Shown piece by piece: positions 1 through 64,000 of a stretch of DNA of 64,000 nucleotides (the stretch's first letter is position 1; every line of letters starts with the position of its first letter). The position numbers were made by a program, and so were the translations under genes. Below the pieces are notes generated by a model, which worked only from the letters and a program-made list of their open reading frames with translations, made no database searches and was not told where the DNA came from. Origin of the DNA: an uncultured SAR86 cluster bacterium. GTDB taxonomy: Bacteria > Pseudomonadota > Gammaproteobacteria > Magnimaribacterales > D2472. The stretch covers positions 42,217 through 106,216 of the forward strand of contig CACEZB010000001.1 in NCBI GenBank assembly GCA_902563835.1, read 5' to 3'.

Positions 1-221
1 TTGAAAATGTTATTAAAAAAGAAGCTAAATATAGAAATACTTCAACTGAAAAAATTAGGTCTGCTTATTTAAAACAAACCTCTCTAAAAACATTTATCGA
101 TGTCGAAGAAGTTATTGGAATGTTAGTATATTTAATATCGCCTTTAGCTAAAAAAATTACAGGGCAAATGTTGGTCATAGATGGAAATACTGAGAGTCTA
201 TCTATTAAAGGTATAGATTAA
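1..221 (+). CDS. short-chain dehydrogenase/reductase (SDR), C-terminal fragment entering from upstream of the window
   Basis: Frame open from the window edge to TAA at 219-221. The translation ends ...SPLAKKITGQMLVIDGNTESL, an SDR-type C-terminal signature. Confidence 0.6.
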   Translation, partial: ENVIKKEAKYRNTSTEKIRSAYLKQTSLKTFIDVEEVIGMLVYLISPLAKKITGQMLVIDGNTESLSIKGID

Positions 222-223
222 TA

Positions 224-1204
224 ATGAAAGCGGCATGGTATACAAAAACTGGAAAAGCAGCAGATGTTCTTCAGGTTGGAGAGTTAGATAATCCTATACC
301 AGTTGCAGGAGAGGTATTAGTCAAGATTAAAGCATCAGGTATAAATCCATCTGATGTGAAAACGCGAGCTGGAGCAAGGGGCGAACTTCAATTTCCAAAA
401 ATAATACCTCATTCTGATGGTAGTGGAGAAATTATAGATGTTGGTGAGGGGGTGAATAAAAACAGAATTGGCGAAAGAGTATGGATATGGAACGGAGCGT
501 TTGGAAGGGCTTATGGTACCTGCGCAGAATTAATTGCATTGCCTGAACTTCAAGCAGTAAAAATAAATAATGAAGTTTCATACGATTCAGCTGCATGTAT
601 GGGTATTCCAGCATCTACTGCGTATTACGGAATATTAGCAAATGGATCTGTTAAAAATAAAACATTGTTAATTTCTGGTGGTGCTGGTGCTGTAGGTTTT
701 TATGGAATCCAGATAGCTAAATTAGCTGGTGCTAATGTAATCACTACCATAAGCAATGATGAGAAAGCAAAAATAGCAAACAATGCCGGAGCAGACAAAG
801 TTATTAACTATAAAAATCAAAATGTTTTCGAAGAGGTAATGGAATATACCAATAGTAATGGTGTCGATAGAATTTTTGAAGTCGAGTTTGGGGGAAACTT
901 GCCACTTAATGAAAAAATTATAAAACCAAATGGTGTGATTGCTACATATGGGTCAATGGCAAAAATGGAACCAAAATTACCCTTTTATAATTTAATGTTT
1001 AAGGGAATAAAAATAGATACTTTTCTTATATATTCTATTGAAAATAAATTTAGAGAAGAAATATTAACTGGGCTTTCAGAATTACTAAACCAAAACTCTT
1101 TAAAACATATGATCTCTAAAACCTATTCGATTGACAAAATTATCGATGCTCATGAGGCTATGGAAAGTGGATCTATTATTGGAAATATAGTGATAGAAGT
1201 TTAA
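224..1204 (+). CDS. NADPH:quinone oxidoreductase / zinc-type alcohol dehydrogenase superfamily (MDR) protein
   Basis: 326-aa ORF. The N-terminus has a GroES-like fold pattern (VLVKIKASGINPSDVKTRAG) and a GGAGAVG nucleotide-binding loop. Confidence 0.8.
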   Translation: MKAAWYTKTGKAADVLQVGELDNPIPVAGEVLVKIKASGINPSDVKTRAGARGELQFPKIIPHSDGSGEIIDVGEGVNKNRIGERVWIWNGAFGRAYGTCAELIALPELQAVKINNEVSYDSAACMGIPASTAYYGILANGSVKNKTLLISGGAGAVGFYGIQIAKLAGANVITTISNDEKAKIANNAGADKVINYKNQNVFEEVMEYTNSNGVDRIFEVEFGGNLPLNEKIIKPNGVIATYGSMAKMEPKLPFYNLMFKGIKIDTFLIYSIENKFREEILTGLSELLNQNSLKHMISKTYSIDKIIDAHEAMESGSIIGNIVIEV

Positions 1205-1223
1205 TGAGTTTTTCTAAATAAAT

Positions 1224-1592
1224 ATGCTTATCTTATTATCATCTTTATATTTTGTTTACGGTTTCATCCTTTTTTATACATATTTAAAAGGTTATAGCCT
1301 TTTAAGATACTTGCTAAAAAGAAAAAATATAAATGCACTTCTATCTATAGAATTTTTATTTATCATAATTAGCTCTTTAATTGTTTTTACAAGCCAGCCA
1401 TTAAATTGGGTTGTCGCTCTAGTGATGTTTTCTCATTTAATTGGAGTAATTTGGATAATTACTAACCCTGATGGTTATTATAGAATGGCTGAAGAAAGTC
1501 AAATAGACATTGATTCGCTTGAAACAGCCTCAGCAATGATAGTCTTTGCTTATGGAATCTTTGTTTACTTTTCGTATATCTTTTTAAACTAA
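1224..1592 (+). CDS. hypothetical multi-pass membrane protein
   Basis: 122-aa ORF with about 4 hydrophobic segments. No family recognised. Confidence 0.45.
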   Translation: MLILLSSLYFVYGFILFYTYLKGYSLLRYLLKRKNINALLSIEFLFIIISSLIVFTSQPLNWVVALVMFSHLIGVIWIITNPDGYYRMAEESQIDIDSLETASAMIVFAYGIFVYFSYIFLN

Positions 1593-1593
1593 T

Positions 1594-2469
1594 TTATATT
1601 AAATCTTTTATTCTTTTTAATAAACTTGAAGTATCTAATCTGCCGCCGCCTGCTTTTTGAATATCTTTATAATAATCATTTACAATCTTTGTTATATCTA
1701 TAGGGATATTATTTGTTTTAGCTTTTTTTAAAACAATATCAAGGTCTTTTCTCATTAAATCTACTGCAAATCCATGATCATATTCATCATTTATCATCGT
1801 CTTCCATCTATTTTCCATCTGCCAAGATTGAGCGGCACCTTTTGAGATGACTTCAATAACATCCTTCGTATTTAGTCCAACTTCATCTGAGAAATTAATA
1901 CCTTCTGCAAGAGCTTGAATTAAGCCTGCTATACAAATTTGATTAACCATTTTGGTTAGCTGGCCAGAGCCGCTCTCACCCATATATTTTATGAACTTTG
2001 AATAAGTGCCTATAATTTCTTTTATATCTTTATATGATTCCTTATTTCCACCAACCATCACGGACAATATGCCTGATTCTGCCCCCGCCTGACCTCCTGA
2101 TACTGGAGCATCTAAAAAACTTACCTTCTTTAAATTTAAAGATTCATTTAGCTCAATTGGCAATTCAGCCGAAGTTGTGGTGTGGTCAATTAATATTGTT
2201 CCAGGTTTTAGATAATTAATAATCCCATCATCTCCATTAATGATATTCTTAACATCATCATCATTCCCAACACATAAAATTATTACTTCTGCAGATTCTG
2301 CTAATTCAGAAAGTGATTCACATAAAGTGCCATTATGTTTTTTAATCCATTCTTGAGATTTTTTTAGGCTTCTGTTAAAAACTGATACTTTATGGCCTTT
2401 GGTTGCGAGATGCCCTGCCATAGAGAACCCCATTACTCCTAAACCAATAAAACCTATGGGTTTTTGCAT
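1594..2469 (-). CDS. NAD(P)-dependent beta-hydroxyacid dehydrogenase (3-hydroxyisobutyrate dehydrogenase family)
   Basis: N-terminal IGFIGLGVMG Rossmann motif. Length and internal motifs are typical of the HIBADH/6PGDH-NAD-binding family. Confidence 0.8.
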   Translation of the reverse strand: MQKPIGFIGLGVMGFSMAGHLATKGHKVSVFNRSLKKSQEWIKKHNGTLCESLSELAESAEVIILCVGNDDDVKNIINGDDGIINYLKPGTILIDHTTTSAELPIELNESLNLKKVSFLDAPVSGGQAGAESGILSVMVGGNKESYKDIKEIIGTYSKFIKYMGESGSGQLTKMVNQICIAGLIQALAEGINFSDEVGLNTKDVIEVISKGAAQSWQMENRWKTMINDEYDHGFAVDLMRKDLDIVLKKAKTNNIPIDITKIVNDYYKDIQKAGGGRLDTSSLLKRIKDLI

Positions 2470-2479
2470 ATAATAAGAT

Positions 2480-3451
2480 TTATTTTATCTTTGATTTAAA
2501 TTCCTCAAAGGCTAGTTCATACTCTGATTTTAATCTCCCAACAAGCTCTTCAACTGATGGCGAGTCTTCAATCAATCCAATTCCTTGACCTGAACCCCAA
2601 ATATCTTTCCAAGCCTTGGAGTCAGTATTTCCACCAGAACCAAAATTCATTGATGATTTATCTGCATCAGGTAAATTGTCGGGATCAAGACCAGCTTTTG
2701 AAATTGAAGGCTTTAAATAGTTTCCTAAGACACCTGTAAATAATGAAGAATATACTATGTCTGCTGCCGCACTTTCTTCAAGCATCTTTTTATATTCTGG
2801 TTCTGCATTAGCTTCATGAGTTGCAATAAACCTAGTTCCCATATAAGCAAAATCTGCGCCAAGTGCAATTGCAGAAGCAACAGAATGACCATCTCCGATT
2901 GAACCAGATAGAATAATAGTACCATCAAACCATTCTTTTACTTCCCTTAAAAGAGCAAAAGGAGATAAGGTGCCTGCATGCCCTCCGGCTCCTGCGCAAA
3001 CTAGTATTAATCCATCCACTCCTTGTTCTGCAGCTTTTTGCGCATGCCTAACGCTAATAACATCATGATAAACAAGTCCTCCATAACTATGAGCAGCCTC
3101 CACAACTTCTGAAGGAGGTCTCAAAGAAGTAATAATGATAGGAACCTCGTGTTTCACACAGGTTTCCATATCAGCCATCAATCTATCATTAGAGCCATGA
3201 CAAATTTGATTTACAGCAAATGGAGCTACTTTTGCATCAGGATTTTGCTCTTGATATTCTGCAAGCTCGGTTTTTATTCTAACAATCCATTCATCAAGAA
3301 CATGTTGAGGTCTTGCGTTTAATGCTGGAAAAGATCCTATAATTCCAGCCTTACATTGTGCAATAACTAAGTCTGGGCCTGAAACTAAAAAAAGAGGTGC
3401 GCCAATAACTGGCATCACTAATTTATCTTTTAACTGATTTGGTATAGACAT
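2480..3451 (-). CDS. nitronate monooxygenase (NMO / 2-nitropropane dioxygenase-like, FMN-dependent)
   Basis: 323 aa. Contains GAPLF..., GAGGHAG and other motifs typical of the NMO/FabK-like TIM-barrel family. Confidence 0.75.
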   Translation of the reverse strand: MSIPNQLKDKLVMPVIGAPLFLVSGPDLVIAQCKAGIIGSFPALNARPQHVLDEWIVRIKTELAEYQEQNPDAKVAPFAVNQICHGSNDRLMADMETCVKHEVPIIITSLRPPSEVVEAAHSYGGLVYHDVISVRHAQKAAEQGVDGLILVCAGAGGHAGTLSPFALLREVKEWFDGTIILSGSIGDGHSVASAIALGADFAYMGTRFIATHEANAEPEYKKMLEESAAADIVYSSLFTGVLGNYLKPSISKAGLDPDNLPDADKSSMNFGSGGNTDSKAWKDIWGSGQGIGLIEDSPSVEELVGRLKSEYELAFEEFKSKIK

Positions 3452-3464
3452 AATTTCTCCTTAA

Positions 3465-4733
3465 CTAATAATCTATCGTCATATATATCAAAGACTTCAG
3501 CCCCTCATCTAAAGCATCGTCATTGACAGTGAAATATGGTGAATGATTGCCGGCTTGTTCAAGTTTGCCTGGATCATTTACACCAAGGAATATATAAAGT
3601 CCTGGAATCTCCTGAGAAAAGTATGAAAAATCTTCGGCACCAGTCCTTCTGGTTATTTCAGCAAAGTTTCCATTGGTCGCTTCAATTAAGGACTGTTTCA
3701 TTCTCTCACCCAAGGGAATATTGTTATACGTAACTGGATAAAAACCGCCAACATCAAACTCAACCCTAACTGTTGCTCCTGTAGCAGTTTCAACTCCTTC
3801 AGCAATTTTTAATATGTCATTATAAATTTCTTTTCTCAATTCTGGGTCAAAAGTTCTGATGGTGCCCATCATTGTAGCTTCTTCTGGAATAATATTATTT
3901 CTTGTTCCTGCTTCGATCATACCAACGGAGACCACAGCAGGATTACCAACAATATTAACTCTCCTGCTAACTATAGTATTGATTTGATTAATAAATTGAC
4001 TTGAGGCCATGATGGGATCAATTCCTTCCCAAGGTCTTGAACCATGAGATTGAACGCCCTTAATTGTTACTCTCCATGCCGATGCTGCTGCCATTGCTGG
4101 ACCTGGTGCAAATCCAACATAACCATGCGGTGCATTTGAGACATGGAGGCCAAATATCACTTCAGGATTATATCTTTCAAAAATTCCTTCCTCTAACATC
4201 ATTTTTGCACCACCATTCTCTCCTTCCGGAGGACCTTCTTCTGCAGGCTGAAAAATGAACATAATGCTTCCTTTGAGTTGATCTTTGTTTTTAGAGAAAA
4301 ATTCAGCTACTCCCATTAAAATTGCAACATGAGCATCATGACCACATGCATGCATAACACCAACTTCATTACCCATATACGTTGTCTTAACTTTTGAAGC
4401 ATATGGTAAGCCAGTTTTTTCAACCATAGGTAATGCATCCATATCGGCTCTTATGGCAATAGTTGGGCCAGGCAGATCACCAGTTAGCAATCCTACAACT
4501 CCGGTATGTGCAATACCAGTTTCAACATCCATTCCTAATGAAGTTAAATGATCAGCAACTTTTTTTGCTGTTCTAAATTCTCTATTACCTAATTCAGGAT
4601 TTTCATGTATATCATGTCGCCACTCTATAACTTTTTCCATTAAAGAATCTATTTCTTTATCTAATGAATTTTTTAAATCAGCGCTTAATGGAAAAACAAA
4701 AATTAAAGTAATAAATAAAACTGTCTTTCTCAT
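3465..4733 (-). CDS. M20D-family amidohydrolase (N-acyl-amino-acid/hippurate hydrolase-like), secreted
   Basis: N-terminal signal peptide. Contains the HACGHDAH metal-binding motif and has M20 peptidase length. Confidence 0.8.
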   Translation of the reverse strand: MRKTVLFITLIFVFPLSADLKNSLDKEIDSLMEKVIEWRHDIHENPELGNREFRTAKKVADHLTSLGMDVETGIAHTGVVGLLTGDLPGPTIAIRADMDALPMVEKTGLPYASKVKTTYMGNEVGVMHACGHDAHVAILMGVAEFFSKNKDQLKGSIMFIFQPAEEGPPEGENGGAKMMLEEGIFERYNPEVIFGLHVSNAPHGYVGFAPGPAMAAASAWRVTIKGVQSHGSRPWEGIDPIMASSQFINQINTIVSRRVNIVGNPAVVSVGMIEAGTRNNIIPEEATMMGTIRTFDPELRKEIYNDILKIAEGVETATGATVRVEFDVGGFYPVTYNNIPLGERMKQSLIEATNGNFAEITRRTGAEDFSYFSQEIPGLYIFLGVNDPGKLEQAGNHSPYFTVNDDALDEGLKSLIYMTIDY

Positions 4734-4739
4734 TTTTAT

Positions 4740-4931
4740 TTATATATTACAACTCATATCTTCGCCACAACAAAGTGGTGATTTAATTTTCCCACACCCC
4801 TCCGGACACTCTGCTATTTGAACACTAGAACCATCTTCAAGCTCTAAAGATCCATTTACTAAGTCTGTATCACAATTTCCGCAGCTAGTATTAACTGACA
4901 TGCCACAAGAATTACATTCATATTTAGCCAT
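4740..4931 (-). CDS. small Cys-rich (putative metal-binding / zinc-ribbon-like) protein
   Basis: Internal ATG at 4931 gives 63 aa: MAKYECNSCGM...CGNCD...CPEGCG...CCGEDMSC, with 9 Cys including CxxC x2. Its start lies 2 nt after the stop of the upstream gene. The longer 93-aa track ORF would overlap that gene. Confidence 0.5.
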   Translation of the reverse strand: MAKYECNSCGMSVNTSCGNCDTDLVNGSLELEDGSSVQIAECPEGCGKIKSPLCCGEDMSCNI

Positions 4932-4933
4932 TT

Positions 4934-5809
4934 TTAATCTCCCATTGCTTCTAAAATATCTAGCAATAGATTTATGATATCTAAATATAAAATAAATGCC
5001 ATTCTCATGGCTGTTCCCCAATCATTTGAGCCTAATTCTTGCATTCTTATAAGGTTAAAATCATAAAGTAAAAATAATGAGAATAGCAATGATCCAAAAA
5101 TTGCAGCTGCTCTTATTGTATTTCGACTAAAATCTTTAACAAAACGTGCAAAATGAAAAACTATTAAGCCAAATAAAGATAGGCTAAGCGTTGCCCCAAA
5201 AATGTCATTTTGAGAAAAAGAATAAAAATCGCCATATCCTATAAAACCAGTAAGAAGTGTAACAAAAAATACAATTTTTAAAGCTGTAAATCCATCATTT
5301 TCATCCATTTCTAGCATTATGATAGCTAATAAGGGGCCAAAACTTGCGCTACATAAAGTAAATATCGTCATTCCAATCCATATATTTGAGCTAAAAAAAT
5401 TTACTAACACTAAAGTGATCCATAAAGCGATCATGTTGAAAAAGAATAAGCTAACAACCTTCCAAGCGCCTTCTGTTTCATGGGAATAGCCCTCTTTAAG
5501 AAGTTTAATTACTTCGTCTTGATCTTTTACTTCTTTAATAAGAGTTGGGTTATTTTTTTCATACAATACCATTTTCTTTGGGAAGGTATCTTTTGGTTTT
5601 AGATATGGAATAAGATCTAACTTTCCTTTTAAATTAACTGAGCCTTTAAAAGAAATTCCAAATAAAGTTGTATTATTTTCATATGCTTCTTTTGCTTTGA
5701 AGAGGAAATAAGAACATGTTGCTAAAATTATAATTATCTGGCCAGATAAGATAAATAAAGTCTTAAAAAGTAATGTTGTTTCTATAAACATTTGCAAACA
5801 ATACCACAA
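4934..5809 (-). CDS. Bax-inhibitor-1/YccA-family-like membrane protein with extended N-terminal region
   Basis: Multi-TM ORF. The C-terminus ...AFILYLDIINLLLDILEAMG resembles the BI-1/YccA signature. The exact start is uncertain. Confidence 0.55.
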   Translation of the reverse strand: MWYCLQMFIETTLLFKTLFILSGQIIIILATCSYFLFKAKEAYENNTTLFGISFKGSVNLKGKLDLIPYLKPKDTFPKKMVLYEKNNPTLIKEVKDQDEVIKLLKEGYSHETEGAWKVVSLFFFNMIALWITLVLVNFFSSNIWIGMTIFTLCSASFGPLLAIIMLEMDENDGFTALKIVFFVTLLTGFIGYGDFYSFSQNDIFGATLSLSLFGLIVFHFARFVKDFSRNTIRAAAIFGSLLFSLFLLYDFNLIRMQELGSNDWGTAMRMAFILYLDIINLLLDILEAMGD

Positions 5810-5830
5810 TATGTGTTTTTTTAATTTATA

Positions 5831-6334
5831 TTATTTCTTGAAATAAGCTACTGAACCTGTTCCTGAATCATAATTTCCTATCTCCTTAAAACCAAAGTTA
5901 ATATGAAAATCGATTGAAACTTTATTTAATGGCTTGGTATTAACTTCGCAACATAATGGTATGTTCTTTTCCATTGCTATTGATTCTATATATTGATATA
6001 AATTTAACCCTATTCCTTTTCGTCTATAAGCATCTTTTATTACAACTCTATCAATATATAAAAATTTGCTTTCATTTTTTGAGAAAAATTTATAATTTAA
6101 TGAACTATATGACGACCCCTCTCTAAAGCAGACAATAAAGCCAACAATTTCATTACCCAATAAAACAAAAAGATTTTTTGAAGATATGGTTAATAAATTC
6201 TTAAAGTACTCTATTGAATCTAAGCTTCCTACTTCAGGTGTATTTAATTGATTTAGATCATAAATAGAATTTAAAAAGTCATCTTCTGGTTCTTTAGGAA
6301 ATTCTTCTATATTGAACTTAAGATCTGATTTCAC
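5831..6334 (-). CDS. GNAT-family N-acetyltransferase
   Basis: 167 aa with an acetyl-CoA-binding-type motif (RRKGIGLNLYQYIE). Confidence 0.7.
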   Translation of the reverse strand: MKSDLKFNIEEFPKEPEDDFLNSIYDLNQLNTPEVGSLDSIEYFKNLLTISSKNLFVLLGNEIVGFIVCFREGSSYSSLNYKFFSKNESKFLYIDRVVIKDAYRRKGIGLNLYQYIESIAMEKNIPLCCEVNTKPLNKVSIDFHINFGFKEIGNYDSGTGSVAYFKK

Positions 6335-6343
6335 AAATAAGAA

Positions 6344-7036
6344 TTATTTTCCTAACTGAGCTTCTTCAATAGCATCATTTATTTTTTTCATAGGCTCTGC
6401 AATTAACAGCTCTTTTGTTATAGAGTAGCTCGGGTGGCCCATGGTAGAAAGATATTTAGCCTTCTCCATGGCTGCATCAGCTAGAGAATCCTCATCGACA
6501 ATATCATCAATAATTCCTGCCTCTTGAGCGCCTTCCATGCTAAACATTTCAGCACCTAAAATTGATCTATATTTATATGCTTGGCTAACCCTAAACTTTA
6601 TAAGTTCTAATATTGGAATTGGTATTACCATATTGGTTATCATCTCGTTGGCGCCAATCTTATATTCACCTTTGACTCCAATCCTATAATCACAACAACA
6701 CAGCAAAAATGTTCCAAGCGCAATTCCGTGGCCTGAGCAGGCAGCTATAACAGGTCTTGGAAAAGAAAAAAGTCTAGCTAATAATAAAAATGCCTTCTCA
6801 GACATATCTTTGATTAATTCCATGTCTCCTGACTGAATTGTTTTCAGATCTAACCCACCTGAAAATATCCCCTGCCTACCAGAGATAATTAAAGCGCCTT
6901 CCTCGATTGGAACTTCATCTAAGCAATCATTTACTTGAGAGCTCATTTCGGCTGAAAAGACATTTGCCTTTCCATCATCTAGGGTAATAATCGATATATT
7001 TCCATCTTTTTTTAGAGTAGCTATTTTTTCTGACAT
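6344..7036 (-). CDS. enoyl-CoA hydratase/isomerase (crotonase) family protein
   Basis: 230 aa. Contains FSGGLDLK and ACSGHGIALG oxyanion-hole-type motifs. Confidence 0.75.
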   Translation of the reverse strand: MSEKIATLKKDGNISIITLDDGKANVFSAEMSSQVNDCLDEVPIEEGALIISGRQGIFSGGLDLKTIQSGDMELIKDMSEKAFLLLARLFSFPRPVIAACSGHGIALGTFLLCCCDYRIGVKGEYKIGANEMITNMVIPIPILELIKFRVSQAYKYRSILGAEMFSMEGAQEAGIIDDIVDEDSLADAAMEKAKYLSTMGHPSYSITKELLIAEPMKKINDAIEEAQLGK

Positions 7037-7070
7037 AATATAAATAATTGTTTAGAGAGGAAATTTTATC

Positions 7071-8897
7071 ATGATAAAAAAAATACTTAAGTACTCATTA
7101 AGATTTTTAGCAATTGTTATTGGTGTTATATCTTTATATTTAGTCAATCTATTTTTAATGAAGCCCGTCTCAATAGATCACTACTTGGGAAAAGAATTAA
7201 TTTTAGGTCTTGTGGACTCACCTGAGGCATTAACTTATATAGGAATATTTGACAGATATAATTGGATAACAAAACATAATTCTAGGCTTTCTATTCCAGA
7301 AGAGGATGATTTAGAAAATGATATTAAGGAAATAGAAAAAGGAATTAAGACTCTTTATAAATATAAAGATTCGGGCTTGTCAGATATCCAGAGAAATACT
7401 AAAGAAATTGCTATATTTGATTGGGAAAACAATCTAGAGGCACTTAAAAAGTACCCCTACCATGACTATCCGCTAAATCAAATCGGTGGAACACATCTTA
7501 ATACAATAGAGTTTATGAATAGCATGCATCCTGTTAGAAAATATTCTGAAGCAAAAGATTTTATTAGTAGAGTTGATTTAATTAAAGATGTTTATGAAGG
7601 GACATTAAAAGATCTTGAGAAACAAGCAGCTATAGGCATTTTCCCTCCAGAATTTGTATTTGATCATGTCATAACTCAACTTAATGAATTTATTAATTAT
7701 TCGCATTCTGAACATCCTTTATACACTGAGTTTATGAAGAAAGTTAAAGAATTAGATTTAAGCGTTGAAGAAGAAAGTTATCTTGAAAGTGAAATTAAAA
7801 GAGCAATAGATGAGAGTGTGACCCCAGGTTTTATGCTTCTCAATGAATTTATGCTTAAGACGCAAAAATATGCAAACAAAAATCATGGTATATGGTCCCA
7901 ACCAGATGGCGATGAATACTACAAACTTCGAATTAGATCTTATACCACTACAGATTATTCACCTGAAAAAATACATCAGATGGGTCTAAGTGAAGTAGCT
8001 AGAATCTCGAAAAGGATGAGGGATATTTTAACAACATTGGGTTATGACGAAAACAAAACAACTGGTGAGCTTATGAATGAGCTTAATGAAAATCCTGATT
8101 TTTTATATGCCGATACATCTGATAGAAAAGAAATAGTTGTTAATGATTATATGGAAATGGTCAATGAAGCTATAGAAGTTATGACTGATTACTTTCATAC
8201 GATGCCAAAATCAGAGGTTGTAGTCAAAGCTGTTCCAGAATATTCTGAAGCCACTCAAGCTGGAGGATATTATCAAGCGCCCGCACTGGATGGAAGTAGA
8301 CCAGGAGTGTTCTATGCAAATCTTTATGATATAAAACAAACGCCAACTTATAGTATGAGAACCTTGGCATATCATGAAGCAACCCCAGGCCATCATCATC
8401 AAATAGCACATTCATTAGAAAATGAGGATCTGACTTTATATAGAAGATTTGGTTATGGTACATCTGCTTTCTCAGAAGGGTGGGCTTTATATGCTGAAAG
8501 ACTAGCGCTTGAGGTTGGTCTAGCTGAAAACCCTTATGATGAGCTTGGAATTCTCCAAAGTGAACTGTTTAGATCTGTTAGATTAGTGGTGGATACTGGG
8601 ATGCACTATAAAAGATGGACTCGAGAAGAAGCAATGGATTATATGAAATCAATTACGGGGATGTCAGATACTGAGGTCAGAGTTGAGATCGAAAGATATA
8701 TTGTTTGGCCAGGACAAGCATTAAGTTATAAAGTTGGGATGATAAAGATGTTAGAACTTAGAGAAAAAGCAAAGCAGGAATTAGGTGATCAATTTAACAT
8801 TAAAGATTTTCATTCTGCTGTCTTAGATCATGGAAATCCACCATTATTTATCGTTGAAAAAATGATAGATAAAATGATAAGCGATGCTAAGAGTTAA
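7071..8897 (+). CDS. DUF885-family protein (metallopeptidase-like HExxH-variant)
   Basis: 608 aa with an N-terminal TM/signal segment and the HEATPGHHHQ motif characteristic of DUF885. Confidence 0.7.
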   Translation: MIKKILKYSLRFLAIVIGVISLYLVNLFLMKPVSIDHYLGKELILGLVDSPEALTYIGIFDRYNWITKHNSRLSIPEEDDLENDIKEIEKGIKTLYKYKDSGLSDIQRNTKEIAIFDWENNLEALKKYPYHDYPLNQIGGTHLNTIEFMNSMHPVRKYSEAKDFISRVDLIKDVYEGTLKDLEKQAAIGIFPPEFVFDHVITQLNEFINYSHSEHPLYTEFMKKVKELDLSVEEESYLESEIKRAIDESVTPGFMLLNEFMLKTQKYANKNHGIWSQPDGDEYYKLRIRSYTTTDYSPEKIHQMGLSEVARISKRMRDILTTLGYDENKTTGELMNELNENPDFLYADTSDRKEIVVNDYMEMVNEAIEVMTDYFHTMPKSEVVVKAVPEYSEATQAGGYYQAPALDGSRPGVFYANLYDIKQTPTYSMRTLAYHEATPGHHHQIAHSLENEDLTLYRRFGYGTSAFSEGWALYAERLALEVGLAENPYDELGILQSELFRSVRLVVDTGMHYKRWTREEAMDYMKSITGMSDTEVRVEIERYIVWPGQALSYKVGMIKMLELREKAKQELGDQFNIKDFHSAVLDHGNPPLFIVEKMIDKMISDAKS

Positions 8898-9499
8898 AAG
8901 TTTTCAGGGTGTCTGGGTGTAAAAGAGCGAAAATAATCTTTTAAGTCTTTTAAGTCTTTCTCTCTCTTACCGCTTAGCTTAAAGAATTCTCCAAGGAATA
9001 TTTCCTTCTTTGCAAAATCTATAGAAACTGGAATAATTTTTGCATTTATTTCTTCTGCAATCCTTAGGAACCCTGTTTTCCATTCTGCAACCTTTGATCG
9101 GGTTCCTTCTGGAGCCATTCCAATTAATGAGATCTCTATATTCTTAATTTTTTTAATTGCGTCTGCTATTGCTCCACCTGGGTTTGCTCTATTTACAGGA
9201 ATACCGCCCATATATTTTAAAAAAGCCCCTAAGCCAAAATATCGAAATATTGTATGCTTTCCAAAGAAAGAAATTCTTGCATCTAGTCCTGCTAAAGCCG
9301 CCATTCCAAGAATGCCATCCCAGTTTGATGTATGCGGGGCCACAACTATAACTATCTTTTGATTCTTATGCTCTTCTTTAATTTTACCAGTTACTTTCCA
9401 ACCCAATGATGATAGAACAAATCTCCCAAGCCATTGAACTGACTTAGGTCTATTTGCCCTAAAACTTTTTGATATTTGTGAATTTGAAACGCTTGTCAT
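8894..9499 (-). CDS. lysophospholipid (1-acyl-glycerol-3-phosphate-type) acyltransferase family protein
   Basis: HTSNWD (HX4D) and APEGTRS motifs. Confidence 0.7.
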   Translation of the reverse strand: MTSVSNSQISKSFRANRPKSVQWLGRFVLSSLGWKVTGKIKEEHKNQKIVIVVAPHTSNWDGILGMAALAGLDARISFFGKHTIFRYFGLGAFLKYMGGIPVNRANPGGAIADAIKKIKNIEISLIGMAPEGTRSKVAEWKTGFLRIAEEINAKIIPVSIDFAKKEIFLGEFFKLSGKREKDLKDLKDYFRSFTPRHPENF

Positions 9500-9506
9500 A
9501 CTAATG

Positions 9507-10196
9507 TCATCTTGAATTCATTTTATCTTTTATAAAATAAGGTAAATATATTAAATAGCATACGATAACTGCAAGTAAATATATATCAATCATATGATAT
9601 GGGGCTTCACGCATCCATTCTGTTACGTTAAATCCTGGCGGTTTTTCAAACACATACCAGTAATTCGCAGGAGGTCCTAATAGATAATTTATCGGATACA
9701 TCAGAAGCAACAAAATTGATAGAAATATTAATATTCTATGAACATCTTTTAATTGAGGTCTTTGATCCTCAACAATCATTGCATATGTAACGCCCAATAA
9801 GATCATAGAGTGTCCTATCATGTGTCTTAAATAATCAATATGTGGGAATGAATATAGAACATCTGGGGTTAGTATAGCCATTCCAGCTCCAGATATGCCT
9901 GCAAAATAAGCAAACAAAAAGAACTCCCTTTTTTTTGTTATAAAATAAAGAATTATAGATGCAGAAGAAAAATCACAAAGATGCAGCGGCAAGCCTAGCT
10001 TCCAGTCATCCATAATACCTTCTCTATAAAAATCCATACCTTGATTAATTAGAATTAATGAAATGATTATCATTATTAAAACTTGTTTCGGAGCATCATT
10101 TTTATTAACAAAAAATCTAGGTAAAAAAACAATAATAAAAATGCATAACAAGGTAATTAAGATATGAGATGGACTCGAAAGGTTAAAATCTATCAT
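9507..10196 (-). CDS. hypothetical multi-pass membrane protein
   Basis: 229 aa with about 7 hydrophobic segments. Family not confidently recognised. Confidence 0.5.
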   Translation of the reverse strand: MIDFNLSSPSHILITLLCIFIIVFLPRFFVNKNDAPKQVLIMIIISLILINQGMDFYREGIMDDWKLGLPLHLCDFSSASIILYFITKKREFFLFAYFAGISGAGMAILTPDVLYSFPHIDYLRHMIGHSMILLGVTYAMIVEDQRPQLKDVHRILIFLSILLLLMYPINYLLGPPANYWYVFEKPPGFNVTEWMREAPYHMIDIYLLAVIVCYLIYLPYFIKDKMNSR

Positions 10197-10213
10197 TGTT
10201 AAATAAAAAAAGT

Positions 10214-11224
10214 TTATATATATACTTGGCCAAATTTATTATCAATAAAATTATCCCAAGATAATGACTCCTGTTTTACAAATCCATTTTGTGGTATTTT
10301 CCCATTTAAAAACATTTCTAGAGAACTACATACCCCTGATGCTGTTGTTAATTGAATAGCGCTAAACTTTTCATCTCCATATATTTTTCTTAAATAAGTC
10401 TTTTCCTGAAAAGCTCCCTCTGACATACCAATTACTTTAACAAAGAAAATGATTAAATCGTTTTTAGTCCGTGGTACTTCCTTATCAAAAAGCTTTTCAA
10501 GCACATCTTTATTTTTCTTTAAATGTAAGTCATTAAAAAGAAATTTCATATGATTTAAATGTCCAGGATATCTTATTGTCTTATATGAAAGATTCTCTAC
10601 CTTACCTGCATAGGTTTCACACATTGTTGCGCATCCCCCGCTAGTATTAAAGGCTTCAAAGCTTTCACCTTCAATAACAATTTTCTCAGCTCCTTCAAGA
10701 GGCATTGCTTTTATATGCTTCCCCTCATAAATTGCATCCGCTTCATTGCAATATTCATTTATCAATCCATTCGTAGACCAGCTTAAGTAATAGCTCATTT
10801 CATTTGTTGTAAATCTTGGAAGGGCTCCTACACGCATCAAAACCTCATTTACGCTATCAAATTCTTCCATCATGCTTGCGGCACATACGTTTATCGCACC
10901 TGGAGCTAGTCCACACTGTGGCATTAATATGCTTTTTGATTTTAGAGTTTTGATAAAATCTGTGGTTTCTACATCCTCAGTTAAATCAAAATATGCTATA
11001 CCCTCCTCTGCTGCCACTGTTGCAATGTTTTTATTTACTGCAAAAGGTGCAGCTGAAATAACAGCATCAGCACCTTTTAAAAAATCTTTTACTTGCTTAA
11101 TATCTTTGGCATCAAATCCATCAGCTATATCGCCTTGTCTTAAATCATAATCACTTTTTAGCAACTGCTTTAAAGCCCATCCTATATTTCCACTTCCAAC
11201 TATGGCTATCTTAGCTTTCATCAA
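10214..11224 (-). CDS. saccharopine dehydrogenase-like NAD(P)-binding oxidoreductase
   Basis: 336 aa with an N-terminal KIAIVGSGNIG Rossmann motif and saccharopine-DH-like length. Overlaps the upstream ALDH gene by 14 nt. Confidence 0.7.
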   Translation of the reverse strand: MMKAKIAIVGSGNIGWALKQLLKSDYDLRQGDIADGFDAKDIKQVKDFLKGADAVISAAPFAVNKNIATVAAEEGIAYFDLTEDVETTDFIKTLKSKSILMPQCGLAPGAINVCAASMMEEFDSVNEVLMRVGALPRFTTNEMSYYLSWSTNGLINEYCNEADAIYEGKHIKAMPLEGAEKIVIEGESFEAFNTSGGCATMCETYAGKVENLSYKTIRYPGHLNHMKFLFNDLHLKKNKDVLEKLFDKEVPRTKNDLIIFFVKVIGMSEGAFQEKTYLRKIYGDEKFSAIQLTTASGVCSSLEMFLNGKIPQNGFVKQESLSWDNFIDNKFGQVYI

Positions 11225-12593
11225 ACTCCACTCCTTGTGCTAATGGAAGCTCATCTCCGTAATTTACCGTTGCTGTTACTCTTCTCATATAATTTTTCCA
11301 TGCATCAGAGCCTGATTCTCTGCCGCCACCAGTGTCTTTTTCACCACCAAAAGCTCCACCAATTTCTGCGCCACTAGTTCCAATATTTACATTTGCAATA
11401 CCACAGTCACTTCCGCATTCGCTTAAAAATAATTCTGATTCTCTCATGTCATTAGTAAATATTGAGCTACTTAGACCCTGTGATACATCATTTTGCATTT
11501 GAATTGCTTCATTAATTTCTTTATATGTTTTTATATACAATATTGGTGCAAATGTTTCTTGAAGCATCTCATCTTCTACTTTATCAACCAAGACTAGAGC
11601 TGGTTTAACATAATATTCTTTTGGGTCCTCAATCTCTAACCTTTCACCGCCAATGACTTCAATTTTTTTATCTTTCAATGATGTAAGTATTGCTTGCATA
11701 GATTGATAACTTGCTTCAGATATCAATGGTCCGATTTGTGAAGATTCTTTTGTTGGACAGCCAATTATTAATTCTTCAAAACAAGTTTTAAGTCTTGTAA
11801 CACAATCATCATATATATCTTCATGAACAAAAAGTCTTCTTAATGAAGTGCACCTTTGTCCCGTTGTTCCACATGCTGAAAACGCTATGCCTTTTATCGT
11901 TAAGTCTAAATCTGCAGATGGACAAACAATTGCAGCATTATTTCCACCAAGCTCTAATAGAAGCTTACCTAATCTCTTTGATACAAGAGGTGCTAACTCT
12001 TTACCCATTTGAGTGCTTCCAGTAGCAGAGATTAAAGAAATTGCAGGATCTTCACACATTGCTACTGCTTCTTCTTTTTCTCCTTCTAAAATTAATATCA
12101 AATCTGCAAACTCATCGCTTACTTTATCCCAAGCATCTTTAATCCCTTTAGCACAAAGATTTGAGTGAGGGCTAGGTTTCCAAATAACGCTATTCCCACA
12201 TACTGCTGCTAAACAAAAATTCCAAGCAAAAACGGCCATAGGAAAATTGAAAGCAGTTATACAGCCAACCACTCCAAGAGGATGCCATAGTTCTTGCAGT
12301 CTATGGTTAGGTCGCTCACTTGGCATTGTTAAACCATATAATTGCCTGCTTAAGCCAACAGCAAAGTCACACATATCAATTGCTTCTTGAACCTCTCCCT
12401 GAGATTCTGTTTGAATCTTTCTTGCTTCTTTTGTTATTGTTTCAGCCAAATAATCTTTCTTAGCTCTCAGCTCTTCACCAAATTTTCTTATATATTCACC
12501 TCTTTGTGGTGCAGGAATACTCCTCCATTTAATAAAAATATCTTTGGATCTTTTTACTGTTTGGTCATAATTTTTATTCATGATAGTTCCCAC
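11211..12593 (-). CDS. aldehyde dehydrogenase, ALDH7/aminoadipate-semialdehyde-dehydrogenase-like
   Basis: 460 aa with ELGGNNA and GTTGQRCTS (catalytic Cys) motifs. The specific substrate is inferred only from pairing with the saccharopine DH gene. Confidence 0.8.
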   Translation of the reverse strand: MGTIMNKNYDQTVKRSKDIFIKWRSIPAPQRGEYIRKFGEELRAKKDYLAETITKEARKIQTESQGEVQEAIDMCDFAVGLSRQLYGLTMPSERPNHRLQELWHPLGVVGCITAFNFPMAVFAWNFCLAAVCGNSVIWKPSPHSNLCAKGIKDAWDKVSDEFADLILILEGEKEEAVAMCEDPAISLISATGSTQMGKELAPLVSKRLGKLLLELGGNNAAIVCPSADLDLTIKGIAFSACGTTGQRCTSLRRLFVHEDIYDDCVTRLKTCFEELIIGCPTKESSQIGPLISEASYQSMQAILTSLKDKKIEVIGGERLEIEDPKEYYVKPALVLVDKVEDEMLQETFAPILYIKTYKEINEAIQMQNDVSQGLSSSIFTNDMRESELFLSECGSDCGIANVNIGTSGAEIGGAFGGEKDTGGGRESGSDAWKNYMRRVTATVNYGDELPLAQGVEFDES

Positions 12594-13071
12594 TCTTAAT
12601 TATATAGATTTGGAACAGAGCAAACACCCCATAAATAAATACATATGCTATATAAAACTTTATAACTAATGGATCATCGATAGAATCTACAAATGGATCT
12701 TGAGGCGGCAATCTTTTTAGCACCTCTGCTGTTGTAGGCAGCATGCTAAAAAAAACTGTAGACGAAAGGGCTAGCTCTTTTAAATATGAATTAAATAATC
12801 CGAAAATGTTTACTTTATGCAAAATTATTGCAAAAAGTATTGCTAATATTGTTATCACAGACAATAGATGAGCTATATTAAAGTTCCCAGTTGAATTATA
12901 AATAAATAAGGATGATCCGGCTGTAATGGCTGTGCTGACCAAATAAAATCTTCCGAGAAATGATTTAATGCTTATAAAATTTTCTTTTATTAATAGGAAT
13001 AGGCCGGTCAATATTGCTGCAATACCCAAAATAGTATGAAACCAACCAAGAAATGTTATTCCCCCATACAC
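12574..13071 (-). CDS. hypothetical membrane protein
   Basis: 165 aa with about 4 TM segments. Confidence 0.5.
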   Translation of the reverse strand: MYGGITFLGWFHTILGIAAILTGLFLLIKENFISIKSFLGRFYLVSTAITAGSSLFIYNSTGNFNIAHLLSVITILAILFAIILHKVNIFGLFNSYLKELALSSTVFFSMLPTTAEVLKRLPPQDPFVDSIDDPLVIKFYIAYVFIYGVFALFQIYIIKSGNYHE

Positions 13072-13100
13072 AACTGATTCTCCTAAAAATATATTAGAGC

Positions 13101-13406
13101 TTAGAAAATCTTATGCTTGCCTTGTAATATCTCAATATACATCTTGTGATCACCGATAAAGCTATAAAAAGGATATTTAAAGGTTGCAGGTTTATTTTTT
13201 TCAATAAAAAAATGTCCAACCCAGGCAAATGCATATCCTGATATTAGTGCAAATAAAAGATATATAAAATTAAACGATAAGAAAAATTTAATTAAGAAAA
13301 AAATTCCTATGCTTGTTCCTATAAAATGCATTAACTTGGTATGTTTATTATCATGCTCTGATAAATAATATGGGTAAAAATCTTTAAATGTTTTGTATCG
13401 CTCCAT
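13101..13406 (-). CDS. DUF962 / Mpo1-like membrane protein
   Basis: The internal ATG at 13406 removes the overlap with the upstream gene. Contains a FKDFYPYYLSEH...HFIGT motif. Confidence 0.6.
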   Translation of the reverse strand: MERYKTFKDFYPYYLSEHDNKHTKLMHFIGTSIGIFFLIKFFLSFNFIYLLFALISGYAFAWVGHFFIEKNKPATFKYPFYSFIGDHKMYIEILQGKHKIF

Positions 13407-13410
13407 AATT

Positions 13411-13722
13411 TTACTTCCTTGGTGGTAAGCCACTAATTCTAGTCAAAGTTGTTGTAACGCTTGCTCGTCTGTGTTCTGACAAATCTTGATATTCAGGATC
13501 TGAATACCACTCTTCTGCATGCTTGGCGGTGGGAAAGCTAAATAATATAACTCTTCCCTCCATAGGTTTTTCACCCTCAACATTAATAATATTGTCGTCA
13601 TAAGTTATAAACTCACCACTATGTTTTTTTAATAATGGAAAAAATCCTTTTTCGTATTCTCTATATCTATCTGCATCATGAATTTGCAGGTTTGCAATCA
13701 TATAAACTTTTACTTCTTCCAT
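13411..13722 (-). CDS. DUF1330-family protein
   Basis: 103 aa. The pattern MIANLQIHD..YREYEKGF is typical of DUF1330. Confidence 0.6.
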   Translation of the reverse strand: MEEVKVYMIANLQIHDADRYREYEKGFFPLLKKHSGEFITYDDNIINVEGEKPMEGRVILFSFPTAKHAEEWYSDPEYQDLSEHRRASVTTTLTRISGLPPRK

Positions 13723-13727
13723 TGTTT

Positions 13728-14351
13728 TTATTTTGGAGCTGCTTCTGGTTGGAACATATAGTAACCCTCAAAAGGAATCATTAAATGAGCATAAGGAGTT
13801 CCTTTAAACATTTGATATGGCTCTCCAGTTGTAAAATCTGTTGTGAAGTTTTCAACAGTTTTTGGGTCTTTTGGCATAAGCATTAAATGAGGGCCTGATT
13901 CTATAAAATGATTCATTTTCATTGCATCCTCTTTGTTACCGCCATATAAAGAAGAAACCCTATTGTCTTCTCCTACGTCGCCATGAAGCATCCAAATATA
14001 TGCATCACGATTCATATCTGGCTTAGTTCCATTCACATAAGCCTCAACCCATTTAAAACCCTCTATGTCAGCGCATGAAGCATTTGTGTCTTGTGCATCC
14101 TTATATCCACCTTTGGGCATTGGTCTTCCTGGAGAGCATGTCCACCCATTAGTTCCCTCTCTTAAAATTTTGCCATCATAAGTTGCAACTGATGCTTTGT
14201 TTCCAATAAAAGATGGTGCTGCAGTTGATAAAATTTTAATCATCCATTCTTTTGATTTTCCATCATCGCTATGTGAATGGCCGTCATGAGCAACTGATGA
14301 AATGCTTACAGTAAATATAACTGCTATTAAACTAATAAATCTTATATTCAT
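13728..14351 (-). CDS. secreted hypothetical protein with His-rich predicted mature N-terminus
   Basis: Signal peptide ending ...SSVA, followed by HDGHSHSDDG. Confidence 0.55.
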   Translation of the reverse strand: MNIRFISLIAVIFTVSISSVAHDGHSHSDDGKSKEWMIKILSTAAPSFIGNKASVATYDGKILREGTNGWTCSPGRPMPKGGYKDAQDTNASCADIEGFKWVEAYVNGTKPDMNRDAYIWMLHGDVGEDNRVSSLYGGNKEDAMKMNHFIESGPHLMLMPKDPKTVENFTTDFTTGEPYQMFKGTPYAHLMIPFEGYYMFQPEAAPK

Positions 14352-14415
14352 TTTTCTCCTCTAATTTAAAAATGTTATTTAATTCTATGAAAGAATTAAA
14401 TGTAATACAAATAGA

Positions 14416-15624
14416 TTAACTGCTTTGTTGTGCAACATGTTTGGCTATTGCTCTAAACATGGCTATATGGACTGCCTTGGAATAATCTTTTTCAGATCTA
14501 AACCTGTGATTTGAGGATGTCTTTGCAATTACCACCCCACTCACTGGGTCTACATAAACAAACTGATTGTAAACTCCATGTGCTGTGTAATCTGTCATCG
14601 GACTTCCTGGGATCCACCACTGATACCCATAACCCCACTCGCTAGATGTAAGATCATCGCCTGCGTTAGGCATTAAATGTGGTGCATCTGGTGTATGGGA
14701 ATCTATTACCCACTGTTTAGGAACAATTTGCTCACCAAACCAATTGCCATTATTTAAATACAAATAGCCAAATTTTGCATAATCCCTTAAAGTTGCATTT
14801 AGACCGCCAAGAGCTAAATCCACCCCAGTCTTATCAGTTATATAGTAAGCATCACTTTCCATGCCTATTTTGCTCCAAATCTTTTTATATAAATATTCTC
14901 TCAAAGGCATATCTGTAACTGACTCTAGGAGGAATCCTAATACTTGGGTATCGATGCTCACATAATGATTATATGTTCCCTGCTCTCTTCCATTTTTGAG
15001 AGTCTTTGCAAAATCTATCATGGGCGAACCTCTAGCAATAGATCTTCCAAATTTATTTATATCAGAATTTGGGTCTGCATAATCCTCATTAAAAGCTACT
15101 CCTGAAGACATCTGCAGAATATTTTTAATTTTTACTCCCTCATATCCAGTGTCTTTGAATTCTGGTAAATATTTAGTAACAGGGTCATCAATACTATCAA
15201 TTAGGCCCTCATCTAATGCAATACCCATAAGAGCAGAAAGAAAAGATTTAGCAACCGACCAAGAAATATGTTTGCTATTTTTATCATTGCTATTCCAATA
15301 TTCCTCATAGAGCATTTTATTGTCATGTAAAATTATTAACCCATCGGTTTTAAAATGAGCTAGCCCCTCTAAAAGATCATGCTCACTCCCTTCAAATGAA
15401 TACTTTTCCGGCAGTTCAAAATCGTCTTTCTCGAATATGTATGGATTATCTGACGGCTCGATTGGCTCTGAAGCAATAAAAACTTTATCCATATTTATAA
15501 AGTTATGTGCAATGGTTTTTTCATTATATAAATTTGATAATTTATATACCCTAATCAAATTAGGGGTATAAATAGATATTGAAACAAATAATAAAAGTAA
15601 TATAAACGTTAAGATCTTACCCAT
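14416..15624 (-). CDS. serine hydrolase (beta-lactamase/class-C esterase family)
   Basis: 402 aa with an N-terminal anchor and an S-x-x-K motif (SWSVAKSF). Confidence 0.75.
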   Translation of the reverse strand: MGKILTFILLLLFVSISIYTPNLIRVYKLSNLYNEKTIAHNFINMDKVFIASEPIEPSDNPYIFEKDDFELPEKYSFEGSEHDLLEGLAHFKTDGLIILHDNKMLYEEYWNSNDKNSKHISWSVAKSFLSALMGIALDEGLIDSIDDPVTKYLPEFKDTGYEGVKIKNILQMSSGVAFNEDYADPNSDINKFGRSIARGSPMIDFAKTLKNGREQGTYNHYVSIDTQVLGFLLESVTDMPLREYLYKKIWSKIGMESDAYYITDKTGVDLALGGLNATLRDYAKFGYLYLNNGNWFGEQIVPKQWVIDSHTPDAPHLMPNAGDDLTSSEWGYGYQWWIPGSPMTDYTAHGVYNQFVYVDPVSGVVIAKTSSNHRFRSEKDYSKAVHIAMFRAIAKHVAQQSS

Positions 15625-15665
15625 ATGAATAATCTATCATAGATAGGGCGTAATATATGAAAAAT

Positions 15666-16025
15666 TTATACCCACTCATCATTTGGAGCGGTCAATTTAT
15701 CTTCTTTGTCTCCCGTGTTAACCACACCAGATGGCTCAACTAACATTATCTTGGCTTCTTTGTTTGCATATGGTTTATGCTTGACACCTTTTGGAACAAC
15801 TATCATTTCTCCTTCATTAATTTGAATTGTCTCATTTTCAAACTCAATAAAAATAGTGCCATCTAAGACAATAAATACTTCATCTGTATCGTCGTGCTTA
15901 TGCCAAATAAAATCATCTTTAATTTTTACAAGCTTAAATTGATAGTCATTCATTTCTGCAATAACTTTTGGTGACCATCTATCACTAAATTTTGAAAATT
16001 TAGAACTAAAATTTATTTTTTTCAT
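15666..16025 (-). CDS. cupin-domain protein
   Basis: 119 aa with the HKHDDTDEVF...G..IVVPKGVKH cupin motifs. Confidence 0.7.
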   Translation of the reverse strand: MKKINFSSKFSKFSDRWSPKVIAEMNDYQFKLVKIKDDFIWHKHDDTDEVFIVLDGTIFIEFENETIQINEGEMIVVPKGVKHKPYANKEAKIMLVEPSGVVNTGDKEDKLTAPNDEWV

Positions 16026-16028
16026 AGC

Positions 16029-16511
16029 CTATTCTCTTAATACCGCAGACCTAGTTCCATCTTCTTCATTTATTATTACATCCATTGGTTTCCATTCCTC
16101 ATGTCCGCAAACTCTTAACAAACAACCTTCAACCTTTAGATTGCCATTATCTAATAAATATAAGTTTGATTTAAAGATTCTCCCTCTACCTGGATCGTAT
16201 ATCTTGCCTCCTTTTAGCTCTGTTAAATCTTTATCAACAAATTTGAATTGATCTAGCAAATTAACTCCTACTAAAGGTCTGCTTCTTAGTGATTTATCAC
16301 GATTGTTTTCATCTAATATAGATTTTGGATCTACTCCCTCATCAACAAATATATGCTCGATTGTTGCGCATAAACTCTGTTCACAATCTTTAACATGGAC
16401 AATAGATGCAGAAGTTAGCCAATAGCCTAAGAATCTATTATTGCTTTCAGAAAAAATATTAATTGATAAGAAGGCTAGTATTAATAAATATACGGATTTT
16501 CTATAGCCCAT
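16029..16511 (-). CDS. DUF2147-family secreted protein
   Basis: Signal peptide followed by GYWLT...GGKIYDP..G..., the DUF2147 pattern. Confidence 0.6.
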   Translation of the reverse strand: MGYRKSVYLLILAFLSINIFSESNNRFLGYWLTSASIVHVKDCEQSLCATIEHIFVDEGVDPKSILDENNRDKSLRSRPLVGVNLLDQFKFVDKDLTELKGGKIYDPGRGRIFKSNLYLLDNGNLKVEGCLLRVCGHEEWKPMDVIINEEDGTRSAVLRE

Positions 16512-17532
16512 AAATCCAATCTCTTACCATCTCAACTGCTTCTTGGTGGGTTAACGCTCTGCCTGATTCTGGCATCATTACTCCAGGATCCATCGACTCC
16601 ATTCTGTATAGTAAGATTGATTCCTCAGGCTTGCCAGGAACAATAGAGTACTTATATCCTCCACTACCTCTTCCTGTTGCAACAGGTTTTTTAAATATTC
16701 CTAAATTGATATCTCTTGTTTCATTTAAATGTAAATATAATCCAGTTGAATTAGCGTTGCCTGTTGGTGAGTGACAGTGTCCACAATTAACATCTAAGTA
16801 TGATCTAACTCTATCATTAATATTTTTAGTTTCATCAGTCCAATCAACTGGAGAAATTAAATCCATAGGGTAATCATCAATAATCTCTCTATTCATCCAA
16901 TAAACTAATTGGTTAAACTCACCATCTTTAAAATCAAATTCTTTATTTATATTTCTTGCTTTGGGGCCTATCGGGCTAATCTTGTCATCTGCATCATGAC
17001 ATTCTTTACATTGATTAACATTGGGAACTCTATATCGAACTGTTTTTTCTTCCCCCATAAAATCTGTCCATTCCGCATTGATAGTTTTACCGGCAATTTT
17101 TTTATACGCTTCATTTTGTTCTTCATTCCATGCATAAGAAACAGCTTCCCATCCACTTTCTTTTCTTAATAATAATCTGGTTTCAAGAAGTTGCTTGCCT
17201 AACTCTGGAGCTCTTTCATCTACTGGGTAATAAAAAGTTTTTATAAGAGCAGAGCCTGTAGGGAAATCAAAAACCCAATTCTCTACATATTTTGCTTTCT
17301 TATTGCCAGGAACATAAACCCATCTCTGTTTATATGAATAATCAGAAAAAAGGGTTGATATTAATTCATATGGAATGACCTTGTCGTTAGGTAATTGAGC
17401 AGAATCATCTAAAAAAAATTCAAACTCAGAAAGCTTCTCTGGAAATGATTCTGCTAATATCAAATTATCATTTACAGAATAAAGATTGCTGCAATACAAA
17501 AAAATAAAAAAATAAGAAAATATTTTTTTCAT
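16501..17532 (-). CDS. secreted diheme c-type cytochrome-like protein (SO_2930/HNE_0200-like family)
   Basis: Signal peptide and two CxxCH motifs (CKECH, CGHCH). Confidence 0.65.
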   Translation of the reverse strand: MKKIFSYFFIFLYCSNLYSVNDNLILAESFPEKLSEFEFFLDDSAQLPNDKVIPYELISTLFSDYSYKQRWVYVPGNKKAKYVENWVFDFPTGSALIKTFYYPVDERAPELGKQLLETRLLLRKESGWEAVSYAWNEEQNEAYKKIAGKTINAEWTDFMGEEKTVRYRVPNVNQCKECHDADDKISPIGPKARNINKEFDFKDGEFNQLVYWMNREIIDDYPMDLISPVDWTDETKNINDRVRSYLDVNCGHCHSPTGNANSTGLYLHLNETRDINLGIFKKPVATGRGSGGYKYSIVPGKPEESILLYRMESMDPGVMMPESGRALTHQEAVEMVRDWIYGL

Positions 17533-17537
17533 ATATG

Positions 17538-18764
17538 TTAGAAAGTCTTGATACTGATTGACTCTAATGGTGTTATTTTTCCTTCAAACTCTTTTATATC
17601 AGTCCTAATAGGACTTGAGAAACCAAGCATATATTTTATAGGGCTAATTGTTAAAAAACTTGTAGTATCCTCTTCATTTAATACCAGCCTCTCTTCTTTT
17701 GGTTGCCCTAATATCATCTGTGATAAAGGAACAACTCCGTCCCAAAAAATATCTGGCATATCTCCAGCACTTATTTCATATAAGGCCTTTGCTAAATCTC
17801 CGGTCTCTAAGTCAGGATCAAAACCACTTGGACCATAGGTATTATTATGAACTTGGATTTTTTTAGGGTGTGGATAGTAATTTTTATCGTCTGTTTCATC
17901 ACTATATGAAACTATAGAGAGATTAACTGTTCCATTGCCGCTCATTACATTGTTGAATATCTCAACATCAGAGTTAGCCATTACAATAATTCCAGTGCCT
18001 CTAGGAACTTCGCCTACAATATTTCCTTCAGGTGCAAAATTATCAGTATCATTATCAATTGCTTGATTATCAAATACTCTAATATGATGTCCGCCCTGTT
18101 GAGGTAAATCTGGAAGATCAAAAACTAAAATTCCTGCAGTATTATGCGATGCTAAATTATCATATACATCTGCATAATAAGAATTCTCAATTTCTATTCC
18201 TGCAACATTGTATTGAGCCACACTGTTTCTAACAATTATATTTTTTGATTGTCCAACATATATGCCAGCATCTGATGCTCCAATCGCAACACATCCATCA
18301 ATTAAAACATCTTCTGATTCAACTGGATAAAATCCATATGCTCCGTTGGTGCTTTTCGGACCACCGGTCCATTCAGTTTTTAAGTTAAGCATACTGATGC
18401 CTTTAGATCCAATAACTTTTAAAGCATCTCCTTTAGCATCCATAATTGAAAAATTTTCTAATATTACTTGATTGGATGTAACCAAAAGACCCTGAGCTCC
18501 TGATTTCTGATTTTTAAAATCAAGTATCGTATTATCCATCCCTTCGCCTCTTATAGTCACTTTGCTAATATCAAGGGACAAGCCATCTTCAAAACTATAA
18601 TAGCCAGATTTAATTGTTAAGATATCTCCTTCCTGCATCAGGATCATTGCTTCTTGAATTCTCTCATGCTCGTTTGGGCCTGGTTCAATGAATATTTCTT
18701 TTGCATTAATGCTTAAAACAAAAATTGAAATTATGGATATATAAAAAATATTAAGTTTTCTCAT
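17538..18764 (-). CDS. secreted right-handed parallel beta-helix repeat protein
   Basis: 408 aa with a signal peptide and repeated G-x-x-x-N/D beta-helix rungs (e.g. NSVAQYNVAGIEIENS, NLASHNTAGILVF). Confidence 0.65.
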   Translation of the reverse strand: MRKLNIFYISIISIFVLSINAKEIFIEPGPNEHERIQEAMILMQEGDILTIKSGYYSFEDGLSLDISKVTIRGEGMDNTILDFKNQKSGAQGLLVTSNQVILENFSIMDAKGDALKVIGSKGISMLNLKTEWTGGPKSTNGAYGFYPVESEDVLIDGCVAIGASDAGIYVGQSKNIIVRNSVAQYNVAGIEIENSYYADVYDNLASHNTAGILVFDLPDLPQQGGHHIRVFDNQAIDNDTDNFAPEGNIVGEVPRGTGIIVMANSDVEIFNNVMSGNGTVNLSIVSYSDETDDKNYYPHPKKIQVHNNTYGPSGFDPDLETGDLAKALYEISAGDMPDIFWDGVVPLSQMILGQPKEERLVLNEEDTTSFLTISPIKYMLGFSSPIRTDIKEFEGKITPLESISIKTF

Positions 18765-18772
18765 AGCTCTTA

Positions 18773-20074
18773 TTATATCTCCAATGCTGGTTCACATCTT
18801 CTTAATTCTTTTTTAAGTCTTTCTCTAAAGGCTGGGTCATCCACTGTTATGGTGTGTCTTGGAGTGTCTAATTGAGGAACATCTGGGTTTGCCATTTCTT
18901 TATCAAGCAAATCTCTTATAGATTTTTTTGGCTTCCATTGTCCTAATAAATGTCTTGCAGCAAGTTTTGATTGGAGCTCCGCACCAGGCCATATACACCC
19001 TAACGGCTGGAACAAGCCAATAAAATATATGTTATTTATATCTGCAGGTATCATTCTATGTAATAAAGGCACCATACCTTCTTCATAATTAATAAAATCT
19101 TTATCAAAAAAAGAATGTTTTATTCTAAATCCGGTACAAGCTATAACCACATCAAATTCTTCTTCATAACCATCAATAAAAGCAACTTTATTATTATTAA
19201 ATTCTTTTATATCTTTTTGTGGACTTACTTTGCCATGTCGTACTGCATAATACAGCTCAGAGTTGACAGTTGGATGAGTTGCAAATATAGGTTGAGTAGG
19301 TTTTTGTAACCCAATGTCTTCATTTTTGCCCTGGAATCTTTCAAGCATAAATCTTATGAAGGGAGCCCTAAAAATTCTTGGAACCCATCTATTTTTCATA
19401 GCATATAAGTCTGTTGGTAGTCCGTACATAAATTTTGGAATTAAGTAATAGCCCCTTCTCCAACTTATTGAGATTGACTTTGCAACTCTTGCTGTCTCAA
19501 CAGCTACATCACAAGCTGAATTGCCTCCCCCAATAACAAGCACCCTTTTGTCTTTAAATGGTTTTGCTGACTTAAAATCATGCGAATGAATAAATTCGCC
19601 TGTAAATCTCCCTGGGTAATCAGGGTACCTTGGCTCATGATGATGACCATTGCATACTACCAATGCATCATATATATCTGTTCTGACCTGATCTGATTCC
19701 AATTCCTTCCATGTAATTTCCCATTTATCAGATTCTATTTGCTTGCAATGTTGCACCTCTGTGCCAAATTTAATTAACTTTCTAATATCAAAGTGATCGG
19801 TGTAGTTATTGAAATATTCCAATAAATCTTTGTGAGAGGGATAGTCAGCTGCGTTTTCAGGTAATGGGTAATCCTCATAATAAGAAGTATATTTTGAACT
19901 TATAATGTGCGTGGTCTCAAAAACACTTGAATGTCCTGATGGATCATTGAACCTCCAATTTCCTCCTACACCTTGGCATCTCTCAAACGCCGTCACCTCA
20001 AAACCAAGATCTGAAAAATTTTTTATTGCAGTTATCCCGCATGGGCCTGCTCCTATTATTGCTACTTTATTCAT
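18773..20074 (-). CDS. flavin-containing monooxygenase (class B FMO)
   Basis: Contains GAGPCG (FAD), FTGEFIHSHDF (FMO-identifying motif) and GGGNSACD (NADPH). Confidence 0.85.
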   Translation of the reverse strand: MNKVAIIGAGPCGITAIKNFSDLGFEVTAFERCQGVGGNWRFNDPSGHSSVFETTHIISSKYTSYYEDYPLPENAADYPSHKDLLEYFNNYTDHFDIRKLIKFGTEVQHCKQIESDKWEITWKELESDQVRTDIYDALVVCNGHHHEPRYPDYPGRFTGEFIHSHDFKSAKPFKDKRVLVIGGGNSACDVAVETARVAKSISISWRRGYYLIPKFMYGLPTDLYAMKNRWVPRIFRAPFIRFMLERFQGKNEDIGLQKPTQPIFATHPTVNSELYYAVRHGKVSPQKDIKEFNNNKVAFIDGYEEEFDVVIACTGFRIKHSFFDKDFINYEEGMVPLLHRMIPADINNIYFIGLFQPLGCIWPGAELQSKLAARHLLGQWKPKKSIRDLLDKEMANPDVPQLDTPRHTITVDDPAFRERLKKELRRCEPALEI

Positions 20075-20910
20075 AATTCATGTTTCGTTTTAGGGGGTCC
20101 AAAGAAAAAATACATAGCTTGATTTAAATTTTTTGCCTGTCTTACGTCTTTAAAAATCTGTTGCCACCCCATAAATGTAATTTTGGTTGGATTGAACGTA
20201 TTAACATTATTAACTAATCCATATTTTACCGATTCTTTTTCAGGCTCAAAAGTGCCAAACATACGATCCCATATTATTAAAAGATTGCCATAATTTTTAT
20301 CTATATATTGACTATTTGCTCCATGATGGACTCTATGATGCGAGGGAGTATTAAAAATCCACTCAAGTGGTCCCAACTTACCAACAATTTGAGTATGCCC
20401 AACTATTCCCCACAAGGTGCTTATTACTCCTGCGACTGCAATTATTGTTGGATCAAATCCCAACAATGGCATAACCATGAAAAATGGAACTTTGGATAAT
20501 GGTCCAAACCAAGCCTGCCTAAAAGACACAGCAAAATTCATTTCTTCACTTGAGTGATGGCTCATATGAATCGCCCATAGGAAATTAACTCTATGAGAAA
20601 TACGATGGTAAATATAAAAAACTAAATCTATCATTACAAAAGTTGCAACCCATATCATCCAAACTGGCATCAGATCTGATAAATTAAATAACTTAAATTT
20701 GAATAAATAAAAATGAAGAGCAAGGGTTGCACCTTTTAAAGCAAAAACCATAAGAATATTTCCAGTTAATAATCCAATTGTGCATAAACTATCATTCTTC
20801 TTGTATAGGTTCTTGTTATATGCACTAGAAAACATAACCTCAATTAAGATCATAGCCAATACTATCGGGGCACCAATTGCGTAAACCTGATTAACGGTTA
20901 ATTCAGTCAT
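20071..20910 (-). CDS. fatty-acid hydroxylase / sterol-desaturase superfamily membrane di-iron enzyme
   Basis: His boxes HRISH, HMSHH and HHRVHH. Overlaps the FMO gene by 4 nt. Confidence 0.8.
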   Translation of the reverse strand: MTELTVNQVYAIGAPIVLAMILIEVMFSSAYNKNLYKKNDSLCTIGLLTGNILMVFALKGATLALHFYLFKFKLFNLSDLMPVWMIWVATFVMIDLVFYIYHRISHRVNFLWAIHMSHHSSEEMNFAVSFRQAWFGPLSKVPFFMVMPLLGFDPTIIAVAGVISTLWGIVGHTQIVGKLGPLEWIFNTPSHHRVHHGANSQYIDKNYGNLLIIWDRMFGTFEPEKESVKYGLVNNVNTFNPTKITFMGWQQIFKDVRQAKNLNQAMYFFFGPPKTKHEL

Positions 20911-20991
20911 TAAAAATTTTATATTTTAGAACCTGCATATGTATATTATGTCTATAATTAGCAGTGCGAAGCAAACTTTAAGGGGTTAAAT

Positions 20992-21429
20992 ATGTTCGAA
21001 GTATATCAATCTTCTCTAATAGGATTATGGCTAATATTAGCAACTATTATGATTCAGGCGATGGTTGCTATTAGGGTTCATCGCAGACAAAAAGGAGGAT
21101 ACAAACCTGGTATTGTAGACCCCTCTTTAGATCATTCATCATTTGTTTTTAGAACTCATAGGACTTTCCAAAATTCTATAGAGAATGTTATTCCGATATT
21201 AGGGATGTCAGTTATTGCGATGCTTGCCGAGTATTCAGCCTCTAGACTTTCAACGATAATATGGATATATGCTATTTCAAGAATTATTCATATGATTCTT
21301 TACTATAAGATTGCGACCAATAAAAATCCTAGTAAAAGGAGTATTTTTTGGGCAATTGGTTTTCTGGTAAGTTTATACTTTATGGTAGATTTTGGATTTT
21401 ACCTTTTAGCATCATATTTATACGGCTAA
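20992..21429 (+). CDS. MAPEG-family membrane protein
   Basis: 145 aa with 4 TM segments and a MAPEG-like pattern. Confidence 0.55.
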   Translation: MFEVYQSSLIGLWLILATIMIQAMVAIRVHRRQKGGYKPGIVDPSLDHSSFVFRTHRTFQNSIENVIPILGMSVIAMLAEYSASRLSTIIWIYAISRIIHMILYYKIATNKNPSKRSIFWAIGFLVSLYFMVDFGFYLLASYLYG

Positions 21430-21875
21430 AAAGATTTTAGCAAAGTCTTAATATTAGACATAAGGCTTGGATTGCCTTTAAAGCTTTTAATTGATTTGTC
21501 TGGCTCGCTCCATTTGTTTGCTGAATCGGTAAAGAAATTCGAATCTACCTTAACCCAACTTGAATCATCTAATGTACCTGCTTTAATAAAAACAATGTGT
21601 GAAAGTTCTTTCTGATAGCTTAATACTCCTGATCCACAATTAGGACAAAATCCTCTGCTAACATGATTGCCTGAGGTGCCTTGGCTTTCAAAAAATTTTA
21701 ACTCGCCATTCATCTCAACATATTTTTTTGCGATAAATAAAATTGTGGCTTTTCCTGATCCGGTAGTTCTTTGACAGTCCTTGCAATGACAATGATGTGC
21801 TGAAATAACCTTTTTCGCATTAAAAGCATAGGATACTTCACCACACTGACATCTACCTTTTTGGATGTTGTTCAT
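21426..21875 (-). CDS. GFA-family (glutathione-dependent formaldehyde-activating / CENP-V-like) zinc protein
   Basis: Cys motifs CQCG...CHCKDCQR...CPNCG. Confidence 0.7.
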   Translation of the reverse strand: MNNIQKGRCQCGEVSYAFNAKKVISAHHCHCKDCQRTTGSGKATILFIAKKYVEMNGELKFFESQGTSGNHVSRGFCPNCGSGVLSYQKELSHIVFIKAGTLDDSSWVKVDSNFFTDSANKWSEPDKSIKSFKGNPSLMSNIKTLLKSF

Positions 21876-21906
21876 AAATTTATTCTACAGTAAACTCATG
21901 ACAATC

Positions 21907-22365
21907 ATGAAAAATTATAAAAAACTTCTTTTAACGTTCATCATTTGTATTACATTTGCTGTTAGTGCTGAAAATATTGAAGGAGAAAATGGTTGTAAAA
22001 CTAAATTAGTTCAAATGTTAATACCTGATTGGCCGAATGCTAATTACCAAGGCTATAGTGTTGTTAGCTTTAATATTAATAAAGATGGTGGAATCTCAGA
22101 ATCTAAGATTAAAGAATCTAAATGTGCTATAGATAGAGATGAAAACGGAATTATAGTTTTTAAGACATGCCCTTTTTTTAAAAAGGTTTCTTTTGCTGCA
22201 TCAAAATATTTGAAGTATAAAAAACCTATTAATAAAGAAGGCTTATCCTGCTCCATTAAAAATCATGAATATAGATATAATTTTTCTTTATATAATATTG
22301 AGATTGAAGATAATAATTTTCTTTTAAGAAAAGAATATGAAGCAATGAGGTATGACTCTAAATAA
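21907..22365 (+). CDS. secreted protein with TonB-C-terminal-like domain
   Basis: Signal peptide from the internal ATG at 21907. The segment ...PDWPNANYQGYSVVSFNINKDGGISESKI resembles the TonB_C fold. Confidence 0.45.
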   Translation: MKNYKKLLLTFIICITFAVSAENIEGENGCKTKLVQMLIPDWPNANYQGYSVVSFNINKDGGISESKIKESKCAIDRDENGIIVFKTCPFFKKVSFAASKYLKYKKPINKEGLSCSIKNHEYRYNFSLYNIEIEDNNFLLRKEYEAMRYDSK

Positions 22366-22373
22366 TAACAGAG

Positions 22374-22766
22374 TTACTTAATCCTCAACGAAGCACATAA
22401 TTTATTACCCGTGGGGTCTCTTAGGTAAGCTAAATACCATTTTAATTTACCATAATCACGAATCCCTGGAGGGTCTTCAATTGAAGTTCCCCCATGATCC
22501 AGTCCTGCTTGATGCCATGCATCGCCCTGCTCAGGATCTTTTACACTAAACCCTATCGTGGCACCATTAGATACTGTTGCCGGCTCATTATCTATCGGCT
22601 CAGTTAAGATAAACCCTATTCCGTCTAGATTATAAAAATATCTTTTTTGGCCTGTTGCATTAGGAATCATCTTGGCAGGTTCTACACCTAATGTTTTAAG
22701 CAAATTATCATAAAAAATTTTTGATTCTTCTATATTGTTTGTACCGACCATTACATGACTAAACAT
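22374..22766 (-). CDS. VOC (glyoxalase/bleomycin-resistance/dioxygenase) family protein
   Basis: 130 aa with a single VOC module pattern. Confidence 0.65.
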   Translation of the reverse strand: MFSHVMVGTNNIEESKIFYDNLLKTLGVEPAKMIPNATGQKRYFYNLDGIGFILTEPIDNEPATVSNGATIGFSVKDPEQGDAWHQAGLDHGGTSIEDPPGIRDYGKLKWYLAYLRDPTGNKLCASLRIK

Positions 22767-22781
22767 AGCATCACCCCTTTA

Positions 22782-23693
22782 TTAAAATAAATTAATTAAT
22801 GAATAAGAAAATATTAGAGTAAATGTCCACAAAACAAAAGCTACAGAAAATGTTCTCATATCTATCTGCTTGATTGCCTCTAAACTAATCTGGGCCCCAA
22901 TACAAAAAAGAGCTGCAACTAAAAATATCTGACTTATTGAGTCCAATGCCAATAAAGTTTGCTCTTCAAAATTTAATACTGTTCCTAATACAATTGCTAA
23001 GATAAATATAAAAACGAACATTGGGAATTTCGGTTTTGCGTTCTTTGCATCTTTATAAAAAATACCAAGAATTATTATCAATGGTATTAACCAAATTGTT
23101 CTTCCTAGTTTTAAAGTAGTAGCTGTTTCTAAAGCATCCCCACCGAAAGCCATTGCAGCGCCTACAACTGAACTTGTATCATGAATTGCCATTGCTGCCC
23201 ATGCGCCAAAACTCACATCAGTCATACCTATGCTGTTTCCAATTAATGGGAATAGCGCTATTGCCAAAGCATTAAATGAAAAAATAATAGCCATAGAAAC
23301 TAACAATTCTCTTGGTTTTGCTTTTATTAATGGAGAAATTGCTGCCATTGCTGTCGCGCCACAAATTGCAGTCCCAGACGTTATCAAAAGAGCAAGTCTT
23401 TTATCTGTGTTAAAGATTTTTCCCAATAAGAGTCCTGCTAAAAACACAACAAGTACAAAAATTGTAATGTATGGAAAATATATAGCAGTTATTTTTAAAG
23501 CGCTGGATGCTGATATGGTTAAACCTAAGATAACTACCCCTACTTGAAGAAATTTTGTTCCAATTGATTTGCTAATAAAGTTATCTGGTAATTTGAAAAT
23601 TAATGCAAACGCCATCCCTGTCACTAAAGCCAATAATGGGGATCCTATTAGAATTACTAAAAATGCTAACAGTATTCCTGTGTAAAGCTTCAT
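22782..23693 (-). CDS. YeiH/UPF0324-family (putative sulfate exporter family) membrane protein
   Basis: 303 aa with about 9-10 TM segments and a YeiH-like sequence pattern. Confidence 0.6.
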   Translation of the reverse strand: MKLYTGILLAFLVILIGSPLLALVTGMAFALIFKLPDNFISKSIGTKFLQVGVVILGLTISASSALKITAIYFPYITIFVLVVFLAGLLLGKIFNTDKRLALLITSGTAICGATAMAAISPLIKAKPRELLVSMAIIFSFNALAIALFPLIGNSIGMTDVSFGAWAAMAIHDTSSVVGAAMAFGGDALETATTLKLGRTIWLIPLIIILGIFYKDAKNAKPKFPMFVFIFILAIVLGTVLNFEEQTLLALDSISQIFLVAALFCIGAQISLEAIKQIDMRTFSVAFVLWTFTLIFSYSLINLF

Positions 23694-24532
23694 TTAGTAT
23701 GTTCTATTAACAAAGTTGGAACATTGTGAGTGTGAGATTTTATAGTGGCTACCAAGGTATTTTCTTTTAAGCCATGTTTAATATCAGTTATCTCTACACC
23801 TTCCTTGGTCAGCCTTTCATGAGCTTTTTCAATCGATTCAACCTCCCAGGCCAAACCCCATAAACTATCTAATGAATCCTTGTCATCTTTCTTTTCAACC
23901 ACCTCTATGGTGGTCTTATTTAATCTGAAAAATAGCATCCTGCTATTCCAATGTTCTATCACTTTATCTAGAGCAAGCCTGATATCAAATTCATTTTTAT
24001 AAATATCTATAAACCCATCAGCATCATTTGTATTAATAACTACATGATCTAATTTATTGAAAGCGGTATCTGGATATGATTCTATGGACGGGAGCTGCCC
24101 TTCGGTATGTTCAATAATAAAAGAAAAAAGCCCTCGAGTAAGTTCTGGCGGCAAAAAAAGATTTTTCCATTTCCTTATAGATTGATTATTAGAGTTTGTA
24201 CCTTCACCTAGCGATGGATCATTAACCATGTAGCCTTTATCTTTTAATACTCTAGTAACCTTATCAATATTTTCTGTACCAAAAACTATTCCTGTTAAAC
24301 CCTCGCCTTGTTTCTCTATCGCATCATTAACCAACGCAGCGCCTAATCCCACTCCTTTTGCAGATAAAAGTTCAAAATAAGTATTCTTAAAATTAAATAT
24401 TGAATTAGCAGTGCCTAGTTCTTTATGTTCGCCTTTCCATACTGGGTTAAGACCAAAGACTTTTTGATAATTTTTTTCTGCCTCATCAAGATCCTTAACG
24501 GCTACTATAAGATGGTCTAGTGTATTTATCAT
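23690..24532 (-). CDS. two-domain VOC-family protein
   Basis: 280 aa with two glyoxalase-like modules (LDHLIVAV..., LDHVVINT...). Confidence 0.65.
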   Translation of the reverse strand: MINTLDHLIVAVKDLDEAEKNYQKVFGLNPVWKGEHKELGTANSIFNFKNTYFELLSAKGVGLGAALVNDAIEKQGEGLTGIVFGTENIDKVTRVLKDKGYMVNDPSLGEGTNSNNQSIRKWKNLFLPPELTRGLFSFIIEHTEGQLPSIESYPDTAFNKLDHVVINTNDADGFIDIYKNEFDIRLALDKVIEHWNSRMLFFRLNKTTIEVVEKKDDKDSLDSLWGLAWEVESIEKAHERLTKEGVEITDIKHGLKENTLVATIKSHTHNVPTLLIEHTK

Positions 24533-25023
24533 TCCTTATGCTTATACCATTTTGGTATATCCCTTTTTTTCCAAGTGCAAAAATGGGATTTCTCTCCCAT
24601 ATAAAAATTCTGATAAGCAATTATTGAGTCATCACACTTATATTCATCAGGCATACATTGTGGTGGCTGTTTAAAAGGCATGTCTTTTTGAATATTTTCT
24701 GGTGGCTCTTCTAGAACATCTCTTAATAATAAATCTGTTGAATGTTTTTTTTCATACCGATAGGAGTATTCATCTGATAAAGCTACAAATAAACTGTATA
24801 ACCAATTGTATTGTGCCTCATTCTCTCTTGTCCAAACTGTACTTGGATGGTTTAAATGCGCTCTTTTATACATAGAAAGATTATCCGCTCTTTCATCACC
24901 GTCTCGCTCTCGATGGGCTGTTGATAACATTTGTGCATATTCCAATATCATTTTTACACAGTGCTTATCATTATGCTCAATAGCAGCAATTTTTGGATCT
25001 TTATTTAAATAAAAAATATTCAT
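24529..25023 (-). CDS. conserved hypothetical protein (family with the MNIFYL..DP...A..H.DKH..KMILE.AQ.L N-terminus, also seen in phages and large viruses)
   Basis: 164-aa ORF that overlaps the downstream VOC gene by 4 nt. Function is not established from the sequence. Confidence 0.5.
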   Translation of the reverse strand: MNIFYLNKDPKIAAIEHNDKHCVKMILEYAQMLSTAHRERDGDERADNLSMYKRAHLNHPSTVWTRENEAQYNWLYSLFVALSDEYSYRYEKKHSTDLLLRDVLEEPPENIQKDMPFKQPPQCMPDEYKCDDSIIAYQNFYMGEKSHFCTWKKRDIPKWYKHKE

Positions 25024-25054
25024 TAATTATTTGTTATATATTTTTGGTAAAAAT

Positions 25055-25279
25055 TTACGTGTGAGATTTATGAGTTCTACTTTCAATTTGTTCATTAATA
25101 CTTTTTGCGCAGTCGCTAGCGGCCGTCTCAAACAAGAAAGGGAAAATAGAATGAATAATTGCTGCGATTCCAGAGAATATCATCTTGATTCCATATTTAG
25201 CTGAACACCTTTGGTGTTGAAAATATGTCTCCCCGACTGCCTTTGGATGGCTAGTAAATAATTTAATAATTTTGTTCAA
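25055..25279 (-). CDS. small hypothetical protein
   Basis: 74-aa ORF with one hydrophobic segment. Confidence 0.4.
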   Translation of the reverse strand: MNKIIKLFTSHPKAVGETYFQHQRCSAKYGIKMIFSGIAAIIHSIFPFLFETAASDCAKSINEQIESRTHKSHT

Positions 25280-25311
25280 ACTAAAAATAGTCTACAGGAT
25301 ATTTTTCTTTT

Positions 25312-25590
25312 TTAAAAACCCTTTTCTTCCTTGAGCAATCTTCTTTTAGCCTTTTCACCCCCAGGCCCGCTATACCCACCAATATTTCCATCAGACCTAA
25401 TAGCCCTATGGCAAGGGATCTCAATCGGTCTCGGGTTTTTGCCACAAGCATTTGCAACTGCCCTAGATGAATTAGGGTGTCCAATTGCTATTGCTATTTC
25501 TTTATATGATTTGGTGTGTCCTCTTGGAATCTTTTTAAGTTGCGCCCAAACCTTTTTTTGAAAGATTGTTCCAGATATTCTTTTATTCAA
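25312..25590 (-). CDS. stand-alone methylated-DNA-protein-cysteine methyltransferase (MGMT/Ogt) C-terminal domain protein
   Basis: 92 aa with the active-site motif IPCHRAI and a helix-turn-helix region (SYKEIAIAIGHP). Confidence 0.75.
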   Translation of the reverse strand: MNKRISGTIFQKKVWAQLKKIPRGHTKSYKEIAIAIGHPNSSRAVANACGKNPRPIEIPCHRAIRSDGNIGGYSGPGGEKAKRRLLKEEKGF

Positions 25591-25596
25591 TTTAAT

Positions 25597-25917
25597 TTAC
25601 GATTTATATAAATTCACAATCGTAGTGCCTATTACAATTAAAAATAATCCTGCAACCGTTTGCCAATTTAAAGTTTGTTTGTAAAAAATATAGCTCAAAA
25701 TAGCTATAGAAAATATTCCTATTCCAGACCACGAGGCATAAACAATTGAGAGAGGAAGTTTTTGAGAAACGATTGCTAGAAAATAGAAAGACATTCCATA
25801 TGAAGTTAGCAATACTACTGTTGGGGTTATCTTTGTAAAGTTTTGTGATGCTGGTAATAGCATGGTGCCAACAACCTCTAATGCAATTGCTATAAAAAGC
25901 AATGCATAGACATTCAT
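25597..25917 (-). CDS. SMR-family small multidrug/quaternary-cation efflux protein
   Basis: About 106 aa from the ATG at 25917, with 4 TM segments. The conserved membrane Glu sits in TM1 (AIALEVVGT). ATGA overlap with the upstream GFA gene. Confidence 0.75.
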   Translation of the reverse strand: MNVYALLFIAIALEVVGTMLLPASQNFTKITPTVVLLTSYGMSFYFLAIVSQKLPLSIVYASWSGIGIFSIAILSYIFYKQTLNWQTVAGLFLIVIGTTIVNLYKS

Positions 25918-26282
25918 TTTTCTACCCAAGGAAGTTTATCTTCAATATAAATATCTGTCTTTGGCTCAAAGTCTTGAGGCTTATCTAAGCTACCAATAGT
26001 TATATAAATATAATCTGGGTATTCTTTAAGCATACAAACTAAAGGTGTCCCACATTCCTGACAAAAATATCGCGTCCCTTCAGAGGAGGAAATTAATTTT
26101 TTTGGTTCCCCTTCAATATATGTAAATCGTTCTAGTGGTATAGCCATCCAAGAAACATATGCGGCCCCAGAAATACGTCTGCACATAGAACAATGACAAT
26201 TTGAAGTATAGTAATTATCTGGTCCAAAACCGTAACGAATTGAGCCGCAAAAACACCCGCCTTGTATCACTTTTCCTACCAT
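25914..26282 (-). CDS. GFA-family zinc protein (second paralogue)
   Basis: Cys motifs CFCG...CHCSMCRR...CQECG. Confidence 0.7.
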   Translation of the reverse strand: MVGKVIQGGCFCGSIRYGFGPDNYYTSNCHCSMCRRISGAAYVSWMAIPLERFTYIEGEPKKLISSSEGTRYFCQECGTPLVCMLKEYPDYIYITIGSLDKPQDFEPKTDIYIEDKLPWVEK

Positions 26283-26310
26283 GATTGAATATCCATAACC
26301 AGATTAATTC

Positions 26311-26391
26311 TCATCGATTAAGAAACCACCAATACATAACCATCATAAAGATGATGACAAACCATAACATAAAGTTGCTATTCTTTTTCAT
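26311..26391 (-). CDS. possible 26-aa hydrophobic peptide (MKKNSNFMLWFVIIFMMVMYWWFLNR)
   Basis: Hand translation; below the ORF-track size cutoff. Overlaps the end of the preceding small ORF by 14 nt. Confidence 0.25.
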   Translation of the reverse strand: MKKNSNFMLWFVIIFMMVMYWWFLNR

Positions 26392-26527
26392 TTCTTAAAA
26401 ACATTAATGAAGCTGTTGCTAGTATAACAAGCATCAAAATAGTAAATTGTTTTTCTTCAACTATTGCAACAACAAGAATTGCCGCTGCCCACATAATTGA
26501 TTGAAAGATCTTTTGTTTTTTATTCAT
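26378..26527 (-). CDS. possible 49-aa two-TM peptide (MNKKQKIFQSIMWAAAILVVAIVEEKQFTILMLVILATASLMFLRNEKE)
   Basis: Hand translation. The ATG lies 5 nt after the stop of the 135-aa gene. A decayed copy of its first codons follows the paralogous 117-aa gene. Confidence 0.3.
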   Translation of the reverse strand: MNKKQKIFQSIMWAAAILVVAIVEEKQFTILMLVILATASLMFLRNEKE

Positions 26528-26532
26528 GACTT

Positions 26533-26940
26533 TCATTTACCCAGACCAGGAGATCCACCCTGAAAAATCTTTACTTTGTCTATTACTTTTCCGGACCTAT
26601 CGAAAGTCTTACCCTTTTTATTTTTGTTAAGAGTTTTTATTCGATTTATTTGATCTTTGGTAAAACCTCTCCTTCCTCTTGATTCAAATTTTTTTATGTC
26701 TGATTCTTTCTTTAAAACACTCATATAATCACAATAATGTCGTATTTCTTTTAATTTCCAACCTTTGGGTTGAAGAATTTTTTTAATGTCCTCATAAAAA
26801 ATAAAAGGGAATATTATTTTTTTAAATTCTTGAAACTTTTTAATTGAAATTATTCTTTCTAAATTTTGTTTTTTTTCTTCTAATTTTCTTTTTACTTCTT
26901 TTTTTTGAATCGGGGAAAGGTTTTTATATTTTTTCTTCAT
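26533..26940 (-). CDS. basic hypothetical protein, paralogue A, with C-terminal QGGSPGLGK motif
   Basis: 135 aa, Lys/Arg-rich. Homologous along its length to the 27006-27359 ORF (..ERIISIK../..ESIISTK.., DIKKIL..GW..EI). Confidence 0.55.
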   Translation of the reverse strand: MKKKYKNLSPIQKKEVKRKLEEKKQNLERIISIKKFQEFKKIIFPFIFYEDIKKILQPKGWKLKEIRHYCDYMSVLKKESDIKKFESRGRRGFTKDQINRIKTLNKNKKGKTFDRSGKVIDKVKIFQGGSPGLGK

Positions 26941-26952
26941 TGATTAACTATT

Positions 26953-26994
26953 ATAACCAAATCTACTCCACCGTAGTGGAGTTGAATTGGTTGT
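26953..26994 (-). repeat. J1 intercistronic element: imperfect 42-bp palindrome with a 7-bp stem and UACG-loop hairpin core
   Basis: ATAACCAA-atct-ACTCCAC-cgta-GTGGAGT-tgaa-TTGGTTGT. Positions 26955-26975 are identical to 27390-27410. Positions 26963-26980 read STTVE* on the minus strand. Confidence 0.7.
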
Positions 26995-27005
26995 ACCTGT
27001 TTTCT

Positions 27006-27359
27006 TCATGACTTTCCTTTACCCAAACCTGGTGATCCACCTTGATACGGTTTTGTATAAGTTTTTGGTTGTCCGGTCTTGTTTTTGGAATATTTAAATG
27101 AAGGGGATACCCTTCGAGTATCCTGTCCCTTTCCTATACTTTTTGGTTTAGATAATTTCGATATTTGTTCCCTCGACCAACCCAACTCCATTAGTGAATC
27201 ATGAAGTATTTTTTTTATATTATCTCGACGATTGATTTTCTTATCCTGTAATTTAGTTGAAATTATTGATTCCAACTGAGTTATTAACTCCTCTAAATTC
27301 TTATTTTTGATATGACCATCTTTATTAAGATAATCTTTAAGATAACCCTTGATATCCAT
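27006..27359 (-). CDS. basic hypothetical protein, paralogue B, with C-terminal QGGSPGLGK(GKS) motif
   Basis: 117 aa. The C-terminal motif codons differ from paralogue A only at synonymous sites. Confidence 0.55.
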   Translation of the reverse strand: MDIKGYLKDYLNKDGHIKNKNLEELITQLESIISTKLQDKKINRRDNIKKILHDSLMELGWSREQISKLSKPKSIGKGQDTRRVSPSFKYSKNKTGQPKTYTKPYQGGSPGLGKGKS

Positions 27360-27387
27360 ACTTATTTTTTACACCTAAATAACTGGT

Positions 27388-27432
27388 ACAACCAAATCTA
27401 CTCCACCGTAACGGAGTGTCCATAACCAAATT
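27388..27432 (-). repeat. J2 intercistronic element: hairpin copy plus flanking AACCAAAT direct repeats
   Basis: The 21-bp stretch aaccaaatctactccaccgta is shared with J1. Hairpin at 27400-27417. Positions 27398-27415 read SVTVE* on the minus strand. Positions 27419-27432 repeat 26292-26305 (13/14). Confidence 0.7.
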
Positions 27433-27446
27433 GTCAACTTTCCCCA

Positions 27447-28304
27447 TTATTTCTTAATTTGTTTATTTACTAGTTTTATTTTGTCTACATTTAGACCCTT
27501 AACATTTACTAAATTACTAAAGATGCTAGCAAAAAGTCTAATCGAGTAGTTTTCAATCTCATCTAAGAGGAAACTATACTCCGGATGAAGTTCAAAGAAC
27601 AAAAAACTATCAAACTCTTCCATTGCGACTCTTGAAGAGTTTTCTTTTACCCTGTCTCCAAATTTATTTGCTTTTCCAATATAGAGTTGGTTTTCTTTCT
27701 TGTTATTTAAGATGTAAACCACATTTGTTCTCGATGAATACTTTTTTAGTTCAGATTTTTTTAACCATCTGTCTGAATAGGAAATAAAAATTTTATCTTT
27801 TTGTTTTTTCTTTTTACTGTCTTCCCAAAAAGCAAATAAATTTTTATCCTCAAGAAAATAAAACATCTCATCAAAGTCAGTCTCTTGCTTAGAAAGTACT
27901 TTTACTCTAAAAATATTTTCTTTTAAGTGAACAAATTCGAGAAGTTCTTTTATTTTTGGTTGTGCTTTATTTCTTGTGGAGGCATAACTGTAGATCATTA
28001 ATTTTCTTAATGCCTTTAAGGTATCGAGTTCGTTTTTCCAATATATTTGGAGCACATCCCTAACAGGGTATTTAACATTAGATCTTTTTTTTGATTTGCT
28101 TGAATTATCAATACTGACTAATCGTATTTTTGCATCAAAGGTTTTGTTTTTAATTTTTAGTTTTATCGATTTTATTCTTTCTTTTTTTGTGAGTTTAAAG
28201 TGCTTTATATACTCTGGATAAACTGCTTTTTGAAGAGTAAACCCGTAATAAAAAAATGTATATCTAGGTATTACATAACTGGAACTTAAAGCAGGTTTGA
28301 CCAT
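27447..28304 (-). CDS. GIY-YIG-domain nuclease with unassigned Lys-rich N-terminal region of about 190 aa
   Basis: The C-terminal segment VVYILNNKKENQLYIGKANKFGDRV...LLDEIENYSIRLF matches the GIY-x(9-11)-YIG-x(7)-R...E..N layout (compare UvrC GVY..LYVGKAKNLRKRV). This is about nt 27519-27725. Confidence 0.6.
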   Translation of the reverse strand: MVKPALSSSYVIPRYTFFYYGFTLQKAVYPEYIKHFKLTKKERIKSIKLKIKNKTFDAKIRLVSIDNSSKSKKRSNVKYPVRDVLQIYWKNELDTLKALRKLMIYSYASTRNKAQPKIKELLEFVHLKENIFRVKVLSKQETDFDEMFYFLEDKNLFAFWEDSKKKKQKDKIFISYSDRWLKKSELKKYSSRTNVVYILNNKKENQLYIGKANKFGDRVKENSSRVAMEEFDSFLFFELHPEYSFLLDEIENYSIRLFASIFSNLVNVKGLNVDKIKLVNKQIKK

Positions 28305-28323
28305 TTTTTATTCGACGGTTGCA

Positions 28324-28347
28324 GAATAAGTGCGAGTAGTGATTTCG
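28324..28347. repeat. left copy of a perfect 24-bp inverted repeat
   Basis: gaataagtgcgagtagtgatttcg is the exact reverse complement of 28941-28964. Imperfect extension to 28314 (acggt...). Confidence 0.9.
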
Positions 28348-28367
28348 TTTATCGTGTTCATTTCCAT

Positions 28368-28796
28368 TTAAAATTTGTTTCCTTTGATTGTTTCTTTTAT
28401 TAGATTCTGGGTTATGTTTATCCACTCCACTTCTTTAATTAGTTTACATTTACCTTTTAAAGATCCGTTCCCCAATCGTTCAAGATAAAGCGTCTCTCTG
28501 TTTAATGAATAATAAGAGTCATATAACTTATCTATGTGCTTTAGATGTATACCGCCTTCGCCTACAACCTTATATACTTTGCCTGAAATTTTATGAAACT
28601 TATATACGCCCACTTCAAAGGTATTGTTTTTTATTGGTTTTGTATTTACTACAAAATATTCTTGATAATCTGCTTCTAACTTATTTTCATTGCCTTCCTT
28701 TCTCCATTCATCATCTATGTCACATTCAATCCAAGTCGTTTCACCATGAGCATGGAAATTGATTATAAAAATTAAGCAAATTAAAAATTTTTTCAT
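28368..28796 (-). CDS. small secreted hypothetical protein
   Basis: 142 aa with an N-terminal signal peptide (MKKFLICLIFIINFHA). The whole gene lies between the 24-bp inverted repeats. Confidence 0.55.
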   Translation of the reverse strand: MKKFLICLIFIINFHAHGETTWIECDIDDEWRKEGNENKLEADYQEYFVVNTKPIKNNTFEVGVYKFHKISGKVYKVVGEGGIHLKHIDKLYDSYYSLNRETLYLERLGNGSLKGKCKLIKEVEWINITQNLIKETIKGNKF

Positions 28797-28940
28797 ATCT
28801 TATTCTTACATACTAATAAGTTAGTTTCATCCTTGAGATTTTTGTCTTGTAAGTTTTCTGTTCTTTTTGAGGATAAGCAACTAAATAATCACTTCTGCAA
28901 TTAAGAATAAAAGTTAAATATGTATCGTTGATGCGTGATG

Positions 28941-28964
28941 CGAAATCACTACTCGCACTTATTC
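28941..28964. repeat. right copy of a perfect 24-bp inverted repeat
   Basis: cgaaatcactactcgcacttattc. Overlaps the J3 remnant. Confidence 0.9.
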
Positions 28965-28978
28965 CACCGTAGCAGAGT
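28959..28978 (-). repeat. J3 element: third UACG-loop hairpin / GlmS-end-like remnant
   Basis: The minus strand reads tct gct acg gtg gaa taa (SATVE*). The hairpin is ACUCUGC-UACG-GUGGAAU with 6 of 7 pairs (2 wobble). Confidence 0.55.
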
Positions 28979-29098
28979 GTTCTTACCCCACCCATAATTC
29001 TTCACTATTTCTGCGGTATTTAAAAAGGTTAATGATTGGTTGCTTAAATTACTCATAATTATAGTGCTGTATATCCAAATTATGATATTGATTTAAAA

Positions 29099-29464
29099 TC
29101 AAGATAGTAACCAAAACGCCAAAAGACTAATATAGAAAATCTGTATTATCACAAGAAGACTGTCAATAAGACTATCAATCGAACCTGTAAATTTATTATT
29201 TATGCCAACAAGGTCTAAAACTTCTTGAAGCAATCTAAGAAAAAATAAAAAAAACAATGGTATTACTAATCCATTTGGTCCCGCATACGTAATAGTGTTG
29301 TATAGCAAAGGGGTATTATTTATCAGATCAGAGGATACTAGCGAGACATAAATCCAAGGGGCAGAAAACATGGCAAATAAAAGAATAAACCCGTAAGTAA
29401 TAATCGCACCTATGGCACTGGTAAGAAATCTAGAAAGAAATTTTCTAATCTGCTTAATATCCAT
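29099..29464 (-). CDS. hypothetical membrane protein
   Basis: 121 aa with about 3 TM segments. Confidence 0.5.
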   Translation of the reverse strand: MDIKQIRKFLSRFLTSAIGAIITYGFILLFAMFSAPWIYVSLVSSDLINNTPLLYNTITYAGPNGLVIPLFFLFFLRLLQEVLDLVGINNKFTGSIDSLIDSLLVIIQIFYISLLAFWLLS

Positions 29465-29544
29465 TTCTTAATAAGAGGTTCACGATTTTAGTTTGATTGT
29501 GTTATTGGTTAAGTAAAAAAGTAATTTGGTTTTGATATAAACCA

Positions 29545-30000
29545 TCAATAAATTAAAACACAATAATTTAACTCTGTTTCCGCTTCATCGTATTGTTCTT
29601 TGGTTATAGGCAACAAATTTTCAAAAGGAATTGGGTGTGGTTTTATTCTGGGTGGGTCTTGATAGTTTAATATTGCGTATTTTCCTGTGAATTGTATTCC
29701 GTTTTTTGTTTCAGCAATAAATTCTAGAGTTGGTGCAACACCAGGACCTTGTGCTTCCCATGGCAAACAATACTCATCTTCTCCTATCATTCGACAATAC
29801 AATGGCGGCATAACATCAACATCAACATGGTTATTTAAAAAGGTCATGCTAATCGCTGGTTGTATTGTCATCATGTAGTAAGTACGATTCATCTCAGCAA
29901 TCGAATAAGTTACAGAACATCTAATATCTTTTTCTCCTCCATCTTCGTGAGCAAATAGATTAATAGATAAGAGCAATGTAAATAGAACAACGTTTTTCAT
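29545..30000 (-). CDS. small secreted hypothetical protein
   Basis: 151 aa. The signal peptide ends ...NLFA and is followed by HEDGGEKD. Contains 4 Cys. Confidence 0.55.
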   Translation of the reverse strand: MKNVVLFTLLLSINLFAHEDGGEKDIRCSVTYSIAEMNRTYYMMTIQPAISMTFLNNHVDVDVMPPLYCRMIGEDEYCLPWEAQGPGVAPTLEFIAETKNGIQFTGKYAILNYQDPPRIKPHPIPFENLLPITKEQYDEAETELNYCVLIY

Positions 30001-30150
30001 AAAAATATTTTGCCATAACTCTTTATAAATGTCCTATAAGTACACATAAAGGTCCGCAACAAGTCTCAACATCCCCTTGTGACTTCCTCTAACACGAAAA
30101 AATAGGTGAAATTTTTAGGGTAGTTTTTACCAGGGTTAAATTTTAGTGGT

Positions 30151-30176
30151 TTTTAAAACCCCCGCAGAATGCGAGG
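30151..30176 (-). terminator. candidate rho-independent terminator, probably the displaced ancestral glmS terminator
   Basis: Minus-sense CCUCGCA-UUC-UGCGGGG (7 pairs, one G.U that pairs only in this sense), then GUUUUAAAA. It starts 23 nt after the stop codon of the glmS-end remnant. Confidence 0.5.
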
Positions 30177-30199
30177 TTAAAACTAATTGTTGTTTAAAT

Positions 30200-30221
30200 T
30201 TACTCCACTGTGACTGACTTG
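30200..30221 (-). repeat. displaced copy of the glmS 3' end (last 6 codons plus stop), acting as an att-like direct repeat
   Basis: ttactccactgtgactgacttg versus 31726-31747 ctactccacagtgactgacttg is 20/22 identical. Both differences are silent (Thr third position; TAA versus TAG). Confidence 0.85.
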
Positions 30222-30225
30222 AATG

Positions 30226-30240
30226 AAACAGAGAATTAGA
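30226..30240. repeat. inner inverted repeat, left copy (AAACAGAGAATTAGA)
   Basis: 14/15 match to the reverse complement of 31707-31721. Both copies sit exactly 4 nt inside the 22-bp direct repeats. Confidence 0.75.
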
Positions 30241-30280
30241 TTTATCCCTTATGTCTACTGACTTCTTCATTGCTTTTTTT

Positions 30281-30386
30281 TTGACCAAACCCTACCTGCT
30301 TTTGCAGTAACCTCGTTGACCAAACCGGTTTTATAGATATTTCTTCCATTTTATACATTATAACCGTTGTTATTGTTTGACCAATC
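30281..30386 (+). repeat. three direct copies of TTGACCAA(A/T)C (30281, 30316, 30377)
   Basis: ttgaccaaacc occurs twice and ttgaccaatc once, in the non-coding arm next to the left att-like repeat. These are candidate arm-type or regulator binding sites. Confidence 0.45.
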
Positions 30387-30414
30387 GTCCTATATAAGTT
30401 TGTTATAATTTTTA

Positions 30415-31656
30415 ATGGTTATGAAAAAAATAATAGTTCTCAATATTCTTGTCCTTCTTGCTGGTTGTGGTCCATCGCAGGAAGAGAGGGTGAATATTGC
30501 TCTAAATGCTTGCGCCGTTATGGGTGAATCGAAACAATCAGATTCATTGTTTCGCATGCAAACCATGGTTGATGCGCGAGAAAAGTTAGGTGGTGAAGGG
30601 TTTTCGGGAGGGGATGACGCAATCTTAGAGGCATTTGAATTTGGAATTTGTTCAGAGTTAGTATTGAACGAATCCTATGATGAACTTCTTCTATCTTTAA
30701 AAGATGCTAAGCGCGAAAGAGAGAGAATAGCGGCAGAGAAATTGGCAGAAGAAAAGAGAATAGAGGCAGAAAAACTGGCAGAAGAAAAGAGAATAGAGGC
30801 AGAAAAACTGGCAGAAGAGAAGAGAATAGAGGCAGAGAGGCAAAGAATTGCCGATAGTAAACCTACAGTAAAAGAAGAGTTCTATGGCAACGGTAGATTA
30901 AAAAGCAGGACAAATTACCAACCCGTACTGAATGGAGGAAAAAAACATGGTCTTTTTGAGTTGTTCTACAAGAGCGGTCAATTACAGTTAAAGCAAAACT
31001 ACAGAGACGGAAAAGAAGACGGTGTTTATGAGGAGTACTACGAAAATGGTCGAGTAAGTGTACGGACTGTTTTTAAGAATGGAAAACGTGAAGGTCCTTA
31101 TGAGGAGTATCATGAAAATACTCAATTGTGGGTACAAACTGTTTTTAAGAATGGGAAAATTGAAGGTGATTATTTTCAATACGACAAGTACGGTATTGTA
31201 AAAGCACAGATTAGTTTTAAGAACGGAAAACGTGATGGTCCTTATATAGGTTACTGGGATAAAGGGGGGGTAAGAGAAATGGGTAATTACAAGGAAGGAA
31301 AACGTGATGGTCATTTTTGGTTTTATGGAGCAAAAGGCACTCGTTCATCTATGGTAGATTGGGAAGAAGATACTTTCTATAAGATTAACATTGAAGAAAA
31401 ACTAAAAGGTTATTTTAAAAACGGTTTCTTCTATCCATTAGAAAAAGAAGGTATTTACAAGAATGGATTGCGTCATGGTATTCATAAAACCTATGCGGAT
31501 TACTACACGGAGGGTGAAACTCTGTTGACTTGGAAAGGAGAATACAAAAACGGAAAGTTAGATGGTCTAACTTTTGGTTATGACGGCAAAAGAGAATATG
31601 TAAAGAATTGTTACAAAAACGGTGATGAAATAATTATGTCCTACTGCAAAAAGTAA
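30415..31656 (+). CDS. lipoprotein with MORN-variant (YwqK-like) repeats and a coiled-coil linker
   Basis: Lipobox LLAGC. More than 8 repeats of the Y.NGk..G....Y type. AEKLAEEKRIE occurs 3 times. The start may instead be the ATG at 30421. Confidence 0.7.
   Translation: MVMKKIIVLNILVLLAGCGPSQEERVNIALNACAVMGESKQSDSLFRMQTMVDAREKLGGEGFSGGDDAILEAFEFGICSELVLNESYDELLLSLKDAKRERERIAAEKLAEEKRIEAEKLAEEKRIEAEKLAEEKRIEAERQRIADSKPTVKEEFYGNGRLKSRTNYQPVLNGGKKHGLFELFYKSGQLQLKQNYRDGKEDGVYEEYYENGRVSVRTVFKNGKREGPYEEYHENTQLWVQTVFKNGKIEGDYFQYDKYGIVKAQISFKNGKRDGPYIGYWDKGGVREMGNYKEGKRDGHFWFYGAKGTRSSMVDWEEDTFYKINIEEKLKGYFKNGFFYPLEKEGIYKNGLRHGIHKTYADYYTEGETLLTWKGEYKNGKLDGLTFGYDGKREYVKNCYKNGDEIIMSYCKK
30733..30831 (+). 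repeat. 33-bp x 3 in-frame tandem repeat encoding AEKLAEEKRIE
   Basis: gcagaRaaaYtggcagaagaRaagagaatagag is repeated head to tail, with partial copies on both sides. Confidence 0.9.
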
Positions 31657-31683
31657 TCAATTGCTTTTTTGTAAAAAAGGGAG

Positions 31684-31725
31684 AAAAAAATGACAGAATC
31701 GTGATTTCTTATTCTCTGTTTTGTT
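31684..31725. terminator. candidate bidirectional terminator between the convergent MORN gene and glmS
   Basis: ACAGAAT...ATTCTCTGT stem (7 pairs plus a 2-nt bulge). It is flanked by A7 on one side and TTTGTT on the other, so there is a U-tract in both senses. Confidence 0.45.
31707..31721. repeat. inner inverted repeat, right copy (TCTTATTCTCTGTTT)
   Basis: Reverse complement AAACAGAGAATAAGA. Partner of 30226-30240. Confidence 0.75.
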
Positions 31726-33552
31726 CTACTCCACAGTGACTGACTTGGCAAGATTTCTTGGTTGATCAATATCGGTGCCCCTTAAAAGGGCAACCTCATA
31801 AGAAAGAATTTGAAGTGGAATGGTGTAAATAATTGGAGTTAAAAGAAAATCACATTTAGGCATATTAATAACCTGTCCTGATTTTAAATCCATTGTGATA
31901 GAAGGATCAGCAAAAACATACAGGGTGCCGCCCCTAGCCTTAACTTCTTCGAGGTTTGAAACAAGCTTTTCAGCTATTTCGCTCTCTGGAGCTAATGCAA
32001 TAACTGGCATTTCTTCATCAATTAATGCCAAAGGTCCATGTTTTAACTCGCCGGCCGGATAAGCCTCAGCATGAATATAAGAGATTTCTTTAAGCTTAAG
32101 AGCGCCTTCTTTTGCAATGGGATAGAAGATACCTCTTCCTAAAAATAAAGCATTATCTTTGCTTGCTATTGCAGGCGCTATCTCAAGAATTTTATCTTTT
32201 AATTTTAAGGTCTCATTTACAGTATCAGATAACGATCTCATTGCTGTAATAACACGAGTCCTTAATTTAGGGTTTTTACCCCTACTCTTTGCGAGCGCAA
32301 GAGAAAGCAGCATTAATGCAGCTAGTTGAGTGGTAAATGCTTTGGTTGAAGCAACGCCTATCTCAGGGCCGGCATTAGTAAAAATAGAATAATCAGATTC
32401 TCTTGCTAAAGAGCTAGTCGGCACATTGCAAATTGTTAGCGTTGATAAATAATCTTTTTCTTTTGCATATCTTAATGCAGCAAGTGTGTCTGCTGTTTCT
32501 CCTGACTGAGATATTGTTACCAATAGAGAATCTTCGTCAACATGTGGATTTCTATATCTATATTCTGAAGCATAATCAATCTGGGTTGGCAGCTCTGCGA
32601 TAGCAGAAAACCAGTTTGCAGCAACCCTTCCTGCATGCAAGCTCGTGCCGCAAGCAACAATTTGGATTCTTTTTACTTTTTCAAATATTTCAGATGACCC
32701 TATACCAAAGATATTATCTAATACATCATCGCCACCAACTCTGCCATCGATTGTATTTAGAATTGCATCAGGCTGTTCATATATTTCTTTTTCCATGAAA
32801 TGTTTATATTCGCCTTTAGAGGTTGCCTGATTAGAAATGTCAATTTGAGAAATCTCTCTTTCGACTTTATTTTTTGACTGATCATAGATTGTAAATTCTT
32901 CAGATGAGAGCTCAGCCACATCTCCATCTTCTAAAAAAATAAATTCATTTGTTAGCTGAGCTATAGCAAGAGGATCTGATGCAGCTAAAAACTCATCTGT
33001 TCCTATTCCAATTAGTAGTGGCGATTTGTTCCTAGCAATAATTATATTTTTGTCATCTTCTTTATCTATTGCTGCAATTGCATAAGCGCCATCAAGTTTT
33101 TCTTTAGTTAAATACATCGAGTCCAGCATTGAATTGCCCTTGGCTAAAAAATACTCAAGCATATGGGCTATTAATTCTGAGTCTGTTTGAGAAGAAAAGC
33201 TATAGCCCTCCTTTTTTAAAAATTCTTTTAAATCAAGATAGTTTTCAATAATTCCATTGTGAACAATGTAGACTCTTTCATTTGACTTATGAGGATGAGC
33301 GTTTTCCTCTGATGGTTCTCCATGAGTTGCCCATCTAGTATGAGCAATCCCCAGCTTACTTTTTGGCTTTTCGGAGATCATCTTTTCTTCTAGTAATTTA
33401 ACTTTTCCCAAAGTTCTTAAATGAGCTATTTGATTATTCTGATGTAGCGCGATCCCGGCAGAGTCATAACCTCGATACTCCATTTTATGAAGCCCTTGAA
33501 CAAGAAGCTTTCCTACATTTCTGTTAGAAGCAGCAGCTATGATTCCACACAT
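31726..33552 (-). CDS. glmS: glutamine--fructose-6-phosphate aminotransferase
   Basis: 608 aa. N-terminal MCGI (Cys2 nucleophile), two SIS domains, C-terminal ...LAKSVTVE. Confidence 0.97.
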   Translation of the reverse strand: MCGIIAAASNRNVGKLLVQGLHKMEYRGYDSAGIALHQNNQIAHLRTLGKVKLLEEKMISEKPKSKLGIAHTRWATHGEPSEENAHPHKSNERVYIVHNGIIENYLDLKEFLKKEGYSFSSQTDSELIAHMLEYFLAKGNSMLDSMYLTKEKLDGAYAIAAIDKEDDKNIIIARNKSPLLIGIGTDEFLAASDPLAIAQLTNEFIFLEDGDVAELSSEEFTIYDQSKNKVEREISQIDISNQATSKGEYKHFMEKEIYEQPDAILNTIDGRVGGDDVLDNIFGIGSSEIFEKVKRIQIVACGTSLHAGRVAANWFSAIAELPTQIDYASEYRYRNPHVDEDSLLVTISQSGETADTLAALRYAKEKDYLSTLTICNVPTSSLARESDYSIFTNAGPEIGVASTKAFTTQLAALMLLSLALAKSRGKNPKLRTRVITAMRSLSDTVNETLKLKDKILEIAPAIASKDNALFLGRGIFYPIAKEGALKLKEISYIHAEAYPAGELKHGPLALIDEEMPVIALAPESEIAEKLVSNLEEVKARGGTLYVFADPSITMDLKSGQVINMPKCDFLLTPIIYTIPLQILSYEVALLRGTDIDQPRNLAKSVTVE

Positions 33553-33554
33553 CT

Positions 33555-34910
33555 TTAGTCCTTCTTTTTAGACCAGTTTTCTTTATTGTCTTGTTTGGCT
33601 CTGCCAACACCCAGAGCATCGTCAGGTACATCTTTTGTAATAACTGATCCTGCTGCAACATATGCATTCGATCCAATTGTAACTGGTGCCACTAACGAAG
33701 AATTGGTTCCAATGAAGCTTTTATCACCTATCTTAGTTGCATGCTTGTCCTTACCATCATAATTGCACGTAATTGTACCTGCTCCAATATTTGAGTCTTC
33801 ACCAATCTCAGAGTCCCCCAAATATGCTAAGTGGTTTGCCTTTGAGTGCTTGCCTACTGTTGTCTTTTTAGTTTCAACAAAATTGCCTATTCTTGCTCCA
33901 TCATCAATATAACTTCCCTCTCTAAGACGAGCATATGGACCAATTGAGCAATCTTTCCCTACTTTAGATGAAACTAGATGAGAAAATGCCTCAACAGATG
34001 AACCATCTCCAATCTCTACATCTTTAAGAATAGTATTTGGTCCAATAACAACATTATCACCAAGCGTTATTTTTCCATCTAAAATTACATTTACATCTAT
34101 AACACAATCTTTTCCAACAGATATTTCTCCCCTGACATCAACCCTAGATGGATCTGATAAGGTTATACCCATTTTTAATAAATCTTCTGCCTTCATTTTT
34201 CTATATATTTGCTCTAATTCTGCTAACTCTGTTTTAGTATTTGCGCCTTGAACTTCATCGTTTGGCACAACACATGTTTTAATTTTAAACCCTTTTGTAT
34301 TAATTATAGAAACTATATCAGTTAAATAGTATTCTTCAGCTGCATTATTATTTTTCACTTCATTTATTGCTTCCTCTAAGAGCCTTTTATTGCAGCATAA
34401 AATCCCAGTAAAGATTTCATTAATTAGCTTGTCTTCATTAGAAGCATCTTTTTCTTCAACTATTTCTTCTGTTAGGCCGTCTGAATTCTTTTTTACTCTT
34501 CCGTACCCAGTTGGGTTGTCCATGAGGGTTGTTAAAATTGTTAGGCTGTCTGTAGTTGAGGTAATTAAATTTTCTAAAGTATTTTTTTTAATTAGTGGGA
34601 CGTCTCCGTATAAAACAAGAACTTTGGATTCAGCTGATATTGTGTCTAATGAAGATTTGACTGCATCAGCAGTCCCAATTGCTTCTTTTTGTTCGCTGAT
34701 ATTAATTTTGCCATTAAAGGAATTGGCTTCTTTTATTATCGACTCTTTTTCATAACCAACCACGAACGTCGCCTCATCTGTTATGTCTTGAACAGTTTCA
34801 TAAATTCTCTTAAGCATAGAGTGTCCGCCAACTGGCTGGAGAGATTTTGCTTTAGATGAAAGCATTCTTGAGCCCTCGCCCGCAGCTAATATTACAGTAT
34901 GAATTTTCAC
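33555..34910 (-). CDS. glmU: bifunctional UDP-N-acetylglucosamine pyrophosphorylase / glucosamine-1-phosphate N-acetyltransferase
   Basis: 451 aa with N-terminal LAAGEGSRM and C-terminal hexapeptide repeats. Synteny atpC-glmU-glmS. Confidence 0.95.
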   Translation of the reverse strand: MKIHTVILAAGEGSRMLSSKAKSLQPVGGHSMLKRIYETVQDITDEATFVVGYEKESIIKEANSFNGKINISEQKEAIGTADAVKSSLDTISAESKVLVLYGDVPLIKKNTLENLITSTTDSLTILTTLMDNPTGYGRVKKNSDGLTEEIVEEKDASNEDKLINEIFTGILCCNKRLLEEAINEVKNNNAAEEYYLTDIVSIINTKGFKIKTCVVPNDEVQGANTKTELAELEQIYRKMKAEDLLKMGITLSDPSRVDVRGEISVGKDCVIDVNVILDGKITLGDNVVIGPNTILKDVEIGDGSSVEAFSHLVSSKVGKDCSIGPYARLREGSYIDDGARIGNFVETKKTTVGKHSKANHLAYLGDSEIGEDSNIGAGTITCNYDGKDKHATKIGDKSFIGTNSSLVAPVTIGSNAYVAAGSVITKDVPDDALGVGRAKQDNKENWSKKKD

Positions 34911-34934
34911 AATAAATAAGGCTAAATAGATACC

Positions 34935-35348
34935 TTACTGTTTTTTGCGGAGTTTTTGAATAGTTTTAAGTCTTGCCACTGCTTCGGCTAGTTGGGCTGA
35001 TGCTTTGGCGTAATCGAGCGTGGCATCTTTATTTGCCAATTCTTGCTCTGCTGTTTCTTTTGCTTTTATTGCCTCAGCCTCATCAAGGCTGTCTGCTCTT
35101 TCTGCTGTATCTGATAAAACAGTTACTAAATCAGGCTGTACTTCTAAAAATCCGCCAGAGCAAAAAAACGCCTCTTCTTCTGATCCGTTTTGGACTCTAA
35201 CTGGCCCAGCAGCTAAACCTGTTAAAAGTGGTGTGTGTCCTGGAGCTATGCCTAGCTCACCAAGTGTTCCTGTGGCATAAACCATCGTTGCTTCACCTGT
35301 ATAGATCTCTTCACTTGAAGAAACTATATTGATCTTAATAGTACTCAT
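34935..35348 (-). CDS. atpC: F0F1 ATP synthase subunit epsilon
   Basis: 137 aa. Assigned from position in the operon and sequence pattern. Confidence 0.9.
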   Translation of the reverse strand: MSTIKINIVSSSEEIYTGEATMVYATGTLGELGIAPGHTPLLTGLAAGPVRVQNGSEEEAFFCSGGFLEVQPDLVTVLSDTAERADSLDEAEAIKAKETAEQELANKDATLDYAKASAQLAEAVARLKTIQKLRKKQ

Positions 35349-35350
35349 TG

Positions 35351-37622
<2,272 letters not shown>

Positions 37623-37629
37623 TGTTTAA

Positions 37630-39174
37630 TTAAAAAGTTTGTGTCTTTTTGAAATCCTCAACGAGTTCTTTAAATTGATTTTCTATATCATCATTCCAAT
37701 CACCTGTTGAATTTATTTGTTGCTCTAACTCTCCCTTTTCAGCTGTTAGATAACCATGAAGGGCTGCTTCAAAGTCTAAGATTTTCTCAACTTCTATATC
37801 TGCCATGTAACCCCTGTCCGCTGCAAACAGGCTTAGTGCTTGCTGAGCAACACTCATTGGTGCGTATTGCTTTTGTTTAAGCAGTTCTGTAAATGCTCTA
37901 CCATTAGCAAGCTGCTGCTTGGTTGCATCATCTAAGTCTGATGCAAACTGAGAGAAAGCGGCCAGCTCACGATATTGAGCTAATGCAGTCCTAACTCCAC
38001 CAGCTAACTTTTTCATAATCTTTGTTTGTGCTGATCCACCAACCCTTGAAACAGAAAGTCCTGGATTAATAGCAGGCCTAATACCTGAGTTAAATAACTC
38101 TGTTTCTAAATATATTTGTCCGTCAGTAATTGAAATAACATTTGTTGGAACAAAAGCTGAAACATCTCCAGCAAGAGTTTCAATAATTGGCAATGCCGTT
38201 AAAGAGCCAGTTTTACCCTTAACTTTTCCTCCGGTAACTTGTTCAACATAGTCTGCATTTACTCTTGCAGCTCTTTCTAACAACCTAGAATGAAGATAAA
38301 AAACATCACCAGGATATGCCTCTCTTCCTGGGGGCCTTCTTAATAATAGTGATACTTGTCTATACGCAACAGCTTGCTTAGAAAGATCATCATAAACAAT
38401 TAATGCATCTTCACCTTTGTCTCTAAAATATTCTCCCATTGTGCAACCAGCATATGCTGATAGGTATTGCATTGGAGCAGGGTCTGCAGCTGTAGCTGAA
38501 ACAACAATGGTATGCTCCATCGCTCCATGTTCTTCTAATTTTTTAACAACATTTGCTACTGTGGATTGCTTCTGACCAATGGCAACATAAATACATTTAA
38601 TACCTGTTCCTTTTTGATTAATAATTGCATCGATTGCGACAGCCGTTTTACCGGTTTGCCTGTCCCCAATTATGAGCTCCCTTTGACCCCTTCCAATTGG
38701 GACCATAGCATCAACAGCTTTAAGGCCAATTTGAACAGGCTGATCAACAGACTGACGAGCAATAACACCTGGGGCGACAACCTCAACTGGCGCTGCGCTC
38801 TCTGCTTTTATTTCACCCTTACCGTCAATTGGAGCACCAAGGGTATTTACAACCCTTCCTAATAAAGCCTCTCCAACAGGAACTTCTAAAACCTTTCCAG
38901 TACAAACAGCTTTTTGACCTTCAATAATTTCAAGATAGTCTCCAAGAACAACTGCTCCTACAGAGTCTTGTTCAAGATTAAGGGCCATGCCCTTTGTACC
39001 ATTTTCAAATTCTATAACCTCACCATACATAACATCTCCCATGCCGTGTATTCTTACAATACCGTCTGAGACACTCACGACGATACCCTCGTTTTTTCTT
39101 TCTGCAGAAAGATCAAGGCCAGCAATTTTCTCTTTTAAAACGCTGGAAATTTCTGATGGATTTAATTGACTCAT
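37630..39174 (-). CDS. atpA: F0F1 ATP synthase subunit alpha
   Basis: 514 aa with Walker A GDRQTGKT. Confidence 0.97.
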
Positions 39175-39183
39175 TTTTTCACC

Positions 39184-39720
39184 TTAAAAATTTAATTGGT
39201 TTACAAGTTTGTTAACCTTTCCTCTTATTGAAAGGTCAAGTGTTTCATCTCCTATCTTGATTGATAGGCCTCCCATCATTGCTGGGTCTTTTGAAAAAAA
39301 TATGTTGGCATCTTTGCCATATTTAGATTTTAATTTTTGTTCTATGTTATCTTTTGCTTCATTGCCTAGATCAACAGCAACAAAAACCTCAATTGAATTT
39401 TGTCCCTTATGGCTCTCTAACAAATCTTTATAAATAAGATATATTGTCTCAAGCAAATTTAAGCGTTTGTTTTCTGCTAATATCTCAAGTAGTTTTTTAG
39501 ATGTATCAGAAACACTTTCTTCATATAGCTTAACTAAAATATCCACAACCTCTTGTCTTGAAAGAACAGGGTTCTCTATGGTATTAATAACGCCCTCAGT
39601 TCTTGATACAGTAGCCATTATTTTTAGCTCTTCTGCCATTTCTTCTAAACTATTAGAATCCTTTGCTGATGCAAATAAAGCTTTTGCATATGGTCTAGCT
39701 AAAGGGGTTAATTCAATCAT
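39184..39720 (-). CDS. atpH: F0F1 ATP synthase subunit delta
   Basis: 178 aa. Assigned from operon position. Confidence 0.9.
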   Translation of the reverse strand: MIELTPLARPYAKALFASAKDSNSLEEMAEELKIMATVSRTEGVINTIENPVLSRQEVVDILVKLYEESVSDTSKKLLEILAENKRLNLLETIYLIYKDLLESHKGQNSIEVFVAVDLGNEAKDNIEQKLKSKYGKDANIFFSKDPAMMGGLSIKIGDETLDLSIRGKVNKLVNQLNF

Positions 39721-39723
39721 TAT

Positions 39724-40194
39724 TTATAATTCCTCTGCTGCTTTTTTAAGAATATCTTCGTGTTTTTCTTTAGAAATTTCATCACCAAGAATTTTTTGAG
39801 TGGTATCAATAATAATGTCAGACATTTGCTGTCTTAGTTCTTCTTTGGCTTTGTTGGTTTCATTCTCTATAGAGGTTGATGCCGACACCATTATTTTTTC
39901 TGCTTCCGCCTCAGCCTTTAAAGATGCATCACTTACAATTTGAGATGCCCTGGTATTTGCCTTCTCTAAAATATCCGCCGCCTCTGCTTTTGCTTGATTT
40001 AATTCTTTATCAAATGCAAGCTTTGCCTCCTCTAAAGAGTCATCTGCCTTTTTCGCCGCCTCTAACCCATCAGATATTCTCTTTTCTCTTTCTTGCATGA
40101 CTGAAAGTATTGGTGGATAAATGTATCTCCAACAAATAGCAACAAAAACAATCATTACAACTGCTTGAGCAAGTAGGGTTGCGTTTATATTCAT
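39724..40194 (-). CDS. atpF: F0F1 ATP synthase subunit b
   Basis: 156 aa with an N-terminal TM segment and a long charged helix. Confidence 0.9.
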   Translation of the reverse strand: MNINATLLAQAVVMIVFVAICWRYIYPPILSVMQEREKRISDGLEAAKKADDSLEEAKLAFDKELNQAKAEAADILEKANTRASQIVSDASLKAEAEAEKIMVSASTSIENETNKAKEELRQQMSDIIIDTTQKILGDEISKEKHEDILKKAAEEL

Positions 40195-40212
40195 ATCTTT
40201 TTATCTACTTTT

Positions 40213-40443
<231 letters not shown>

Positions 40444-40457
40444 CTATAATTTGAGGA

Positions 40458-41692
<1,235 letters not shown>

Positions 41693-41726
41693 AAGGTTGA
41701 GTATTTTATTAATTTTTTCTTGCGAA

Positions 41727-41755
41727 ATTATAAAAATTTATAGTCTTTTAAACAA
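41727..41755 (-). promoter_or_regulatory. candidate sigma70 promoter for the atp operon
   Basis: The minus strand reads TTGTTT-17 nt-TATAAT upstream of atpI. AT-rich context makes chance matches likely. Confidence 0.25.
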
Positions 41756-41767
41756 GTTGTTTTTATT

Positions 41768-42607
41768 TTAATTTTTGAGCTTTGAGATAATTGCCTCAAG
41801 CTCATCTGGGCTTTTATAAAAAATATTTAACTTGCCGCTTTTTTTATTTTTTGCTTCTATTTCTACCTTGTGGCCAAAGGCTTCAGACATCTCCCGCTCT
41901 ACAATCAAAACATCACTATCTTTATCTTTCTTTGGGGTGTTTTTAGAACCCCTTTTTGAGCCCGAGAGTTTGCTTAAGTCTTTTACACTTAGTTTGTTTT
42001 TTATAATATTTTCTGCGGCCGCCTCTGCCTGTTTGGGCTCAAGCGAGGCGAGCAGTTTTGCATGCCCTTTTTCTATTTGGCCAGTGGACAGCATGTCTAA
42101 AACCTTGGAGGGTAGAGACAACAACCTTAATGAGTTAGCAATTGTGCTTCTGGCTTTGCCTGTAGATTTTGCAACCTCGTCCTGGGTTAAACCAAACTCT
42201 CTTTTTAACCTGTCTAACCCCCTTGCTTCTTCAACTGGATTTAAGTCTTCTCTTTGGAGGTTTTCTATTAGTGCTGATATTAAGGCGTCCTGGTCTTGTT
42301 TTTGGTCTATTAAACATGGAATGGTTTCAAGTTTTGCCATTTTTGATGCTCTAAGCCTTCTTTCGCCAGCAATCACCTCATACTCATTAAGGCCCAGCTC
42401 TCTTACTAAAATTGGTGATAAAACCCCTTGTTTTTTTATAGATGCTGTTAACTCTTCTAGTTTTTCTTTATCAAAATTTGATCTTGGTTGAAATCTACCT
42501 GGTTTTATTTTTCCTAATTCCACCTCCTTAACAGATCTTTGGTTTTGGTTGGACTCCCCAAGCAAAGCATCAAGACCTTTGTTAAGTGTTTTTTTGTTTT
42601 CAGACAT
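41768..42607 (-). CDS. parB: chromosome partitioning protein ParB
   Basis: 279 aa with the ParB box (GERRLRA) and an HTH region. Lies next to parA. Confidence 0.93.
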
Positions 42608-43361
42608 ATTCTACCCTTCTAATAAGCTCCCCAGCTAATGCAAGATATGCTTTTGCGCCATAAGAGTTAGGCATATATTTTATACCAGATATTCCATGGC
42701 TGGGCGCTTCGGCTAATTTAATATTTCTAGGTATTAGGGTGTTAAAAACCAAGCTGTTAAAATGTTTTTCTAGTTCGTGTGAGACCTCTTTGGCTAAGTT
42801 GTTTCTCATATCAACCATTGTTCTTACAATACCCAAAACCCGATTTGATGACATGTTTTTATTCGACAGGGTTTGAATCGTATTCATAAGGCCGGTGACT
42901 CCCTCAAGAGAATAGTATTCGCATTGGAGCGGTATTAGGGTTCCTGACGCACAAAAAAGGCCTTCTATTGTAAGTTGGTTTAATGTTGGGGGGGTGTCCA
43001 CGATTGTGTAGTCATATAAATCTGATGTGGTTTTAAGGCTTGAGGTTAAAAACCCTTGTTTGTTGTCGTTTCTGATTGCAACCTCTAGGGCTATAAGCTC
43101 TTCTCCTCCTGGGATAATTTTGTATTCATCGTTTGTTTTATAGGTACACTCTTCTATTGTTTTGTTGTCAAAGTAGTGGTTATAAAGGGTGTTCACTTTT
43201 GTTTGGGGGAGGCCTGCTGCTGTGGTGGCGTTACCCTGAGGATCAAGGTCGATTAAAAGAACTTTTCTTTTTGTGGCAGCAAGACTGGCTGCTAAATTAA
43301 CCGCTGTGGTTGTTTTTCCAACCCCGCCTTTTTGATTGGCGATTGCAATAATCTTATTCAT
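42600..43361 (-). CDS. parA: chromosome partitioning ATPase ParA/Soj
   Basis: 253 aa with deviant Walker A KGGVGKTT. Confidence 0.95.
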
Positions 43362-43945
43362 TGTTTTTTTATTACCACTATATTTCTTTCGCGCTCTTTG
43401 GTGTCTTTATTAATTATTTCATATATGTGTTGGTTTTTGTTTATAAGCTTTAATTCTTCTTGAATAATTTTCTTTTTGCCTTTTAGGAGGATGTGTTTGG
43501 TTTTTTGGTGGGTGTTGTTTTTTGTAAGCTTTACTATTTTTTTGATTGGGGCGAAAGCTCTCGCGGTTATAACATCATAAACCCCAATGCTGTTATTTTC
43601 TTTAATTGTTTGGTTAATGACTGTGGTGTTTTTTAATAAGAGTTTTTCTGTCGCTTTTTTTAAAAAATAACATTTTTTAGAGCTGCTTTCTAAAAGGCTG
43701 ATGTGGTTGTTTGGTAGGAAGATGGCTAAAAGAATACCAGGAAACCCGCCACCAGAACCCAGGTCTATAACCGACTCTTGCTCCTTAATCATATTAAACA
43801 GAGGGGCGCAATCAAGCACGTCTTTTTGAAAAACCTCTTCGTAATCTTTTCTTACAAAAATGTTGTGTGTTTTATTGAACTCTAGGGCTAGGTTTATAAA
43901 TTCTTTGATTTTTTTGTTCTGATCTCTTGTAAAAAGCTCATACAT
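43358..43945 (-). CDS. rsmG: 16S rRNA (guanine527-N7)-methyltransferase
   Basis: 195 aa with the SAM motif [10 protein letters not shown]. Synteny mnmG-rsmG-parA. Confidence 0.9.
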
Positions 43946-45785
43946 TTTGTTTTTGCATTTCGTTTTTTTTGAGTTGAATTAATATCAGGTTTATTGCCGC
44001 CGGTGTTACGCCTTCAATATTAGCAGCAGAGCCAATGGTTTCTGGTTTGTTTTTGTTTAGCTTCTCTTTTACCTCGTTTGATAATCCGTTGATTTTTGAA
44101 TAGTTTGTGTTTTTTGGTATTTTTTTTCTGTTTTGTTTTTTTGTTTTTGCAATCTCTCTGGTTTGTTTTTGTATGTATCCTTCGTATTTGGCCTCTATGG
44201 TGGCTCTTTTATAAAACCCGTTATTTTTTTTGTTTGTTGTAAAAAGTTTTGTTTTGTTTACATCTGTTCTGTATAAAAGAGAAAAAACGCTTTTGCTTTC
44301 TTGCAGGTTAATTTTTTTGTTTTCTTTGTTAACAAAGCTTTTTAATTTTTTGGTCTTTAGTTCTTTGTTTATAAAGTCTTGGTACTGTTGTTCTTTTTGT
44401 GTGTATTGTTTGTATCTTTCTTTTTCAACCAAACCCAACCCAAAAGCTTTTTTTAACAGTCTTTGTTCTGCGTTGTTTTGAGACAATAAAAGCCTGTGTT
44501 CTGCTCTACTGGTAAACATTCTATATGGCTCTGTTATACCGTGGTTTGTTAGGTCGTTGATCAAAACCCCTATATATGCCTCGCTCCTTTCCAAGACAAA
44601 GTCCTGTTTTTTTTGTATTGCCCTGCATGCGTTTATTCCAGCCATAAGACCTTGGGCCGCTGCTTCTTCATACCCGGTTGTTCCGTTTATCTGCCCGGCT
44701 AAATAAAAATTCTTAAAAAACCTTGTTTCTAGCGAGCTTTTGAGGCTCCTCGGGTCAACAAAGTCATACTCAACTGCATAACCGTAATCCTTTATAACAG
44801 CTTTTTCTAACCCCTTGATTGAATATATAAAATCCTCTTGTGCTTTGTGTGGCAGGCTTGTTGATATCCCGTTTGGGTAAATCAGGTCTTTATTTATGCC
44901 CTCTGGTTCTATAAAAATCTGATGGCTTTTTTTGTCCGCAAATTTACTTACTTTGTCCTCGATTGAGGGGCAATATCTTGGACCTATGCCAATTATATTG
45001 CCTGAATACATTGCTGATAGATGGGTGTTGTTTTTTATTATCTTGTGTGTTTTTTCGTTGGTTTTTGTGATGTAGCAGGGTATTTGTTTTTGGTGTTTTT
45101 TTGGTTTGTTATATAAAGACATCCATGGCGTTGGTTTCTCGCCTGGTTGTTCTTCCATTTTGCTAGTATCAATGCTTGATAGCTTTATTCTGGCGGGGGT
45201 TCCTGTTTTTAGCCTCCCCATTGGTAGCTTAAGATCATAAAGTCTTTTTGATAGTGGTATAGCCGAACCATCTCCAACCCTTCCCCCTTTGGTGGCGATC
45301 TCCCCGGTATACATCTTTCCGTTTAAAAATGTTCCTGTTGTTAAAATTGTTTTTTTTGCTTCTATTGTTTTGTTTTTTGTTATAACGCCCTTAACTTGGT
45401 TGTTTTTTATTACTAAATCTACAACTTCTTCTTCAAAAACCTTTATGTTTGTTTTTTTTATAATTTTTTGCACTGCTTTTTTGTAAAGCTCTCTGTCGCA
45501 CTGAACGCGAAGCGCTTGAACTGCATCACCCTTTCTTGTGTTTAGGGTTCTATATTGGATGCCTGATAAATCTGTTGCTAGGGGCATTATTCCCCCCAAC
45601 GCTTCGATCTCTCTTACAATATGAGATTTGCCCAACCCTCCGATTGCTGGGTTGCATGACATCTGGCCTATGGTTTTCTGGTTGAAGGTTACAAGCGCAC
45701 AAGATAAGCCCATTCTAAAAACGGCATGCGCAGCCTCTGTGCCAGCATGACCACCACCAACAACTATAACGTCAAACTTATCCAT
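43938..45785 (-). CDS. mnmG: tRNA uridine 5-carboxymethylaminomethyl modification enzyme
   Basis: 615 aa with the N-terminal FAD motif VVGGGHAGTEAA. Confidence 0.95.
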   Translation of the reverse strand: MDKFDVIVVGGGHAGTEAAHAVFRMGLSCALVTFNQKTIGQMSCNPAIGGLGKSHIVREIEALGGIMPLATDLSGIQYRTLNTRKGDAVQALRVQCDRELYKKAVQKIIKKTNIKVFEEEVVDLVIKNNQVKGVITKNKTIEAKKTILTTGTFLNGKMYTGEIATKGGRVGDGSAIPLSKRLYDLKLPMGRLKTGTPARIKLSSIDTSKMEEQPGEKPTPWMSLYNKPKKHQKQIPCYITKTNEKTHKIIKNNTHLSAMYSGNIIGIGPRYCPSIEDKVSKFADKKSHQIFIEPEGINKDLIYPNGISTSLPHKAQEDFIYSIKGLEKAVIKDYGYAVEYDFVDPRSLKSSLETRFFKNFYLAGQINGTTGYEEAAAQGLMAGINACRAIQKKQDFVLERSEAYIGVLINDLTNHGITEPYRMFTSRAEHRLLLSQNNAEQRLLKKAFGLGLVEKERYKQYTQKEQQYQDFINKELKTKKLKSFVNKENKKINLQESKSVFSLLYRTDVNKTKLFTTNKKNNGFYKRATIEAKYEGYIQKQTREIAKTKKQNRKKIPKNTNYSKINGLSNEVKEKLNKNKPETIGSAANIEGVTPAAINLILIQLKKNEMQKQNV

Positions 45786-46017
45786 AAAATAATTAAATAA
45801 TAATATCTATATTATATACTTTTTGTTATTTTTATTAGTTTTGTTAATTCTGTTAATAAGGCATCAAAAGCCTTTTAAAACCATATTAAAATTGATTTAT
45901 AAACCAACTAAAAGCTTGTTAAATAAAGGTCAACAAAGCACTTGATATATTGTTAATAAAAACAAAGCTATTATTTAATACACAAAATACAAACAAACCA
46001 ATAACAAAACAAACAAC

Positions 46018-47331
46018 CTATTTACCGATACAAAAGTCATTAAAAATATCACCCAAAAGGGAGTCGGAAAACTTTTTTCCAACCATTTCATCGAGATGAG
46101 ATCTAGCGTTTTTTAAATCCTCAGCAACAAGCTCAATAGACTCACCACCAGACAACCCCTCATGAGATTTATTTAGATCTAAAACAACTTTCTTAAAAAG
46201 AGCCTCATGCCTATCTCTGATAATAAAATTAAAATCATCCTCCTTAGCACCCAAATCAAAAGCAGAAACAATTTGGGATTTAAGGATATCAAAACCAGCA
46301 CCACTTTTTGCTGAAACACAACAATCAAAGCTATTAACTTCTGGCTCATTAACATCAACCTTGTTTTGGATGTTTATAAAAGGCTTATCACCACACAAAC
46401 CCTTAAAACGATCAAAAACAGCAGGGTTATACTCCTCAAAAACCATTAAAACCAAATCAGCATCACTTATTTGGGATAGAGAGGCAGCTATACCCGCCTC
46501 CTCCACCATGTCTTTTGTCTCTCTAATACCAGCAGAATCAAAAACAGAAAAAGAAGAAGACTCGTAGAACAGCTCTGAACCTATCAAGTCCCTGGTTGTG
46601 CCAGGGGTATTAGAAACAAGAGCTCTTTCAAAACCCAACAACCTATTAAAAACAGAAGACTTGCCAGAATTAACAGGACCTATTAAAAGGATTCTATTTT
46701 TCTCATATCCAAGCCGCTTATTAATACAACCAGCGACGAAAGAATCAAACCTATTACAGAGATTTTTTAAATCCCCAACCAAAGAACCATCAACATACTC
46801 ATTATCCTCATCAGAGAAATCTATATCCCCCTCAACCCGAACCCTAATAGAGTCTATTTCTTCCGAAAAAGAAACAACCTTCTTAGAAAGCTCGCCAAAC
46901 AAAGACTTACTAGAAAGAGCAACACCACGCTCGTCCGTGCTATCAATCAAATCAGAAACAGCTTCAGCCTCATTCAGGCTTATTTTGTTATTTAAAAAGG
47001 CTCGTTTTGTAAACTCTCCACCAGGCGCCTCGTCAAAACCAACATCCCTAAAAGCACCAACAATAGAAGACATCACCCCAAGACCACCATGAGCATAAAC
47101 CTCAAACGAATCCTCCCCGGTGTAGCTGTTGGGACCTTTAAAAACTATCAACCCAACCCTATCAACAATATTTTTTTTATAAAACAAATCATTGACATAA
47201 AAACGACCAAACTCAAAACCGCCCCTACCAAAAAGATCTGCAAGCTTTTTTAAACAGCCAGACCCACTAACCCTAAAAACACAAATAGCCGACTTGGCAG
47301 GCGGCGTCGCCAAAGCGAAAACAACAGACAT
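46018..47331 (-). CDS. mnmE: tRNA modification GTPase
   Basis: 437 aa with the G1 motif GPVNSGKSS and the C-terminal CIGK tetrapeptide. Confidence 0.93.
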   Translation of the reverse strand: MSVVFALATPPAKSAICVFRVSGSGCLKKLADLFGRGGFEFGRFYVNDLFYKKNIVDRVGLIVFKGPNSYTGEDSFEVYAHGGLGVMSSIVGAFRDVGFDEAPGGEFTKRAFLNNKISLNEAEAVSDLIDSTDERGVALSSKSLFGELSKKVVSFSEEIDSIRVRVEGDIDFSDEDNEYVDGSLVGDLKNLCNRFDSFVAGCINKRLGYEKNRILLIGPVNSGKSSVFNRLLGFERALVSNTPGTTRDLIGSELFYESSSFSVFDSAGIRETKDMVEEAGIAASLSQISDADLVLMVFEEYNPAVFDRFKGLCGDKPFINIQNKVDVNEPEVNSFDCCVSAKSGAGFDILKSQIVSAFDLGAKEDDFNFIIRDRHEALFKKVVLDLNKSHEGLSGGESIELVAEDLKNARSHLDEMVGKKFSDSLLGDIFNDFCIGK

Positions 47332-47334
47332 TAT

Positions 47335-48864
47335 TTATTTAGAGCCCTCAAGAGCCCCAAGTTTTTTATACAAATAACTTTGTTGTGCTAACTGGATAGC
47401 AGAATTAACAACAGTATACAAACAAAGGGCTGCGGGAAAAAGCAAAAACAAAACAGAAAACATTACTGGCATATATTTCATTACCTGTGCTTGGGTTTGA
47501 TCCATGCCTGCTGGCTGCGGGTTTAGTCTTTGGGTTAATACCATAGTTAAACAAAACAAAGCAGGCAAAACAAAATAAGGGTCAGGCGCCGAAAGGTCTG
47601 ACCAAAAACCCAAAGAGCTGTGCCTCAATTCCACCATCTCCCTTAAAGCAAAGAAAAAACCAATAAAAAAAGGCATTTGGATTAATAAGGGAAGACAACC
47701 ACCCAAAGGGTTTGCACCGTTTTGCCTCATAAGCTTCATTGTTTCTGTGCCTTGTTTTTGCCTATCATCTTTATATCTTTCTTTTATCTCGTTTAGCTCT
47801 GGAGTTATTTTTCTTAACGCCGCCATCGATCTAAAACTTTTTGCTGTTACAGGCCAAAAAATAAGCTTAATAATCACTGTAAATATTATTATTGTTAACC
47901 CCCAGTTATTCAAATAACCATTTAAAAAAGCCATAAACGAAACCATGGGTTGGGCCAAAAACCAAAACCAACCCATATCAATTGATAGCTCTAAATTTTC
48001 TGCCCTTTGCATCAAATCTTTTCTAACCTTTGGGCCAACAAACAACCTGTGCTCATGGCCAAAAACAACATTGCTGGTTGAGGAGCCCTCAACGGTATAA
48101 CCCATCCTATAAAGCCCAGACTCTTTGGGTAAAACATAATAGTTATATATATGCTCATCAGAACCCAAAAGAGCTGCAAAAAAATACTTTTGAATAAAAG
48201 CAATCCAGCCGGACCTAGAAAGAACCTCAACCGGCTCGTCAACAGACCTAAGTCTAGAGGTCTCATAAGGGTCCGATTCCGTGCTTATCGCAACCCCCTC
48301 ATATGAGCTGTTGTTCATCATGCCCCCACTTAGAGCATCTCTTTTTAAGTCAAGAGCCCTACCCTCTGTTCTATAAAGACCGGCAAAAGATTTTCCACTA
48401 ACACCTTTGGAAGAATAATCGTATATAGAAACCTCATAAGGCGATGGCAAAAAGGAAATGGTTTTGGTTATGCCCAAAACCTCATCATAAAGAGTAACAA
48501 AGCCATCTCCACCCTCAAGCAAAACATACGAAGGGTTGACGCTTGTAAACCCACTTTTAAAATAATAATTAAACGCTGACTCATCAGACCGGCCAAAGAC
48601 CCTAAAACCTAAAGAGCCCCCAACATTCTCAACCGGGTGTTTTTTTAGTCTGGTTTCAACAATAGCACCAGTTTTGGTCGCAACAACAACAACCAACTCT
48701 TCACTCTCAATTAAAACCAAACCCTCTTCAAGCGAACCCCTATAATCACTCCCAAGCATTAACTGTTCTTGTATCGACGCGCTTCTTTTTTCAGAAGACC
48801 ACTCATACAAAAGACCCAAAGAAAGCAAAACAATCCCAATTATATAAAAACTTCTTATGTTCAT
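47335..48864 (-). CDS. yidC: membrane protein insertase YidC
   Basis: 509 aa with an N-terminal TM segment, a large periplasmic domain and a conserved C-terminal 5-TM core (GCLPLLIQMPFF). Confidence 0.95.
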   Translation of the reverse strand: MNIRSFYIIGIVLLSLGLLYEWSSEKRSASIQEQLMLGSDYRGSLEEGLVLIESEELVVVVATKTGAIVETRLKKHPVENVGGSLGFRVFGRSDESAFNYYFKSGFTSVNPSYVLLEGGDGFVTLYDEVLGITKTISFLPSPYEVSIYDYSSKGVSGKSFAGLYRTEGRALDLKRDALSGGMMNNSSYEGVAISTESDPYETSRLRSVDEPVEVLSRSGWIAFIQKYFFAALLGSDEHIYNYYVLPKESGLYRMGYTVEGSSTSNVVFGHEHRLFVGPKVRKDLMQRAENLELSIDMGWFWFLAQPMVSFMAFLNGYLNNWGLTIIIFTVIIKLIFWPVTAKSFRSMAALRKITPELNEIKERYKDDRQKQGTETMKLMRQNGANPLGGCLPLLIQMPFFIGFFFALREMVELRHSSLGFWSDLSAPDPYFVLPALFCLTMVLTQRLNPQPAGMDQTQAQVMKYMPVMFSVLFLLFPAALCLYTVVNSAIQLAQQSYLYKKLGALEGSK

Positions 48865-49178
48865 TATTTTTTTAAGTCACCACCAAAAGATCTTACGGCA
48901 GATTTTATCTTATTTGATGCATCTTTATATGATAATTCACCAAAAGGCTTAAATACAGAAAACACCACCACCCCATCATATAACTCAAACAAAGACTCGG
49001 TTCTAAAAATTTCTTTTATTTTCCTTTTAATCTTATTTCTTTCAACTGCGAGCTTGAAAAATTTTTTAGAGATCGATATTTCAACCCCAGGACCTCCTCC
49101 ATCTCTATAAAAAAGCCTGAAGTGCTTACTTGTGAACACCTGTTTTTGAGAATTATATTTTTGCCTAGCGTTAGACAA
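48864..49178 (-). CDS. rnpA: ribonuclease P protein component
   Basis: 104 aa basic protein containing KLAVERNKIKRKIKE (RNR-type motif). Lies between rpmH and yidC. Confidence 0.85.
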   Translation of the reverse strand: MSNARQKYNSQKQVFTSKHFRLFYRDGGGPGVEISISKKFFKLAVERNKIKRKIKEIFRTESLFELYDGVVVFSVFKPFGELSYKDASNKIKSAVRSFGGDLKK

Positions 49179-49179
49179 A

Positions 49180-49314
49180 TTATGCGCTAAGAACCTTTCT
49201 GCCCTTTTTTCTTCTGTTTGACAAAATGGCTCTACCTGCCTTTGTAGACATTCTTGCGCGAAAGCCGTGTTTTCTTTTTCGCTTAAGGTTGCTTGGTTGA
49301 AATGTTCTTTTCAT
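49180..49314 (-). CDS. rpmH: 50S ribosomal protein L34
   Basis: Hand translation, below the ORF-track cutoff: [44 protein letters not shown]. Confidence 0.95.
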
Positions 49315-49406
49315 AATTTGTAACTAAAAGTGTTGCGAAATTATAGCTGAATATTTTTTTAAAGCCACAAAAAGAACAAAAAAGTAAACCATTTGTTATA
49401 TACAAG

Positions 49407-49415
49407 TTATCCACA
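49407..49415 (+). promoter_or_regulatory. consensus DnaA box
   Basis: Perfect TTATCCACA 33 nt upstream of the dnaA start. A degenerate TTATCCTGT follows at 49430-49438. Confidence 0.6.
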
Positions 49416-49447
49416 GAAAATTCTTATATTTATCCTGTAGATATCTT

Positions 49448-50785
49448 GTGAGTTTTTTAATAGACTATAAAAATCAAAAGGAGATCATATTGGAGCTTTG
49501 GAATAAGTGTTCTAAAAAACTTGAAAACACACTTTCTCAAGAGGACTTTAACACATGGATAAGGCCGTTAAAGGCTAGCGTTGAAAAAAACACACTAAGC
49601 CTTACTGCGCCCAATGATTTTATTCTAGATTATATAGAAAAAAACCTATCTGACGAAATAACAAAAATTTTAAAAATCCAGTCAAAAAAGAATATTAATT
49701 TAGTATTTAAAACCCACACAAAAGAAACATTTGTAGATAAATACAAATCAGACTCCAAAAACACCAAAACCAAACTGGTTGAGTCCTATACGTTTGAGAG
49801 TTTTGTTGAGGGAAAATCTAACCACCTCGCCCTGGCTGCAGCACAACAGGTTGCCAAAAACCCCAAAGGGGACTACAACCCCTTGTTTATATATGGAGGG
49901 GTTGGCTTGGGTAAGACCCATTTAATGCATGCGGTGGGCAATAAAATCTTACAAGACCAACCGAAAAAAAGAATAGTTTATGTGCATTCTGAGAAGTTTG
50001 TTTCAGACATGGTTAAAGCCCTACAATTGGGTGCAATGAATGAATTTAAGTCTTTTTATAGAAATGCTGATGCATTATTGATTGATGATATTCAGTTTTT
50101 TGCCGGCAAAGAGCAGTCTCAAGAAGAGTTTTTCCATACATTTAATGCTTTGTTAGACAGAAACAATCAGATGATTTTAACCTGTGACAAGTACCCAAAA
50201 GAAATAGATGGTTTGGAGGAAAGATTAAAGTCTAGGCTTGGTTGGGGGTTGCCGGTTGTAATCGACCCACCAGAATTAGAAACAAGAGCAGCAGTGCTGC
50301 TAAGCAAGTCATCATCTATGGGTGTTTTGCTTCCAAATGACTGTGCTATATATATAGCGCAAAGGATTAGATCAAACATAAGGGAGCTCGAAGGGGCCCT
50401 AAAAAGAGTGGTTGCCAACGCAAGATTTACAAACCAGGAAATCGATTTAGCCCTTGTAAAGGATGCATTAAAAGACCTTTTTGTAATTTCAGCAAAAATG
50501 GTAAGTATAGAAAACATTCAAAAAACAGTTGCAGAATATTACAACATTAAACTGTCAGATCTTTTATCTAAAAGAAGAAGTAGGTCCATTACTAGGCCAA
50601 GACAGATGGCTATGGCCCTAACAAAAGAACTTACAAACCACAGTCTGCCAGAAATAGGAGAAGCTTTTAACGGGAGAGATCACACCACGGTTTTACATGC
50701 ATGTAAAAAAATTATTGAACTAAGAAAGGAAAACCCATCCCATGAAGAGGATTACAGGAACCTAAACAGAGCGCTTACAAACTAA
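49448..50785 (+). CDS. dnaA: chromosomal replication initiator protein DnaA
   Basis: 445 aa with a GTG start (alternative starts are possible). AAA+ Walker [10 protein letters not shown] and a C-terminal DnaA-box-binding HTH (DHTTVLHA). Confidence 0.95.
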
Positions 50786-51873
50786 TGGATTTTTATATAT
50801 CAAAAGAAGAGGTTGTTAAATCCCTTAATAAAACCATAAGCGTCGTAGAAAAAAGGCACACCAAACCAATTCTTTCAAATGTGCTTATTGAGGTGGATGA
50901 AAGCTCTTTAAAACTCACCACCACAGACCAAGATAGTGAAATATCAACAAGATCCATTATTTCAAACTTTAAAAGCGGGGGAAAAACAACAGCTCCAGCA
51001 AGAAAACTTTATGATTTATGTAGATTGCTGCCCGATTTAACAGAAATTCATATTTTTTTAGATGGCTATAATCTAAAAATTGAGACAGAATTAGGAAAAT
51101 ATAATATTCCTACCTTGCCAAGTGAGGACTTTCCTCTTTTAGAGCCTGATGAAGTGAAATCACAAATTAACATCTCATCAAAAAATCTTAATACAATAAT
51201 ATTAAATACATATTTTGTAATAGAGATTCAAGGTCGTAAGGATTATCTAAACGGTCTTTATTTATCAATAGACGACAAAACCATTACCGCGGTAGCAGCC
51301 GACGGTCATAGAATGGCAATAGATTCAGCAACACTAAATGAGGCAGTATCAGAAAATATAGATGGAATAGTTCCCAAAAAAGCTATAATTGCAATAGGAA
51401 AGCTTGTTGGTGAAGAATCAGAAAACGCTGTTATTAAATTAGGCCGCACCACTATCTCAGTTAATATTTCAGGAACAACATTTGTTAGCAACTTGATTGG
51501 GAGAAAATTTCCAGACTATGAACAAGTTATTCCATCTGGTGAAAGTTCGACATTAGTAGTTGATAGAAAAATGTTTTCAGAAAGCATAAGCAGGGTGAGT
51601 GTATTATGTGGCGACGACTATAAAGGGATAAAATTTTTAACAAAAGAAAACTCTCTTATTATTTCTGCGATCAACAAAGGGGGTGAAGAAAATTTAGTTT
51701 GCGAATATAAGGGTGAGGAAATCGAAATAGGATTTAATGTATATTATTTACAACAAATTTTATCTACCATAAATTCTGACAAAGTTGTGATCGATTTTTT
51801 TGGTTCGAAGAGTTGCATAATAACAGACCCAAACTCAAACAGTCTTAAATATGTAGTTATGGCATTTATATAA
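50785..51873 (+). CDS. dnaN: DNA polymerase III subunit beta (sliding clamp)
   Basis: 362 aa. Assigned from position after dnaA and the clamp sequence pattern. Confidence 0.93.
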   Translation: MDFYISKEEVVKSLNKTISVVEKRHTKPILSNVLIEVDESSLKLTTTDQDSEISTRSIISNFKSGGKTTAPARKLYDLCRLLPDLTEIHIFLDGYNLKIETELGKYNIPTLPSEDFPLLEPDEVKSQINISSKNLNTIILNTYFVIEIQGRKDYLNGLYLSIDDKTITAVAADGHRMAIDSATLNEAVSENIDGIVPKKAIIAIGKLVGEESENAVIKLGRTTISVNISGTTFVSNLIGRKFPDYEQVIPSGESSTLVVDRKMFSESISRVSVLCGDDYKGIKFLTKENSLIISAINKGGEENLVCEYKGEEIEIGFNVYYLQQILSTINSDKVVIDFFGSKSCIITDPNSNSLKYVVMAFI

Positions 51874-51879
51874 TATAAA

Positions 51880-55581
<3,702 letters not shown>

Positions 55582-55582
55582 T

Positions 55583-56929
55583 TTATGATTGTATTTTTTC
55601 TTTTAAATATTCAGATAACTTATTAATATTTAATCTAGTTTGGCTCATTGTATCTCTGTCTCTAATGGTTACCGCATTATCATCAAGTGACTCAAAATCT
55701 ACAGTAATACAAACCGGGGTACCAATTTCATCATGTCTTCTGTATCCCTTTCCGATGTTGCCTGTATTTTCGAGAAAAATTCTTCCTAAGCCAATATTTT
55801 GAAGATCATCCTTAATTTTTTTAGCTGTATTAACAAGCTCTTCGTTGTTCTTCTTAAGGGGAATTACAGCTGCTTTTATTGGGGAAAGATGGGGTTGAAG
55901 TTTTAAGACTGTTCTAGTTTTACCATCATCAAGTTCTTCAATTGTATATGCTTCATTTAAAATTGCTAGAAAACCTCTTTCAACTCCAGCAGAAGGCTCT
56001 ATAACAAAAGGAACAACCCATTCTCCATCTTCATCTCGTACAGCAAGCTTGCTATTAGAATCTTTATTTGAAGCGACTTTAGATTTTATGCCTAATTCAT
56101 TTTGCTTTTTAGAATGTGATCCCAAGTCAAAATCAGTTCTATTTGCAATGCCCTCAAGCTCTTCAACACCATGTGGAAATTTATACATTATATCAACTGT
56201 TTTCTTTGAGTAATGTGCAAGCTCATCCTTGGGTACATCATAAATCTCAATACTTTCTGTGGGTACACCCTGTTTATTCCACCATTTTATCCTATTTTGT
56301 ACCCATAATTTATGCGCCTCTTCATCTTTTCCAGGACTAACAAAATATTCTAATTCCATTTGTTCAAACTCTCTAACTCTAAAAATAAAATTCCTAGGTG
56401 TAATTTCATTTCTAAAGGCTTTACCAATTTGCGCTATTCCAAATGGAAGCGAGTTAGAGGTCGAATCTAGTACATTTTTAAAATTTGTGAAGATTTGTTG
56501 AGCTGTTTCTGGCCTTAAATATGCAAAGTTTGCCCCATCATCAACAGGGCCCACATTAGTTTTAAACATTAGATTAAACTGTCTTGGCTCTGTTAAGTCT
56601 TCCTTTTTACAACTATTAGGGACTTGATCTGCCCTAAATCTTAAATTGCAGGACTTGCAGTCAACCATTGGGTCTGAAAATGTATCCTCATGTCCAGAAT
56701 ACTTTAAAATTAAAGGATTTGTAAGAATTGCTGCATCAATACCTTCAATATTATCATTTTCATAAATCATAGATCTCCACCAGGAGTTTTTTAAGTTATT
56801 TTTTAACTCAACTCCAAGTGGCCCATAATCGTAAACTCCTTGTAAACCACCATATATTTCAGCAGATTGATATATAAAACCCCTTCTTTTGCACAGAGCT
56901 ACCAGCTCATCCATATTTTTTGCAGCCAA
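55583..56929 (-). CDS. glyQS: glycine--tRNA ligase, single-chain (alpha2 dimer, GlyQS) type
   Basis: 448 aa. The N-terminus ...[28 protein letters not shown] is typical of the dimeric class II GlyRS. Confidence 0.88.
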
Positions 56930-57048
56930 TTATGATTCTCCAGTAAAAGTAAACATTTGTTGATTTAAGATTAATTATATTATCCGTTAACTTTTATATA
57001 TAACTATTATATTATCTTATGATTATATATTATTCACAACAATAGATT

Positions 57049-57915
57049 ATGATGAAATCATTATTTTATACATTATCTTTTATTCCAAAGCCTCTATTCT
57101 CTTACTTTGTAGATATTTATTTATTTTTTAAGATTTTTAAATTATTTACATCATATAAAATAACAAAGGCAAATTTAGAGATTGCTTTCCCAGAAGCTAA
57201 AATAAAAGAAATTGAGCTTATGTCTAAACTCAGCATTAGAGAATCAATAATATCTGGATATGAGACTATTTATACTTGGGGCAGAAGAGATTTTGATTCA
57301 AATAATCATATATTTAAAATAAAAAATAATTTTTTATTAAATTCTTTAACAAAACAAGATCAAGGCCTCATTGCTGTAGCTTTTCATAACAGGAGTGTTG
57401 ACATGTTACTTAAGTGGATTAATTCTCAAGTTAAAACAATTAGCTTATACAAGAAAATTAAAATTAAATTCCTTAGTAATTTTGTTAAGAAAGATAGAGA
57501 GTCAGGGGGCTCTAAAACTTTTGAAACTTCAATAGGCGGAGTAAGAGAAATGCTTAAAGCACTTAATAAGAGAAAAACAGTTGTATTTGCTGCCGACCAA
57601 GTACCCAAAAGAGGCTTTGGAGAATATTTAAAATTTTTTAATAAAGAAGTATATTCAACAACCCTAGTACAGTCGCTTGCTACTAAGACAGGCTCTCCTG
57701 TAATTTATTTTTACATAAAGTCTAACCCTGGAAACTTTTTATCAGTTACAATAAAACGTTGTAGTAACAATATATATGATGATAGTAAGCACAAACTATT
57801 GTTAAATAAAGATATAGAAATGATGATAAAAGAAAGGCCAGTAGATTATTCTTGGGAATACAAAAGGTTTAGAAGAAATAAAGACATTAATGAAAATCCA
57901 TATATCGATATATAA
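57049..57915 (+). CDS. lipid A biosynthesis (Kdo)2-lipid IVA acyltransferase family protein (LpxL/HtrB-like)
   Basis: 288 aa with an N-terminal TM segment and a LABLAT-family pattern (AFHNRSVD..., AADQ). Confidence 0.6.
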   Translation: MMKSLFYTLSFIPKPLFSYFVDIYLFFKIFKLFTSYKITKANLEIAFPEAKIKEIELMSKLSIRESIISGYETIYTWGRRDFDSNNHIFKIKNNFLLNSLTKQDQGLIAVAFHNRSVDMLLKWINSQVKTISLYKKIKIKFLSNFVKKDRESGGSKTFETSIGGVREMLKALNKRKTVVFAADQVPKRGFGEYLKFFNKEVYSTTLVQSLATKTGSPVIYFYIKSNPGNFLSVTIKRCSNNIYDDSKHKLLLNKDIEMMIKERPVDYSWEYKRFRRNKDINENPYIDI

Positions 57916-59352
57916 CTATTTCGCCCAGAACATAGGGGTTAAAATCACAAGCAAAGTAAATATTTCCAAACGACCTAAAAGCATAGCAAAAGCTAGCACC
58001 CCTTTTGTAAAGGGGCTAATGTTCGAATAGTTTTCTGAAACAACCCCAAGACCAGGACCTAGATTATTTAAGCATGCCCCTACTGCTGAGAATGCAGACT
58101 CAAAATCCAAGCCAGAGACTAGAGTAATTAACAAAAGAATAACAAAAGATATTACATATATTGAGAAAAAGCCCCAGACAGATGTGGCTACTTGATCATC
58201 AACATTTTTGGCTCCTATTTTTAATGATAATACTGAATTTGGATGAATTATTTTCATAATATTTTTATATGCATGATTTAACATTATTAAAACCCTCCAA
58301 GACTTAACACCCCCTCCAACAGACCCAGAACAAGCTCCAATAAAAGCACCTATTAACAATAAAAATGATATTGAAAAAGGCCAATCAGACGTGCTTGATA
58401 TCGAAAAGCCTGTGGTTGTTAGCATCGAAACACTATGAAACAATATTTCTCTAGAAGAGGGAGAGCTACTTACATCATTAAAAGTTGATAGCAACAGAGA
58501 TATTAATATTATTAGCAATAATATTGAAAAAAAGAATCTTAGCTCAGGGTCATAAACATACTTTAATGGTTTTCTTTTATATATTGCGAAATAGTGAAGA
58601 GTAAAACTAAATGCAGACAGAAGCATGAAAGTTATGCAAATTAGTTCTATTGAAAAGCTATTAAAGAATCCAATACTTTCATCATGTGTTGAAAAACCAC
58701 CAATCGCAACTGTAGACATAGCATGAGATACAGCGTCAAAAAAACTCATTCCATTTATATAATATAAGAGTGCACATAAAACAGTGAGGCCAAAATAAAT
58801 TGACCATAATGCTTGAGCAGTTTCTTTGATTCTAGGGGTTAATCTTTGTTCTCCCATTGCTCCAGGTATCTCAGTTTTATAAATTTGACCACCACCAATT
58901 CCTAGTAATGGCATAACTGCTATAGCAAGAACTATTAAGCCCATTCCTCCCATCCATTGTAATAATTGTCTATAAAACAATAATGACTCTGGTAGAGCTT
59001 CAATATTAGAGATTGCTGTTGCTCCTGTTGTTGTTATACCAGACATTGATTCAAATATGGAATCTATCCCTGACATCCCGCTAAGATAAAAAGGAATTGA
59101 TCCTGCAAGAGACAAAACTATCCAAAAAAGAACAATTATTACAAAGCCATCTTTTTGTGAGAGATTGTTGTCGGCTCCTCTAGTTATAAATGCGCCTAAT
59201 GAACCCAGCAGGGCAATAAGAACCAAAGTTATAATAAATATTTTTAATGCACCATCATTAAAGATAATAGAAACCACTATAGGCAATATATAAGAGAAGC
59301 TAAAAAATAAAATTAATATACTAAAAAGATTTAATATTGATTTTAAGTTCAT
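57916..59352 (-). CDS. trkH: Trk-type potassium uptake protein TrkH
   Basis: 478 aa, multi-TM, with repeated selectivity-filter-like GGF/TTTG motifs. Adjacent to trkA. Confidence 0.88.
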   Translation of the reverse strand: MNLKSILNLFSILILFFSFSYILPIVVSIIFNDGALKIFIITLVLIALLGSLGAFITRGADNNLSQKDGFVIIVLFWIVLSLAGSIPFYLSGMSGIDSIFESMSGITTTGATAISNIEALPESLLFYRQLLQWMGGMGLIVLAIAVMPLLGIGGGQIYKTEIPGAMGEQRLTPRIKETAQALWSIYFGLTVLCALLYYINGMSFFDAVSHAMSTVAIGGFSTHDESIGFFNSFSIELICITFMLLSAFSFTLHYFAIYKRKPLKYVYDPELRFFFSILLLIILISLLLSTFNDVSSSPSSREILFHSVSMLTTTGFSISSTSDWPFSISFLLLIGAFIGACSGSVGGGVKSWRVLIMLNHAYKNIMKIIHPNSVLSLKIGAKNVDDQVATSVWGFFSIYVISFVILLLITLVSGLDFESAFSAVGACLNNLGPGLGVVSENYSNISPFTKGVLAFAMLLGRLEIFTLLVILTPMFWAK

Positions 59353-60707
59353 TATTTAGTTTTAAACAGAACCTCAACTTCAGATATAACCCTCTTATCA
59401 GCCAAGAACATAATTAGATGATCATTTACAGAAAGATCAATCTCGGATGTAGGCATTATTAATTGGTCATTCCTTATAACAGCTCCTATAGAAACTCCCT
59501 CAGGTAAGGGTATATCTTTTATAGGCTTGCCAAATAAATTTGAAGTAAACTCGTTTGCATGCACTATTCCCTCTATTGCTTCGGCGCCTGTGTCCATTTT
59601 TAATATTACATCTTGAGCAACATCGCTTTCTCTAAGATCTTGCAAAACAGATGAAACAGTGAGTCTGTAAGGCGCTATATAAATATCTATAAAGCCAGGA
59701 ACAAGCCCTAAGTAAGATGGGTTGTTTAAAATAATCATTGTTTTCTTGGCGCCCATTTTTTTAGCAAGTAGCGAGGACATTAGATTAGTCTCATCATCGT
59801 TTGTAAGCGCACAAAAAATATCTATATTTGAAATATTTTCACTTTTTAGAAGGTCTTCATCAGTTGCTGATCCATGTAAAACAATTGTTTTATCTAATTT
59901 TTTTGATAAGGCAGAGCATTTAGCCTCATTTGATTCAATTAATTTAGTTTTATAAGAGTCCTCAATTTCTTTTGCTAATGAAGAACCTATCTTTCCACCA
60001 CCCACAATCATTACTCTTGAATAAACATCTTCTGGGTCTCGAAACTCATTAACAATCTCATCAATATTAGAAGCAGAAGAAATAAAGTATATTTCATCAT
60101 TTTCTTTAATTATTGAATCACCTGAAGGAATAAAGGGTTTTCCCTTTCTATAAATAGATGCTACAAAAGCATCAGCATACGGCATGTCTTCTTTGATACC
60201 TTTTAGCTCTCTTCCAACAAGCTTACCCTTTTTCTTTGCTTTTACATTTACTAGATTAACTTTACCATCAGCAAAATTTTCGATCTGCTGAGCCCCAGGG
60301 TGAAATATAAGCTCTTTGAGGTGTGACATGACTTCATTTTCAGGACTAATCACAACATCAATGACTTTTTCGCCAAAAATCTCTAGATTATCAGAATAAG
60401 ATTCTTCAGCAAGCCTGCAAATAGTCTTATTTACTTTAAACTTTTTTTTGGCTATTTGGCAGCCAATAACATTTACTTCATCGTTTGAAGTTACAGCTAT
60501 AACTGTTGTTGAATCATCGGCTCCAGCTTTTTTTATTGATATTGGGTGTGCTGCATGACCTTCAACAGTCATAATATCTAAATTTTCTTCTAAAGATGAT
60601 AATGCGCTTTTATCAAGATCTATAACAGATACGTCATAACCATTATCAACGAGCTCTCTAGCTAAACTTCCTCCAACGCGCCCAGCACCCAAAATTAGTA
60701 TCTTCAT
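59352..60707 (-). CDS. trkA: Trk system NAD-binding regulatory protein TrkA
   Basis: 451 aa with two RCK/KTN halves (ILGAGRVGG, IVGGGKIGS). Confidence 0.9.
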   Translation of the reverse strand: MKILILGAGRVGGSLARELVDNGYDVSVIDLDKSALSSLEENLDIMTVEGHAAHPISIKKAGADDSTTVIAVTSNDEVNVIGCQIAKKKFKVNKTICRLAEESYSDNLEIFGEKVIDVVISPENEVMSHLKELIFHPGAQQIENFADGKVNLVNVKAKKKGKLVGRELKGIKEDMPYADAFVASIYRKGKPFIPSGDSIIKENDEIYFISSASNIDEIVNEFRDPEDVYSRVMIVGGGKIGSSLAKEIEDSYKTKLIESNEAKCSALSKKLDKTIVLHGSATDEDLLKSENISNIDIFCALTNDDETNLMSSLLAKKMGAKKTMIILNNPSYLGLVPGFIDIYIAPYRLTVSSVLQDLRESDVAQDVILKMDTGAEAIEGIVHANEFTSNLFGKPIKDIPLPEGVSIGAVIRNDQLIMPTSEIDLSVNDHLIMFLADKRVISEVEVLFKTK

Positions 60708-60763
60708 ATGGTGTAAATTAAACCTCTTTGTAAATAATTCAAGAGCTAAGTTAAAAATAAATT

Positions 60764-61684
60764 TTATTTAAAGAATTCTTGATAAGAGTTATATACATCT
60801 ATGGAAGAGATAGGATTCTTATTTGGAAATTGTAAGTGAGTAACTACTATCACCCTATCCCTTGTATTAAAGTAAATTCCTGATTTACGTATTTCAAGTA
60901 AGTCTCCTGGGTTCCCAGTACTTTTTATATTAGTAACCTCTAAACCATGTATTTTTATGGCCACTCCTTTATATATAAAATTTAGCCCAGGCCACACAAA
61001 ATAAGCTCTAAACTTGTTAATAATATTTTTACTTTCATCGTCAAAATTTATTAAAGAGTCCCTCTTTGTTATCTTTTTACAGTATGTAGCTTTTGAATTA
61101 TCTTGTGCTTTGAATGAAATCTTATTATTTGAAATATTATTTAAAACTTCTGAAATATTATCCATACATAATGATGTTAAATTTTCTTCAAGTGTTAATT
61201 TATTATCAGAATCATTAATATCAATATCATGTGATGAAATAATATCACCAGCATCTAATTTGCTTGAAATCTTGATATAAGTTATTCCAGTTTTTTTGTC
61301 TCCATTTAAAAGCGCTGATTGAATAGGTGAGGCACCTCTATATTTAGGTAACAAAGAAAAATGAATATTGACCGAGCAAATTGCAGGCATCTCTAAAAGC
61401 CAATCAGGTAATATTTTTCCATAAGCTATAACTATTAAATAATCGACTTTTATTAATTTTATCTCATTAATTATATGATCATCTTTTAAGTCACTAGGCT
61501 TATATAAAGGAATATTATATTTTTTAGCTAAAGAAGAAACCTCTGACTCTAAGAGCTTGTTTCCTCTTTTACCTTTTTTATCTGGTTGGGTAAGAGCTCC
61601 AACAATATTGAAATCATCATTATCTATTAAACACTGAAGTATATCTGCAGAGCTTTTTGGAGTTCCTGCAAATAAAATGTTCAT
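60764..61684 (-). CDS. fmt: methionyl-tRNA formyltransferase
   Basis: 306 aa containing NIHFSLLPKYRGASPIQ. Synteny def-fmt. Confidence 0.93.
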   Translation of the reverse strand: MNILFAGTPKSSADILQCLIDNDDFNIVGALTQPDKKGKRGNKLLESEVSSLAKKYNIPLYKPSDLKDDHIINEIKLIKVDYLIVIAYGKILPDWLLEMPAICSVNIHFSLLPKYRGASPIQSALLNGDKKTGITYIKISSKLDAGDIISSHDIDINDSDNKLTLEENLTSLCMDNISEVLNNISNNKISFKAQDNSKATYCKKITKRDSLINFDDESKNIINKFRAYFVWPGLNFIYKGVAIKIHGLEVTNIKSTGNPGDLLEIRKSGIYFNTRDRVIVVTHLQFPNKNPISSIDVYNSYQEFFK

Positions 61685-61702
61685 AAAATCAATTAAAGTA
61701 CA

Positions 61703-62212
61703 CTATTTTCTGTTATATTCTTTTAAAAGTCTGCTTCGTACCCTATCTCTTTTTAGGGCGCTTACATAATCAACCATTAGTTTGCCTTCTAAATGATCAA
61801 TTTCATGCTGAATACATACTGTTAGAAGGCCTTCAGGCTTGTCAATATGTTCATTTCCATCCAAATCCTGCCATCTTAATTCAATTTTATCAGGGCGGGC
61901 TATAACCTCATTAAACCCGGGAATAGAAAGACAGCCTTCCTCAAACTCATATAGGCTATGATTTTCAAGGATTTTGTATGTTGGATTTATAAATATTTTG
62001 GGATCATCTCTATTTTCTGATAAATCCATAACAATAAGTCTTATATGCTGGTCTACCTGAGTAGCCGCTAGACCTATACCATTTGCATCATACATTGTCT
62101 TTAGCATAGAATTTGCTAAATTTTCTAGACTTTTGTCGAATTTTGTAATTTTTTCAGCAACTTTTCTTAATCTTGGATCTGGAAAGATTAATATTTTTAA
62201 ATTTTTAGCCAT
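61703..62212 (-). CDS. def: peptide deformylase
   Basis: 169 aa with the GIGLAATQ, EGCLS and HEIDHL motifs. Confidence 0.95.
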   Translation of the reverse strand: MAKNLKILIFPDPRLRKVAEKITKFDKSLENLANSMLKTMYDANGIGLAATQVDQHIRLIVMDLSENRDDPKIFINPTYKILENHSLYEFEEGCLSIPGFNEVIARPDKIELRWQDLDGNEHIDKPEGLLTVCIQHEIDHLEGKLMVDYVSALKRDRVRSRLLKEYNRK

Positions 62213-62276
62213 AAACCATATTTTTTCATTATAATTGCGAGATTATAATCTAGTTAATTATTTAAGAGTACAAAAA

Positions 62277-62777
62277 ATGACAAATCAAACAATACAAGTA
62301 GCAATAATTATGGGATCTGACTCAGATTTACCCATTGTAGAGGCAATTTTCCCAATTTTAGACTCATTTGGAGTGAAATTTACTAAAAACGTTATGTCTG
62401 CGCATAGAACACCACATGATGTAATGGAGTTAATAAAAAACTCAGAAGAAAATGGTTGCAAGGTATTTATTGCAGCTGCAGGTATGGCAGCCCATTTAGC
62501 TGGTGCTATTGCGGCTCATTCTACTAGGCCGGTTATAGGCATTCCCATTGAATCTGGCGGCATGGGAGGTATTGATTCATTATTATCTACTGCAATGATG
62601 CCACCAGGAGTTCCAGTTGCAACAGTTGCAGTTGGTAAAAGCGGAGCTAAAAACAGTGCAATATTAGCTGTTCAGATTCTTGCAACAAGTGATGATGATC
62701 TTGCTAAAAAACTTATCGAGTATAAACAAAATATGAGATCTGAGGTTTTAGAAAAAGATAAAAAATTAAACTCATAA
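62277..62777 (+). CDS. purE: 5-(carboxyamino)imidazole ribonucleotide mutase
   Basis: The ATG at 62277 gives MTNQTIQVAIIMGSDSDL... and is preferred over the TTG at 62235. Confidence 0.9.
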   Translation: MTNQTIQVAIIMGSDSDLPIVEAIFPILDSFGVKFTKNVMSAHRTPHDVMELIKNSEENGCKVFIAAAGMAAHLAGAIAAHSTRPVIGIPIESGGMGGIDSLLSTAMMPPGVPVATVAVGKSGAKNSAILAVQILATSDDDLAKKLIEYKQNMRSEVLEKDKKLNS

Positions 62778-63338
62778 TTGAAACATAAATCTTTAAATTT
62801 AGACTCATCTGCAGAGTGGCTTAAGGAAGGAAAAATTTTAATACATCCAACTGAATCAGTTTGGGGGCTTGGTTGTGATGCATTCAACCCAAAACCTGTT
62901 AGCGATATATTTAAAATAAAAAAGAGAAGTAAAAACAAGAGCTTTATTTTGCTTACAAAGTCCTTAGAATCTGTTGAAAATTACCTCCAAGATATAAATA
63001 AAGAAGATATAAAATATTTACACAAATATTGGCCTGGACCTTACACATTTTTAATTAAATATAATGATAAATTACCAAAACATTTATGGAATGAAACACA
63101 TAAAATAGCTATAAGAGTGAGTAATCACTTACCTATAAAGTCACTTTTTAATTCATTCTCAGGTATTATGGTATCTACGTCAGCAAATATATCTGGACAA
63201 AAGAATTTACAAAATCCAGAAGAGATTATTGATTTTTTTGAACATGATGGGATGGCATACTATGATGAATTATTGGGCACAAATAAAAGCCCTTCCAGAA
63301 TAATTGATTTAGAAACTAAAGCTGTTATACGAGCATAA
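62778..63338 (+). CDS. tsaC: L-threonylcarbamoyladenylate synthase (TsaC/YrdC family)
   Basis: 186 aa with HPTESVWGLGCDA and STSANISG motifs. TTG start. Confidence 0.85.
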   Translation: MKHKSLNLDSSAEWLKEGKILIHPTESVWGLGCDAFNPKPVSDIFKIKKRSKNKSFILLTKSLESVENYLQDINKEDIKYLHKYWPGPYTFLIKYNDKLPKHLWNETHKIAIRVSNHLPIKSLFNSFSGIMVSTSANISGQKNLQNPEEIIDFFEHDGMAYYDELLGTNKSPSRIIDLETKAVIRA

Positions 63339-63340
63339 AA

Positions 63341-64000
63341 ATGACTGTTAAATTAGAAAAGCACTTTAAGAATATCCAATCCACTATTTATAATAGTTTT
63401 GAAGAATTAGAGACCTCTAATACAGTAAATATATCTAAAGATTCATGGAAAAGACCTGAGGGCGGTGAAGGAAAAACTATTGTGTTGGCTGATGGCAGTT
63501 TCTTTGATAATTGTGCAGTAAATTATTCATCAATTTTCGGGAAAGATCTACCTGAAGCAGCTTTAGCTAATTCACTTAATAAAGATACAAAATTTGGTTA
63601 TCAGGCAATGGGGGTTTCTGTTATCTCTCATCCAAAGAATCCACACATACCAACAAGCCATATGAATGTAAGACTTTTCGGTATTTTAGACAAGAAAGGT
63701 AAGATGACGGATTGGTGGATTGGAGGAGGATATGACTTAACTCCTTTTATACCATACCAAGATGATATTTTAGCTTGGCATAAATCTGCTAAAAAAAATT
63801 TAGATAGCTGGAATACTGGCTTTTATAAAATCTTCTCTGATAATTGCAATAATTACTTTAATATTCCTCATAGGAATGAAAGAAGGGGCGTAGGAGGTAT
63901 TTTTTTTGATAATTTATCAGAATTTAGTGTTGAAAAAAGTATTGATTTCCTTAAATCAGTAGCCTTATGTTATTTAGACTCATACTTAAAAATTGTAAAT
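63341..64000 (+). CDS. hemF: oxygen-dependent coproporphyrinogen III oxidase, N-terminal part (runs off the window)
   Basis: Hand translation gives ...WKRPEGGEGKT...HPKNPHIPTSHMNVR...WWIGGGYDLTP...RNERRGVGGIFFD. Open to the window end. Confidence 0.88.
   Translation, partial: MTVKLEKHFKNIQSTIYNSFEELETSNTVNISKDSWKRPEGGEGKTIVLADGSFFDNCAVNYSSIFGKDLPEAALANSLNKDTKFGYQAMGVSVISHPKNPHIPTSHMNVRLFGILDKKGKMTDWWIGGGYDLTPFIPYQDDILAWHKSAKKNLDSWNTGFYKIFSDNCNNYFNIPHRNERRGVGGIFFDNLSEFSVEKSIDFLKSVALCYLDSYLKIVN

What the first reader, a model, noticed from the sequence alone, without database searches (positions are those of the whole stretch)
26292..31747. 5.4-kb integrase-less accretion island at the glmS 3' end (attTn7-equivalent locus), punctuated by GlmS-C-terminus-like remnants
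Core synteny (atpIBEFHAGDC-glmU-glmS) stops at the glmS stop codon (31726) and core-like genes resume at 26282. The interval contains only small ORFs with no housekeeping assignment. Read on the glmS-sense (minus) strand, four extra short segments translate to the near-invariant GlmS C-terminus followed by a stop. These are KSVTVE* at 30200-30220 (20/22 nt identical to the real end, both differences silent), SATVE* at 28959-28976, SVTVE* at 27398-27415 and STTVE* at 26963-26980. For SVTVE*, all three nucleotide differences from the real gene end fall at codon third positions. A ladder of displaced gene ends is what serial site-specific integration into the 3' end of glmS would leave. Each incoming element would supply a replacement end and push older ones outward. 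No integrase, transposase or tnsABCD gene is present, so the modules appear to be non-autonomous cargo mobilised in trans, or stranded.
Basis: partly seen in the sequence, partly recalled or inferred. Interest (0 to 1): 0.8.

Follow-up and report, generated by a model that had tools for sequence, protein, structure and literature searches.

The report
Serine-recombinase gene-cassette array behind glmS
The stretch behind glmS in this SAR86 marine bacterium is a stack of small mobile gene cassettes. Each was spliced into the last codons of glmS by a large serine recombinase encoded elsewhere. The result looks like an integron but appears to use a different enzyme, and I found no published description of it.

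Summary
The window (a SAR86 genome) holds five intact glmS-end copies in the island, not four, plus a decayed one at the GFA start codon.

In 76 SAR86 glmS loci the motif ACNGTNGAR-stop occurs 195 times on the glmS-sense strand downstream of glmS. It occurs 2 times antisense and 1+1 times in 850 kb upstream.

The copies delimit cassettes (median 675 nt; 84% co-oriented with glmS). Cassette ends are inverted repeats about a dyad axis on the A|C bond of the Thr606 codon. Comparing the same cassette in different contexts maps the exchange point to that AC.

The enzyme is a large serine recombinase. Four complete 6-9 kb elements carry it as their last gene and sit directly against glmS. In 18 of 18 contigs the mimic lies 13-73 nt after the recombinase gene. 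Homologs at 35-37% identity, one in Pseudidiomarina, show the same layout.

Cassettes 97-100% identical occur in genomes whose glmS is only 64-79% identical.

The window has no recombinase, so its six cassettes are non-autonomous or stranded. The closest known analogue is SCCmec at rlmH. I rate it a new variant of a known kind.

The parts
31726..33552 (-). glmS (608 aa). Its last 20 nt (31726-31745, AGTCAGTCACTGTGGAGTAG) form junction J0, and the exchange dinucleotide AC is at 31737-31736.
   Evidence: ORF and translation. It is 93-99% identical to SAR86 GlmS. Motif scan.
30210..31735 (-). Cassette 1 (1526 nt). It carries an antisense 413-aa MORN_2 lipoprotein gene (30415-31656, + strand). Its ends are inverted repeats AACAAAACAGAGAAT / ATTCTCTGTTTCATT.
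   Evidence: Pfam MORN_2 at 1.2e-9. The same cassette is 94% identical in L045, where it is third in the array with two other cassettes between it and glmS.
30200..30219 (-). Junction J1: AGTCAGTCACAGTGGAGTAA (KSVTVE*).
28969..30209 (-). Cassette 2 (1241 nt). It starts with a ~200-nt conserved leader module (about 30000-30199). It encodes a 151-aa ORF with a hydrophobic, signal-peptide-like N-terminus (29545-30000) and a 121-aa hydrophobic ORF (29099-29464).
   Evidence: ORFs. The left arm ATTTAAACAACAATTA matches the arm of the L085-type recombinase element (ATTTAAACGACAATTA) at 15 of 16 positions. The leader is aligned across 21 cassettes.
28959..28978 (-). Junction J2: ACTCTGCTACGGTGGAATAA (SATVE*).
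28318..28968 (-). Cassette 3 (651 nt) with a 142-aa ORF (28368-28796). It is bounded by a perfect 24-nt inverted repeat (28324-28347 / 28941-28964).
   Evidence: Inverted repeat I5. ORF.
28308..28327 (-). Junction J3: ATTCTGCAACCGTCGAATAA (SATVE*).
27408..28317 (-). Cassette 4 (910 nt) with a 285-aa protein carrying a weak GIY-YIG nuclease domain (27447-28304).
   Evidence: Pfam GIY-YIG at 3.3e-4, just below the curated cut-off. The right arm CAATTTGGTTATGG resembles the right end of the L098-type recombinase element.
27398..27417 (-). Junction J4: ACTCCGTTACGGTGGAGTAG (SVTVE*).
   Evidence: It also scores as a short hairpin.
26973..27407 (-). Cassette 5 (435 nt) with a 117-aa ORF (27006-27359). 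Its ends form a 26-nt inverted repeat that is 88% complementary (26976-27001 / 27381-27406).
   Evidence: Inverted repeat I6. ORF.
26963..26982 (-). Junction J5: ACTCCACTACGGTGGAGTAG (STTVE*).
26281..26972 (-). Cassette 6 (692 nt) with a 135-aa ORF (26533-26940) and a 52-aa membrane ORF (26378-26536). The 135-aa ORF is a paralog of the 117-aa ORF in cassette 5.
   Evidence: Direct repeats D7, D8 and D10. Relatives of the 52-aa ORF occur in the arrays of 11 other loci.
26271..26290 (-). Decayed junction J6: ATTCAATCATGGTAGGAAAA, preceded by the GGTTATGG arm. The GFA start codon sits on the former AC position.
   Evidence: Direct repeat D6. Sequence.
25914..26282 (-). GFA-family gene (122 aa). 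It lies inside the strain-variable zone and is probably an old, fixed cassette.
   Evidence: Pfam GFA at 2.2e-27. It is absent at this position in L015, where synteny resumes at the SMR start, window 25929. In L071 a 67%-identical GFA gene directly follows an intact mimic.

Best explanation
The interval is this genome's copy of a cassette array found in many SAR86 lineages. The array is most likely built by a family of large serine recombinases (LSRs) whose chromosomal target is the last codons of glmS.

How I think it works:
- A circular unit carries an attP-like site. This site has two inverted arms of roughly 22-27 bp around the core A-N-TC-N-GT-N-AC-N-GT-N-GA-R-TA-R.
- The recombinase exchanges strands at the central AC dinucleotide, which is the first two bases of the Thr606 codon.
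- The incoming unit therefore donates a new N-GTN-GAR-stop. GlmS keeps its essential ...TVE end.
- The previous end, with everything behind it, moves one place outward.
- Repetition gives a ladder of glmS-end mimics separating one-gene cassettes. Most cassettes are co-oriented with glmS and have a start codon about 30 nt after the mimic.

Autonomous units are 6-9 kb. They carry the LSR as their last gene, a rolling-circle-type Rep-like gene, and often a restriction-modification system.

The six cassettes in the window carry no recombinase. They are non-autonomous units moved in trans by such an LSR, or are now stranded.

Shown: the repeat ladder, cassette boundaries, exchange point, dyad axis, linkage of the LSR to the same ends, and horizontal spread of cassettes.
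Inferred: catalysis by the LSR, mobilisation of the small cassettes in trans, and expression by read-through from glmS.
For: 1. Ladder. The TVE-stop motif occurs 195 times on the sense strand downstream of glmS in 76 SAR86 loci. It occurs 2 times antisense and 1+1 times in 850 kb upstream. The full 14-position core has 126 perfect matches on the sense strand and 1 on the antisense strand.
2. Exchange point. For 30-31 pairs of the same cassette in different contexts, wobble positions -19, -16 and -13 travel with the left cassette (77-87% against 23-27%). Positions -10, -7, -4 and -1 travel with the right cassette. The exchange therefore lies within N|AC|N.
3. Dyad axis. Joined cassette ends are complementary only about the A|C bond: 13.4 of 26 positions on average, 18.2 in the best half, against 6-8 at every other axis. 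Own-end pairing of at least 13/16 occurs in 46% of intervals, against 6% of random pairings and 5% of junction pairings. When left unconstrained, the central dinucleotide is AC in 155 of 163 sites.
4. Enzyme. L018:16176-17831 is a 551-aa LSR, with Pfam Resolvase 6e-24, Recombinase 1e-11 and Zn_ribbon_recom 3e-4. Its best NCBIfam match is CcrB.
5. Enzyme-site linkage. Four complete elements (L018, L085, L091, L094) lie directly between the glmS AC and a mimic, with the LSR as the last gene. Their arms are 18-24/29 complementary.
6. All 18 contigs with sequence after the LSR gene have the mimic 13-73 nt downstream.
7. One identical LSR protein (P0039) abuts four different downstream cassettes.
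8. L089 shows an element-end to element-start junction.
9. Homologs at 35-44% identity (L098, L099, L100) keep the layout.
10. Mobility. Cassettes are 97-100% identical between genomes whose glmS is 64-79% identical, and they sit at different array positions.
11. The window against L045 and L015 shows breakpoints at the mimics.
Against: - No LSR is present in the window or in 76 of the 77 SAR86 arrays within 10 kb of glmS. Action in trans is therefore not demonstrated.
- From my own knowledge of these enzymes, canonical LSRs recombine only attP with attB. Building an array needs insertion into a hybrid site (the glmS half plus a cassette half). That requires relaxed site selectivity, which I did not show.
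- About half of the intervals lack clear end complementarity, and several arm classes occur only as left ends or only as right ends.
- Arm sequences are very diverse, so many cassettes have no identified cognate recombinase.
- The exchange point is resolved only to 2-4 nt by comparative data.
Confidence: 0.8

Rival explanations
1. Graveyard model. The same LSR system operates, but each cassette is the eroded stump of a full-size element that arrived with its own recombinase. Internal deletions then left one-gene remnants. Nothing is mobilised in trans.
For: The LSR elements share arm classes with recombinase-less units, for example GTTTAGTCGGTCTTTC in L018 and in L045 cassette 2. There is a weak trend towards more decayed half-cores away from glmS: 0.29 mismatches at the first junction against 0.47-0.82 later, though 0.31 at the fifth. 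The window's distal junction is decayed.
Against: Very small cassettes (200-700 nt) with both ends intact recur at 97-100% identity in distantly related genomes, with different neighbours on both sides. This is hard to obtain by independent deletions. Only 1 of 77 arrays holds an LSR.
Confidence: 0.13
2. A single-strand hairpin mechanism. The array would be integron-like (a tyrosine IntI acting on a folded attC) or driven by an HUH/Y1 enzyme. The joined cassette ends would fold into a stem whose loop presents the glmS mimic for cleavage.
For: Arms vary between cassettes yet stay complementary, even within the commonest class (2.9 against 5.2 mismatches of 18). This is the pattern expected from selection for structure. 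The array is compact and co-oriented like an integron.
Against: Neither a tyrosine recombinase nor a resolvase was detected among 1444 ORFs, using one memory-recalled reference sequence for each. That screen also missed the L018 LSR, so it is weak. Pfam on selected array ORFs found no HUH transposase. The exchange is at the centre of the palindrome, not at its edge. No GTTRRRY / RYYYAAC boxes are seen. An LSR is physically linked to the same ends in 18 of 18 contigs.
Confidence: 0.04
3. Tn7-like, TnsD-directed transposition into attTn7, leaving cargo behind.
For: The same gene end is used. In Pseudidiomarina (L099) a Tn7-like end with tnsA and tnsB sits 25 nt after a displaced glmS end.
Against: No tns genes were found among the array ORFs I scanned. 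The units join inside the glmS coding end rather than about 25 bp downstream. No 5-bp target duplication and no TnsB-site ends are seen at the junctions.
Confidence: 0.01
4. A REP-like or terminator repeat family unrelated to glmS, so that the SxTVE* reading is coincidental.
For: Two junctions (J4, J5) score as short hairpins in a terminator scan.
Against: The motif is confined to the sense strand downstream of glmS, with 195 hits against 1-2 elsewhere. In the 64-kb window it occurs only there. Its conserved and variable positions follow the glmS codon phase, including in positions the search left unconstrained.
Confidence: 0.02

Closest known systems
SCCmec / SCC composite islands, and the Enterococcus cassette chromosome, at rlmH (CcrAB/CcrC large serine recombinases)
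   Same: A large serine recombinase targets the 3' end of a conserved housekeeping gene, and the gene end is regenerated on insertion. The att sites have dyad symmetry. Multiple att copies occur, and recombinase-less units accumulate in tandem (PMC6222049). The SAR86 recombinase's best curated-family match is CcrB, though far below the cut-off.
   Different: The target gene is glmS, not rlmH, and the host is a streamlined marine gammaproteobacterium. The units are mostly single-gene cassettes with a median of 675 nt, against 21-78 kb for ECC. There is one recombinase gene rather than a ccrAB pair. The recombinase is only remotely related. Arrays are dense (up to 9 mimics in 10 kb) and turn over between near-identical strains.
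Integrons and CALINs (IntI tyrosine recombinase, attI/attC)
   Same: The array consists of compact, mostly co-oriented, mostly one-gene cassettes separated by imperfect palindromic sites. New cassettes apparently enter at the proximal end. Many arrays lack a recombinase, as CALINs do. The cargo is enriched in restriction-modification systems and nucleases.
   Different: There is no IntI. The sites have no R/L boxes. The exchange is at the centre of the palindrome rather than its edge. The anchor is a housekeeping gene's coding end rather than attI. The linked enzyme is a serine recombinase.
Tycheposons of Prochlorococcus (from my own knowledge: Hackl et al., Cell 2023)
   Same: An abundant, streamlined marine bacterium builds flexible islands through site-specific insertion into the 3' end of a conserved gene. 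This leaves ladders of partial target copies, with recombinase-less satellites.
   Different: Tycheposons use tyrosine recombinases and tRNA/tmRNA targets, and they are multi-kilobase elements. I did not test this comparison here.
Tn7 at attTn7 (TnsD recognition of the glmS end)
   Same: Both exploit the invariant glmS C-terminal coding sequence as a safe, universal landing mark. Recognition appears to tolerate wobble positions.
   Different: Tn7 uses transposition rather than recombination. Its insertion point is about 25 bp downstream of glmS, against 10 nt inside the gene end here. None of the Tn7 genes or ends are present.

Membership tests
Large-serine-recombinase integrative elements (SCC-like) | Encodes a large serine recombinase (Resolvase, Recombinase and zinc-ribbon domains) | tested here: not met
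   No such gene is in the window (Pfam; tblastn). It is met in related elements L018, L085, L091 and L094. The window's units are therefore at best non-autonomous members.
Large-serine-recombinase integrative elements (SCC-like) | att sites are imperfect inverted repeats around a non-palindromic central dinucleotide | tested here: met
   The dyad axis falls uniquely on the A|C bond. AC occupies 155 of 163 unconstrained sites. In the window, cassettes 1, 3 and 5 have complementary ends.
Large-serine-recombinase integrative elements (SCC-like) | Strand exchange occurs at the central dinucleotide | tested here: inconclusive
   Comparative mapping places the exchange between wobble positions -13 and -10, that is at N|AC|N. 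This is consistent, but the 2-nt staggered cut itself cannot be seen in sequence.
Large-serine-recombinase integrative elements (SCC-like) | The recombinase gene is physically linked to the element end that carries the att half-site | tested here: met
   The mimic lies 13-73 nt after the recombinase stop codon in 18 of 18 contigs.
Large-serine-recombinase integrative elements (SCC-like) | The recombinase catalyses integration and excision at these sites | not testable with these tools
   This needs a recombination assay.
Integron / CALIN | intI tyrosine recombinase with adjacent attI and Pc | tested here: not met
   glmS-glmU-atp lies upstream. The XerD query found no tyrosine recombinase among 1444 array ORFs. 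That screen used a memory-recalled reference and, with its resolvase query, missed the L018 LSR, so it is weak.
Integron / CALIN | attC sites with R''/L''-L'/R' boxes (RYYYAAC...GTTRRRY) and exchange at the G|TT of R' | tested here: not met
   The core is A-TC-GT-AC-GT-GA-TA and the exchange is at the centre of the palindrome.
Integron / CALIN | Array of compact, co-oriented cassettes | tested here: met
   The median cassette is 675 nt, 84% are co-oriented with glmS, and the ORF starts a median of 31 nt after the site. This is a resemblance in function only.
Tn7-like transposon at attTn7 | tnsABC plus tnsD, TnsB-site ends, 5-bp duplication, insertion about 25 bp downstream of glmS | tested here: not met
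   No tns genes were found among the array ORFs scanned. The junctions lie inside the last four glmS codons. A true Tn7-like end in L099 provides the contrast.
REP/BIME-type dispersed repeats | Many copies dispersed around the genome in intergenic regions, on both strands | tested here: not met
   Hits number 195 on the downstream sense strand, against 2 antisense and 2 in 1.7 Mb of upstream sequence counting both strands. In the window they occur only in this locus. Whole genomes were not available.

The most novel reading that the evidence does not exclude
SAR86, one of the most abundant bacterial groups in the surface ocean, runs a true integron analogue driven by a large serine recombinase. 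Under this reading, single-gene cassettes with their own palindromic sites are excised and inserted individually in trans. They enter at the glmS codons, are expressed from glmS read-through or from a portable leader module, and are exchanged across family-level lineages. This would be a second, independently evolved gene-capture platform. It would also be a main route of flexible-gene flow in a streamlined genome that otherwise lacks mobile elements.
Probability: 0.45. Interest if true: 0.88.

Novelty: new variant of a known kind. Interest (0 to 1): 0.78.

Why it matters
- Mechanism for SAR86 flexible genes. How streamlined, recombinase-poor marine bacteria such as SAR86 acquire flexible genes is poorly understood. 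This locus offers a concrete, testable mechanism for one of their hypervariable islands. The site, exchange point and candidate enzyme are all defined.
- Convergent design. It shows a serine recombinase producing an integron-like architecture. If trans-mobilisation is confirmed, the 'cassette array' design has evolved convergently.
- Possible tool. The recombinase clade recognises a near-universal bacterial sequence, the glmS end. It could therefore become a broad-host integration tool comparable to Tn7.
- Cargo. The cassettes carry restriction-modification systems, nucleases and many small secreted or membrane proteins. The array may therefore act as a defence and surface-variation store in SAR86.

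Tried and rejected
- Exact-protein look-up of the window's GlmS found nothing on record.
- Rfam found nothing at E<=1 on window 20000-34000, or at gathering score on seven related loci. The repeats and the leader module are therefore not a described RNA family.
- Two pattern scans of viral contigs for the junction found nothing. I have no evidence that the sites sit on catalogued phages.
- phmmer of 1444 array ORFs against gamma-delta resolvase and XerD sequences written from memory found nothing. It even missed the true LSR, so I treat that screen as weak. The LSR surfaced only when I listed the long ORFs and ran Pfam.
- PADLOC and NCBIfam gave no function for the window's cassette proteins.
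- RNAalifold on the 200-nt leader module gave no convincing structure: -8.5 kcal/mol and almost no covariation. I read the module as a DNA-level expression or insulation unit, not as an RNA gene.
- A GC-rich recurrent cassette that looked non-coding is two sulfotransferase-like genes of foreign base composition.
- Eight literature searches found no description of this system. I also searched inside two SAR86 papers. The library lacks most subscription journals.
- The age gradient along arrays is weak, and I do not rely on it.

Full report
**Observation**

glmS lies on the minus strand (31726-33552) and ends ...AAG TCA GTC ACT GTG GAG TAG. The KSVTVE* copy at 30200-30220 differs from the real end at two silent positions, and no such match occurs in shuffled sequence.

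A regular-expression scan of the whole window for ACN-GTN-GAR-stop gives seven hits. All are on the minus strand and none on the plus strand.
- The real end.
- The four reported copies.
- A fifth copy at 28308-28325 (SATVE*).
- An isolated copy at 21880-21891.

A further decayed copy overlaps the start codon of the GFA-family gene at 26271-26290.

**Organism and comparative frame**

A scan of one genome per species returned 78 SAR86 loci with glmS and 10 kb on each side. The DNA downstream of glmS is hypervariable. The distance to the next shared genes (SMR, a glyoxalase-like gene) ranges from 3.3 kb to more than 10 kb, and gene content differs.

In 76 of these loci the TVE-stop motif occurs 195 times on the glmS-sense strand downstream of glmS. 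It occurs twice on the antisense strand and once on each strand in 850 kb upstream. The ladder is therefore common across SAR86 and specific to this locus, not a dispersed repeat. Fifteen of the 59 loci with the full 10 kb downstream, mostly from lineages whose GlmS is about 74% identical to the window's, show no downstream copy.

Positions that the search left free also follow the glmS codon phase (A-N-TC-N-GT-N upstream of the AC). The 14-position core has 126 perfect sense-strand matches against one antisense match.

**Anatomy of a unit**

The mimics divide the region into intervals with a median length of 675 nt. In 84% of them the longest ORF is co-oriented with glmS, and it starts a median of 31 nt after the mimic's stop codon.

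The roughly 16 nt after a mimic are the reverse complement of the roughly 16 nt before the next mimic. At least 13/16 positions match in 46% of intervals, against 6% for random pairings and 5% for the two arms that meet at one junction. The arms belong to the cassette, not to the junction.

Within the commonest arm class, a cassette's own ends are still closer to each other than to other members of the class (2.9 against 5.2 mismatches of 18). When the two ends of each interval are joined, the complementarity has a single sharp axis on the bond between the A and the C of the Thr606 codon (13.4 of 26 against 6-8 elsewhere). When left unconstrained, that dinucleotide is AC in 155 of 163 sites.

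**Exchange point**

Thirty-six pairs of full-length homologous cassettes occur in different loci. About 30 of them have unrelated left neighbours, and about 31 have unrelated right neighbours.

In these pairs, wobble positions -19, -16 and -13 (counted from the first base after the stop) travel with the cassette on the left. Positions -10, -7, -4 and -1 travel with the cassette on the right. The exchange therefore lies within N|AC|N.

An incoming unit donates the last 10 nt of glmS (N-GTN-GAR-stop) plus its left arm. It ends with its right arm plus A-N-TC-N-GT-N-AC. This is the 'replacement end, older ends pushed outward' model.

**The enzyme**

None of the window's island ORFs matches a recombinase family. 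tblastn with the recombinase found later detects nothing in the 64 kb.

Listing the long ORFs inside the arrays of all loci exposed one 551-aa protein in L018. It has Resolvase, Recombinase and zinc-ribbon domains, so it is a large serine recombinase. It is the last gene of a 6,047-nt element that starts right after the glmS AC and ends at a mimic 32 nt after the recombinase stop. The element's arms are 22/29 complementary.

A metagenome scan, a homolog search and context look-ups added 17 more contigs.
- In all 18 contigs with sequence beyond the recombinase gene, the mimic follows within 13-73 nt.
- Four elements are complete (L018, L085, L091, L094; 6.0-9.1 kb). All four are the glmS-proximal unit.
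- Recombinase lineages that are 50-70% identical have different arm sequences.
- One identical recombinase protein abuts four different downstream cassettes.
- One contig (L089) carries an element-end to element-start junction, as expected for a circle or a tandem pair.
- The elements also carry a Rep-like gene (REP_ORF2-G2P) and restriction-modification genes.

More distant homologs keep the layout. At 44% identity, L098 has a mimic 41 nt after the recombinase gene, followed by further cassettes. At 35-37% identity, L100 and L099 do the same. In L099, from Pseudidiomarina taiwanensis, the displaced glmS end is followed 25 nt later by a Tn7-like end with tnsA and tnsB. The whole recombinase clade therefore appears specialised on the glmS end.

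**Mobility**

Many cassettes are 97-100% identical between genomes whose glmS genes are only 64-79% identical, and they sit at different ordinal positions. This argues for recent horizontal movement of individual cassettes.

For the window itself, two comparisons matter.
- L045 (GlmS 99% identical) has the MORN cassette in third place, behind a restriction-modification cassette and an HNH cassette. The homology ends at the mimics.
- L015 (also 99%) shares nothing between the glmS AC and the SMR start except a fragment of the 52-aa ORF.

**The window's array**

The six units are as follows.
1. 30210-31735: MORN_2 lipoprotein, antisense to glmS.
2. 28969-30209: a conserved leader, then two small ORFs, one with a signal-peptide-like start and one hydrophobic.
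3. 28318-28968: a 142-aa ORF between perfect 24-nt inverted repeats.
4. 27408-28317: a weak GIY-YIG protein.
5. 26973-27407: a 117-aa ORF.
6. 26281-26972: a 135-aa paralog of the 117-aa ORF, plus a 52-aa ORF.

The array ends at a decayed junction on the GFA start codon. Two arms resemble those of identified recombinase lineages. The left arm of unit 2 matches the L085 type at 15 of 16 positions. The right arm of unit 4 and the decayed J6 arm resemble the L098 type.

**Interpretation and limits**

The best-supported reading is serial, recombinase-mediated, site-specific insertion at the AC of the glmS Thr606 codon. The window's cassettes are non-autonomous or stranded.

Three properties are typical of serine recombinases rather than tyrosine recombinases, according to what is established about those families.
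- The dyad-symmetric site.
- The non-palindromic central dinucleotide.
- The sharp exchange point, despite differing wobble bases on either side.

The following remain undemonstrated.
- Catalysis by the recombinase.
- Action in trans on small cassettes.
- The relaxed site choice needed to insert into a hybrid site made of the glmS half and a cassette half. As far as I know, canonical large serine recombinases pair only attP with attB.

About half the intervals lack clear end complementarity, and some arm classes are seen at only one end. Hybrids, decay and missed degenerate sites are probably common.

**Comparison with known systems**

The closest described system is the SCCmec/ECC family at the 3' end of rlmH. 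It also has a large serine recombinase, regeneration of the gene end, dyad-symmetric att sites, multiple att copies and recombinase-less units in tandem (PMC6222049). The SAR86 enzyme's best curated match is CcrB, far below the family cut-off.

The architecture of small, co-oriented, single-gene cassettes resembles an integron. Every defining integron feature that could be tested is nevertheless absent. Tn7 shares only the landmark gene.

Literature searches found no description of a glmS-targeting serine recombinase or of SAR86 cassette arrays. The library lacks most subscription journals. I rate the finding a new variant of a known kind, with high interest.

Noticed in passing
window 30000-30199 (minus strand); also L016, L019, L022, L025, L026, L028, L030, L031, L032, L041, L045, L053, L054, L073, L076: About 200 nt of sequence-conserved leader opens at least 21 different cassettes. 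It consists of a GC hairpin (CCYCGCATTCTGCGGGG) followed by a T-run, then a conserved AT-rich stretch ending in AAGGAG...ATG. Unrelated cargo ORFs follow it. It has no Rfam match and no convincing consensus RNA fold. It looks like a portable terminator-promoter-RBS unit.
   Followed up: partly
window 21880-21891 (minus strand); L015 ~19223; L011 ~19434: An isolated TVE-stop motif (ACTGTAGAATAA) lies about 30 nt upstream of a second GFA-family paralog, roughly 4.4 kb beyond the array. It is conserved at the same place in two relatives. It may be a fossil junction, which would mean the 'core' genes distal to the array were once cassettes.
   Followed up: no
window 26271-26300 and 25914-26282: The GFA gene's ATG sits exactly on the former AC of a decayed junction. 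Its first codons (MVGKV) appear to be read from the remains of the mimic. The gene is absent at this position in the near-identical strain L015.
   Followed up: partly
L099 11641-12200 (Pseudidiomarina taiwanensis PIQG01000004.1): A 37%-identical recombinase is followed by a displaced glmS end. Twenty-five nt later comes a Tn7-like end with repeated AGGAATAAAGT motifs and tnsA/tnsB. Two unrelated systems thus use the same gene end at different offsets in one genome. The recombinase element there carries a type I restriction-modification system.
   Followed up: partly
L010 13656-15228; L028 17223-18784; L069 12888-14437; L040, L046, L074: A cassette of about 1.55 kb has visibly higher G+C than the rest of these loci. 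It encodes two sulfotransferase-like proteins. It is 98% identical between genomes whose glmS is only 64% identical.
   Followed up: partly
L045 11828-15305; L071 4274-8351; L085 2657-4250; L056, L007, L008, L094: Array cargo is rich in restriction-modification systems: MvaI/BcnI with an N4/N6 methylase, type III res+mod, and Bsp6I with a C5 methylase. It is also rich in stand-alone nucleases (HNH, GIY-YIG with NUMOD3, T5orf172). The array may serve as a defence store.
   Followed up: partly
L098 1197-3087: One recombinase element carries a protein-primed family-B DNA polymerase fragment (PF03175) instead of the Rep-like gene. Different small replicons may therefore share the same integration module.
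   Followed up: no
window 26533-26940 and 27006-27359: Two neighbouring cassettes encode paralogous lysine-rich proteins that both end in QGGSPGLGK. Their flanks are also duplicated (repeats D7, D8, D10). This suggests cassette duplication inside the array.
   Followed up: no
window 25800-31900: Sigma-70-like promoter matches are fewer than in shuffled sequence (8 against 26 +/- 4.6). This is compatible with read-through expression, but the scan is crude.
   Followed up: no

What the first reader, a model, noticed from the sequence alone, without database searches (positions are those of the whole stretch)
26311..28304. Candidate undescribed gene module: GIY-YIG nuclease with a novel N-terminal region, two paralogous basic proteins and two micro-ORFs
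Five co-directional ORFs lie in 2 kb on the minus strand. (1) A 285-aa protein whose last ~90 aa carry the GIY-YIG layout (VVYIL-x8-LYIGKA-x7-R...LLDEIENYSIRLF). Its Lys-rich first ~190 aa match nothing I can name. This is the reverse of the I-TevI-type domain order. (2, 3) Paralogous basic proteins of 117 and 135 aa with a helix-rich N-terminal half, a GW-containing helix and a disordered Lys/Arg tail ending in QGGSPGLGK. (4, 5) Overlapping 49-aa (two-TM) and 26-aa (one-TM) hydrophobic ORFs that follow directly and appear translationally coupled. The location is a known integration hotspot. The combination of a nuclease, small DNA/RNA-binding-like proteins and membrane peptides fits the general pattern of defence, addiction or homing modules. 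It matches no named system that I recognise.
Basis: inference. Interest (0 to 1): 0.75.

Follow-up and report, generated by a model that had tools for sequence, protein, structure and literature searches.

The report
Gene cassettes stacked behind glmS
The five ORFs are not one gene module but neighbouring, independently inherited gene cassettes inserted one after another at the last codons of glmS; one cassette carries an uncharacterised DNA-cutting enzyme that has spread between very distant marine microbes.

Summary
All five ORFs exist at the stated coordinates. The 285-aa protein is a real but divergent GIY-YIG nuclease: Y197, Y208, G210, R218, E251 and N264 are invariant in 24 homologues. 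Its "unknown" N-terminus models as a B3-like DNA-binding pseudobarrel.

About 15 independent loci encode a homologue of the 285-aa protein. None also encodes a 117/135-aa homologue, and the reverse holds too.

The ORFs lie in an array downstream of glmS. Seven copies of the glmS end ACNGTNGARTAR (Thr-Val-Glu-stop) occur in the window, all on one strand, against 0.22 expected. They divide the region into cassettes:
- The 285-aa gene is a single-gene cassette. It is 95-97% identical to copies in genomes whose core genes are only 67-79% identical.
- The 117/135 pair is a separate unit that recurs in other arrays.
- The two micro-ORFs belong to the next unit, together with GFA, SMR and Ogt genes.

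The exchange point maps to the invariant AC of the Thr codon. That AC is also the dyad centre of the palindromic junctions in 22 of 22 cases. This suggests site-specific, serine-recombinase-like insertion, but no recombinase was found. The nuclease's function (defence cargo or selfish element) is inferred only.

The parts
31726..33552 (-). glmS, the host gene whose last codons are the insertion site
   Evidence: NCBIfam TIGR01135 E 5e-240. glmU and the atp operon follow upstream (same order in L139).
31726..31737 (-). Core J0, ACTGTGGAGTAG: the true glmS end (Thr-Val-Glu-stop)
30212..31725 (-). Cassette A: a 413-aa MORN-repeat lipoprotein (30415-31656, + strand) bounded by the inverted repeats AACAGAGAAT / ATTCTCTGTT
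   Evidence: Pfam MORN_2; inverted repeat I2. The circular-form junction folds with z = -4.1.
30200..30211 (-). Core J1, ACAGTGGAGTAA. With the bases before it, it copies 22 nt of the glmS end (CAAGTCAGTCAC...).
   Evidence: repeat family D14
28971..30199 (-). Cassette B: 151-aa (29545-30000) and 121-aa (29099-29464) ORFs. They are preceded by a conserved non-coding leader of about 205-220 nt (29993-30217).
28959..28970 (-). Core J2, ACGGTGGAATAA
28320..28958 (-). Cassette C1: a 142-aa secreted-type ORF (28368-28796) between perfect 24-nt inverted repeats (28324-28347 and 28941-28964)
   Evidence: inverted repeat I4. The circular-form junction folds with z = -13.1. In L007 the same ends carry a different cargo, a 402-aa protein.
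28308..28319 (-). Core J3, ACCGTCGAATAA. It is identical to the real glmS end in L012 and L139, where the 285-aa gene directly follows glmS.
27410..28307 (-). Cassette C2, a single gene: the 285-aa protein (27447-28304). It combines a B3-like DNA-binding N-domain, a helical linker and a C-terminal GIY-YIG nuclease. The ATG lies 3 nt after the core.
   Evidence: The cassette is 97.3% identical to L139 and 94.9% to L012, against 67-79% for the core genes.
27398..27409 (-). Core J4, ACGGTGGAGTAG. With the bases before it, it forms a 7-bp hairpin.
26975..27397 (-). Cassette D: the 117-aa protein (27006-27359), with ends ATTTGGTTGTACCAG / CAGGTACAACCAAT
   Evidence: I6, D10. The junction folds with z = -8.1. 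The same ends flank 117+138/141-aa pairs in L123 and L040.
26963..26974 (-). Core J5, ACGGTGGAGTAG
26500..26962 (-). The 135-aa gene (26533-26940) plus its 3' tail. It is fused without a core to the next unit. Its own right end is missing here.
26311..26499 (-). Two small hydrophobic ORFs: the conserved 38-aa part of the '52-aa' ORF (MWAAAILVV...) and the 26-aa ORF. They belong to the distal unit.
   Evidence: L091 has a core directly upstream of the 38-aa ORF, then the 26-aa ORF, GFA, SMR and ogt. It is 89.7% identical to window 25176-26499.
21892..26310 (-). Rest of the distal unit: GFA (25914-26282), SMR (25597-25929), Ogt-like (25312-25590), Pyr_excise-like (24529-25023), VOC-type genes and others
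21880..21891 (-). Seventh core-like site, ACTGTAGAATAA followed by ATTT. It is a possible distal end of the array.
   Evidence: Not confirmed in other genomes.

Best explanation
The 2-kb stretch is part of an array of small gene cassettes that spans at least 4.8 kb and possibly about 10 kb. The cassettes were inserted one after another into the last codons of glmS in a low-GC marine gammaproteobacterium of SAR86 type.

Each cassette starts with its own synonymous copy of the glmS end (N-GTN-GAR-stop). Each ends with a sequence that mimics the preceding glmS codons (..TCN GTN AC). Insertion therefore always rebuilds an intact glmS. Exchange happens at the invariant AC of the Thr codon. In cassettes with inverted ends, that AC is the exact dyad centre of an imperfect palindrome of about 50-60 bp, formed when the two ends are joined. 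This is the geometry of a serine-recombinase site with a central 2-bp crossover. The mechanism is inferred; the enzyme was not found and probably acts in trans.

The finding covers three separate units:
1. A single-gene cassette encodes a 285-aa protein with a B3-like DNA-binding domain and a GIY-YIG nuclease. It moves horizontally on its own. Most likely it is a stand-alone DNA-targeting nuclease kept as defence-type cargo (inferred).
2. A recurrent pair of small basic proteins shares a C-terminal ...QGGSPGLGK module. Its function is unknown.
3. Two small membrane ORFs belong to the next unit, together with GFA, SMR and Ogt genes.
For: Array in the window:
- ACNGTNGARTAR occurs 7 times, all on the minus strand, between 21880 and 31737. 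The expected count is 0.22, and 0 of 100 shuffles reach 7.

Same architecture elsewhere:
- The same cores and cassette ends, carrying other cargo and in other orders, occur in independent contigs: L007-L009, L012, L031, L033-35, L040, L064, L116, L123, L130, L133, L139 and L145.

Independence of the units:
- No homologue of the 117/135-aa proteins lies near any 285-aa homologue, and the reverse also holds.
- The 285-aa gene directly follows the glmS stop in L012, L139-L146.

Horizontal transfer of the cassette:
- The 285-aa cassette is 97.3% identical to L139 and 94.9% to L012. The atp-glmU-glmS genes are only 78.7% and 67-74% identical.
- The family also occurs at guaA ends, at tRNA-Ile and tRNA-Met 3' ends and at the end of an integrase gene. 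Hosts are labelled SAR86, Methylophilales, Ca. Actinomarina and Thaumarchaeota.

Exchange point:
- Junction pairs with the same downstream cassette are identical from +1 onward (wobble position +3: 1.0) and drop at -1 (0.21).
- Pairs with the same upstream cassette stay similar up to -1 (0.65) and drop at +3 (0.2).

Inverted ends and dyad axis:
- 25 of 60 cassettes have end complementarity above the 95th percentile of non-self pairs. Only 2 of 44 adjacent-junction controls do.
- The dyad axis lies between the A and the C in 22 of 22 palindromic junctions.
- Circular-form junctions fold with z = -4 to -13.

Nuclease:
- The catalytic residues are invariant and Pfam GIY-YIG matches are found across the family.
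- The AlphaFold2 model has pLDDT 79. The top Foldseek hits against the PDB are B3 / pseudobarrel DNA-binding domains, including LlaJI.R1-N (probability 0.97-0.99).
- The same N-domain is fused to an HNH nuclease in P0363.

Cargo of neighbouring cassettes:
- It is rich in fusions of a DNA-binding domain to a nuclease: MrcB_N+NucS_C, MrcB_N+NOV_C, HNH_4, T5orf172 and EEP.
Against: - No recombinase gene was found in the window. The ORFs of 1-24000 were only read by eye; those of 54877-63338 were scanned against Pfam. Only 64-150-aa proteins carrying a 'Recombinase' domain (PF07508) occur as cassette cargo, and no full-length enzyme turned up.
- The 285-aa cassette in the window, and cassette B, have no inverted ends (z = -0.75 and +0.4). 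The palindrome rule therefore covers only about 40% of cassettes.
- The junction-pair counts are small (14 and 20 pairs), and some pairs come from closely related contigs.
- Two junctions also fit a simple terminator pattern.
- A defence role has no direct support. PADLOC and PHROGs give no match, and no methyltransferase or immunity gene is linked.
- The Foldseek E-values are modest (6e-3 to 2e-2; TM-score 0.5 on the target).
- The taxon labels of the MAGs and SAGs could not be verified.
Confidence: 0.7

Rival explanations
1. One reading: the five ORFs form one co-functional defence, addiction or homing module made of a nuclease, DNA-binding proteins and membrane peptides.
For: The ORFs are co-directional and closely packed, with overlapping stops and starts. 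The 117-aa and 135-aa types do recur together.
Against: The 285-aa family and the 117/135 family do not co-occur in about 23 loci. Cores separate the genes. In L091 the micro-ORFs are found with GFA, SMR and ogt, without the 135-aa gene. The 285-aa cassette is 95-97% identical across genomes that are 67-79% identical elsewhere and have different neighbours.
Confidence: 0.04
2. The 285-aa gene is not passive cargo. It is a selfish nuclease element of homing-endonuclease or transposase-like type. Its product recognises sequences flanking its own gene, or the target gene's 3' end, and drives its own spread.
For: It is the only gene in small insertions bounded by direct repeats at five different targets: glmS, guaA, tRNA-Ile, tRNA-Met and the 3' end of an integrase gene. 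It is often the first cassette after the host gene. In four lineages the ORF is bracketed by direct copies of a tandem 11-12-nt motif that differs between lineages. These motifs could be binding sites for its B3-like domain. The family is distributed across phyla.
Against: Cassettes with unrelated cargo (lipoproteins, HIT, EEP and others) have the same cores, ends and exchange point, so a general mechanism acting in trans is sufficient. None of about 15 glmS arrays retrieved by a DNA pattern alone contains the gene. The glmS-type copies lack the flanking tandem motifs. Homing does not create target duplications.
Confidence: 0.2
3. The cassettes are moved by a tyrosine recombinase. This could be integron-like, acting on folded single-stranded hairpins, or lambda-like, using arm sites. 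It would not be a serine recombinase.
For: The arrays are integron-like: single, mostly co-oriented ORFs with hairpin-forming junctions. In L149 a Phage_integrase gene sits beside an array bounded by copies of its own 3' end. Layoun et al. 2024 (PMC10872708) place xerD in the Methylophilaceae island that ends at glmS. One class of cassettes has a conserved leader of about 205 nt next to the core, which could serve as an arm region.
Against: The exchange point is confined to at most 3 nt around the AC. Positions -1 and +3 on either side differ between partners. That is hard to reconcile with a 6-8-bp identical overlap. The crossover lies at the dyad centre, which would be the hairpin loop, not a stem-proximal R box. 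There is no GTTRRRY core. IntegronFinder found no integrons in related Methylophilaceae genomes. No integrase is present in the window.
Confidence: 0.25
4. The repeats are only terminator or REP-like hairpins that happen to resemble the glmS end. On this view the variable region arises by ordinary homologous recombination or illegitimate events.
For: J4 and J5 fit a simple terminator pattern. Homologous recombination between conserved tails probably did reshuffle the 117/135 unit (D7, 49).
Against: The similarity to glmS extends over about 21 nt and follows the codon structure, varying only at wobble positions. The same logic is seen with guaA ends (TIEWE-stop), tRNA ends and an integrase gene end. 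The switch point is sharp and sits at the dyad centre. glmS itself has no hairpin there.
Confidence: 0.05

Closest known systems
SCC elements and SCC composite islands of staphylococci (CcrAB/CcrC large serine recombinases; insertion at the 3' end of rlmH/orfX). Comparison from general knowledge.
   Same: Both insert into the last codons of a housekeeping gene and rebuild that gene. Both show direct repeats of the target end at every junction, inverted repeats at element ends, tandem accretion, and many units without their own recombinase. The crossover geometry here fits a serine recombinase.
   Different: The units here are 0.2-3 kb, usually one or two genes, against tens of kb. No ccr-like gene was found. 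The target is glmS (guaA or tRNA ends in related arrays). The hosts are streamlined marine bacteria.
Integron gene-cassette arrays (IntI, attI, attC)
   Same: Both are arrays of mostly promoter-less, co-oriented single-ORF cassettes. Each cassette has an imperfect palindromic recombination site, a precise boundary and a position next to a fixed entry site. In some genomes the first ORF starts 2-3 nt after the glmS stop, which suggests expression by read-through.
   Different: There is no intI and no GTTRRRY/RYYYAAC boxes. The conserved element is the centre of the palindrome, a mimic of the host gene's end, rather than its outer boxes. The crossover lies at the dyad centre. The entry site is inside a housekeeping gene.
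Tycheposon hotspots and additive flexible genomic islands of marine and freshwater picoplankton (Hackl et al., bioRxiv 10.1101/2020.12.28.424599; Layoun et al. 2024, PMC10872708)
   Same: All are variable islands at fixed chromosomal sites in streamlined plankton. They contain repeated partial copies of the target's 3' end left by successive integrations. Many units lack an integrase. Layoun et al. describe an island ending at glmS in OM43 and Methylopumilus.
   Different: In those papers the repeats are tRNA fragments and the elements carry tyrosine or serine recombinases and replication genes. Repeats of the glmS or guaA coding end, a single-gene cassette grain and an AC crossover do not appear in the passages I read of these two papers (term searches only).
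GIY-YIG nucleases fused to DNA-binding domains: I-TevI-type homing endonucleases and the GIY-YIG restriction enzymes Eco29kI, Cfr42I and Hpy188I (general knowledge)
   Same: The GIY-YIG catalytic motif set is present with canonical spacing. A separate DNA-recognition domain is present. The gene is free-standing and mobile.
   Different: The domain order is reversed compared with I-TevI. The recognition domain is B3-like, not NUMOD, zinc-finger or HTH. The gene is not in introns or phage genomes. No partner methyltransferase is present.
B3-like (DNA-binding pseudobarrel) domains of restriction enzymes: EcoRII-N, BfiI-C, LlaJI.R1-N (PDB 6c5d)
   Same: The fold is similar by Foldseek (LlaJI.R1-N probability 0.98; plant B3 domains 0.97-0.99). 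The domain is used as a swappable recognition module on different nuclease domains: GIY-YIG here and HNH in P0363.
   Different: There is no detectable sequence similarity. The partner catalytic domain is GIY-YIG rather than PD-(D/E)XK, PLD or a McrB-type GTPase.
Tn7 insertion at attTn7 downstream of glmS (general knowledge)
   Same: It uses the same chromosomal landmark.
   Different: Tn7 inserts about 23 bp beyond glmS with a 5-bp duplication and carries tnsABCD(E). Here insertion is within the last four codons, the duplicated segment is 12-21 nt of coding sequence, and no Tns-like genes are present.

Membership tests
GIY-YIG nuclease superfamily (Pfam PF01541) | GIY...YIG motif pair about 10-11 residues apart, then Arg about 10 residues later, a catalytic Glu and a conserved Asn | tested here: met
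   Y197, Y208, G210, R218, E251 and N264 are invariant in 24 homologues down to 51% identity.
GIY-YIG nuclease superfamily (Pfam PF01541) | Significant match to the family profile | tested here: inconclusive
   The window protein scores 21.3 bits against a gathering score of 22.6. Fifteen of 24 members match at E<=0.01, best 3.4e-5. The remote relative P0368 scores 32.1 bits. A profile search against PDB sequences finds nothing. Foldseek gives only weak GIY-YIG hits.
GIY-YIG nuclease superfamily (Pfam PF01541) | Nuclease activity | not testable with these tools
   Needs biochemistry.
I-TevI-type homing endonucleases | N-terminal GIY-YIG domain with a C-terminal DNA-binding region; located in group I introns or free-standing in phage genomes | tested here: not met
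   The GIY-YIG domain is C-terminal. There are no homologues in IMG/VR, INPHARED or PLSDB.
B3 / DNA-binding pseudobarrel fold | Structural similarity of the N-domain to solved B3-type domains | tested here: inconclusive
   Nine of the ten best PDB hits are B3-type domains or LlaJI.R1-N, and so are 13 of the 50 listed; most of the others are Hsp90 N-domains with probability at or below 0.2. For the five best of these hits the probability is 0.84-0.99, E is 6e-3 to 3e-2, and TM(target) is about 0.5 for the small single-domain targets. The model's pLDDT is 87-95 over most of the domain. No sequence support.
Type II restriction-modification system | A cognate methyltransferase gene linked to the nuclease | tested here: not met
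   The cassette holds one gene. Neighbours differ in every locus, and no methylase was seen next to it.
Known anti-phage defence systems (PADLOC-DB 2.0) | Match to a model of a known or candidate system | tested here: not met
   None of the eight proteins of the region gives a match.
Integron | intI integrase next to attI; attC sites with RYYYAAC/GTTRRRY boxes | tested here: not met
   No integrase was seen among the window ORFs. Junctions carry ACNGTNGARTAR, not GTTRRRY. IntegronFinder was negative in Methylophilaceae according to PMC10872708. The attC covariance model was not run here.
Integron | Array of compact, mostly single-ORF, co-oriented cassettes with palindromic sites and precise boundaries | tested here: met
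Serine-recombinase integrative elements (SCC-like) | Dyad-symmetric site with the crossover at a central asymmetric dinucleotide | tested here: met
   Exchange is confined to positions -1 to +3 around the invariant AC. The dyad axis lies between A and C in 22 of 22 palindromic junctions.
Serine-recombinase integrative elements (SCC-like) | A serine recombinase gene associated with the elements | tested here: not met
   Only small proteins with a PF07508 'Recombinase' domain (64-150 aa) occur as cargo. No catalytic domain was found among the best 120 of 418 relatives. Whole genomes could not be searched.
Tycheposon | Integrase plus a replication module, flanked by a tRNA and a partial tRNA repeat | tested here: not met
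   The window has no tRNA and no integrase or primase was seen. The repeats copy the glmS coding end.
Tn7-like transposon at attTn7 | tnsABC(D) genes; insertion about 23 bp downstream of glmS with a 5-bp duplication | tested here: not met
   The insertion point is inside the last codons. No Tns-like ORFs are present.

The most novel reading that the evidence does not exclude
The B3-like/GIY-YIG protein is itself the site-specific nuclease of these arrays. It would recognise the palindromic junctions or the host-gene end and cut at the central AC. GIY-YIG enzymes typically leave short 3' overhangs. Cassettes would then be gained, lost and exchanged by a nuclease-based system that needs no recombinase. 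This would explain why the same solitary gene sits at the 3' ends of glmS, guaA, tRNA genes and an integrase gene in bacteria and archaea.

A less radical version is more probable, at about 0.35. In it the arrays are an undescribed integron-like cassette platform of abundant marine bacteria, run by an unlinked serine-type recombinase.
Probability: 0.08. Interest if true: 0.9.

Novelty: new variant of a known kind. Interest (0 to 1): 0.6.

Why it matters
SAR86, OM43, Actinomarina and marine Thaumarchaeota are among the most abundant microbes in the ocean. They have tiny genomes and almost no classical mobile elements. How their hypervariable regions are built is an open question. A recent preprint states that the integration mechanism still has to be identified (10.64898/2026.04.03.716425).

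This window and the related loci make that question concrete and testable. They give a defined site of 12-21 nt that mimics the end of a housekeeping gene. They place the exchange point at a single dinucleotide. They show palindromic cassette ends and direct evidence that a single-gene cassette moves between genomes about 20-30% divergent at the DNA level.

Separately, the 285-aa family is an uncharacterised pairing of a B3-like DNA reader with a GIY-YIG cutter. It works as one gene in very different hosts. That makes it a candidate new stand-alone restriction-type or homing-type nuclease.

Tried and rejected
Searches on the proteins of the region that gave nothing:
- PADLOC, PHROGs and NCBIfam gave no useful match.
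- The PDB sequence-profile search with A1 gave only a chance hit.
- Foldseek of the 285-aa model against BFVD gave only weak GIY-YIG-type hits.
- The AlphaFold2 model of the 135-aa protein (pLDDT 75; helical with a disordered tail) had no structural neighbour.
- Rfam found nothing in 25000-32500.

Searches for the element in mobile-DNA collections that gave nothing:
- The 285-aa family and the junction motif are absent from IMG/VR.
- tblastn against INPHARED phages and PLSDB plasmids found nothing.

The search for a recombinase failed:
- I read or Pfam-scanned the window ORFs.
- I followed the 65-aa 'Recombinase'-domain ORF of L116 with the last large protein search. All the best 120 of its 418 relatives are small proteins.

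Other dead ends:
- RNAalifold on the conserved cassette leader gave a covariation term of about zero.
- The promoter scan found fewer sites than in shuffled sequence.
- Literature searches for SAR86 plus glmS or genomic islands found no description of these arrays.

Ideas considered and dropped:
- Tn7-type insertion, because there are no tns genes and the insertion point is wrong.
- XerCD/dif-type modules, because the sites do not look like dif.
- The weak repeat at 26272-26300 as a degenerate core. It is conserved in L091 as part of the distal unit, so its status is open.

Full report
**1. Observation.** All five ORFs are present on the minus strand exactly as described. The window is low-GC, about 33%. 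It contains the chromosomal origin region. glmS lies at 31726-33552. ORFs whose sizes and order fit glmU, the atp operon, parAB, gidAB and dnaA-dnaN-recF-gyrB follow (in this window these were not scanned against family models, but the atp-glmU-glmS order is Pfam-annotated in the related locus L139). The finding lies 3.4-5.4 kb downstream of the glmS stop.

**2. The 285-aa protein.**
- Pfam GIY-YIG matches residues 195-258 just below threshold.
- The family has at least 211 clusters in the large protein collection and 206 clusters at 50% identity. It is almost entirely of marine metagenomic origin, is conserved over its full length and is unnamed.
- In 24 homologues down to 51% identity, Y197, Y208, G210, R218, E251 and N264 are invariant, with canonical GIY-YIG spacing.
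- Fifteen of the 24 match the Pfam model. A remote relative passes the gathering score.
- The AlphaFold2 model (pLDDT 79) shows a beta-rich N-domain, a helical linker and a beta-beta-alpha-beta-alpha C-domain.
- The best Foldseek hits in the PDB are plant B3 domains and the N-domain of LlaJI.R1 (probability 0.97-0.99, modest E-values). This is the DNA-binding pseudobarrel that several restriction enzymes use.
- The same N-domain occurs alone, and fused to an HNH nuclease. It therefore behaves as a swappable DNA-recognition module.

**3. The module does not hold.** I collected loci that encode homologues of the 285-aa protein. Their neighbours differ every time.
- In several SAR86-type contigs the gene directly follows glmS.
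- In others it follows guaA, a tRNA-Ile or a tRNA-Met, or lies beside an integrase.
- It also occurs in contigs labelled Methylophilales, Ca. Actinomarina and Thaumarchaeota.

tblastn of all window proteins against all loci shows no 117/135-aa homologue near any 285-aa homologue, and the reverse also holds.

The 117-type and 135-type genes do recur side by side, in either order. They are sometimes in one cassette and sometimes split by a junction. The two share only a C-terminal module of about 50 residues ending in QGGSPGLGK. No fold or family match was found for them.

Contig L091 carries the 26-aa ORF and a 38-aa version of the '52-aa' ORF directly after a junction. The GFA, SMR and ogt genes follow. 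L091 is 89.7% identical to window 25176-26499. So the micro-ORFs belong to the next unit. The first 12 codons of the 52-aa ORF arise from a fusion with the tail of the 135-aa gene.

**4. What is really there.** The inter-ORF repeats are copies of the glmS end.
- ACNGTNGARTAR (Thr-Val-Glu-stop) occurs seven times in the window. All copies are on the glmS strand, between 21880 and 31737, against 0.22 expected.
- The same cores bound cassettes with other cargo in many independent contigs, retrieved both through proteins and through a DNA pattern.
- The bases before each core also mimic glmS codons (..TCN GTN), so the similarity spans about 21 nt.
- Analogous arrays use the guaA end (T-I/V-E-W-E-stop), tRNA 3' ends and the end of an integrase gene.
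- Cassette cargo elsewhere is rich in nuclease fusions: MrcB_N+NucS_C, MrcB_N+NOV_C, HNH, T5orf172 and EEP. Lipoproteins are also common.

**5. Mobility.** Against L139, the atp-glmU-glmS region is 78.7% identical while the 285-aa cassette is 97.3% identical. Against the SAR86 single-cell contig L012 the figures are 67-74% and 94.9%, with the high identity running from core to core. The cassette has therefore moved recently between diverged genomes.

**6. Mechanism (inferred).**
- Junction pairs that share the downstream cassette but differ upstream are identical from position +1, including the wobble positions, and diverge at -1.
- Pairs that share the upstream cassette diverge at +3.
- The exchange point is therefore the invariant AC.
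- About 40% of cassettes have inverted ends (25 of 60 exceed the 95th percentile of non-self pairs; the adjacent-junction control gives 2 of 44).
- When a cassette's own ends are joined, the palindrome's dyad axis falls between the A and the C in 22 of 22 cases.
- These joined junctions fold far better than shuffled sequence.
- A dyad-symmetric site with an asymmetric central dinucleotide as crossover is the signature of serine recombinases (general knowledge). A tyrosine recombinase with a 6-8-bp identical overlap fits less well.
- No recombinase was found, however. Only small 'Recombinase'-domain proteins occur as cargo.
- The window's own 285-aa cassette lacks inverted ends. The 85%-identical variant in L145 has them.

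**7. Function of the nuclease (inferred).**
- A one-gene combination of a DNA reader and a cutter, with no methylase, travels across phyla among other nuclease cassettes. The best fit is a stand-alone restriction-type defence gene, possibly modification-dependent.
- The main rival is a selfish, self-mobilising nuclease. Two observations support that rival: its solitary presence at five different target ends, and the lineage-specific tandem 11-12-nt motifs that bracket the ORF outside the glmS context.
- Neither view could be tested with the tools available.

**8. Comparison with what is known.**
- The nuclease is a new domain combination within known superfamilies.
- The array resembles SCC composite islands, integron arrays and the tRNA-repeat islands and tycheposon hotspots of plankton.
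- It differs in its target (the coding ends of glmS or guaA), in its grain (single genes), in the central-core palindromes and in the lack of a linked recombinase.
- I found no description of it in the searchable literature. That is not proof of absence.

**9. Verdict.** The module interpretation is refuted. What replaces it is an integron-like cassette array at glmS that contains a mobile nuclease cassette. This is moderately to highly interesting, but the function and the recombination enzyme remain unproven.

Noticed in passing
window 29993-30217 (minus strand); also L034 (4 copies), L007, L009, L064, L139: A non-coding leader of about 205-220 nt directly follows the core in one class of cassettes. 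It is 83% conserved across cassettes with unrelated cargo. It ends in AAGGAG-N5-ATGGCARAATATTT just before the cargo start codon. It could be a shared expression leader or a recombination arm. There is no Rfam match and no covariation support.
   Followed up: partly
L116 930-1127, L057 276-470, L130 about 2524-2691 (all in core-oriented reverse-strand coordinates): Small cassette-borne proteins of 64-150 aa match the Pfam 'Recombinase' domain (PF07508) of large serine recombinases, but none of those examined has a detected catalytic domain. The family has at least 418 clusters in marine metagenomes. Members usually sit right after a core and before a lipoprotein gene.
   Followed up: partly
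L015 9960-9980 and 10855-10875; L148 5948-5970 and 6867-6889; L013 9880-9945 and 10854-10870; L016 9868-9891 and 14886-14909: Outside the glmS context, the 285-aa homologue is bracketed by direct copies of a tandemly duplicated 11-12-nt motif. The motif differs between lineages: CCCCTACTAAT, CATTTACCACA, TGACACA..., AAGTGTACAAAT. These could be binding sites for its DNA-binding domain or the ends of a nested unit.
   Followed up: partly
window 21880-21891 (minus strand): A seventh core-like site, ACTGTAGAATAA followed by ATTT, lies just before a second GFA-family gene (21426-21875). If it is real, the array extends about 10 kb from glmS, and the GFA-SMR-Ogt block is itself a large cassette.
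   Followed up: partly
L149 4100, 5957, 6876, 12539: Four copies of the last roughly 9 codons of a Phage_integrase gene bound successive units. One unit is the 288-aa nuclease homologue; others encode HSDR_N_2 and HNH proteins. This is an array built on the integrase's own 3' end.
   Followed up: partly
window 30715-30836 and 31009-31315 (+ strand, inside the 413-aa ORF): The MORN-repeat lipoprotein of cassette A contains 33-nt tandem repeats that encode (AEKLAEEKRIE)n and 72-nt MORN repeats. MORN-type lipoproteins recur as cassette cargo in L012, L116 and L130.
   Followed up: no
window 26926-27045 compared with 26518-26563; L123 10836-11661: In L123 and L040 the 117-aa and 138/141-aa genes abut within one cassette. 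In the window a 66-nt junction (right end + core + left end), flanked by the direct repeat ATGAAGAAAA, separates them. This suggests recombination between the conserved 3' tails of the two genes (D7, 49, 80).
   Followed up: partly
window 25312-25590 and 24529-25023: The distal unit carries a 92-aa protein that matches only the Ogt methyltransferase domain (TIGR00589, E 3e-29). It also carries a 164-aa protein with a weak Pyr_excise (pyrimidine-dimer glycosylase) match. Both are small DNA-repair genes within the variable region.
   Followed up: no
L012 (SAR86 single-cell contig), about 5250-5915: The atp genes and the glmS fragment lie on opposite strands, and only a 177-aa C-terminal part of glmS is open. 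This may be a chimeric or inverted single-cell assembly at this point.
   Followed up: no

Follow-up and report, generated by a model that had tools for sequence, protein, structure and literature searches.

A shared C-terminal peptide on unrelated small proteins carried by a gene-cassette array behind glmS in an uncultured SAR86 cluster bacterium

Two adjacent genes with a common tail

The window analyzed in the present study, a stretch of 64,000 nucleotides from an uncultured SAR86 cluster bacterium, holds two small neighboring genes on the minus strand, the products of which end in the same nine residues, QGGSPGLGK. The first of these, geneA (26533-26940), encodes a protein of 135 aa with the C-terminus ...FQGGSPGLGK, and the TGA stop codon immediately follows the motif (26536..26562). 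The second, geneB (27006-27359), encodes a protein of 117 aa with the C-terminus ...YQGGSPGLGKGKS, in which the motif (27018..27044) is followed by GKS and the stop codon. The start of a 52-aa membrane ORF (26378..26536, minus strand) overlaps the truncated end of geneA, and a relative of this ORF forms a cassette of its own in genome G068.

The nine codons of the motif are CAG GGT GGA TCT CCT GGT CTG GGT AAA in geneA and CAA GGT GGA TCA CCA GGT TTG GGT AAA in geneB. In the Nei-Gojobori count, these codons comprise 7.67 synonymous and 19.33 non-synonymous sites, with four synonymous and no non-synonymous differences (pS 0.52, dS approximately 0.9 for this pair of tails), and the probability that four random differences over the nine codons would all be synonymous is approximately 0.0065. 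This result confirms, for both genes and at the positions given above, the nucleotide comparison with which an earlier note on this DNA had begun. A degenerate pattern for the tail matched twice in the window, compared with no match in 100 shuffles, and only twice in the whole 991-kb genome. The same note had described the two genes as otherwise diverged paralogues; this description did not hold, as the BLASTP alignment of the two proteins comprised the last 22 residues only (E 3e-5), and hhalign comparison of the two family alignments was likewise confined to the last 23 columns (96.8 %, E 2.4e-10). Thus, the N-terminal parts are without detectable homology, and what the two proteins share is a tail module common to 16 unrelated groups.

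The early end of geneA results from a single base change, GGA to TGA, as the earlier note had proposed, through which the last three codons were lost; the closest homologues of geneA (P0014 and L019) read GKGKS at this place. The same TGA was observed in an independent metagenome contig (L066) with a different gene order, indicating that the truncation is a real allele and that the last three residues are dispensable.

Conservation of the tail in a wider protein set

Full-length homology searches, which are independent of the tail, returned 13 homologues for geneB and 17 for geneA, all of which are unnamed and derived from marine metagenomes. The tail, or a variant differing by one residue, is kept in all 13 homologues of geneB and in 16 of the 17 homologues of geneA (29 of 30 in total), with GGAPGLGK, GGSTGLGK, and GLEK as the sole variants among the 30. 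Mean pairwise identity was 0.95 in the tail versus 0.55 elsewhere in the geneB family, and 0.87 versus 0.56 in the geneA family. The earlier note had considered that the motif might fade in a larger set of homologues; instead, the motif persists, and the pattern and HMM database searches described below extend its conservation to a much larger protein set.

A degenerate-codon scan of metagenome contigs gave 87 loci, and 71 genes end in GGSPGLGK plus 0-3 residues. All 71 of these tail genes are in contigs with 29-46 % GC, and the other matches are chance occurrences in GC-rich DNA. Because the pattern used to pick this metagenome set has fixed amino acids, the unbiased test of conservation is provided only by the homology-based sets. 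A search of 1.84 billion representative proteins using an HMM of the last 45 residues returned only 25 clusters, all comprising proteins of 64-155 aa in which the ORF ends with the tail; two of the predicted proteins overrun the tail because the gene caller took the TGA stop for tryptophan. When the last approximately 30 residues were removed from 102 proteins, the remainders fell into 16 groups with no mutual BLASTP similarity. Thus, QGGSPGLGK is the invariant core of a C-terminal module of 35-45 residues, and the carriers of this module are a superfamily with at least 16 mutually unrelated N-terminal groups. The extended consensus of the module is N-P-K-P-[FVYL]-Q-G-G-S-P-G-L-G-K-[GKRN]-K-(S), and in many families S-P-x-F-x-x-Y-K is often present approximately 20 residues upstream of the tail. 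The proteins are 64-216 aa in length (median 111 aa) and lysine-rich, with a median pI of 10.1, and the motif is always at most three residues from the C-terminus.

The tail proteins matched no family of Pfam, NCBIfam, PHROG, or PADLOC at its cut-off. A phage origin was rejected, as a search of IMG/VR with both family alignments revealed no relative and all PHROG matches were weaker than E 0.002. No usable match was obtained from the ESM Atlas, a PDB profile search with the tail module gave 0 matches at E<=10, and the motif string was in no paper found by literature search. A pattern scan of 185,579 species genomes gave nine matches, all by chance and in unrelated, mostly GC-rich genomes, and none of these corresponds to a small ORF that ends with the tail. 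Within the order to which the bacterium belongs, the tail is carried by just 2 of 266 species genomes, and given this frequency the tail genes are rare accessory genes. The order comprises four families, with genomes of 0.6-1.8 Mb, which would fit a SAR86-like marine gammaproteobacterium.

AlphaFold2 models built with the family alignments gave a four-helix domain for residues 1-72 of the geneB protein (pLDDT 70-86), followed by a disordered region at residues 73-117 (pLDDT <50), and this basic C-terminal stretch of 45 residues includes the tail. The geneA protein was modeled as helical to residue 107, with a small beta-hairpin at residues 111-122 and disordered residues at 123-135 (pLDDT <50), again including the tail. 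The suggestion that the tail lies at the end of a disordered basic region is thus borne out as a prediction. For the N-terminal domain of geneB, no match was found using Foldseek, and in the VIA wide search the ATP-cone domains of ribonucleotide reductase ranked first, third, and fourth (Z 7.0, rmsd 5.7, and 79 aligned residues for the top match; Z 5.9 for the other two), with scores below the stated noise level of the tool for helical bundles. Weak helix-turn-helix-type matches were observed in some N-terminal groups, all below the curated cut-offs: MerR_1 (E 0.0038, 17.7 bits against a cut-off of 21.6), sigma-70 region 4 (sigma70-ECF, 4.4e-5), and the small-terminase family GP3_package (6.4e-4).

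The cassette array behind glmS

Both genes lie in an array that follows glmU-glmS. The glmS gene (31726..33552, minus strand; 608 aa, ending in ...NLAKSVTVE) was identified via a six-frame search for S-V-T-V-E-stop, and the last 18 nt of the gene (31726-31743) constitute the docking site of the array. The end of glmS is present in five copies in the window (31726, 30200, 28959, 27398, and 26963), all in the same orientation, compared with 0.3 expected by chance. A copy at 30200..30217 and a diverged copy at 28959..28976 mark cassette junctions, the copy at 27398..27415 (S-V-T-V-E-stop) forms the upstream junction of the geneB cassette, and the 18-nt copy at 26963..26980 (S-T-T-V-E-stop) joins this cassette to the geneA unit, all on the minus strand. 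The metagenome loci contained 12 glmS ends, together with another 65 copies of this end.

The arms that flank the junctions are inverted complements across a cassette, for example, ATTTGGTTGTACCAGTT at the start and AACAGGTACAACCAATTC at the end. At least four arm classes were distinguished, and within each class the start and end arms are reverse complements of each other. The start arm of the geneB cassette, ATTTGGTTGTACCAGTT (27381..27397, minus strand), is the inverted complement of the end arm of the same cassette, and geneB is the only gene of this complete cassette of approximately 435 bp with a matched pair of type-a arms. The next unit starts with a diverged type-a arm, ATTTGGTTATAATAGTT (26946..26962, minus strand), and is opened by geneA. 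In approximately 20 cases, a tail gene is alone in a cassette of 375-435 bp, and 25-31 nt separate its stop codon from the junction; end arms of types a and d were found only in cassettes with a tail gene, and the N-terminal group of the protein did not co-vary with the arm type. Thus, geneA and geneB are carried as cargo by adjacent units of a mobile array of gene cassettes, for which the stop codon of glmS is the docking point. A literature search did not find a glmS-docked cassette array in print.

The junction element upstream of each gene might also be read as a UACG hairpin or an RNA element of the 5'-UTR. This reading was rejected as the primary explanation because the element corresponds to the 3' end of glmS, repeated at the junctions, and the apparent compensatory changes in the hairpin reflect the synonymous variation of S-V-T-V-E-stop; an Rfam search of the element gave no match. 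In L026, an MrcB_N/NOV_C protein runs into a junction; the 285-aa ORF of the window, considered as a relic of this protein, showed no similarity to it, and this candidate was also rejected. The array itself is without a recombinase. In the own genome of the bacterium (73 % complete), no Resolvase domain or serine recombinase was found, and the only two tyrosine recombinases, of 299 aa each and probably of the Xer type, are located outside the array, at C10 and C1:128848.

The array resembles the cassettes of integrons in that both are promoter-poor, consist mostly of single genes in one orientation, and include defense genes among the cargo, and in both the junction sites are imperfect palindromes with variable arm sequences. 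However, no IntI is encoded beside the glmS array, where glmU-glmS is found instead. An essential gene provides the docking site with its 3' end, which is copied at every junction, and the conserved core is flanked by the inverted arms instead of forming part of an R box. Read by eye, the arms of the glmS array have GTTGTAC or GTTATAA, and the GTTRRRY consensus of integron attC sites was not seen.

Proteins with MORN_2 (YwqK-like) repeats are the commonest among 150 neighboring ORFs (eight ORFs), and the other neighbors include restriction and modification enzymes, Mrr and NOV_C nucleases, and a DarT-associated NADAR protein. Genes of the MotA/ExbB and OmpA families, present in tandem, resemble the Zorya defense pair, and related loci also hold ATP-synthase and glmU genes. 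Some contigs with tail genes are without a detected glmS-end junction, and there the tail genes lie beside restriction and Zorya-like genes. In a single lineage (L032, L033, L037, and L093), a tail protein of 64-66 aa is translationally coupled to a tyrosine integrase of 332 aa, the stop codon of which it abuts or overlaps, and this island of integrase and tail protein adjoins tRNA-Gly.

In 14 type-a cassettes with identical spacing, third-position entropy in the tail was 0.80 bits, compared with an entropy of 0.11 bits in the 25-nt arm, and each of the four bases occurs at every 4-fold site of the tail among 70 unique genes. Thus, the constraint on the tail acts on the peptide, with the synonymous sites left free, and it turns to the DNA level directly after the Lys codon. 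There, a stretch conserved as DNA (26981..27017, minus strand) comprises GGA AAG TCA TGA, nearly invariant even at third positions, and then the arm AGAAAACAGGTACAACCAATTCAAC (26981-27005). This stretch provides a Shine-Dalgarno-like AAGGA and an ATGA stop/start overlap, with which the downstream gene starts in several loci, and in many loci the DNA after the stop codon is nearly identical, with AGAAAACAGGTACAACCAATTCAAC followed by TCNGTNACNGTNGARTAR. The nucleotide similarity beyond the motif, to which the earlier note had pointed, therefore belongs to the cassette 3' end, that is, to the Shine-Dalgarno-like sequence with ATGA, the inverted-repeat arm, and the copy of the glmS end.

That the identity of the tails might have arisen in the absence of selection on the protein, with the 3' end homogenized by gene conversion or forming part of a DNA recombination site, was also suggested by the fact that the tail abuts a cassette end conserved as DNA, with its near-invariant last codons. 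However, the synonymous sites of QGGSPGLGK are near saturation in the window pair, third positions vary far more in the tail than in the arm, the peptide is kept by tail genes in contigs without any junction, and the tail codons have no complementary sequence at the cassette start. We consider this explanation highly improbable. In particular, recent gene conversion, which the earlier note had recognized as a source of identity without selection, is excluded by the near-saturated synonymous sites and the use of all four bases at 4-fold sites, and the proposed purifying selection on the motif peptide is supported. A programmed +1 frameshift at UCA-UGA-A, which would extend the tail to ...EENRYNQFNSVTVE, was examined as well. 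An open +1 frame is present, with TAG, TAA, or TGA as the final stop codon; this candidate was rejected because codon periodicity is present only in the 18 nt derived from glmS, the changes in the spacer are mostly non-synonymous (seven of nine), and L061 has a 1-nt indel. These results indicate that, at a cassette boundary, constraint on the protein can give way to constraint on the DNA over the span of a single codon.

Candidate roles of the tail

Taken together, the predicted disorder of the tail, its location within three residues of the C-terminus, and its presence on many different N-terminal domains, some with weak helix-turn-helix-like signals, make a short linear motif the most likely explanation. 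Herein, we propose that the tail probably serves as a docking or binding motif, a common handle for one conserved partner; the docking or recognition peptide suggested in the earlier note thus remains the most plausible reading. Different cassette-borne modules would engage this partner through the common tail, and the partner might be a hub protein or, alternatively, a ligand that bears phosphate, for example, nucleic acid. As only 2 of the 266 genomes of the order carry the tail, any partner would be either a universal host component or supplied from elsewhere. In our ranking, the recombination machinery, engaged in an excisionase-like manner, precedes a phosphate or nucleic-acid contact through a Walker-A-like loop, which is followed by some other host hub.

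Shared C-terminal docking peptides are known from the cargo-loading peptides of encapsulins, the C-terminal tip of SSB, and the tail of lambda Xis, which binds Int. Like the tail described here, these are short, invariant, and disordered C-terminal peptides placed after a flexible linker and found on unrelated N-terminal domains, although the present tail resembles none of them in sequence. A role as an encapsulin cargo tag was rejected, as the PF04454 shell gene was not found in the own genome (73 % complete), in which the controls were positive. The tail may also recall the G-patch of helicase activators (G-x-G-L-G-K; PF01585); this family was not listed for geneA or geneB at E<=1, nor was it among the families matched at E<=0.1 by at least two of the 55 tail proteins.

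Among the more specific proposals, the tail might dock the protein onto the recombinase that moves the cassettes, whether a large serine recombinase acting in trans, a tyrosine integrase, or the host XerCD, so that the tail protein would act like an excisionase (RDF) or an Xer-activating factor and render a one-gene cassette self-mobilizable. The distance of 25-31 nt between the stop codon of the tail gene and the junction in the approximately 20 single-gene cassettes is consistent with this idea, as are the restriction of type-a and type-d end arms to cassettes with tail genes and the contact between tail protein and integrase stop codon in the tRNA-Gly island. Moreover, the proteins are Xis-like in being small and basic, with weak MerR/helix-turn-helix signals and a disordered C-terminus, and it is through such a disordered C-terminus that lambda Xis contacts Int. 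However, 264 of the 266 genomes of the order lack tail genes, N-terminal group and arm type do not co-vary, and tail genes are also present beside restriction and Zorya-like genes in contigs with no detected glmS-end junction. The own genome, in its 73 % complete state, offers the two probably Xer-type tyrosine recombinases and no serine recombinase. Excisionases and RDFs of the MerR-like HTH_17 class are small basic winged-helix proteins encoded next to their integrase; for the tail proteins, integrase adjacency was found in a single lineage. On balance, a recombination-accessory function is unlikely, while being the foremost of the specific roles considered. The narrower statement that the tail is a docking peptide for the cassette-moving enzyme, and that a cassette of approximately 400 bp consisting of a variable domain and the tail is a minimal self-mobilizing unit, appears slightly less likely still. 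If true, the factor for excision or activation would be encoded by each such cassette itself, with the recombinase borrowed, either Xer from the host or a serine or tyrosine integrase supplied in trans. A second proposal regards G-S-P-G-L-G-K as a mimic of the P-loop found in NMP kinases and AAA+ ATPases; the tail would then either bind a phosphate ligand, such as a nucleotide, polyphosphate, or the nucleic-acid backbone, or interfere with a P-loop enzyme. In ORFs of at least 80 aa from the own genome, G-x-P-G-x-G-K is present seven times; two of these are the tails and five look like Walker A loops, each preceded by a hydrophobic strand, and which, from their sequence contexts, likely belong to adenylate kinase, FtsH, Lon, a MoxR-like ATPase, and a kinase. 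The tail shares with Walker A (G-x-P-G-x-G-K-[ST]) the five fixed residues and a preceding hydrophobic residue, position -2 before the motif being hydrophobic in 42 of 44 non-redundant tails, and the P0050 family showed a weak match, far below the cut-off, to the N-terminal part and P-loop of 2-phosphoglycerate kinase (E 3.6e-4). Nevertheless, the residue after the Lys is G, K, R, or N, and S or T in none of the 44 tails; Walker A sits in the beta1-loop-alpha1 element of an NTPase fold, whereas the present motif ends the protein 0-3 residues before the stop codon, with no following helix, no NTPase fold, and predicted disorder. The kinase match is confined to 1 of 55 proteins, and no match was obtained in the PDB profile search. 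A phosphate-loop function is therefore regarded as quite unlikely.

Two further explanations concern the cargo as an effector or a processed product. The tail might be a warhead or delivery tag shared by toxins or effectors, with MORN_2/YwqK-like or small membrane proteins encoded downstream as immunity proteins. MORN_2 proteins are indeed the commonest neighbors, at 8 of 150 ORFs, the start of the MORN_2 gene overlaps the stop codon of the tail gene in several loci (L036, L054, L096, L092, and L066), and, in the window as well as in L059, L070, and L058, a small membrane ORF is located after the tail gene. However, most tail genes are alone in their cassette, and the adjacency to MORN_2 or membrane genes can come from deletion between ATGAAGAAAA-type microhomologies. 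No signal peptide, secretion system, or PADLOC, Pfam, or NCBIfam match was found that would favor a toxin, and we regard this function as very unlikely. The earlier note had also proposed processing after the Gly-Gly, and the presence of Gly-Gly in the tail might recall a double-glycine leader, a ubiquitin-like tag, or a RiPP core. This proposal received no support and is considered extremely unlikely: the Gly-Gly is located 6-9 residues from the C-terminus, and the SPGLGK after it is as invariant as the Gly-Gly itself and among the most conserved residues. Moreover, peptidases and enzymes that act at Gly-Gly (C39, E1-like, and JAB) are absent from the top 25 families of the 150 neighboring ORFs, and none was found in 39 neighbors scanned individually.

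Thus, the shared docking handle is retained as the probable function of the tail. The superfamily defined by this tail is unnamed and undescribed, and a shared C-terminal docking peptide is as a concept already known. In streamlined ocean bacteria, genes behind glmS are turned over by a cassette system, and the tail proteins are one of the major classes of cargo in this system. An invariant handle of nine residues on 16 unrelated scaffolds is a ready-made bait, and one pull-down with the peptide could reveal the partner. The identity of this partner could show how cassettes without a recombinase move, or could reveal a new hub targeted by mobile elements in abundant marine bacteria.

Cassette array behind glmS

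Within 26963-33552 of the window, at least four cassette units follow glmU-glmS. Each is delimited by repeats of the last part of glmS, whose 18-nt cores were observed at 31726, 30200, 28959, 27398 and 26963. The terminal copy is absent from the unit of geneA (26533-26940, minus strand), a gene for a small basic protein with the C-terminal tail QGGSPGLGK. Judging from the sequence, the end of this unit seems to have been fused to a membrane-protein cassette (52-aa ORF, 26378-26536, minus strand) via a deletion at an ATGAA microhomology. Unlike this fused state, the membrane-protein gene is a separate cassette in another genome, G068.

Neighbours of the tail genes

Among the metagenome loci (L-numbers), MORN_2 (YwqK-like) repeat proteins were the commonest cargo adjoining tail genes (L027, L036, L054, L066, L096), and the first cassette of the window carries a MORN_2 (YwqK-like) lipoprotein on the opposite strand (30415-31656, plus strand). 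In a lineage of 42-43 % GC, the tail gene comes after an HsdR / EcoEI_R_C gene (L034:3698-8352; L087:2314-4837), and in L034 it also adjoins a MotA/ExbB-like and OmpA-like pair, which looks like Zorya. An island next to tRNA-Gly(GCC) (L032:1778-2977, L033, L037, L093) holds a 332-aa tyrosine integrase, and the reading frame of a 64-66-aa tail protein begins directly at the integrase stop codon. A small Tat-signal protein is encoded next in this island, on the other strand.

Reading frames across the junctions

The ATG within the TCATGA overlap directly 3' of the tail codons starts a short, non-conserved ORF (window 26941-27010; L061, L075), which runs across the arm and the core, its stop lying 3-15 nt upstream of the start codon of the next cassette. 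This arrangement may provide translational coupling across junctions, and it may also have arisen by chance in AT-rich DNA. Translational coupling has been described for the short ORFs of integron attI/attC sites, to which the junction-crossing ORF of the glmS-end cassettes can be likened. A 509-aa MrcB_N + NOV_C (restriction-type) ORF (L026:9-1535) extends into a junction and takes its C-terminus from the S-V-T-V-E-stop of the glmS copy. A 285-aa ORF of the window (27447-28304; weak GIY-YIG match) shares its end arm, although the two ORFs are unrelated. In some public gene predictions (P0009, P0011, P0031, P0047), the TGA after the tail is read as Trp, and the protein runs on through arm and core; these extensions are probably artefacts of TGA=Trp gene calling.

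Arms and core

Throughout the junctions of L005-L098, the arm sequences vary among cassette classes and partner arms are always inverted complements, whereas the 18-nt core that they enclose does not vary. Because the arms differ and yet pair in this way around a constant core, the sequences suggest that what is recognised is the core plus a palindromic structure and not the sequence of the arms.

What the first reader, a model, noticed from the sequence alone, without database searches (positions are those of the whole stretch)
30151..31747. Cleanly delimited 1.5-kb insertion with att-like architecture and a displaced glmS terminator, carrying only a MORN-repeat lipoprotein gene
The real glmS end (31726-31747) and its copy (30200-30221) form 22-bp direct repeats (20/22). 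Exactly 4 nt inside each repeat lies a 15-bp inverted repeat (30226-30240 AAACAGAGAATTAGA; reverse complement of 31707-31721 AAACAGAGAATAAGA; 14/15). This is the geometry expected for core-type recombinase binding sites in attL/attR. The adjacent non-coding arm has three direct TTGACCAA(A/T)C copies (30281, 30316, 30377) that resemble arm-type sites. A hairpin plus U-tract at 30151-30176 begins 23 nt beyond the remnant stop codon. It pairs fully only in the glmS sense, so it looks like the original glmS terminator. The element's own right end (31684-31725) can fold as a replacement bidirectional terminator. The element encodes no recombinase, so it resembles a cis-mobilisable element that targets glmS.
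Basis: seen in the sequence. Interest (0 to 1): 0.7.

Follow-up and report, generated by a model that had tools for sequence, protein, structure and literature searches.

The report
Serine-recombinase gene-cassette array behind glmS
The 1.5-kb insert is one movable single-gene cassette in a row of at least five stacked behind the glmS gene of the abundant marine bacterium SAR86, and its ends and an internal gene fossil point to large serine recombinases supplied by related elements as the enzymes that move such cassettes.

Summary
The repeats are real. The insert is not a lone event. The window carries six copies of a 20-nt core, A.TC.GT.AC.GT.GA.TA. (last glmS codons, wobble bases free), bounding at least five cassettes (about 25930-31745). 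In 81 SAR86 loci the core recurs 291 times in glmS orientation against 2 reversed. 54 of 59 loci have arrays. Each cassette's two ends are inverted repeats of each other, so a circularised cassette would carry a ~58-bp palindrome centred on the dinucleotide AC. That matches the layout of a large serine recombinase (LSR) attP. Unintegrated metagenomic elements carry exactly this site beside or inside an LSR gene. Integrated LSR elements sit at glmS or mid-array. The same MORN cassette occupies position 3 in a related genome, with homology ending inside the cores. Its non-coding "arm" is a fossil of the last ~53 LSR codons, and the three TTGACCAA "arm-type sites" are codons within it. The hairpin belongs to the next cassette's conserved leader. 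Closest analogue: staphylococcal SCC elements. I found no published description. Catalysis by the LSR and the route of array build-up are inferred.

The parts
31726..33552 (-). glmS (608 aa). Its last codons K-S-V-T-V-E-stop form the chromosomal attachment site.
   Evidence: ORF. 73-99% identical to SAR86 GlmS in 78 loci, flanked by glmU and the atp operon.
31726..31745 (-). Core 1 (AGTCAGTCACTGTGGAGTAG): junction between glmS and the MORN cassette, attL-like. The predicted crossover dinucleotide AC is at 31737-31736.
   Evidence: 0 mismatches to the template A.TC.GT.AC.GT.GA.TA.. Crossover placement.
31707..31725 (-). P' arm (AACAAAACAGAGAATAAGA): the glmS-proximal half-site arm of the MORN cassette.
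   Evidence: Inverted repeat of 30220-30240. It carries the AACAG motif 17-21 nt from the site centre, as in the attP sites next to LSR genes.
30415..31656 (+). Cargo gene: a 413-aa lipoprotein with MORN_2 repeats, antisense to glmS. It contains a 33-bp x 3.5 tandem repeat at 30722-30836.
   Evidence: Related proteins lie in cassettes of 7 other SAR86 loci.
30273..30434 (-). Fossil of the last ~53 codons of a large serine recombinase gene, with two in-frame stops: ...NGYNV*NGRNIYKTGLVNEVTAKAGRVWSKKKQ*.
   Evidence: tblastn against LSRs of unintegrated elements: L319 53% identity, E 6e-8; L283 46%, E 2e-7; L227 42%, E 5e-6. The same module ends other cassettes.
30200..30270 (-). Relic start of the small ORF that carries attP. 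Its ATG at 30270-30268 overlaps the fossil LSR stop, and it runs through the P arm and core 2.
   Evidence: Same ATGA overlap and same reading frame as in the unintegrated elements L227, L246 and L283. ORF 30136-30288 is listed.
30220..30240 (-). P arm (TCTAATTCTCTGTTTCATTCA): the distal half-site arm of the MORN cassette.
   Evidence: An identical arm ends cassettes in several metagenome loci.
30200..30219 (-). Core 2 (AGTCAGTCACAGTGGAGTAA): the 'glmS remnant', junction between the MORN cassette and cassette 2. AC lies at 30211-30210.
28979..30199 (-). Cassette 2 (class B). It has a conserved ~205-nt leader (29990-30199) that includes the hairpin plus U-tract at 30151-30176. Cargo: a secreted 151-aa protein and a 121-aa membrane protein.
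   Evidence: The leader is 80-87% identical to more than 20 cassettes in 15 loci. Hairpin fold.
28959..28978 (-). Core 3 (1 mismatch).
28328..28958 (-). Cassette 3, with inverted-repeat arms of 18/18 nt (GTGCGAGTAGTGATTTCG). Cargo: a secreted 142-aa protein.
   Evidence: Its 5' part is shared with L013, L021 and L058 directly behind glmS.
28308..28327 (-). Core 4 (1 mismatch).
27418..28307 (-). Cassette 4. Cargo: a 285-aa protein with a weak GIY-YIG nuclease match.
27398..27417 (-). Core 5 (0 mismatches).
26983..27397 (-). Cassette 5, with arms ATTTGGTTGTACC / GGTACAACCAAT. Cargo: a 117-aa protein.
26963..26982 (-). Core 6 (2 mismatches).
25930..26962 (-). Distal, decaying part of the array: a 135-aa ORF, a 52-aa ORF that is a separate cassette in L015, a 4-mismatch core relic near 26283-26302, and a GFA-family gene. 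The conserved flank begins at the SMR gene (25597-25929).

Best explanation
The 1.5-kb insert (unit 30211-31736) is a non-autonomous cassette. It is the glmS-proximal member of a tandem array of small, mostly single-gene cassettes anchored in the last codons of glmS in SAR86. A circularised cassette would carry a ~58-bp imperfect palindrome: P arm, the 20-bp core A.TC.GT.AC.GT.GA.TA., then P' arm. Recombination with the glmS end, or with a core already in the array, exchanges strands at or next to the central non-palindromic AC (the Thr codon). The incoming cassette therefore supplies the last codons and the stop of glmS, and it ends up flanked by two cores with its two arms split to its two ends. 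The enzymes are large serine recombinases (LSRs) encoded by plasmid- or phage-like elements that use the same site. The MORN cassette descends from such an element by loss of nearly all of its LSR gene, so it can now move only if an LSR is supplied in trans. Shown here by computation: the array, the site symmetry, the unit boundaries, the LSR fossil, and LSR elements with the identical site in free and integrated forms. Inferred: that the LSR catalyses cassette movement, the exact cleavage position, and how arrays grow.
For: (1) Array. The window has six cores in one orientation. In 81 loci there are 194/64/33 hits at 0/1/2 mismatches in glmS sense against 1/0/1 on the other strand. 54 of 59 SAR86 loci have at least one extra core, up to 8 in 6 kb. 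(2) Site architecture. Arms are complementary within a cassette (SW score >=20 in 47%) but not across a junction (7%) or in random pairs (5%). The dyad is centred between core positions 8 and 9. Positions 1-5 from the centre are asymmetric, 6, 7 and 9 are conserved, and 12-29 are complementary in 53-70% against ~30-50% in controls. (3) Crossover. Wobble positions 1 and 4 travel with the left flank, and 10, 13, 16 and 19 with the right flank. Homology between the window and L045 MORN cassettes ends inside both cores. (4) Recombinase. Free elements L246, L322, L319, L227, L283 and L273 have an LSR gene (567-581 aa; Resolvase + Recombinase domains, and Zn ribbon in relatives) directly followed by a small ORF that contains P-core-P'. 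L247, L150 and L187 have the site inside a fused LSR ORF, with arms that differ between L150 and L187 yet stay palindromic. The LSR matches A118 and TP901-1 integrases. (5) Integrated LSR elements are bounded by cores: L201 and L018 next to glmS, and L285 mid-array. (6) The MORN cassette keeps a fossil LSR 3' end, the overlapping ORF start and the P arm in the same order as the free elements. Class-B cassettes appear by eye to keep the last codons of a second LSR family, but tblastn of that family's C-termini against the window array was not significant. (7) Marine metagenome contigs show the cassette at about a tenth of glmS depth, and several other sequences start at the core.
Against: No LSR is encoded in the 64-kb window. 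Only 1 of 80 SAR86 loci has one within 6 kb of glmS, so most arrays lack a resident enzyme. Internal array junctions are P-core-P' hybrids. Canonical LSRs recombine only attP with attB, so array growth needs relaxed partner choice or another route, and this was not tested. Linkage of the wobble positions decays gradually towards the centre rather than in a step. That pattern would also fit a 6-8-bp tyrosine-recombinase overlap. The elements also encode a small serine recombinase whose role is unknown. No circular cassette junction was observed, because only assembled contigs, not raw reads, were available.
Confidence: 0.75

Rival explanations
1. LSR elements merely share the site. The LSR-less cassettes are moved or shuffled by something else: a chromosomal recombinase encoded elsewhere in SAR86 genomes, or homologous recombination or gene conversion between arrays that uses glmS, the 20-bp cores and conserved leaders as homology after DNA uptake.
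For: Arrays are nearly universal (54 of 59 loci) while LSR genes near glmS are rare (1 of 80). Linkage decays gradually across the core. Long conserved modules, such as the 205-nt class-B leader, could support homologous exchange. Chimeric cassettes exist: window cassette 2 has unmatched arms.
Against: Cassette ends are maintained as inverted repeats at a fixed register around the core. Homologous recombination would not select for that. Unit boundaries fall inside the 20-bp core. Cassettes carry fossils of LSR genes at the exact position seen in free elements. No other recombinase was seen in 131 in-array protein families or in 30 window ORFs.
Confidence: 0.15
2. One reading: a cis-mobilisable element left by a tyrosine-recombinase integrative element. 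The 15-bp inverted repeats would be core-type sites, the TTGACCAA repeats arm-type sites, and the hairpin a displaced original glmS terminator.
For: The direct and inverted repeats and the repeated motif are all present. An 8-bp asymmetric centre (GTNACNGT) flanked by symmetric positions is also compatible with a tyrosine-recombinase core.
Against: No tyrosine recombinase was found in arrays, in the window ORFs scanned or in the related elements, which all carry serine recombinases. The TTGACCAA copies are fossil LSR codons, and two or more copies occur only in this cassette and its L045 orthologue among the SAR86 loci. The hairpin belongs to a leader repeated up to three times per array in other genomes.
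Confidence: 0.05
3. An integron-like system (IntI-type integrase with attC hairpins), or a Tn7-like insertion at attTn7.
For: There are arrays of small cassettes, 83% co-oriented with glmS, with variable but self-complementary ends. glmS is the classical Tn7 target (established knowledge).
Against: The complementary arms lie at opposite ends of a cassette, not together at its 3' end. There is no intI, glmU lies upstream, and there are no R/L boxes. The junction lies inside the last glmS codons with a 20-bp repeat, not about 25 bp downstream with a 5-bp duplication. There are no tns genes.
Confidence: 0.03

Closest known systems
Staphylococcal cassette chromosome (SCC/SCCmec) elements and their composite islands, moved by the Ccr large serine recombinases
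   Same: Both integrate into the 3' end of a conserved housekeeping gene and restore its last codons. Both have direct repeats equal to that gene end, and the copies differ mainly at wobble positions (compare the DR list in PMC7029136). Both have inverted repeats at the element ends and tandem composite arrays. Both include recombinase-less pseudo-elements that depend on a serine recombinase supplied in trans.
   Different: The target is glmS, not rlmH/orfX, and the host is a streamlined marine gammaproteobacterium. Units are far smaller (median 0.6 kb, mostly one gene, up to 8 in 6 kb). The LSRs are only distantly related to characterised ones, at most 28% identity to TP901-1-type integrases. 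Relationship to Ccr was not tested. The attP lies inside or at the start of a small ORF coupled to the LSR gene.
Phage-type large serine integrases (A118/LI, TP901-1, Bxb1, phiC31) and their attP/attB sites
   Same: The domain set is Resolvase + Recombinase + Zn ribbon. The site is a ~50-60-bp imperfect palindrome around a central non-palindromic dinucleotide. The integrase gene lies next to attP.
   Different: Canonical integrases recombine only attP with attB and leave one attL and one attR. Here many P-core-P' hybrid junctions stand in tandem, and an LSR element sits mid-array (L285). That implies relaxed partner choice or another assembly route. In the fused forms the attP is inside the integrase ORF (L247, L150, L187).
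Integrons (IntI tyrosine recombinase, attI, attC cassettes)
   Same: Both are arrays of small, mostly single-gene cassettes at one fixed chromosomal site. The cassettes are mostly co-oriented and their recombination sites vary in sequence but keep internal complementarity. Cargo is very diverse and often of unknown function.
   Different: There is no adjacent integrase and no attC. The complementary arms are split between the two cassette ends, because exchange occurs at the palindrome centre. The associated enzymes are serine, not tyrosine, recombinases.
SSV1-type archaeal integrases (attP inside the int gene) and Tn7 (glmS-directed insertion)
   Same: As with SSV1-type integrases (established knowledge), some of these LSR genes contain their own attP and would be split by integration. 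As with Tn7 TnsD, the system exploits the invariant end of glmS.
   Different: SSV1-type integrases are tyrosine recombinases of archaeal viruses. Tn7 is a transposon that inserts downstream of glmS without touching its codons.

Membership tests
Large serine recombinase (LSR) integrative element / att site | A recombinase with Resolvase catalytic domain, Recombinase domain and zinc-ribbon domain is encoded by the element, next to attP. | tested here: not met
   The window cassette has no intact LSR, only a 53-codon fossil. Related autonomous elements meet the feature (L246, L227, L319, L322, L247, L150, L187, L201, L018, L285). The window unit is therefore a non-autonomous derivative, not a full member.
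Large serine recombinase (LSR) integrative element / att site | The att site is an imperfect palindrome of about 40-60 bp around a central non-palindromic crossover dinucleotide. | tested here: met
   Dyad centred on AC, with symmetry out to about 29 nt on each side. AACAG/CTGTT lies 17-21 nt from the centre in both arms of the window cassette.
Large serine recombinase (LSR) integrative element / att site | Strand exchange occurs at the central dinucleotide. | tested here: inconclusive
   Linkage of wobble positions switches sides between core positions 7 and 10, but gradually. Cassette homology ends inside the cores. Single-nucleotide mapping needs an experiment.
Large serine recombinase (LSR) integrative element / att site | The reaction is strictly attP x attB and yields one attL and one attR. 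| tested here: not met
   Arrays contain many P-core-P' hybrid junctions, and an LSR element lies mid-array.
LSR-type site-specific recombination | The LSR actually catalyses integration and excision of the cassettes. | not testable with these tools
   This needs a recombination assay or raw-read junction evidence. Only assembled contigs were available.
SCC-like elements (staphylococcal cassette chromosome) | Insertion at the att sequence in the 3' end of rlmH/orfX of staphylococci, mediated by ccrAB or ccrC. | tested here: not met
   The target is glmS of SAR86. The recombinases are distant LSRs. The system works like SCC but is not an SCC.
SCC-like elements (staphylococcal cassette chromosome) | Flanking direct repeats equal to the target-gene end, terminal inverted repeats, composite tandem islands, and recombinase-less pseudo-elements. 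| tested here: met
   SCC criteria as quoted in PMC7029136.
Integron | An intI tyrosine integrase gene lies next to attI, and each cassette ends in an attC with paired R''/L''-L'/R' boxes. | tested here: not met
   glmU lies upstream of glmS. No integrase was found in arrays or in the window ORFs scanned. The complementary arms are on opposite ends of each cassette.
Tn7-like transposon at attTn7 | tnsABC(D) genes, ends with TnsB sites, and insertion a fixed ~25 bp downstream of the glmS stop with a 5-bp duplication. | tested here: not met
   The junction is inside the last glmS codons with a 20-bp repeat. There are no tns genes among the array ORFs.
Cis-mobilisable element (CIME) of tyrosine-recombinase ICEs | Flanked by att sites of an integrative element and lacking its own recombination genes. 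| tested here: met
Cis-mobilisable element (CIME) of tyrosine-recombinase ICEs | Derived from, and mobilised by, an ICE with a tyrosine integrase and arm-type sites. | tested here: not met
   The parent elements carry serine recombinases. The putative arm-type sites are fossil codons.

The most novel reading that the evidence does not exclude
SAR86, one of the most abundant bacterial groups in the surface ocean, runs an integron-like gene-cassette platform that uses no integron parts. Families of large serine recombinases, carried on small replicons, would capture, stack and reshuffle minimal single-gene cassettes at the end of glmS. Their recognition core would read only the non-wobble bases of the last glmS codons, and the attP would be embedded in a coding sequence. 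This would be a third kind of cassette-array system, beside integrons and SCC, and a main engine of the flexible genome in a streamlined marine bacterium.
Probability: 0.5. Interest if true: 0.9.

Novelty: new variant of a known kind. Interest (0 to 1): 0.8.

Why it matters
How genome-streamlined ocean bacteria, which largely lack classical plasmids, integrons and conjugative elements, acquire and exchange genes is an open question. Tycheposons were proposed as one answer for Prochlorococcus (bioRxiv 10.1101/2020.12.28.424599).

Here a fixed site behind glmS carries a rapidly turning-over array in nearly every SAR86 genome examined. Three strains with 99% identical GlmS have entirely different arrays. 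Cargo includes secreted proteins and lipoproteins, restriction-modification systems, nucleases and redox enzymes.

The system makes several things testable. One is whether a serine integrase can work in a multi-cassette, integron-like mode. Another is how its partner choice is relaxed. A third is how a recombinase recognises a protein-coding target while ignoring synonymous positions.

These LSRs and their short, well-defined 58-bp sites could also be useful as genome-engineering tools, and as markers for tracking SAR86 population structure.

Tried and rejected
1. Terminator reading of the cassette's right end. The fold z-scores are not significant and the terminator scan finds nothing there.

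2. Structured RNA. Rfam gives no match at E <= 1 in 25500-32000. The class-B leader shows sequence conservation but almost no covariation, so it is not a structured RNA by this test.

3. Bare core scan of viral contigs. Most of the 120 loci were chance single matches. Only L150 and L187 were meaningful, and they were picked out by arm palindromy.

4. Class-A attP pattern in viral contigs: 0 hits.

5. Recombinase inside arrays. A Pfam scan of 131 in-array protein representatives showed none among the 25 families displayed, out of 98 families hit.

6. The small HTH ORF as a detached LSR C-terminus. A search for fused full-length relatives returned only 64-163-aa stand-alone proteins. Fusions exist only in the L247, L150 and L187 types.

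7. Other LSR or HTH fossils in window cassettes 2-6: nothing significant.

8. Empty-site and circular-junction evidence in public runs. Only assembled Logan contigs were available. The joints at 30220>31793/31796 and 30236/30243>31711 rest on 21-33 nt on the shorter side, so I do not rely on them.

9. Literature. Six searches and three papers read gave no description of this system. Absence from the searchable library is not proof of novelty.

10. Tn7, integron and chance-duplication readings were rejected on geometry and statistics.

Full report
**What is in the window.** The window is the origin-proximal region of a SAR86 chromosome. It carries dnaA-dnaN-recF-gyrB, rnpA-yidC-mnmE, gidAB, parAB, the atp operon, glmU and glmS. 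GlmS is 73-99% identical to 78 SAR86 genomes. glmS lies on the - strand at 31726-33552.

- The 22-bp copy of the glmS end at 30200-30221 matches 20/22. There is no other copy in 64 kb and none is expected by chance.
- The 15-bp inverted repeats sit 4 nt inside each copy.
- Three TTGACCAA(A/T)C copies occur, against 0.18 expected.
- A hairpin plus U-tract folds on the - strand at 30151-30176.
- One intact gene is present, a 413-aa lipoprotein with MORN_2 repeats.
- The proposed replacement terminator at the right end is not supported.

**The insert is one unit of an array.** Scanning 80 loci around SAR86 glmS genes showed that the glmS end (VTVE-stop) recurs downstream of glmS up to eight times. 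It is always in the same orientation and spaced 0.2-2 kb apart. A profile of 149 downstream copies gave a 20-nt core, A.TC.GT.AC.GT.GA.TA. These are the last glmS codons with every wobble base free. Three of the conserved positions (A, T, C upstream) were not imposed by my search pattern.

Allowing mismatches at the 13 fixed bases gave 194/64/33 hits at 0/1/2 mismatches in glmS sense. The other strand gave 1/0/1 in 1.06 Mb. 54 of 59 SAR86 loci with at least 5 kb downstream have at least one extra core.

The window itself has six cores: 31726, 30200, 28959, 28308, 27398 and 26963. A decayed relic lies near 26283. These bound at least five cassettes between glmS and the conserved SMR gene at 25597-25929.

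**Anatomy of a cassette.** The first about 30 nt after a core and the last about 30 nt before the next core are reverse complements of each other in 47% of 213 cassettes. The figure is 7% for arms on either side of one junction and 5% for random pairs.

Position by position, the symmetry is centred between core positions 8 and 9, the A and C of the Thr codon.
- The five positions on each side of the centre are asymmetric.
- Positions 6, 7 and 9 are conserved and symmetric (ANTC / GANT).
- Positions 12-29 are complementary within a cassette in 53-70% of cases, against about 30-50% in the junction control.

A circularised cassette would therefore carry a ~58-bp imperfect palindrome around a non-palindromic AC.

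Pairs of sites that share only one flank show which part of the core travels with which side. Wobble positions 1 and 4 travel with the upstream cassette. Positions 10, 13, 16 and 19 travel with the downstream one. This places the exchange in the centre.

The right half of the core is therefore donated to glmS by whichever cassette sits first, which explains why it must keep encoding V-E-stop. The left half never codes, yet it keeps the same non-wobble bases. The simplest explanation is recognition by a protein tuned to the invariant bases of glmS. That last point is inference.

**Mobility as a unit.** The MORN cassette is also present in SAR86 locus L045, whose GlmS is 99% identical to the window's. 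There it is the third cassette, behind two others. Identity is 94% over 1513 bp, and similarity begins and ends inside the two cores.

Arrays of three strains with 99% identical GlmS (the window, L015 and L045) share only isolated cassettes, and those sit in different positions. In marine metagenome contigs the cassette has about a tenth of the depth of glmS. Several unrelated sequences begin at the core. These are assembled contigs only, so this evidence is weak.

**The recombinase.**
- Nothing recombinase-like is encoded in the arrays. Among 131 representative proteins, cargo families include HNH, a MvaI/BcnI restriction enzyme with its methylase, Exo_endo_phos, MsrAB and SnoaL.
- No LSR gene was detected across the window by tblastn, and 30 of its larger ORFs scanned with Pfam show no recombinase domain.
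- Two viral contigs picked out by arm palindromy (L150, L187) carry 733- and 718-aa LSRs. The ORF contains a perfect core, antisense, encoding YSTVT(D/E). The flanking arms differ between the two contigs but remain palindromic.
- Among those hits, L246, L322, L319, L227, L283 and L273 show an LSR gene (567-581 aa where complete) whose stop overlaps the start of a small HTH ORF. That ORF contains the P-core-P' site. None has glmS nearby. L247 has the two ORFs fused.
- L285 is an array of eight cores with a 6-kb LSR element between the fifth and sixth.
- In SAR86 genomes L201 and L018, a 9-kb or larger element sits directly behind glmS, bounded by cores and palindromic arms. It carries a replication initiator (L201 also a DNA methylase) and a 551-aa LSR of a second family.
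- The LSRs match the A118 integrase C-terminal domains and the TP901-1 catalytic domain. They are at most 28% identical to any deposited phage integrase.

**The MORN cassette is a decayed LSR element.** The last 90-180 nt of the cassette (window about 30220-30400) are shared with other cassettes. Aligned, they read as the end of an LSR gene, an ATGA stop/start overlap, the start of the small ORF, the P arm and the core.

tblastn confirms this. Window 30273-30434 on the - strand translates to IIFFITIKNYNKLI*DDWSNNNNGYNV*NGRNIYKTGLVNEVTAKAGRVWSKKKQ*. This is 42-53% identical to the C-termini of the LSRs of L227, L283 and L319, with E values from 5e-6 to 6e-8.

Among the SAR86 loci, only this cassette and its L045 orthologue carry two or more copies of the motif. 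They are therefore not arm-type sites.

**The hairpin.** The hairpin at 30151-30176 lies in a ~205-nt leader that is 80-87% identical in more than 20 'class-B' cassettes with unrelated cargo. The leader runs from the P' arm to a Shine-Dalgarno sequence and the cargo ATG. In L026, L028, L030, L031, L019, L076 and L045 this leader directly follows the real glmS stop. In several arrays it occurs two or three times.

So it is cassette-borne. It may well terminate transcription coming from upstream, but it is not an ancestral glmS terminator. The 3' ends of class-B cassettes appear by eye to keep the last codons of the 551-aa LSR family. tblastn of that family's C-termini against the window array found nothing significant, so this derivation is weaker than the one for the MORN cassette.

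**Mechanism, and what remains open.** The best-supported reading is LSR-mediated site-specific recombination at the central AC, with non-autonomous cassettes mobilised in trans.

The main gap is array growth. Internal junctions are P-core-P' hybrids, whereas canonical serine integrases accept only attP x attB. Three routes are possible:
- these LSRs have relaxed partner choice, as I recall being reported for Ccr and for the TnpX/TndX type (my own knowledge, not checked here);
- multi-cassette circles integrate as a block;
- homologous exchange contributes.

The gradual decay of linkage across the core and the rarity of resident LSR genes keep a rival alive, in which another enzyme or homologous recombination moves the LSR-less cassettes.

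**Comparison with known systems.** The closest analogue is the staphylococcal SCC system. It has serine recombinases, insertion in the 3' end of rlmH, direct repeats equal to the gene end whose copies differ mainly at wobble positions, terminal inverted repeats, composite islands and recombinase-less pseudo-elements (PMC7029136; the rest is established knowledge).

The SAR86 system differs in target, host, recombinase clade, unit size and number, and in having attP inside a coding sequence. It resembles integrons in appearance but not in parts. It shares only the target gene with Tn7.

Searches of the paper library found no description of it.

Noticed in passing
window 29990-30199 (- strand); also L025 8491-8705, L028 7828-8042 and about 20 others: A ~205-nt leader is conserved at 80-87% among cassettes with unrelated cargo. 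It runs from the P' arm through the GC hairpin plus U-tract and invariant blocks (GGTAAAAAC.ACCCTAAAAATTTCACCTATTTTTTCGTGTTAG) to AAGGAG and the cargo ATG at a fixed distance. There is almost no covariation, so it looks like a DNA-level expression or insulation module rather than a structured RNA.
   Followed up: partly
L246 112-699, L227 2245-2853, L150 5087-5767, L247 ORF 261-851 (- strand, coordinates in the site-oriented locus), L285 7784-8368: The LSR elements also encode a small serine recombinase (~195-227 aa). Where Pfam was run (L246, L227) it has Resolvase + HTH_7 domains; the L150 copy has Resolvase plus a partial Recombinase domain. It sits next to the LSR / attP module. Its role is unknown; it could be a multimer resolvase, a directionality factor or a second recombinase.
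   Followed up: partly
L018 8272-8730; L201 3049-3579: The integrated LSR elements behind glmS carry a rolling-circle-type replication initiator (Pfam REP_ORF2-G2P). This suggests the free form is a small replicating plasmid or ssDNA-phage-like replicon.
   Followed up: no
L010 7851-8144, L026 9764-10057, L018 7913-8167; proteins P0121-P0240: A small HTH protein (65-150 aa, weak Recombinase-domain match) starts at or just after the core in many cassettes and is very common in marine metagenomes (125 clusters). It corresponds to the extra C-terminal domain of the fused LSRs (L150, L187, L247). It is a candidate directionality or accessory factor.
   Followed up: partly
window 31266-31273 (G run inside the MORN gene) against L045: The two copies of the MORN gene differ by a length change at a homopolymer G/C run plus a 4-nt indel. 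This breaks the frame in L045 (289 aa against 413 aa). It could be decay or slippage-prone switching.
   Followed up: no
window 30722-30836: A 33-bp tandem repeat, 3.5 copies at 95% identity, lies inside the lipoprotein gene and encodes (AEKLAEEKRIE)n between the signal peptide region and the MORN repeats.
   Followed up: no
window 26533-26940 and 27006-27359 (- strand): Two small proteins in neighbouring cassettes both end in QGGSPGLGK. Between the 135-aa ORF and the following 52-aa ORF the core has been lost, whereas L015 has a core there. Adjacent cassettes can therefore fuse as cores decay.
   Followed up: partly
L010 9612 and 9636; window joints 30236/30243 > 31711 in metagenome contigs: Some 'empty' cassettes exist: two cores only 4-30 nt apart with nothing but arm sequence between them. 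Metagenome contigs may show the same for the MORN-type arms, but those joints rest on 24-33 nt only.
   Followed up: no
L045 8049-9587; window 27447-28304; many loci: Cassette cargo includes a complete restriction-modification pair (N6_N4 methylase plus MvaI/BcnI endonuclease), HNH and GIY-YIG nucleases and Exo_endo_phos proteins, beside many small secreted proteins. The array may double as a defence and cell-surface variation island.
   Followed up: no
L067 7810 and 8058 (SAR92 cluster SAG): A second glmS-end copy also occurs behind glmS in a SAR92 genome whose GlmS is 70% identical. The system may extend beyond SAR86.
   Followed up: no
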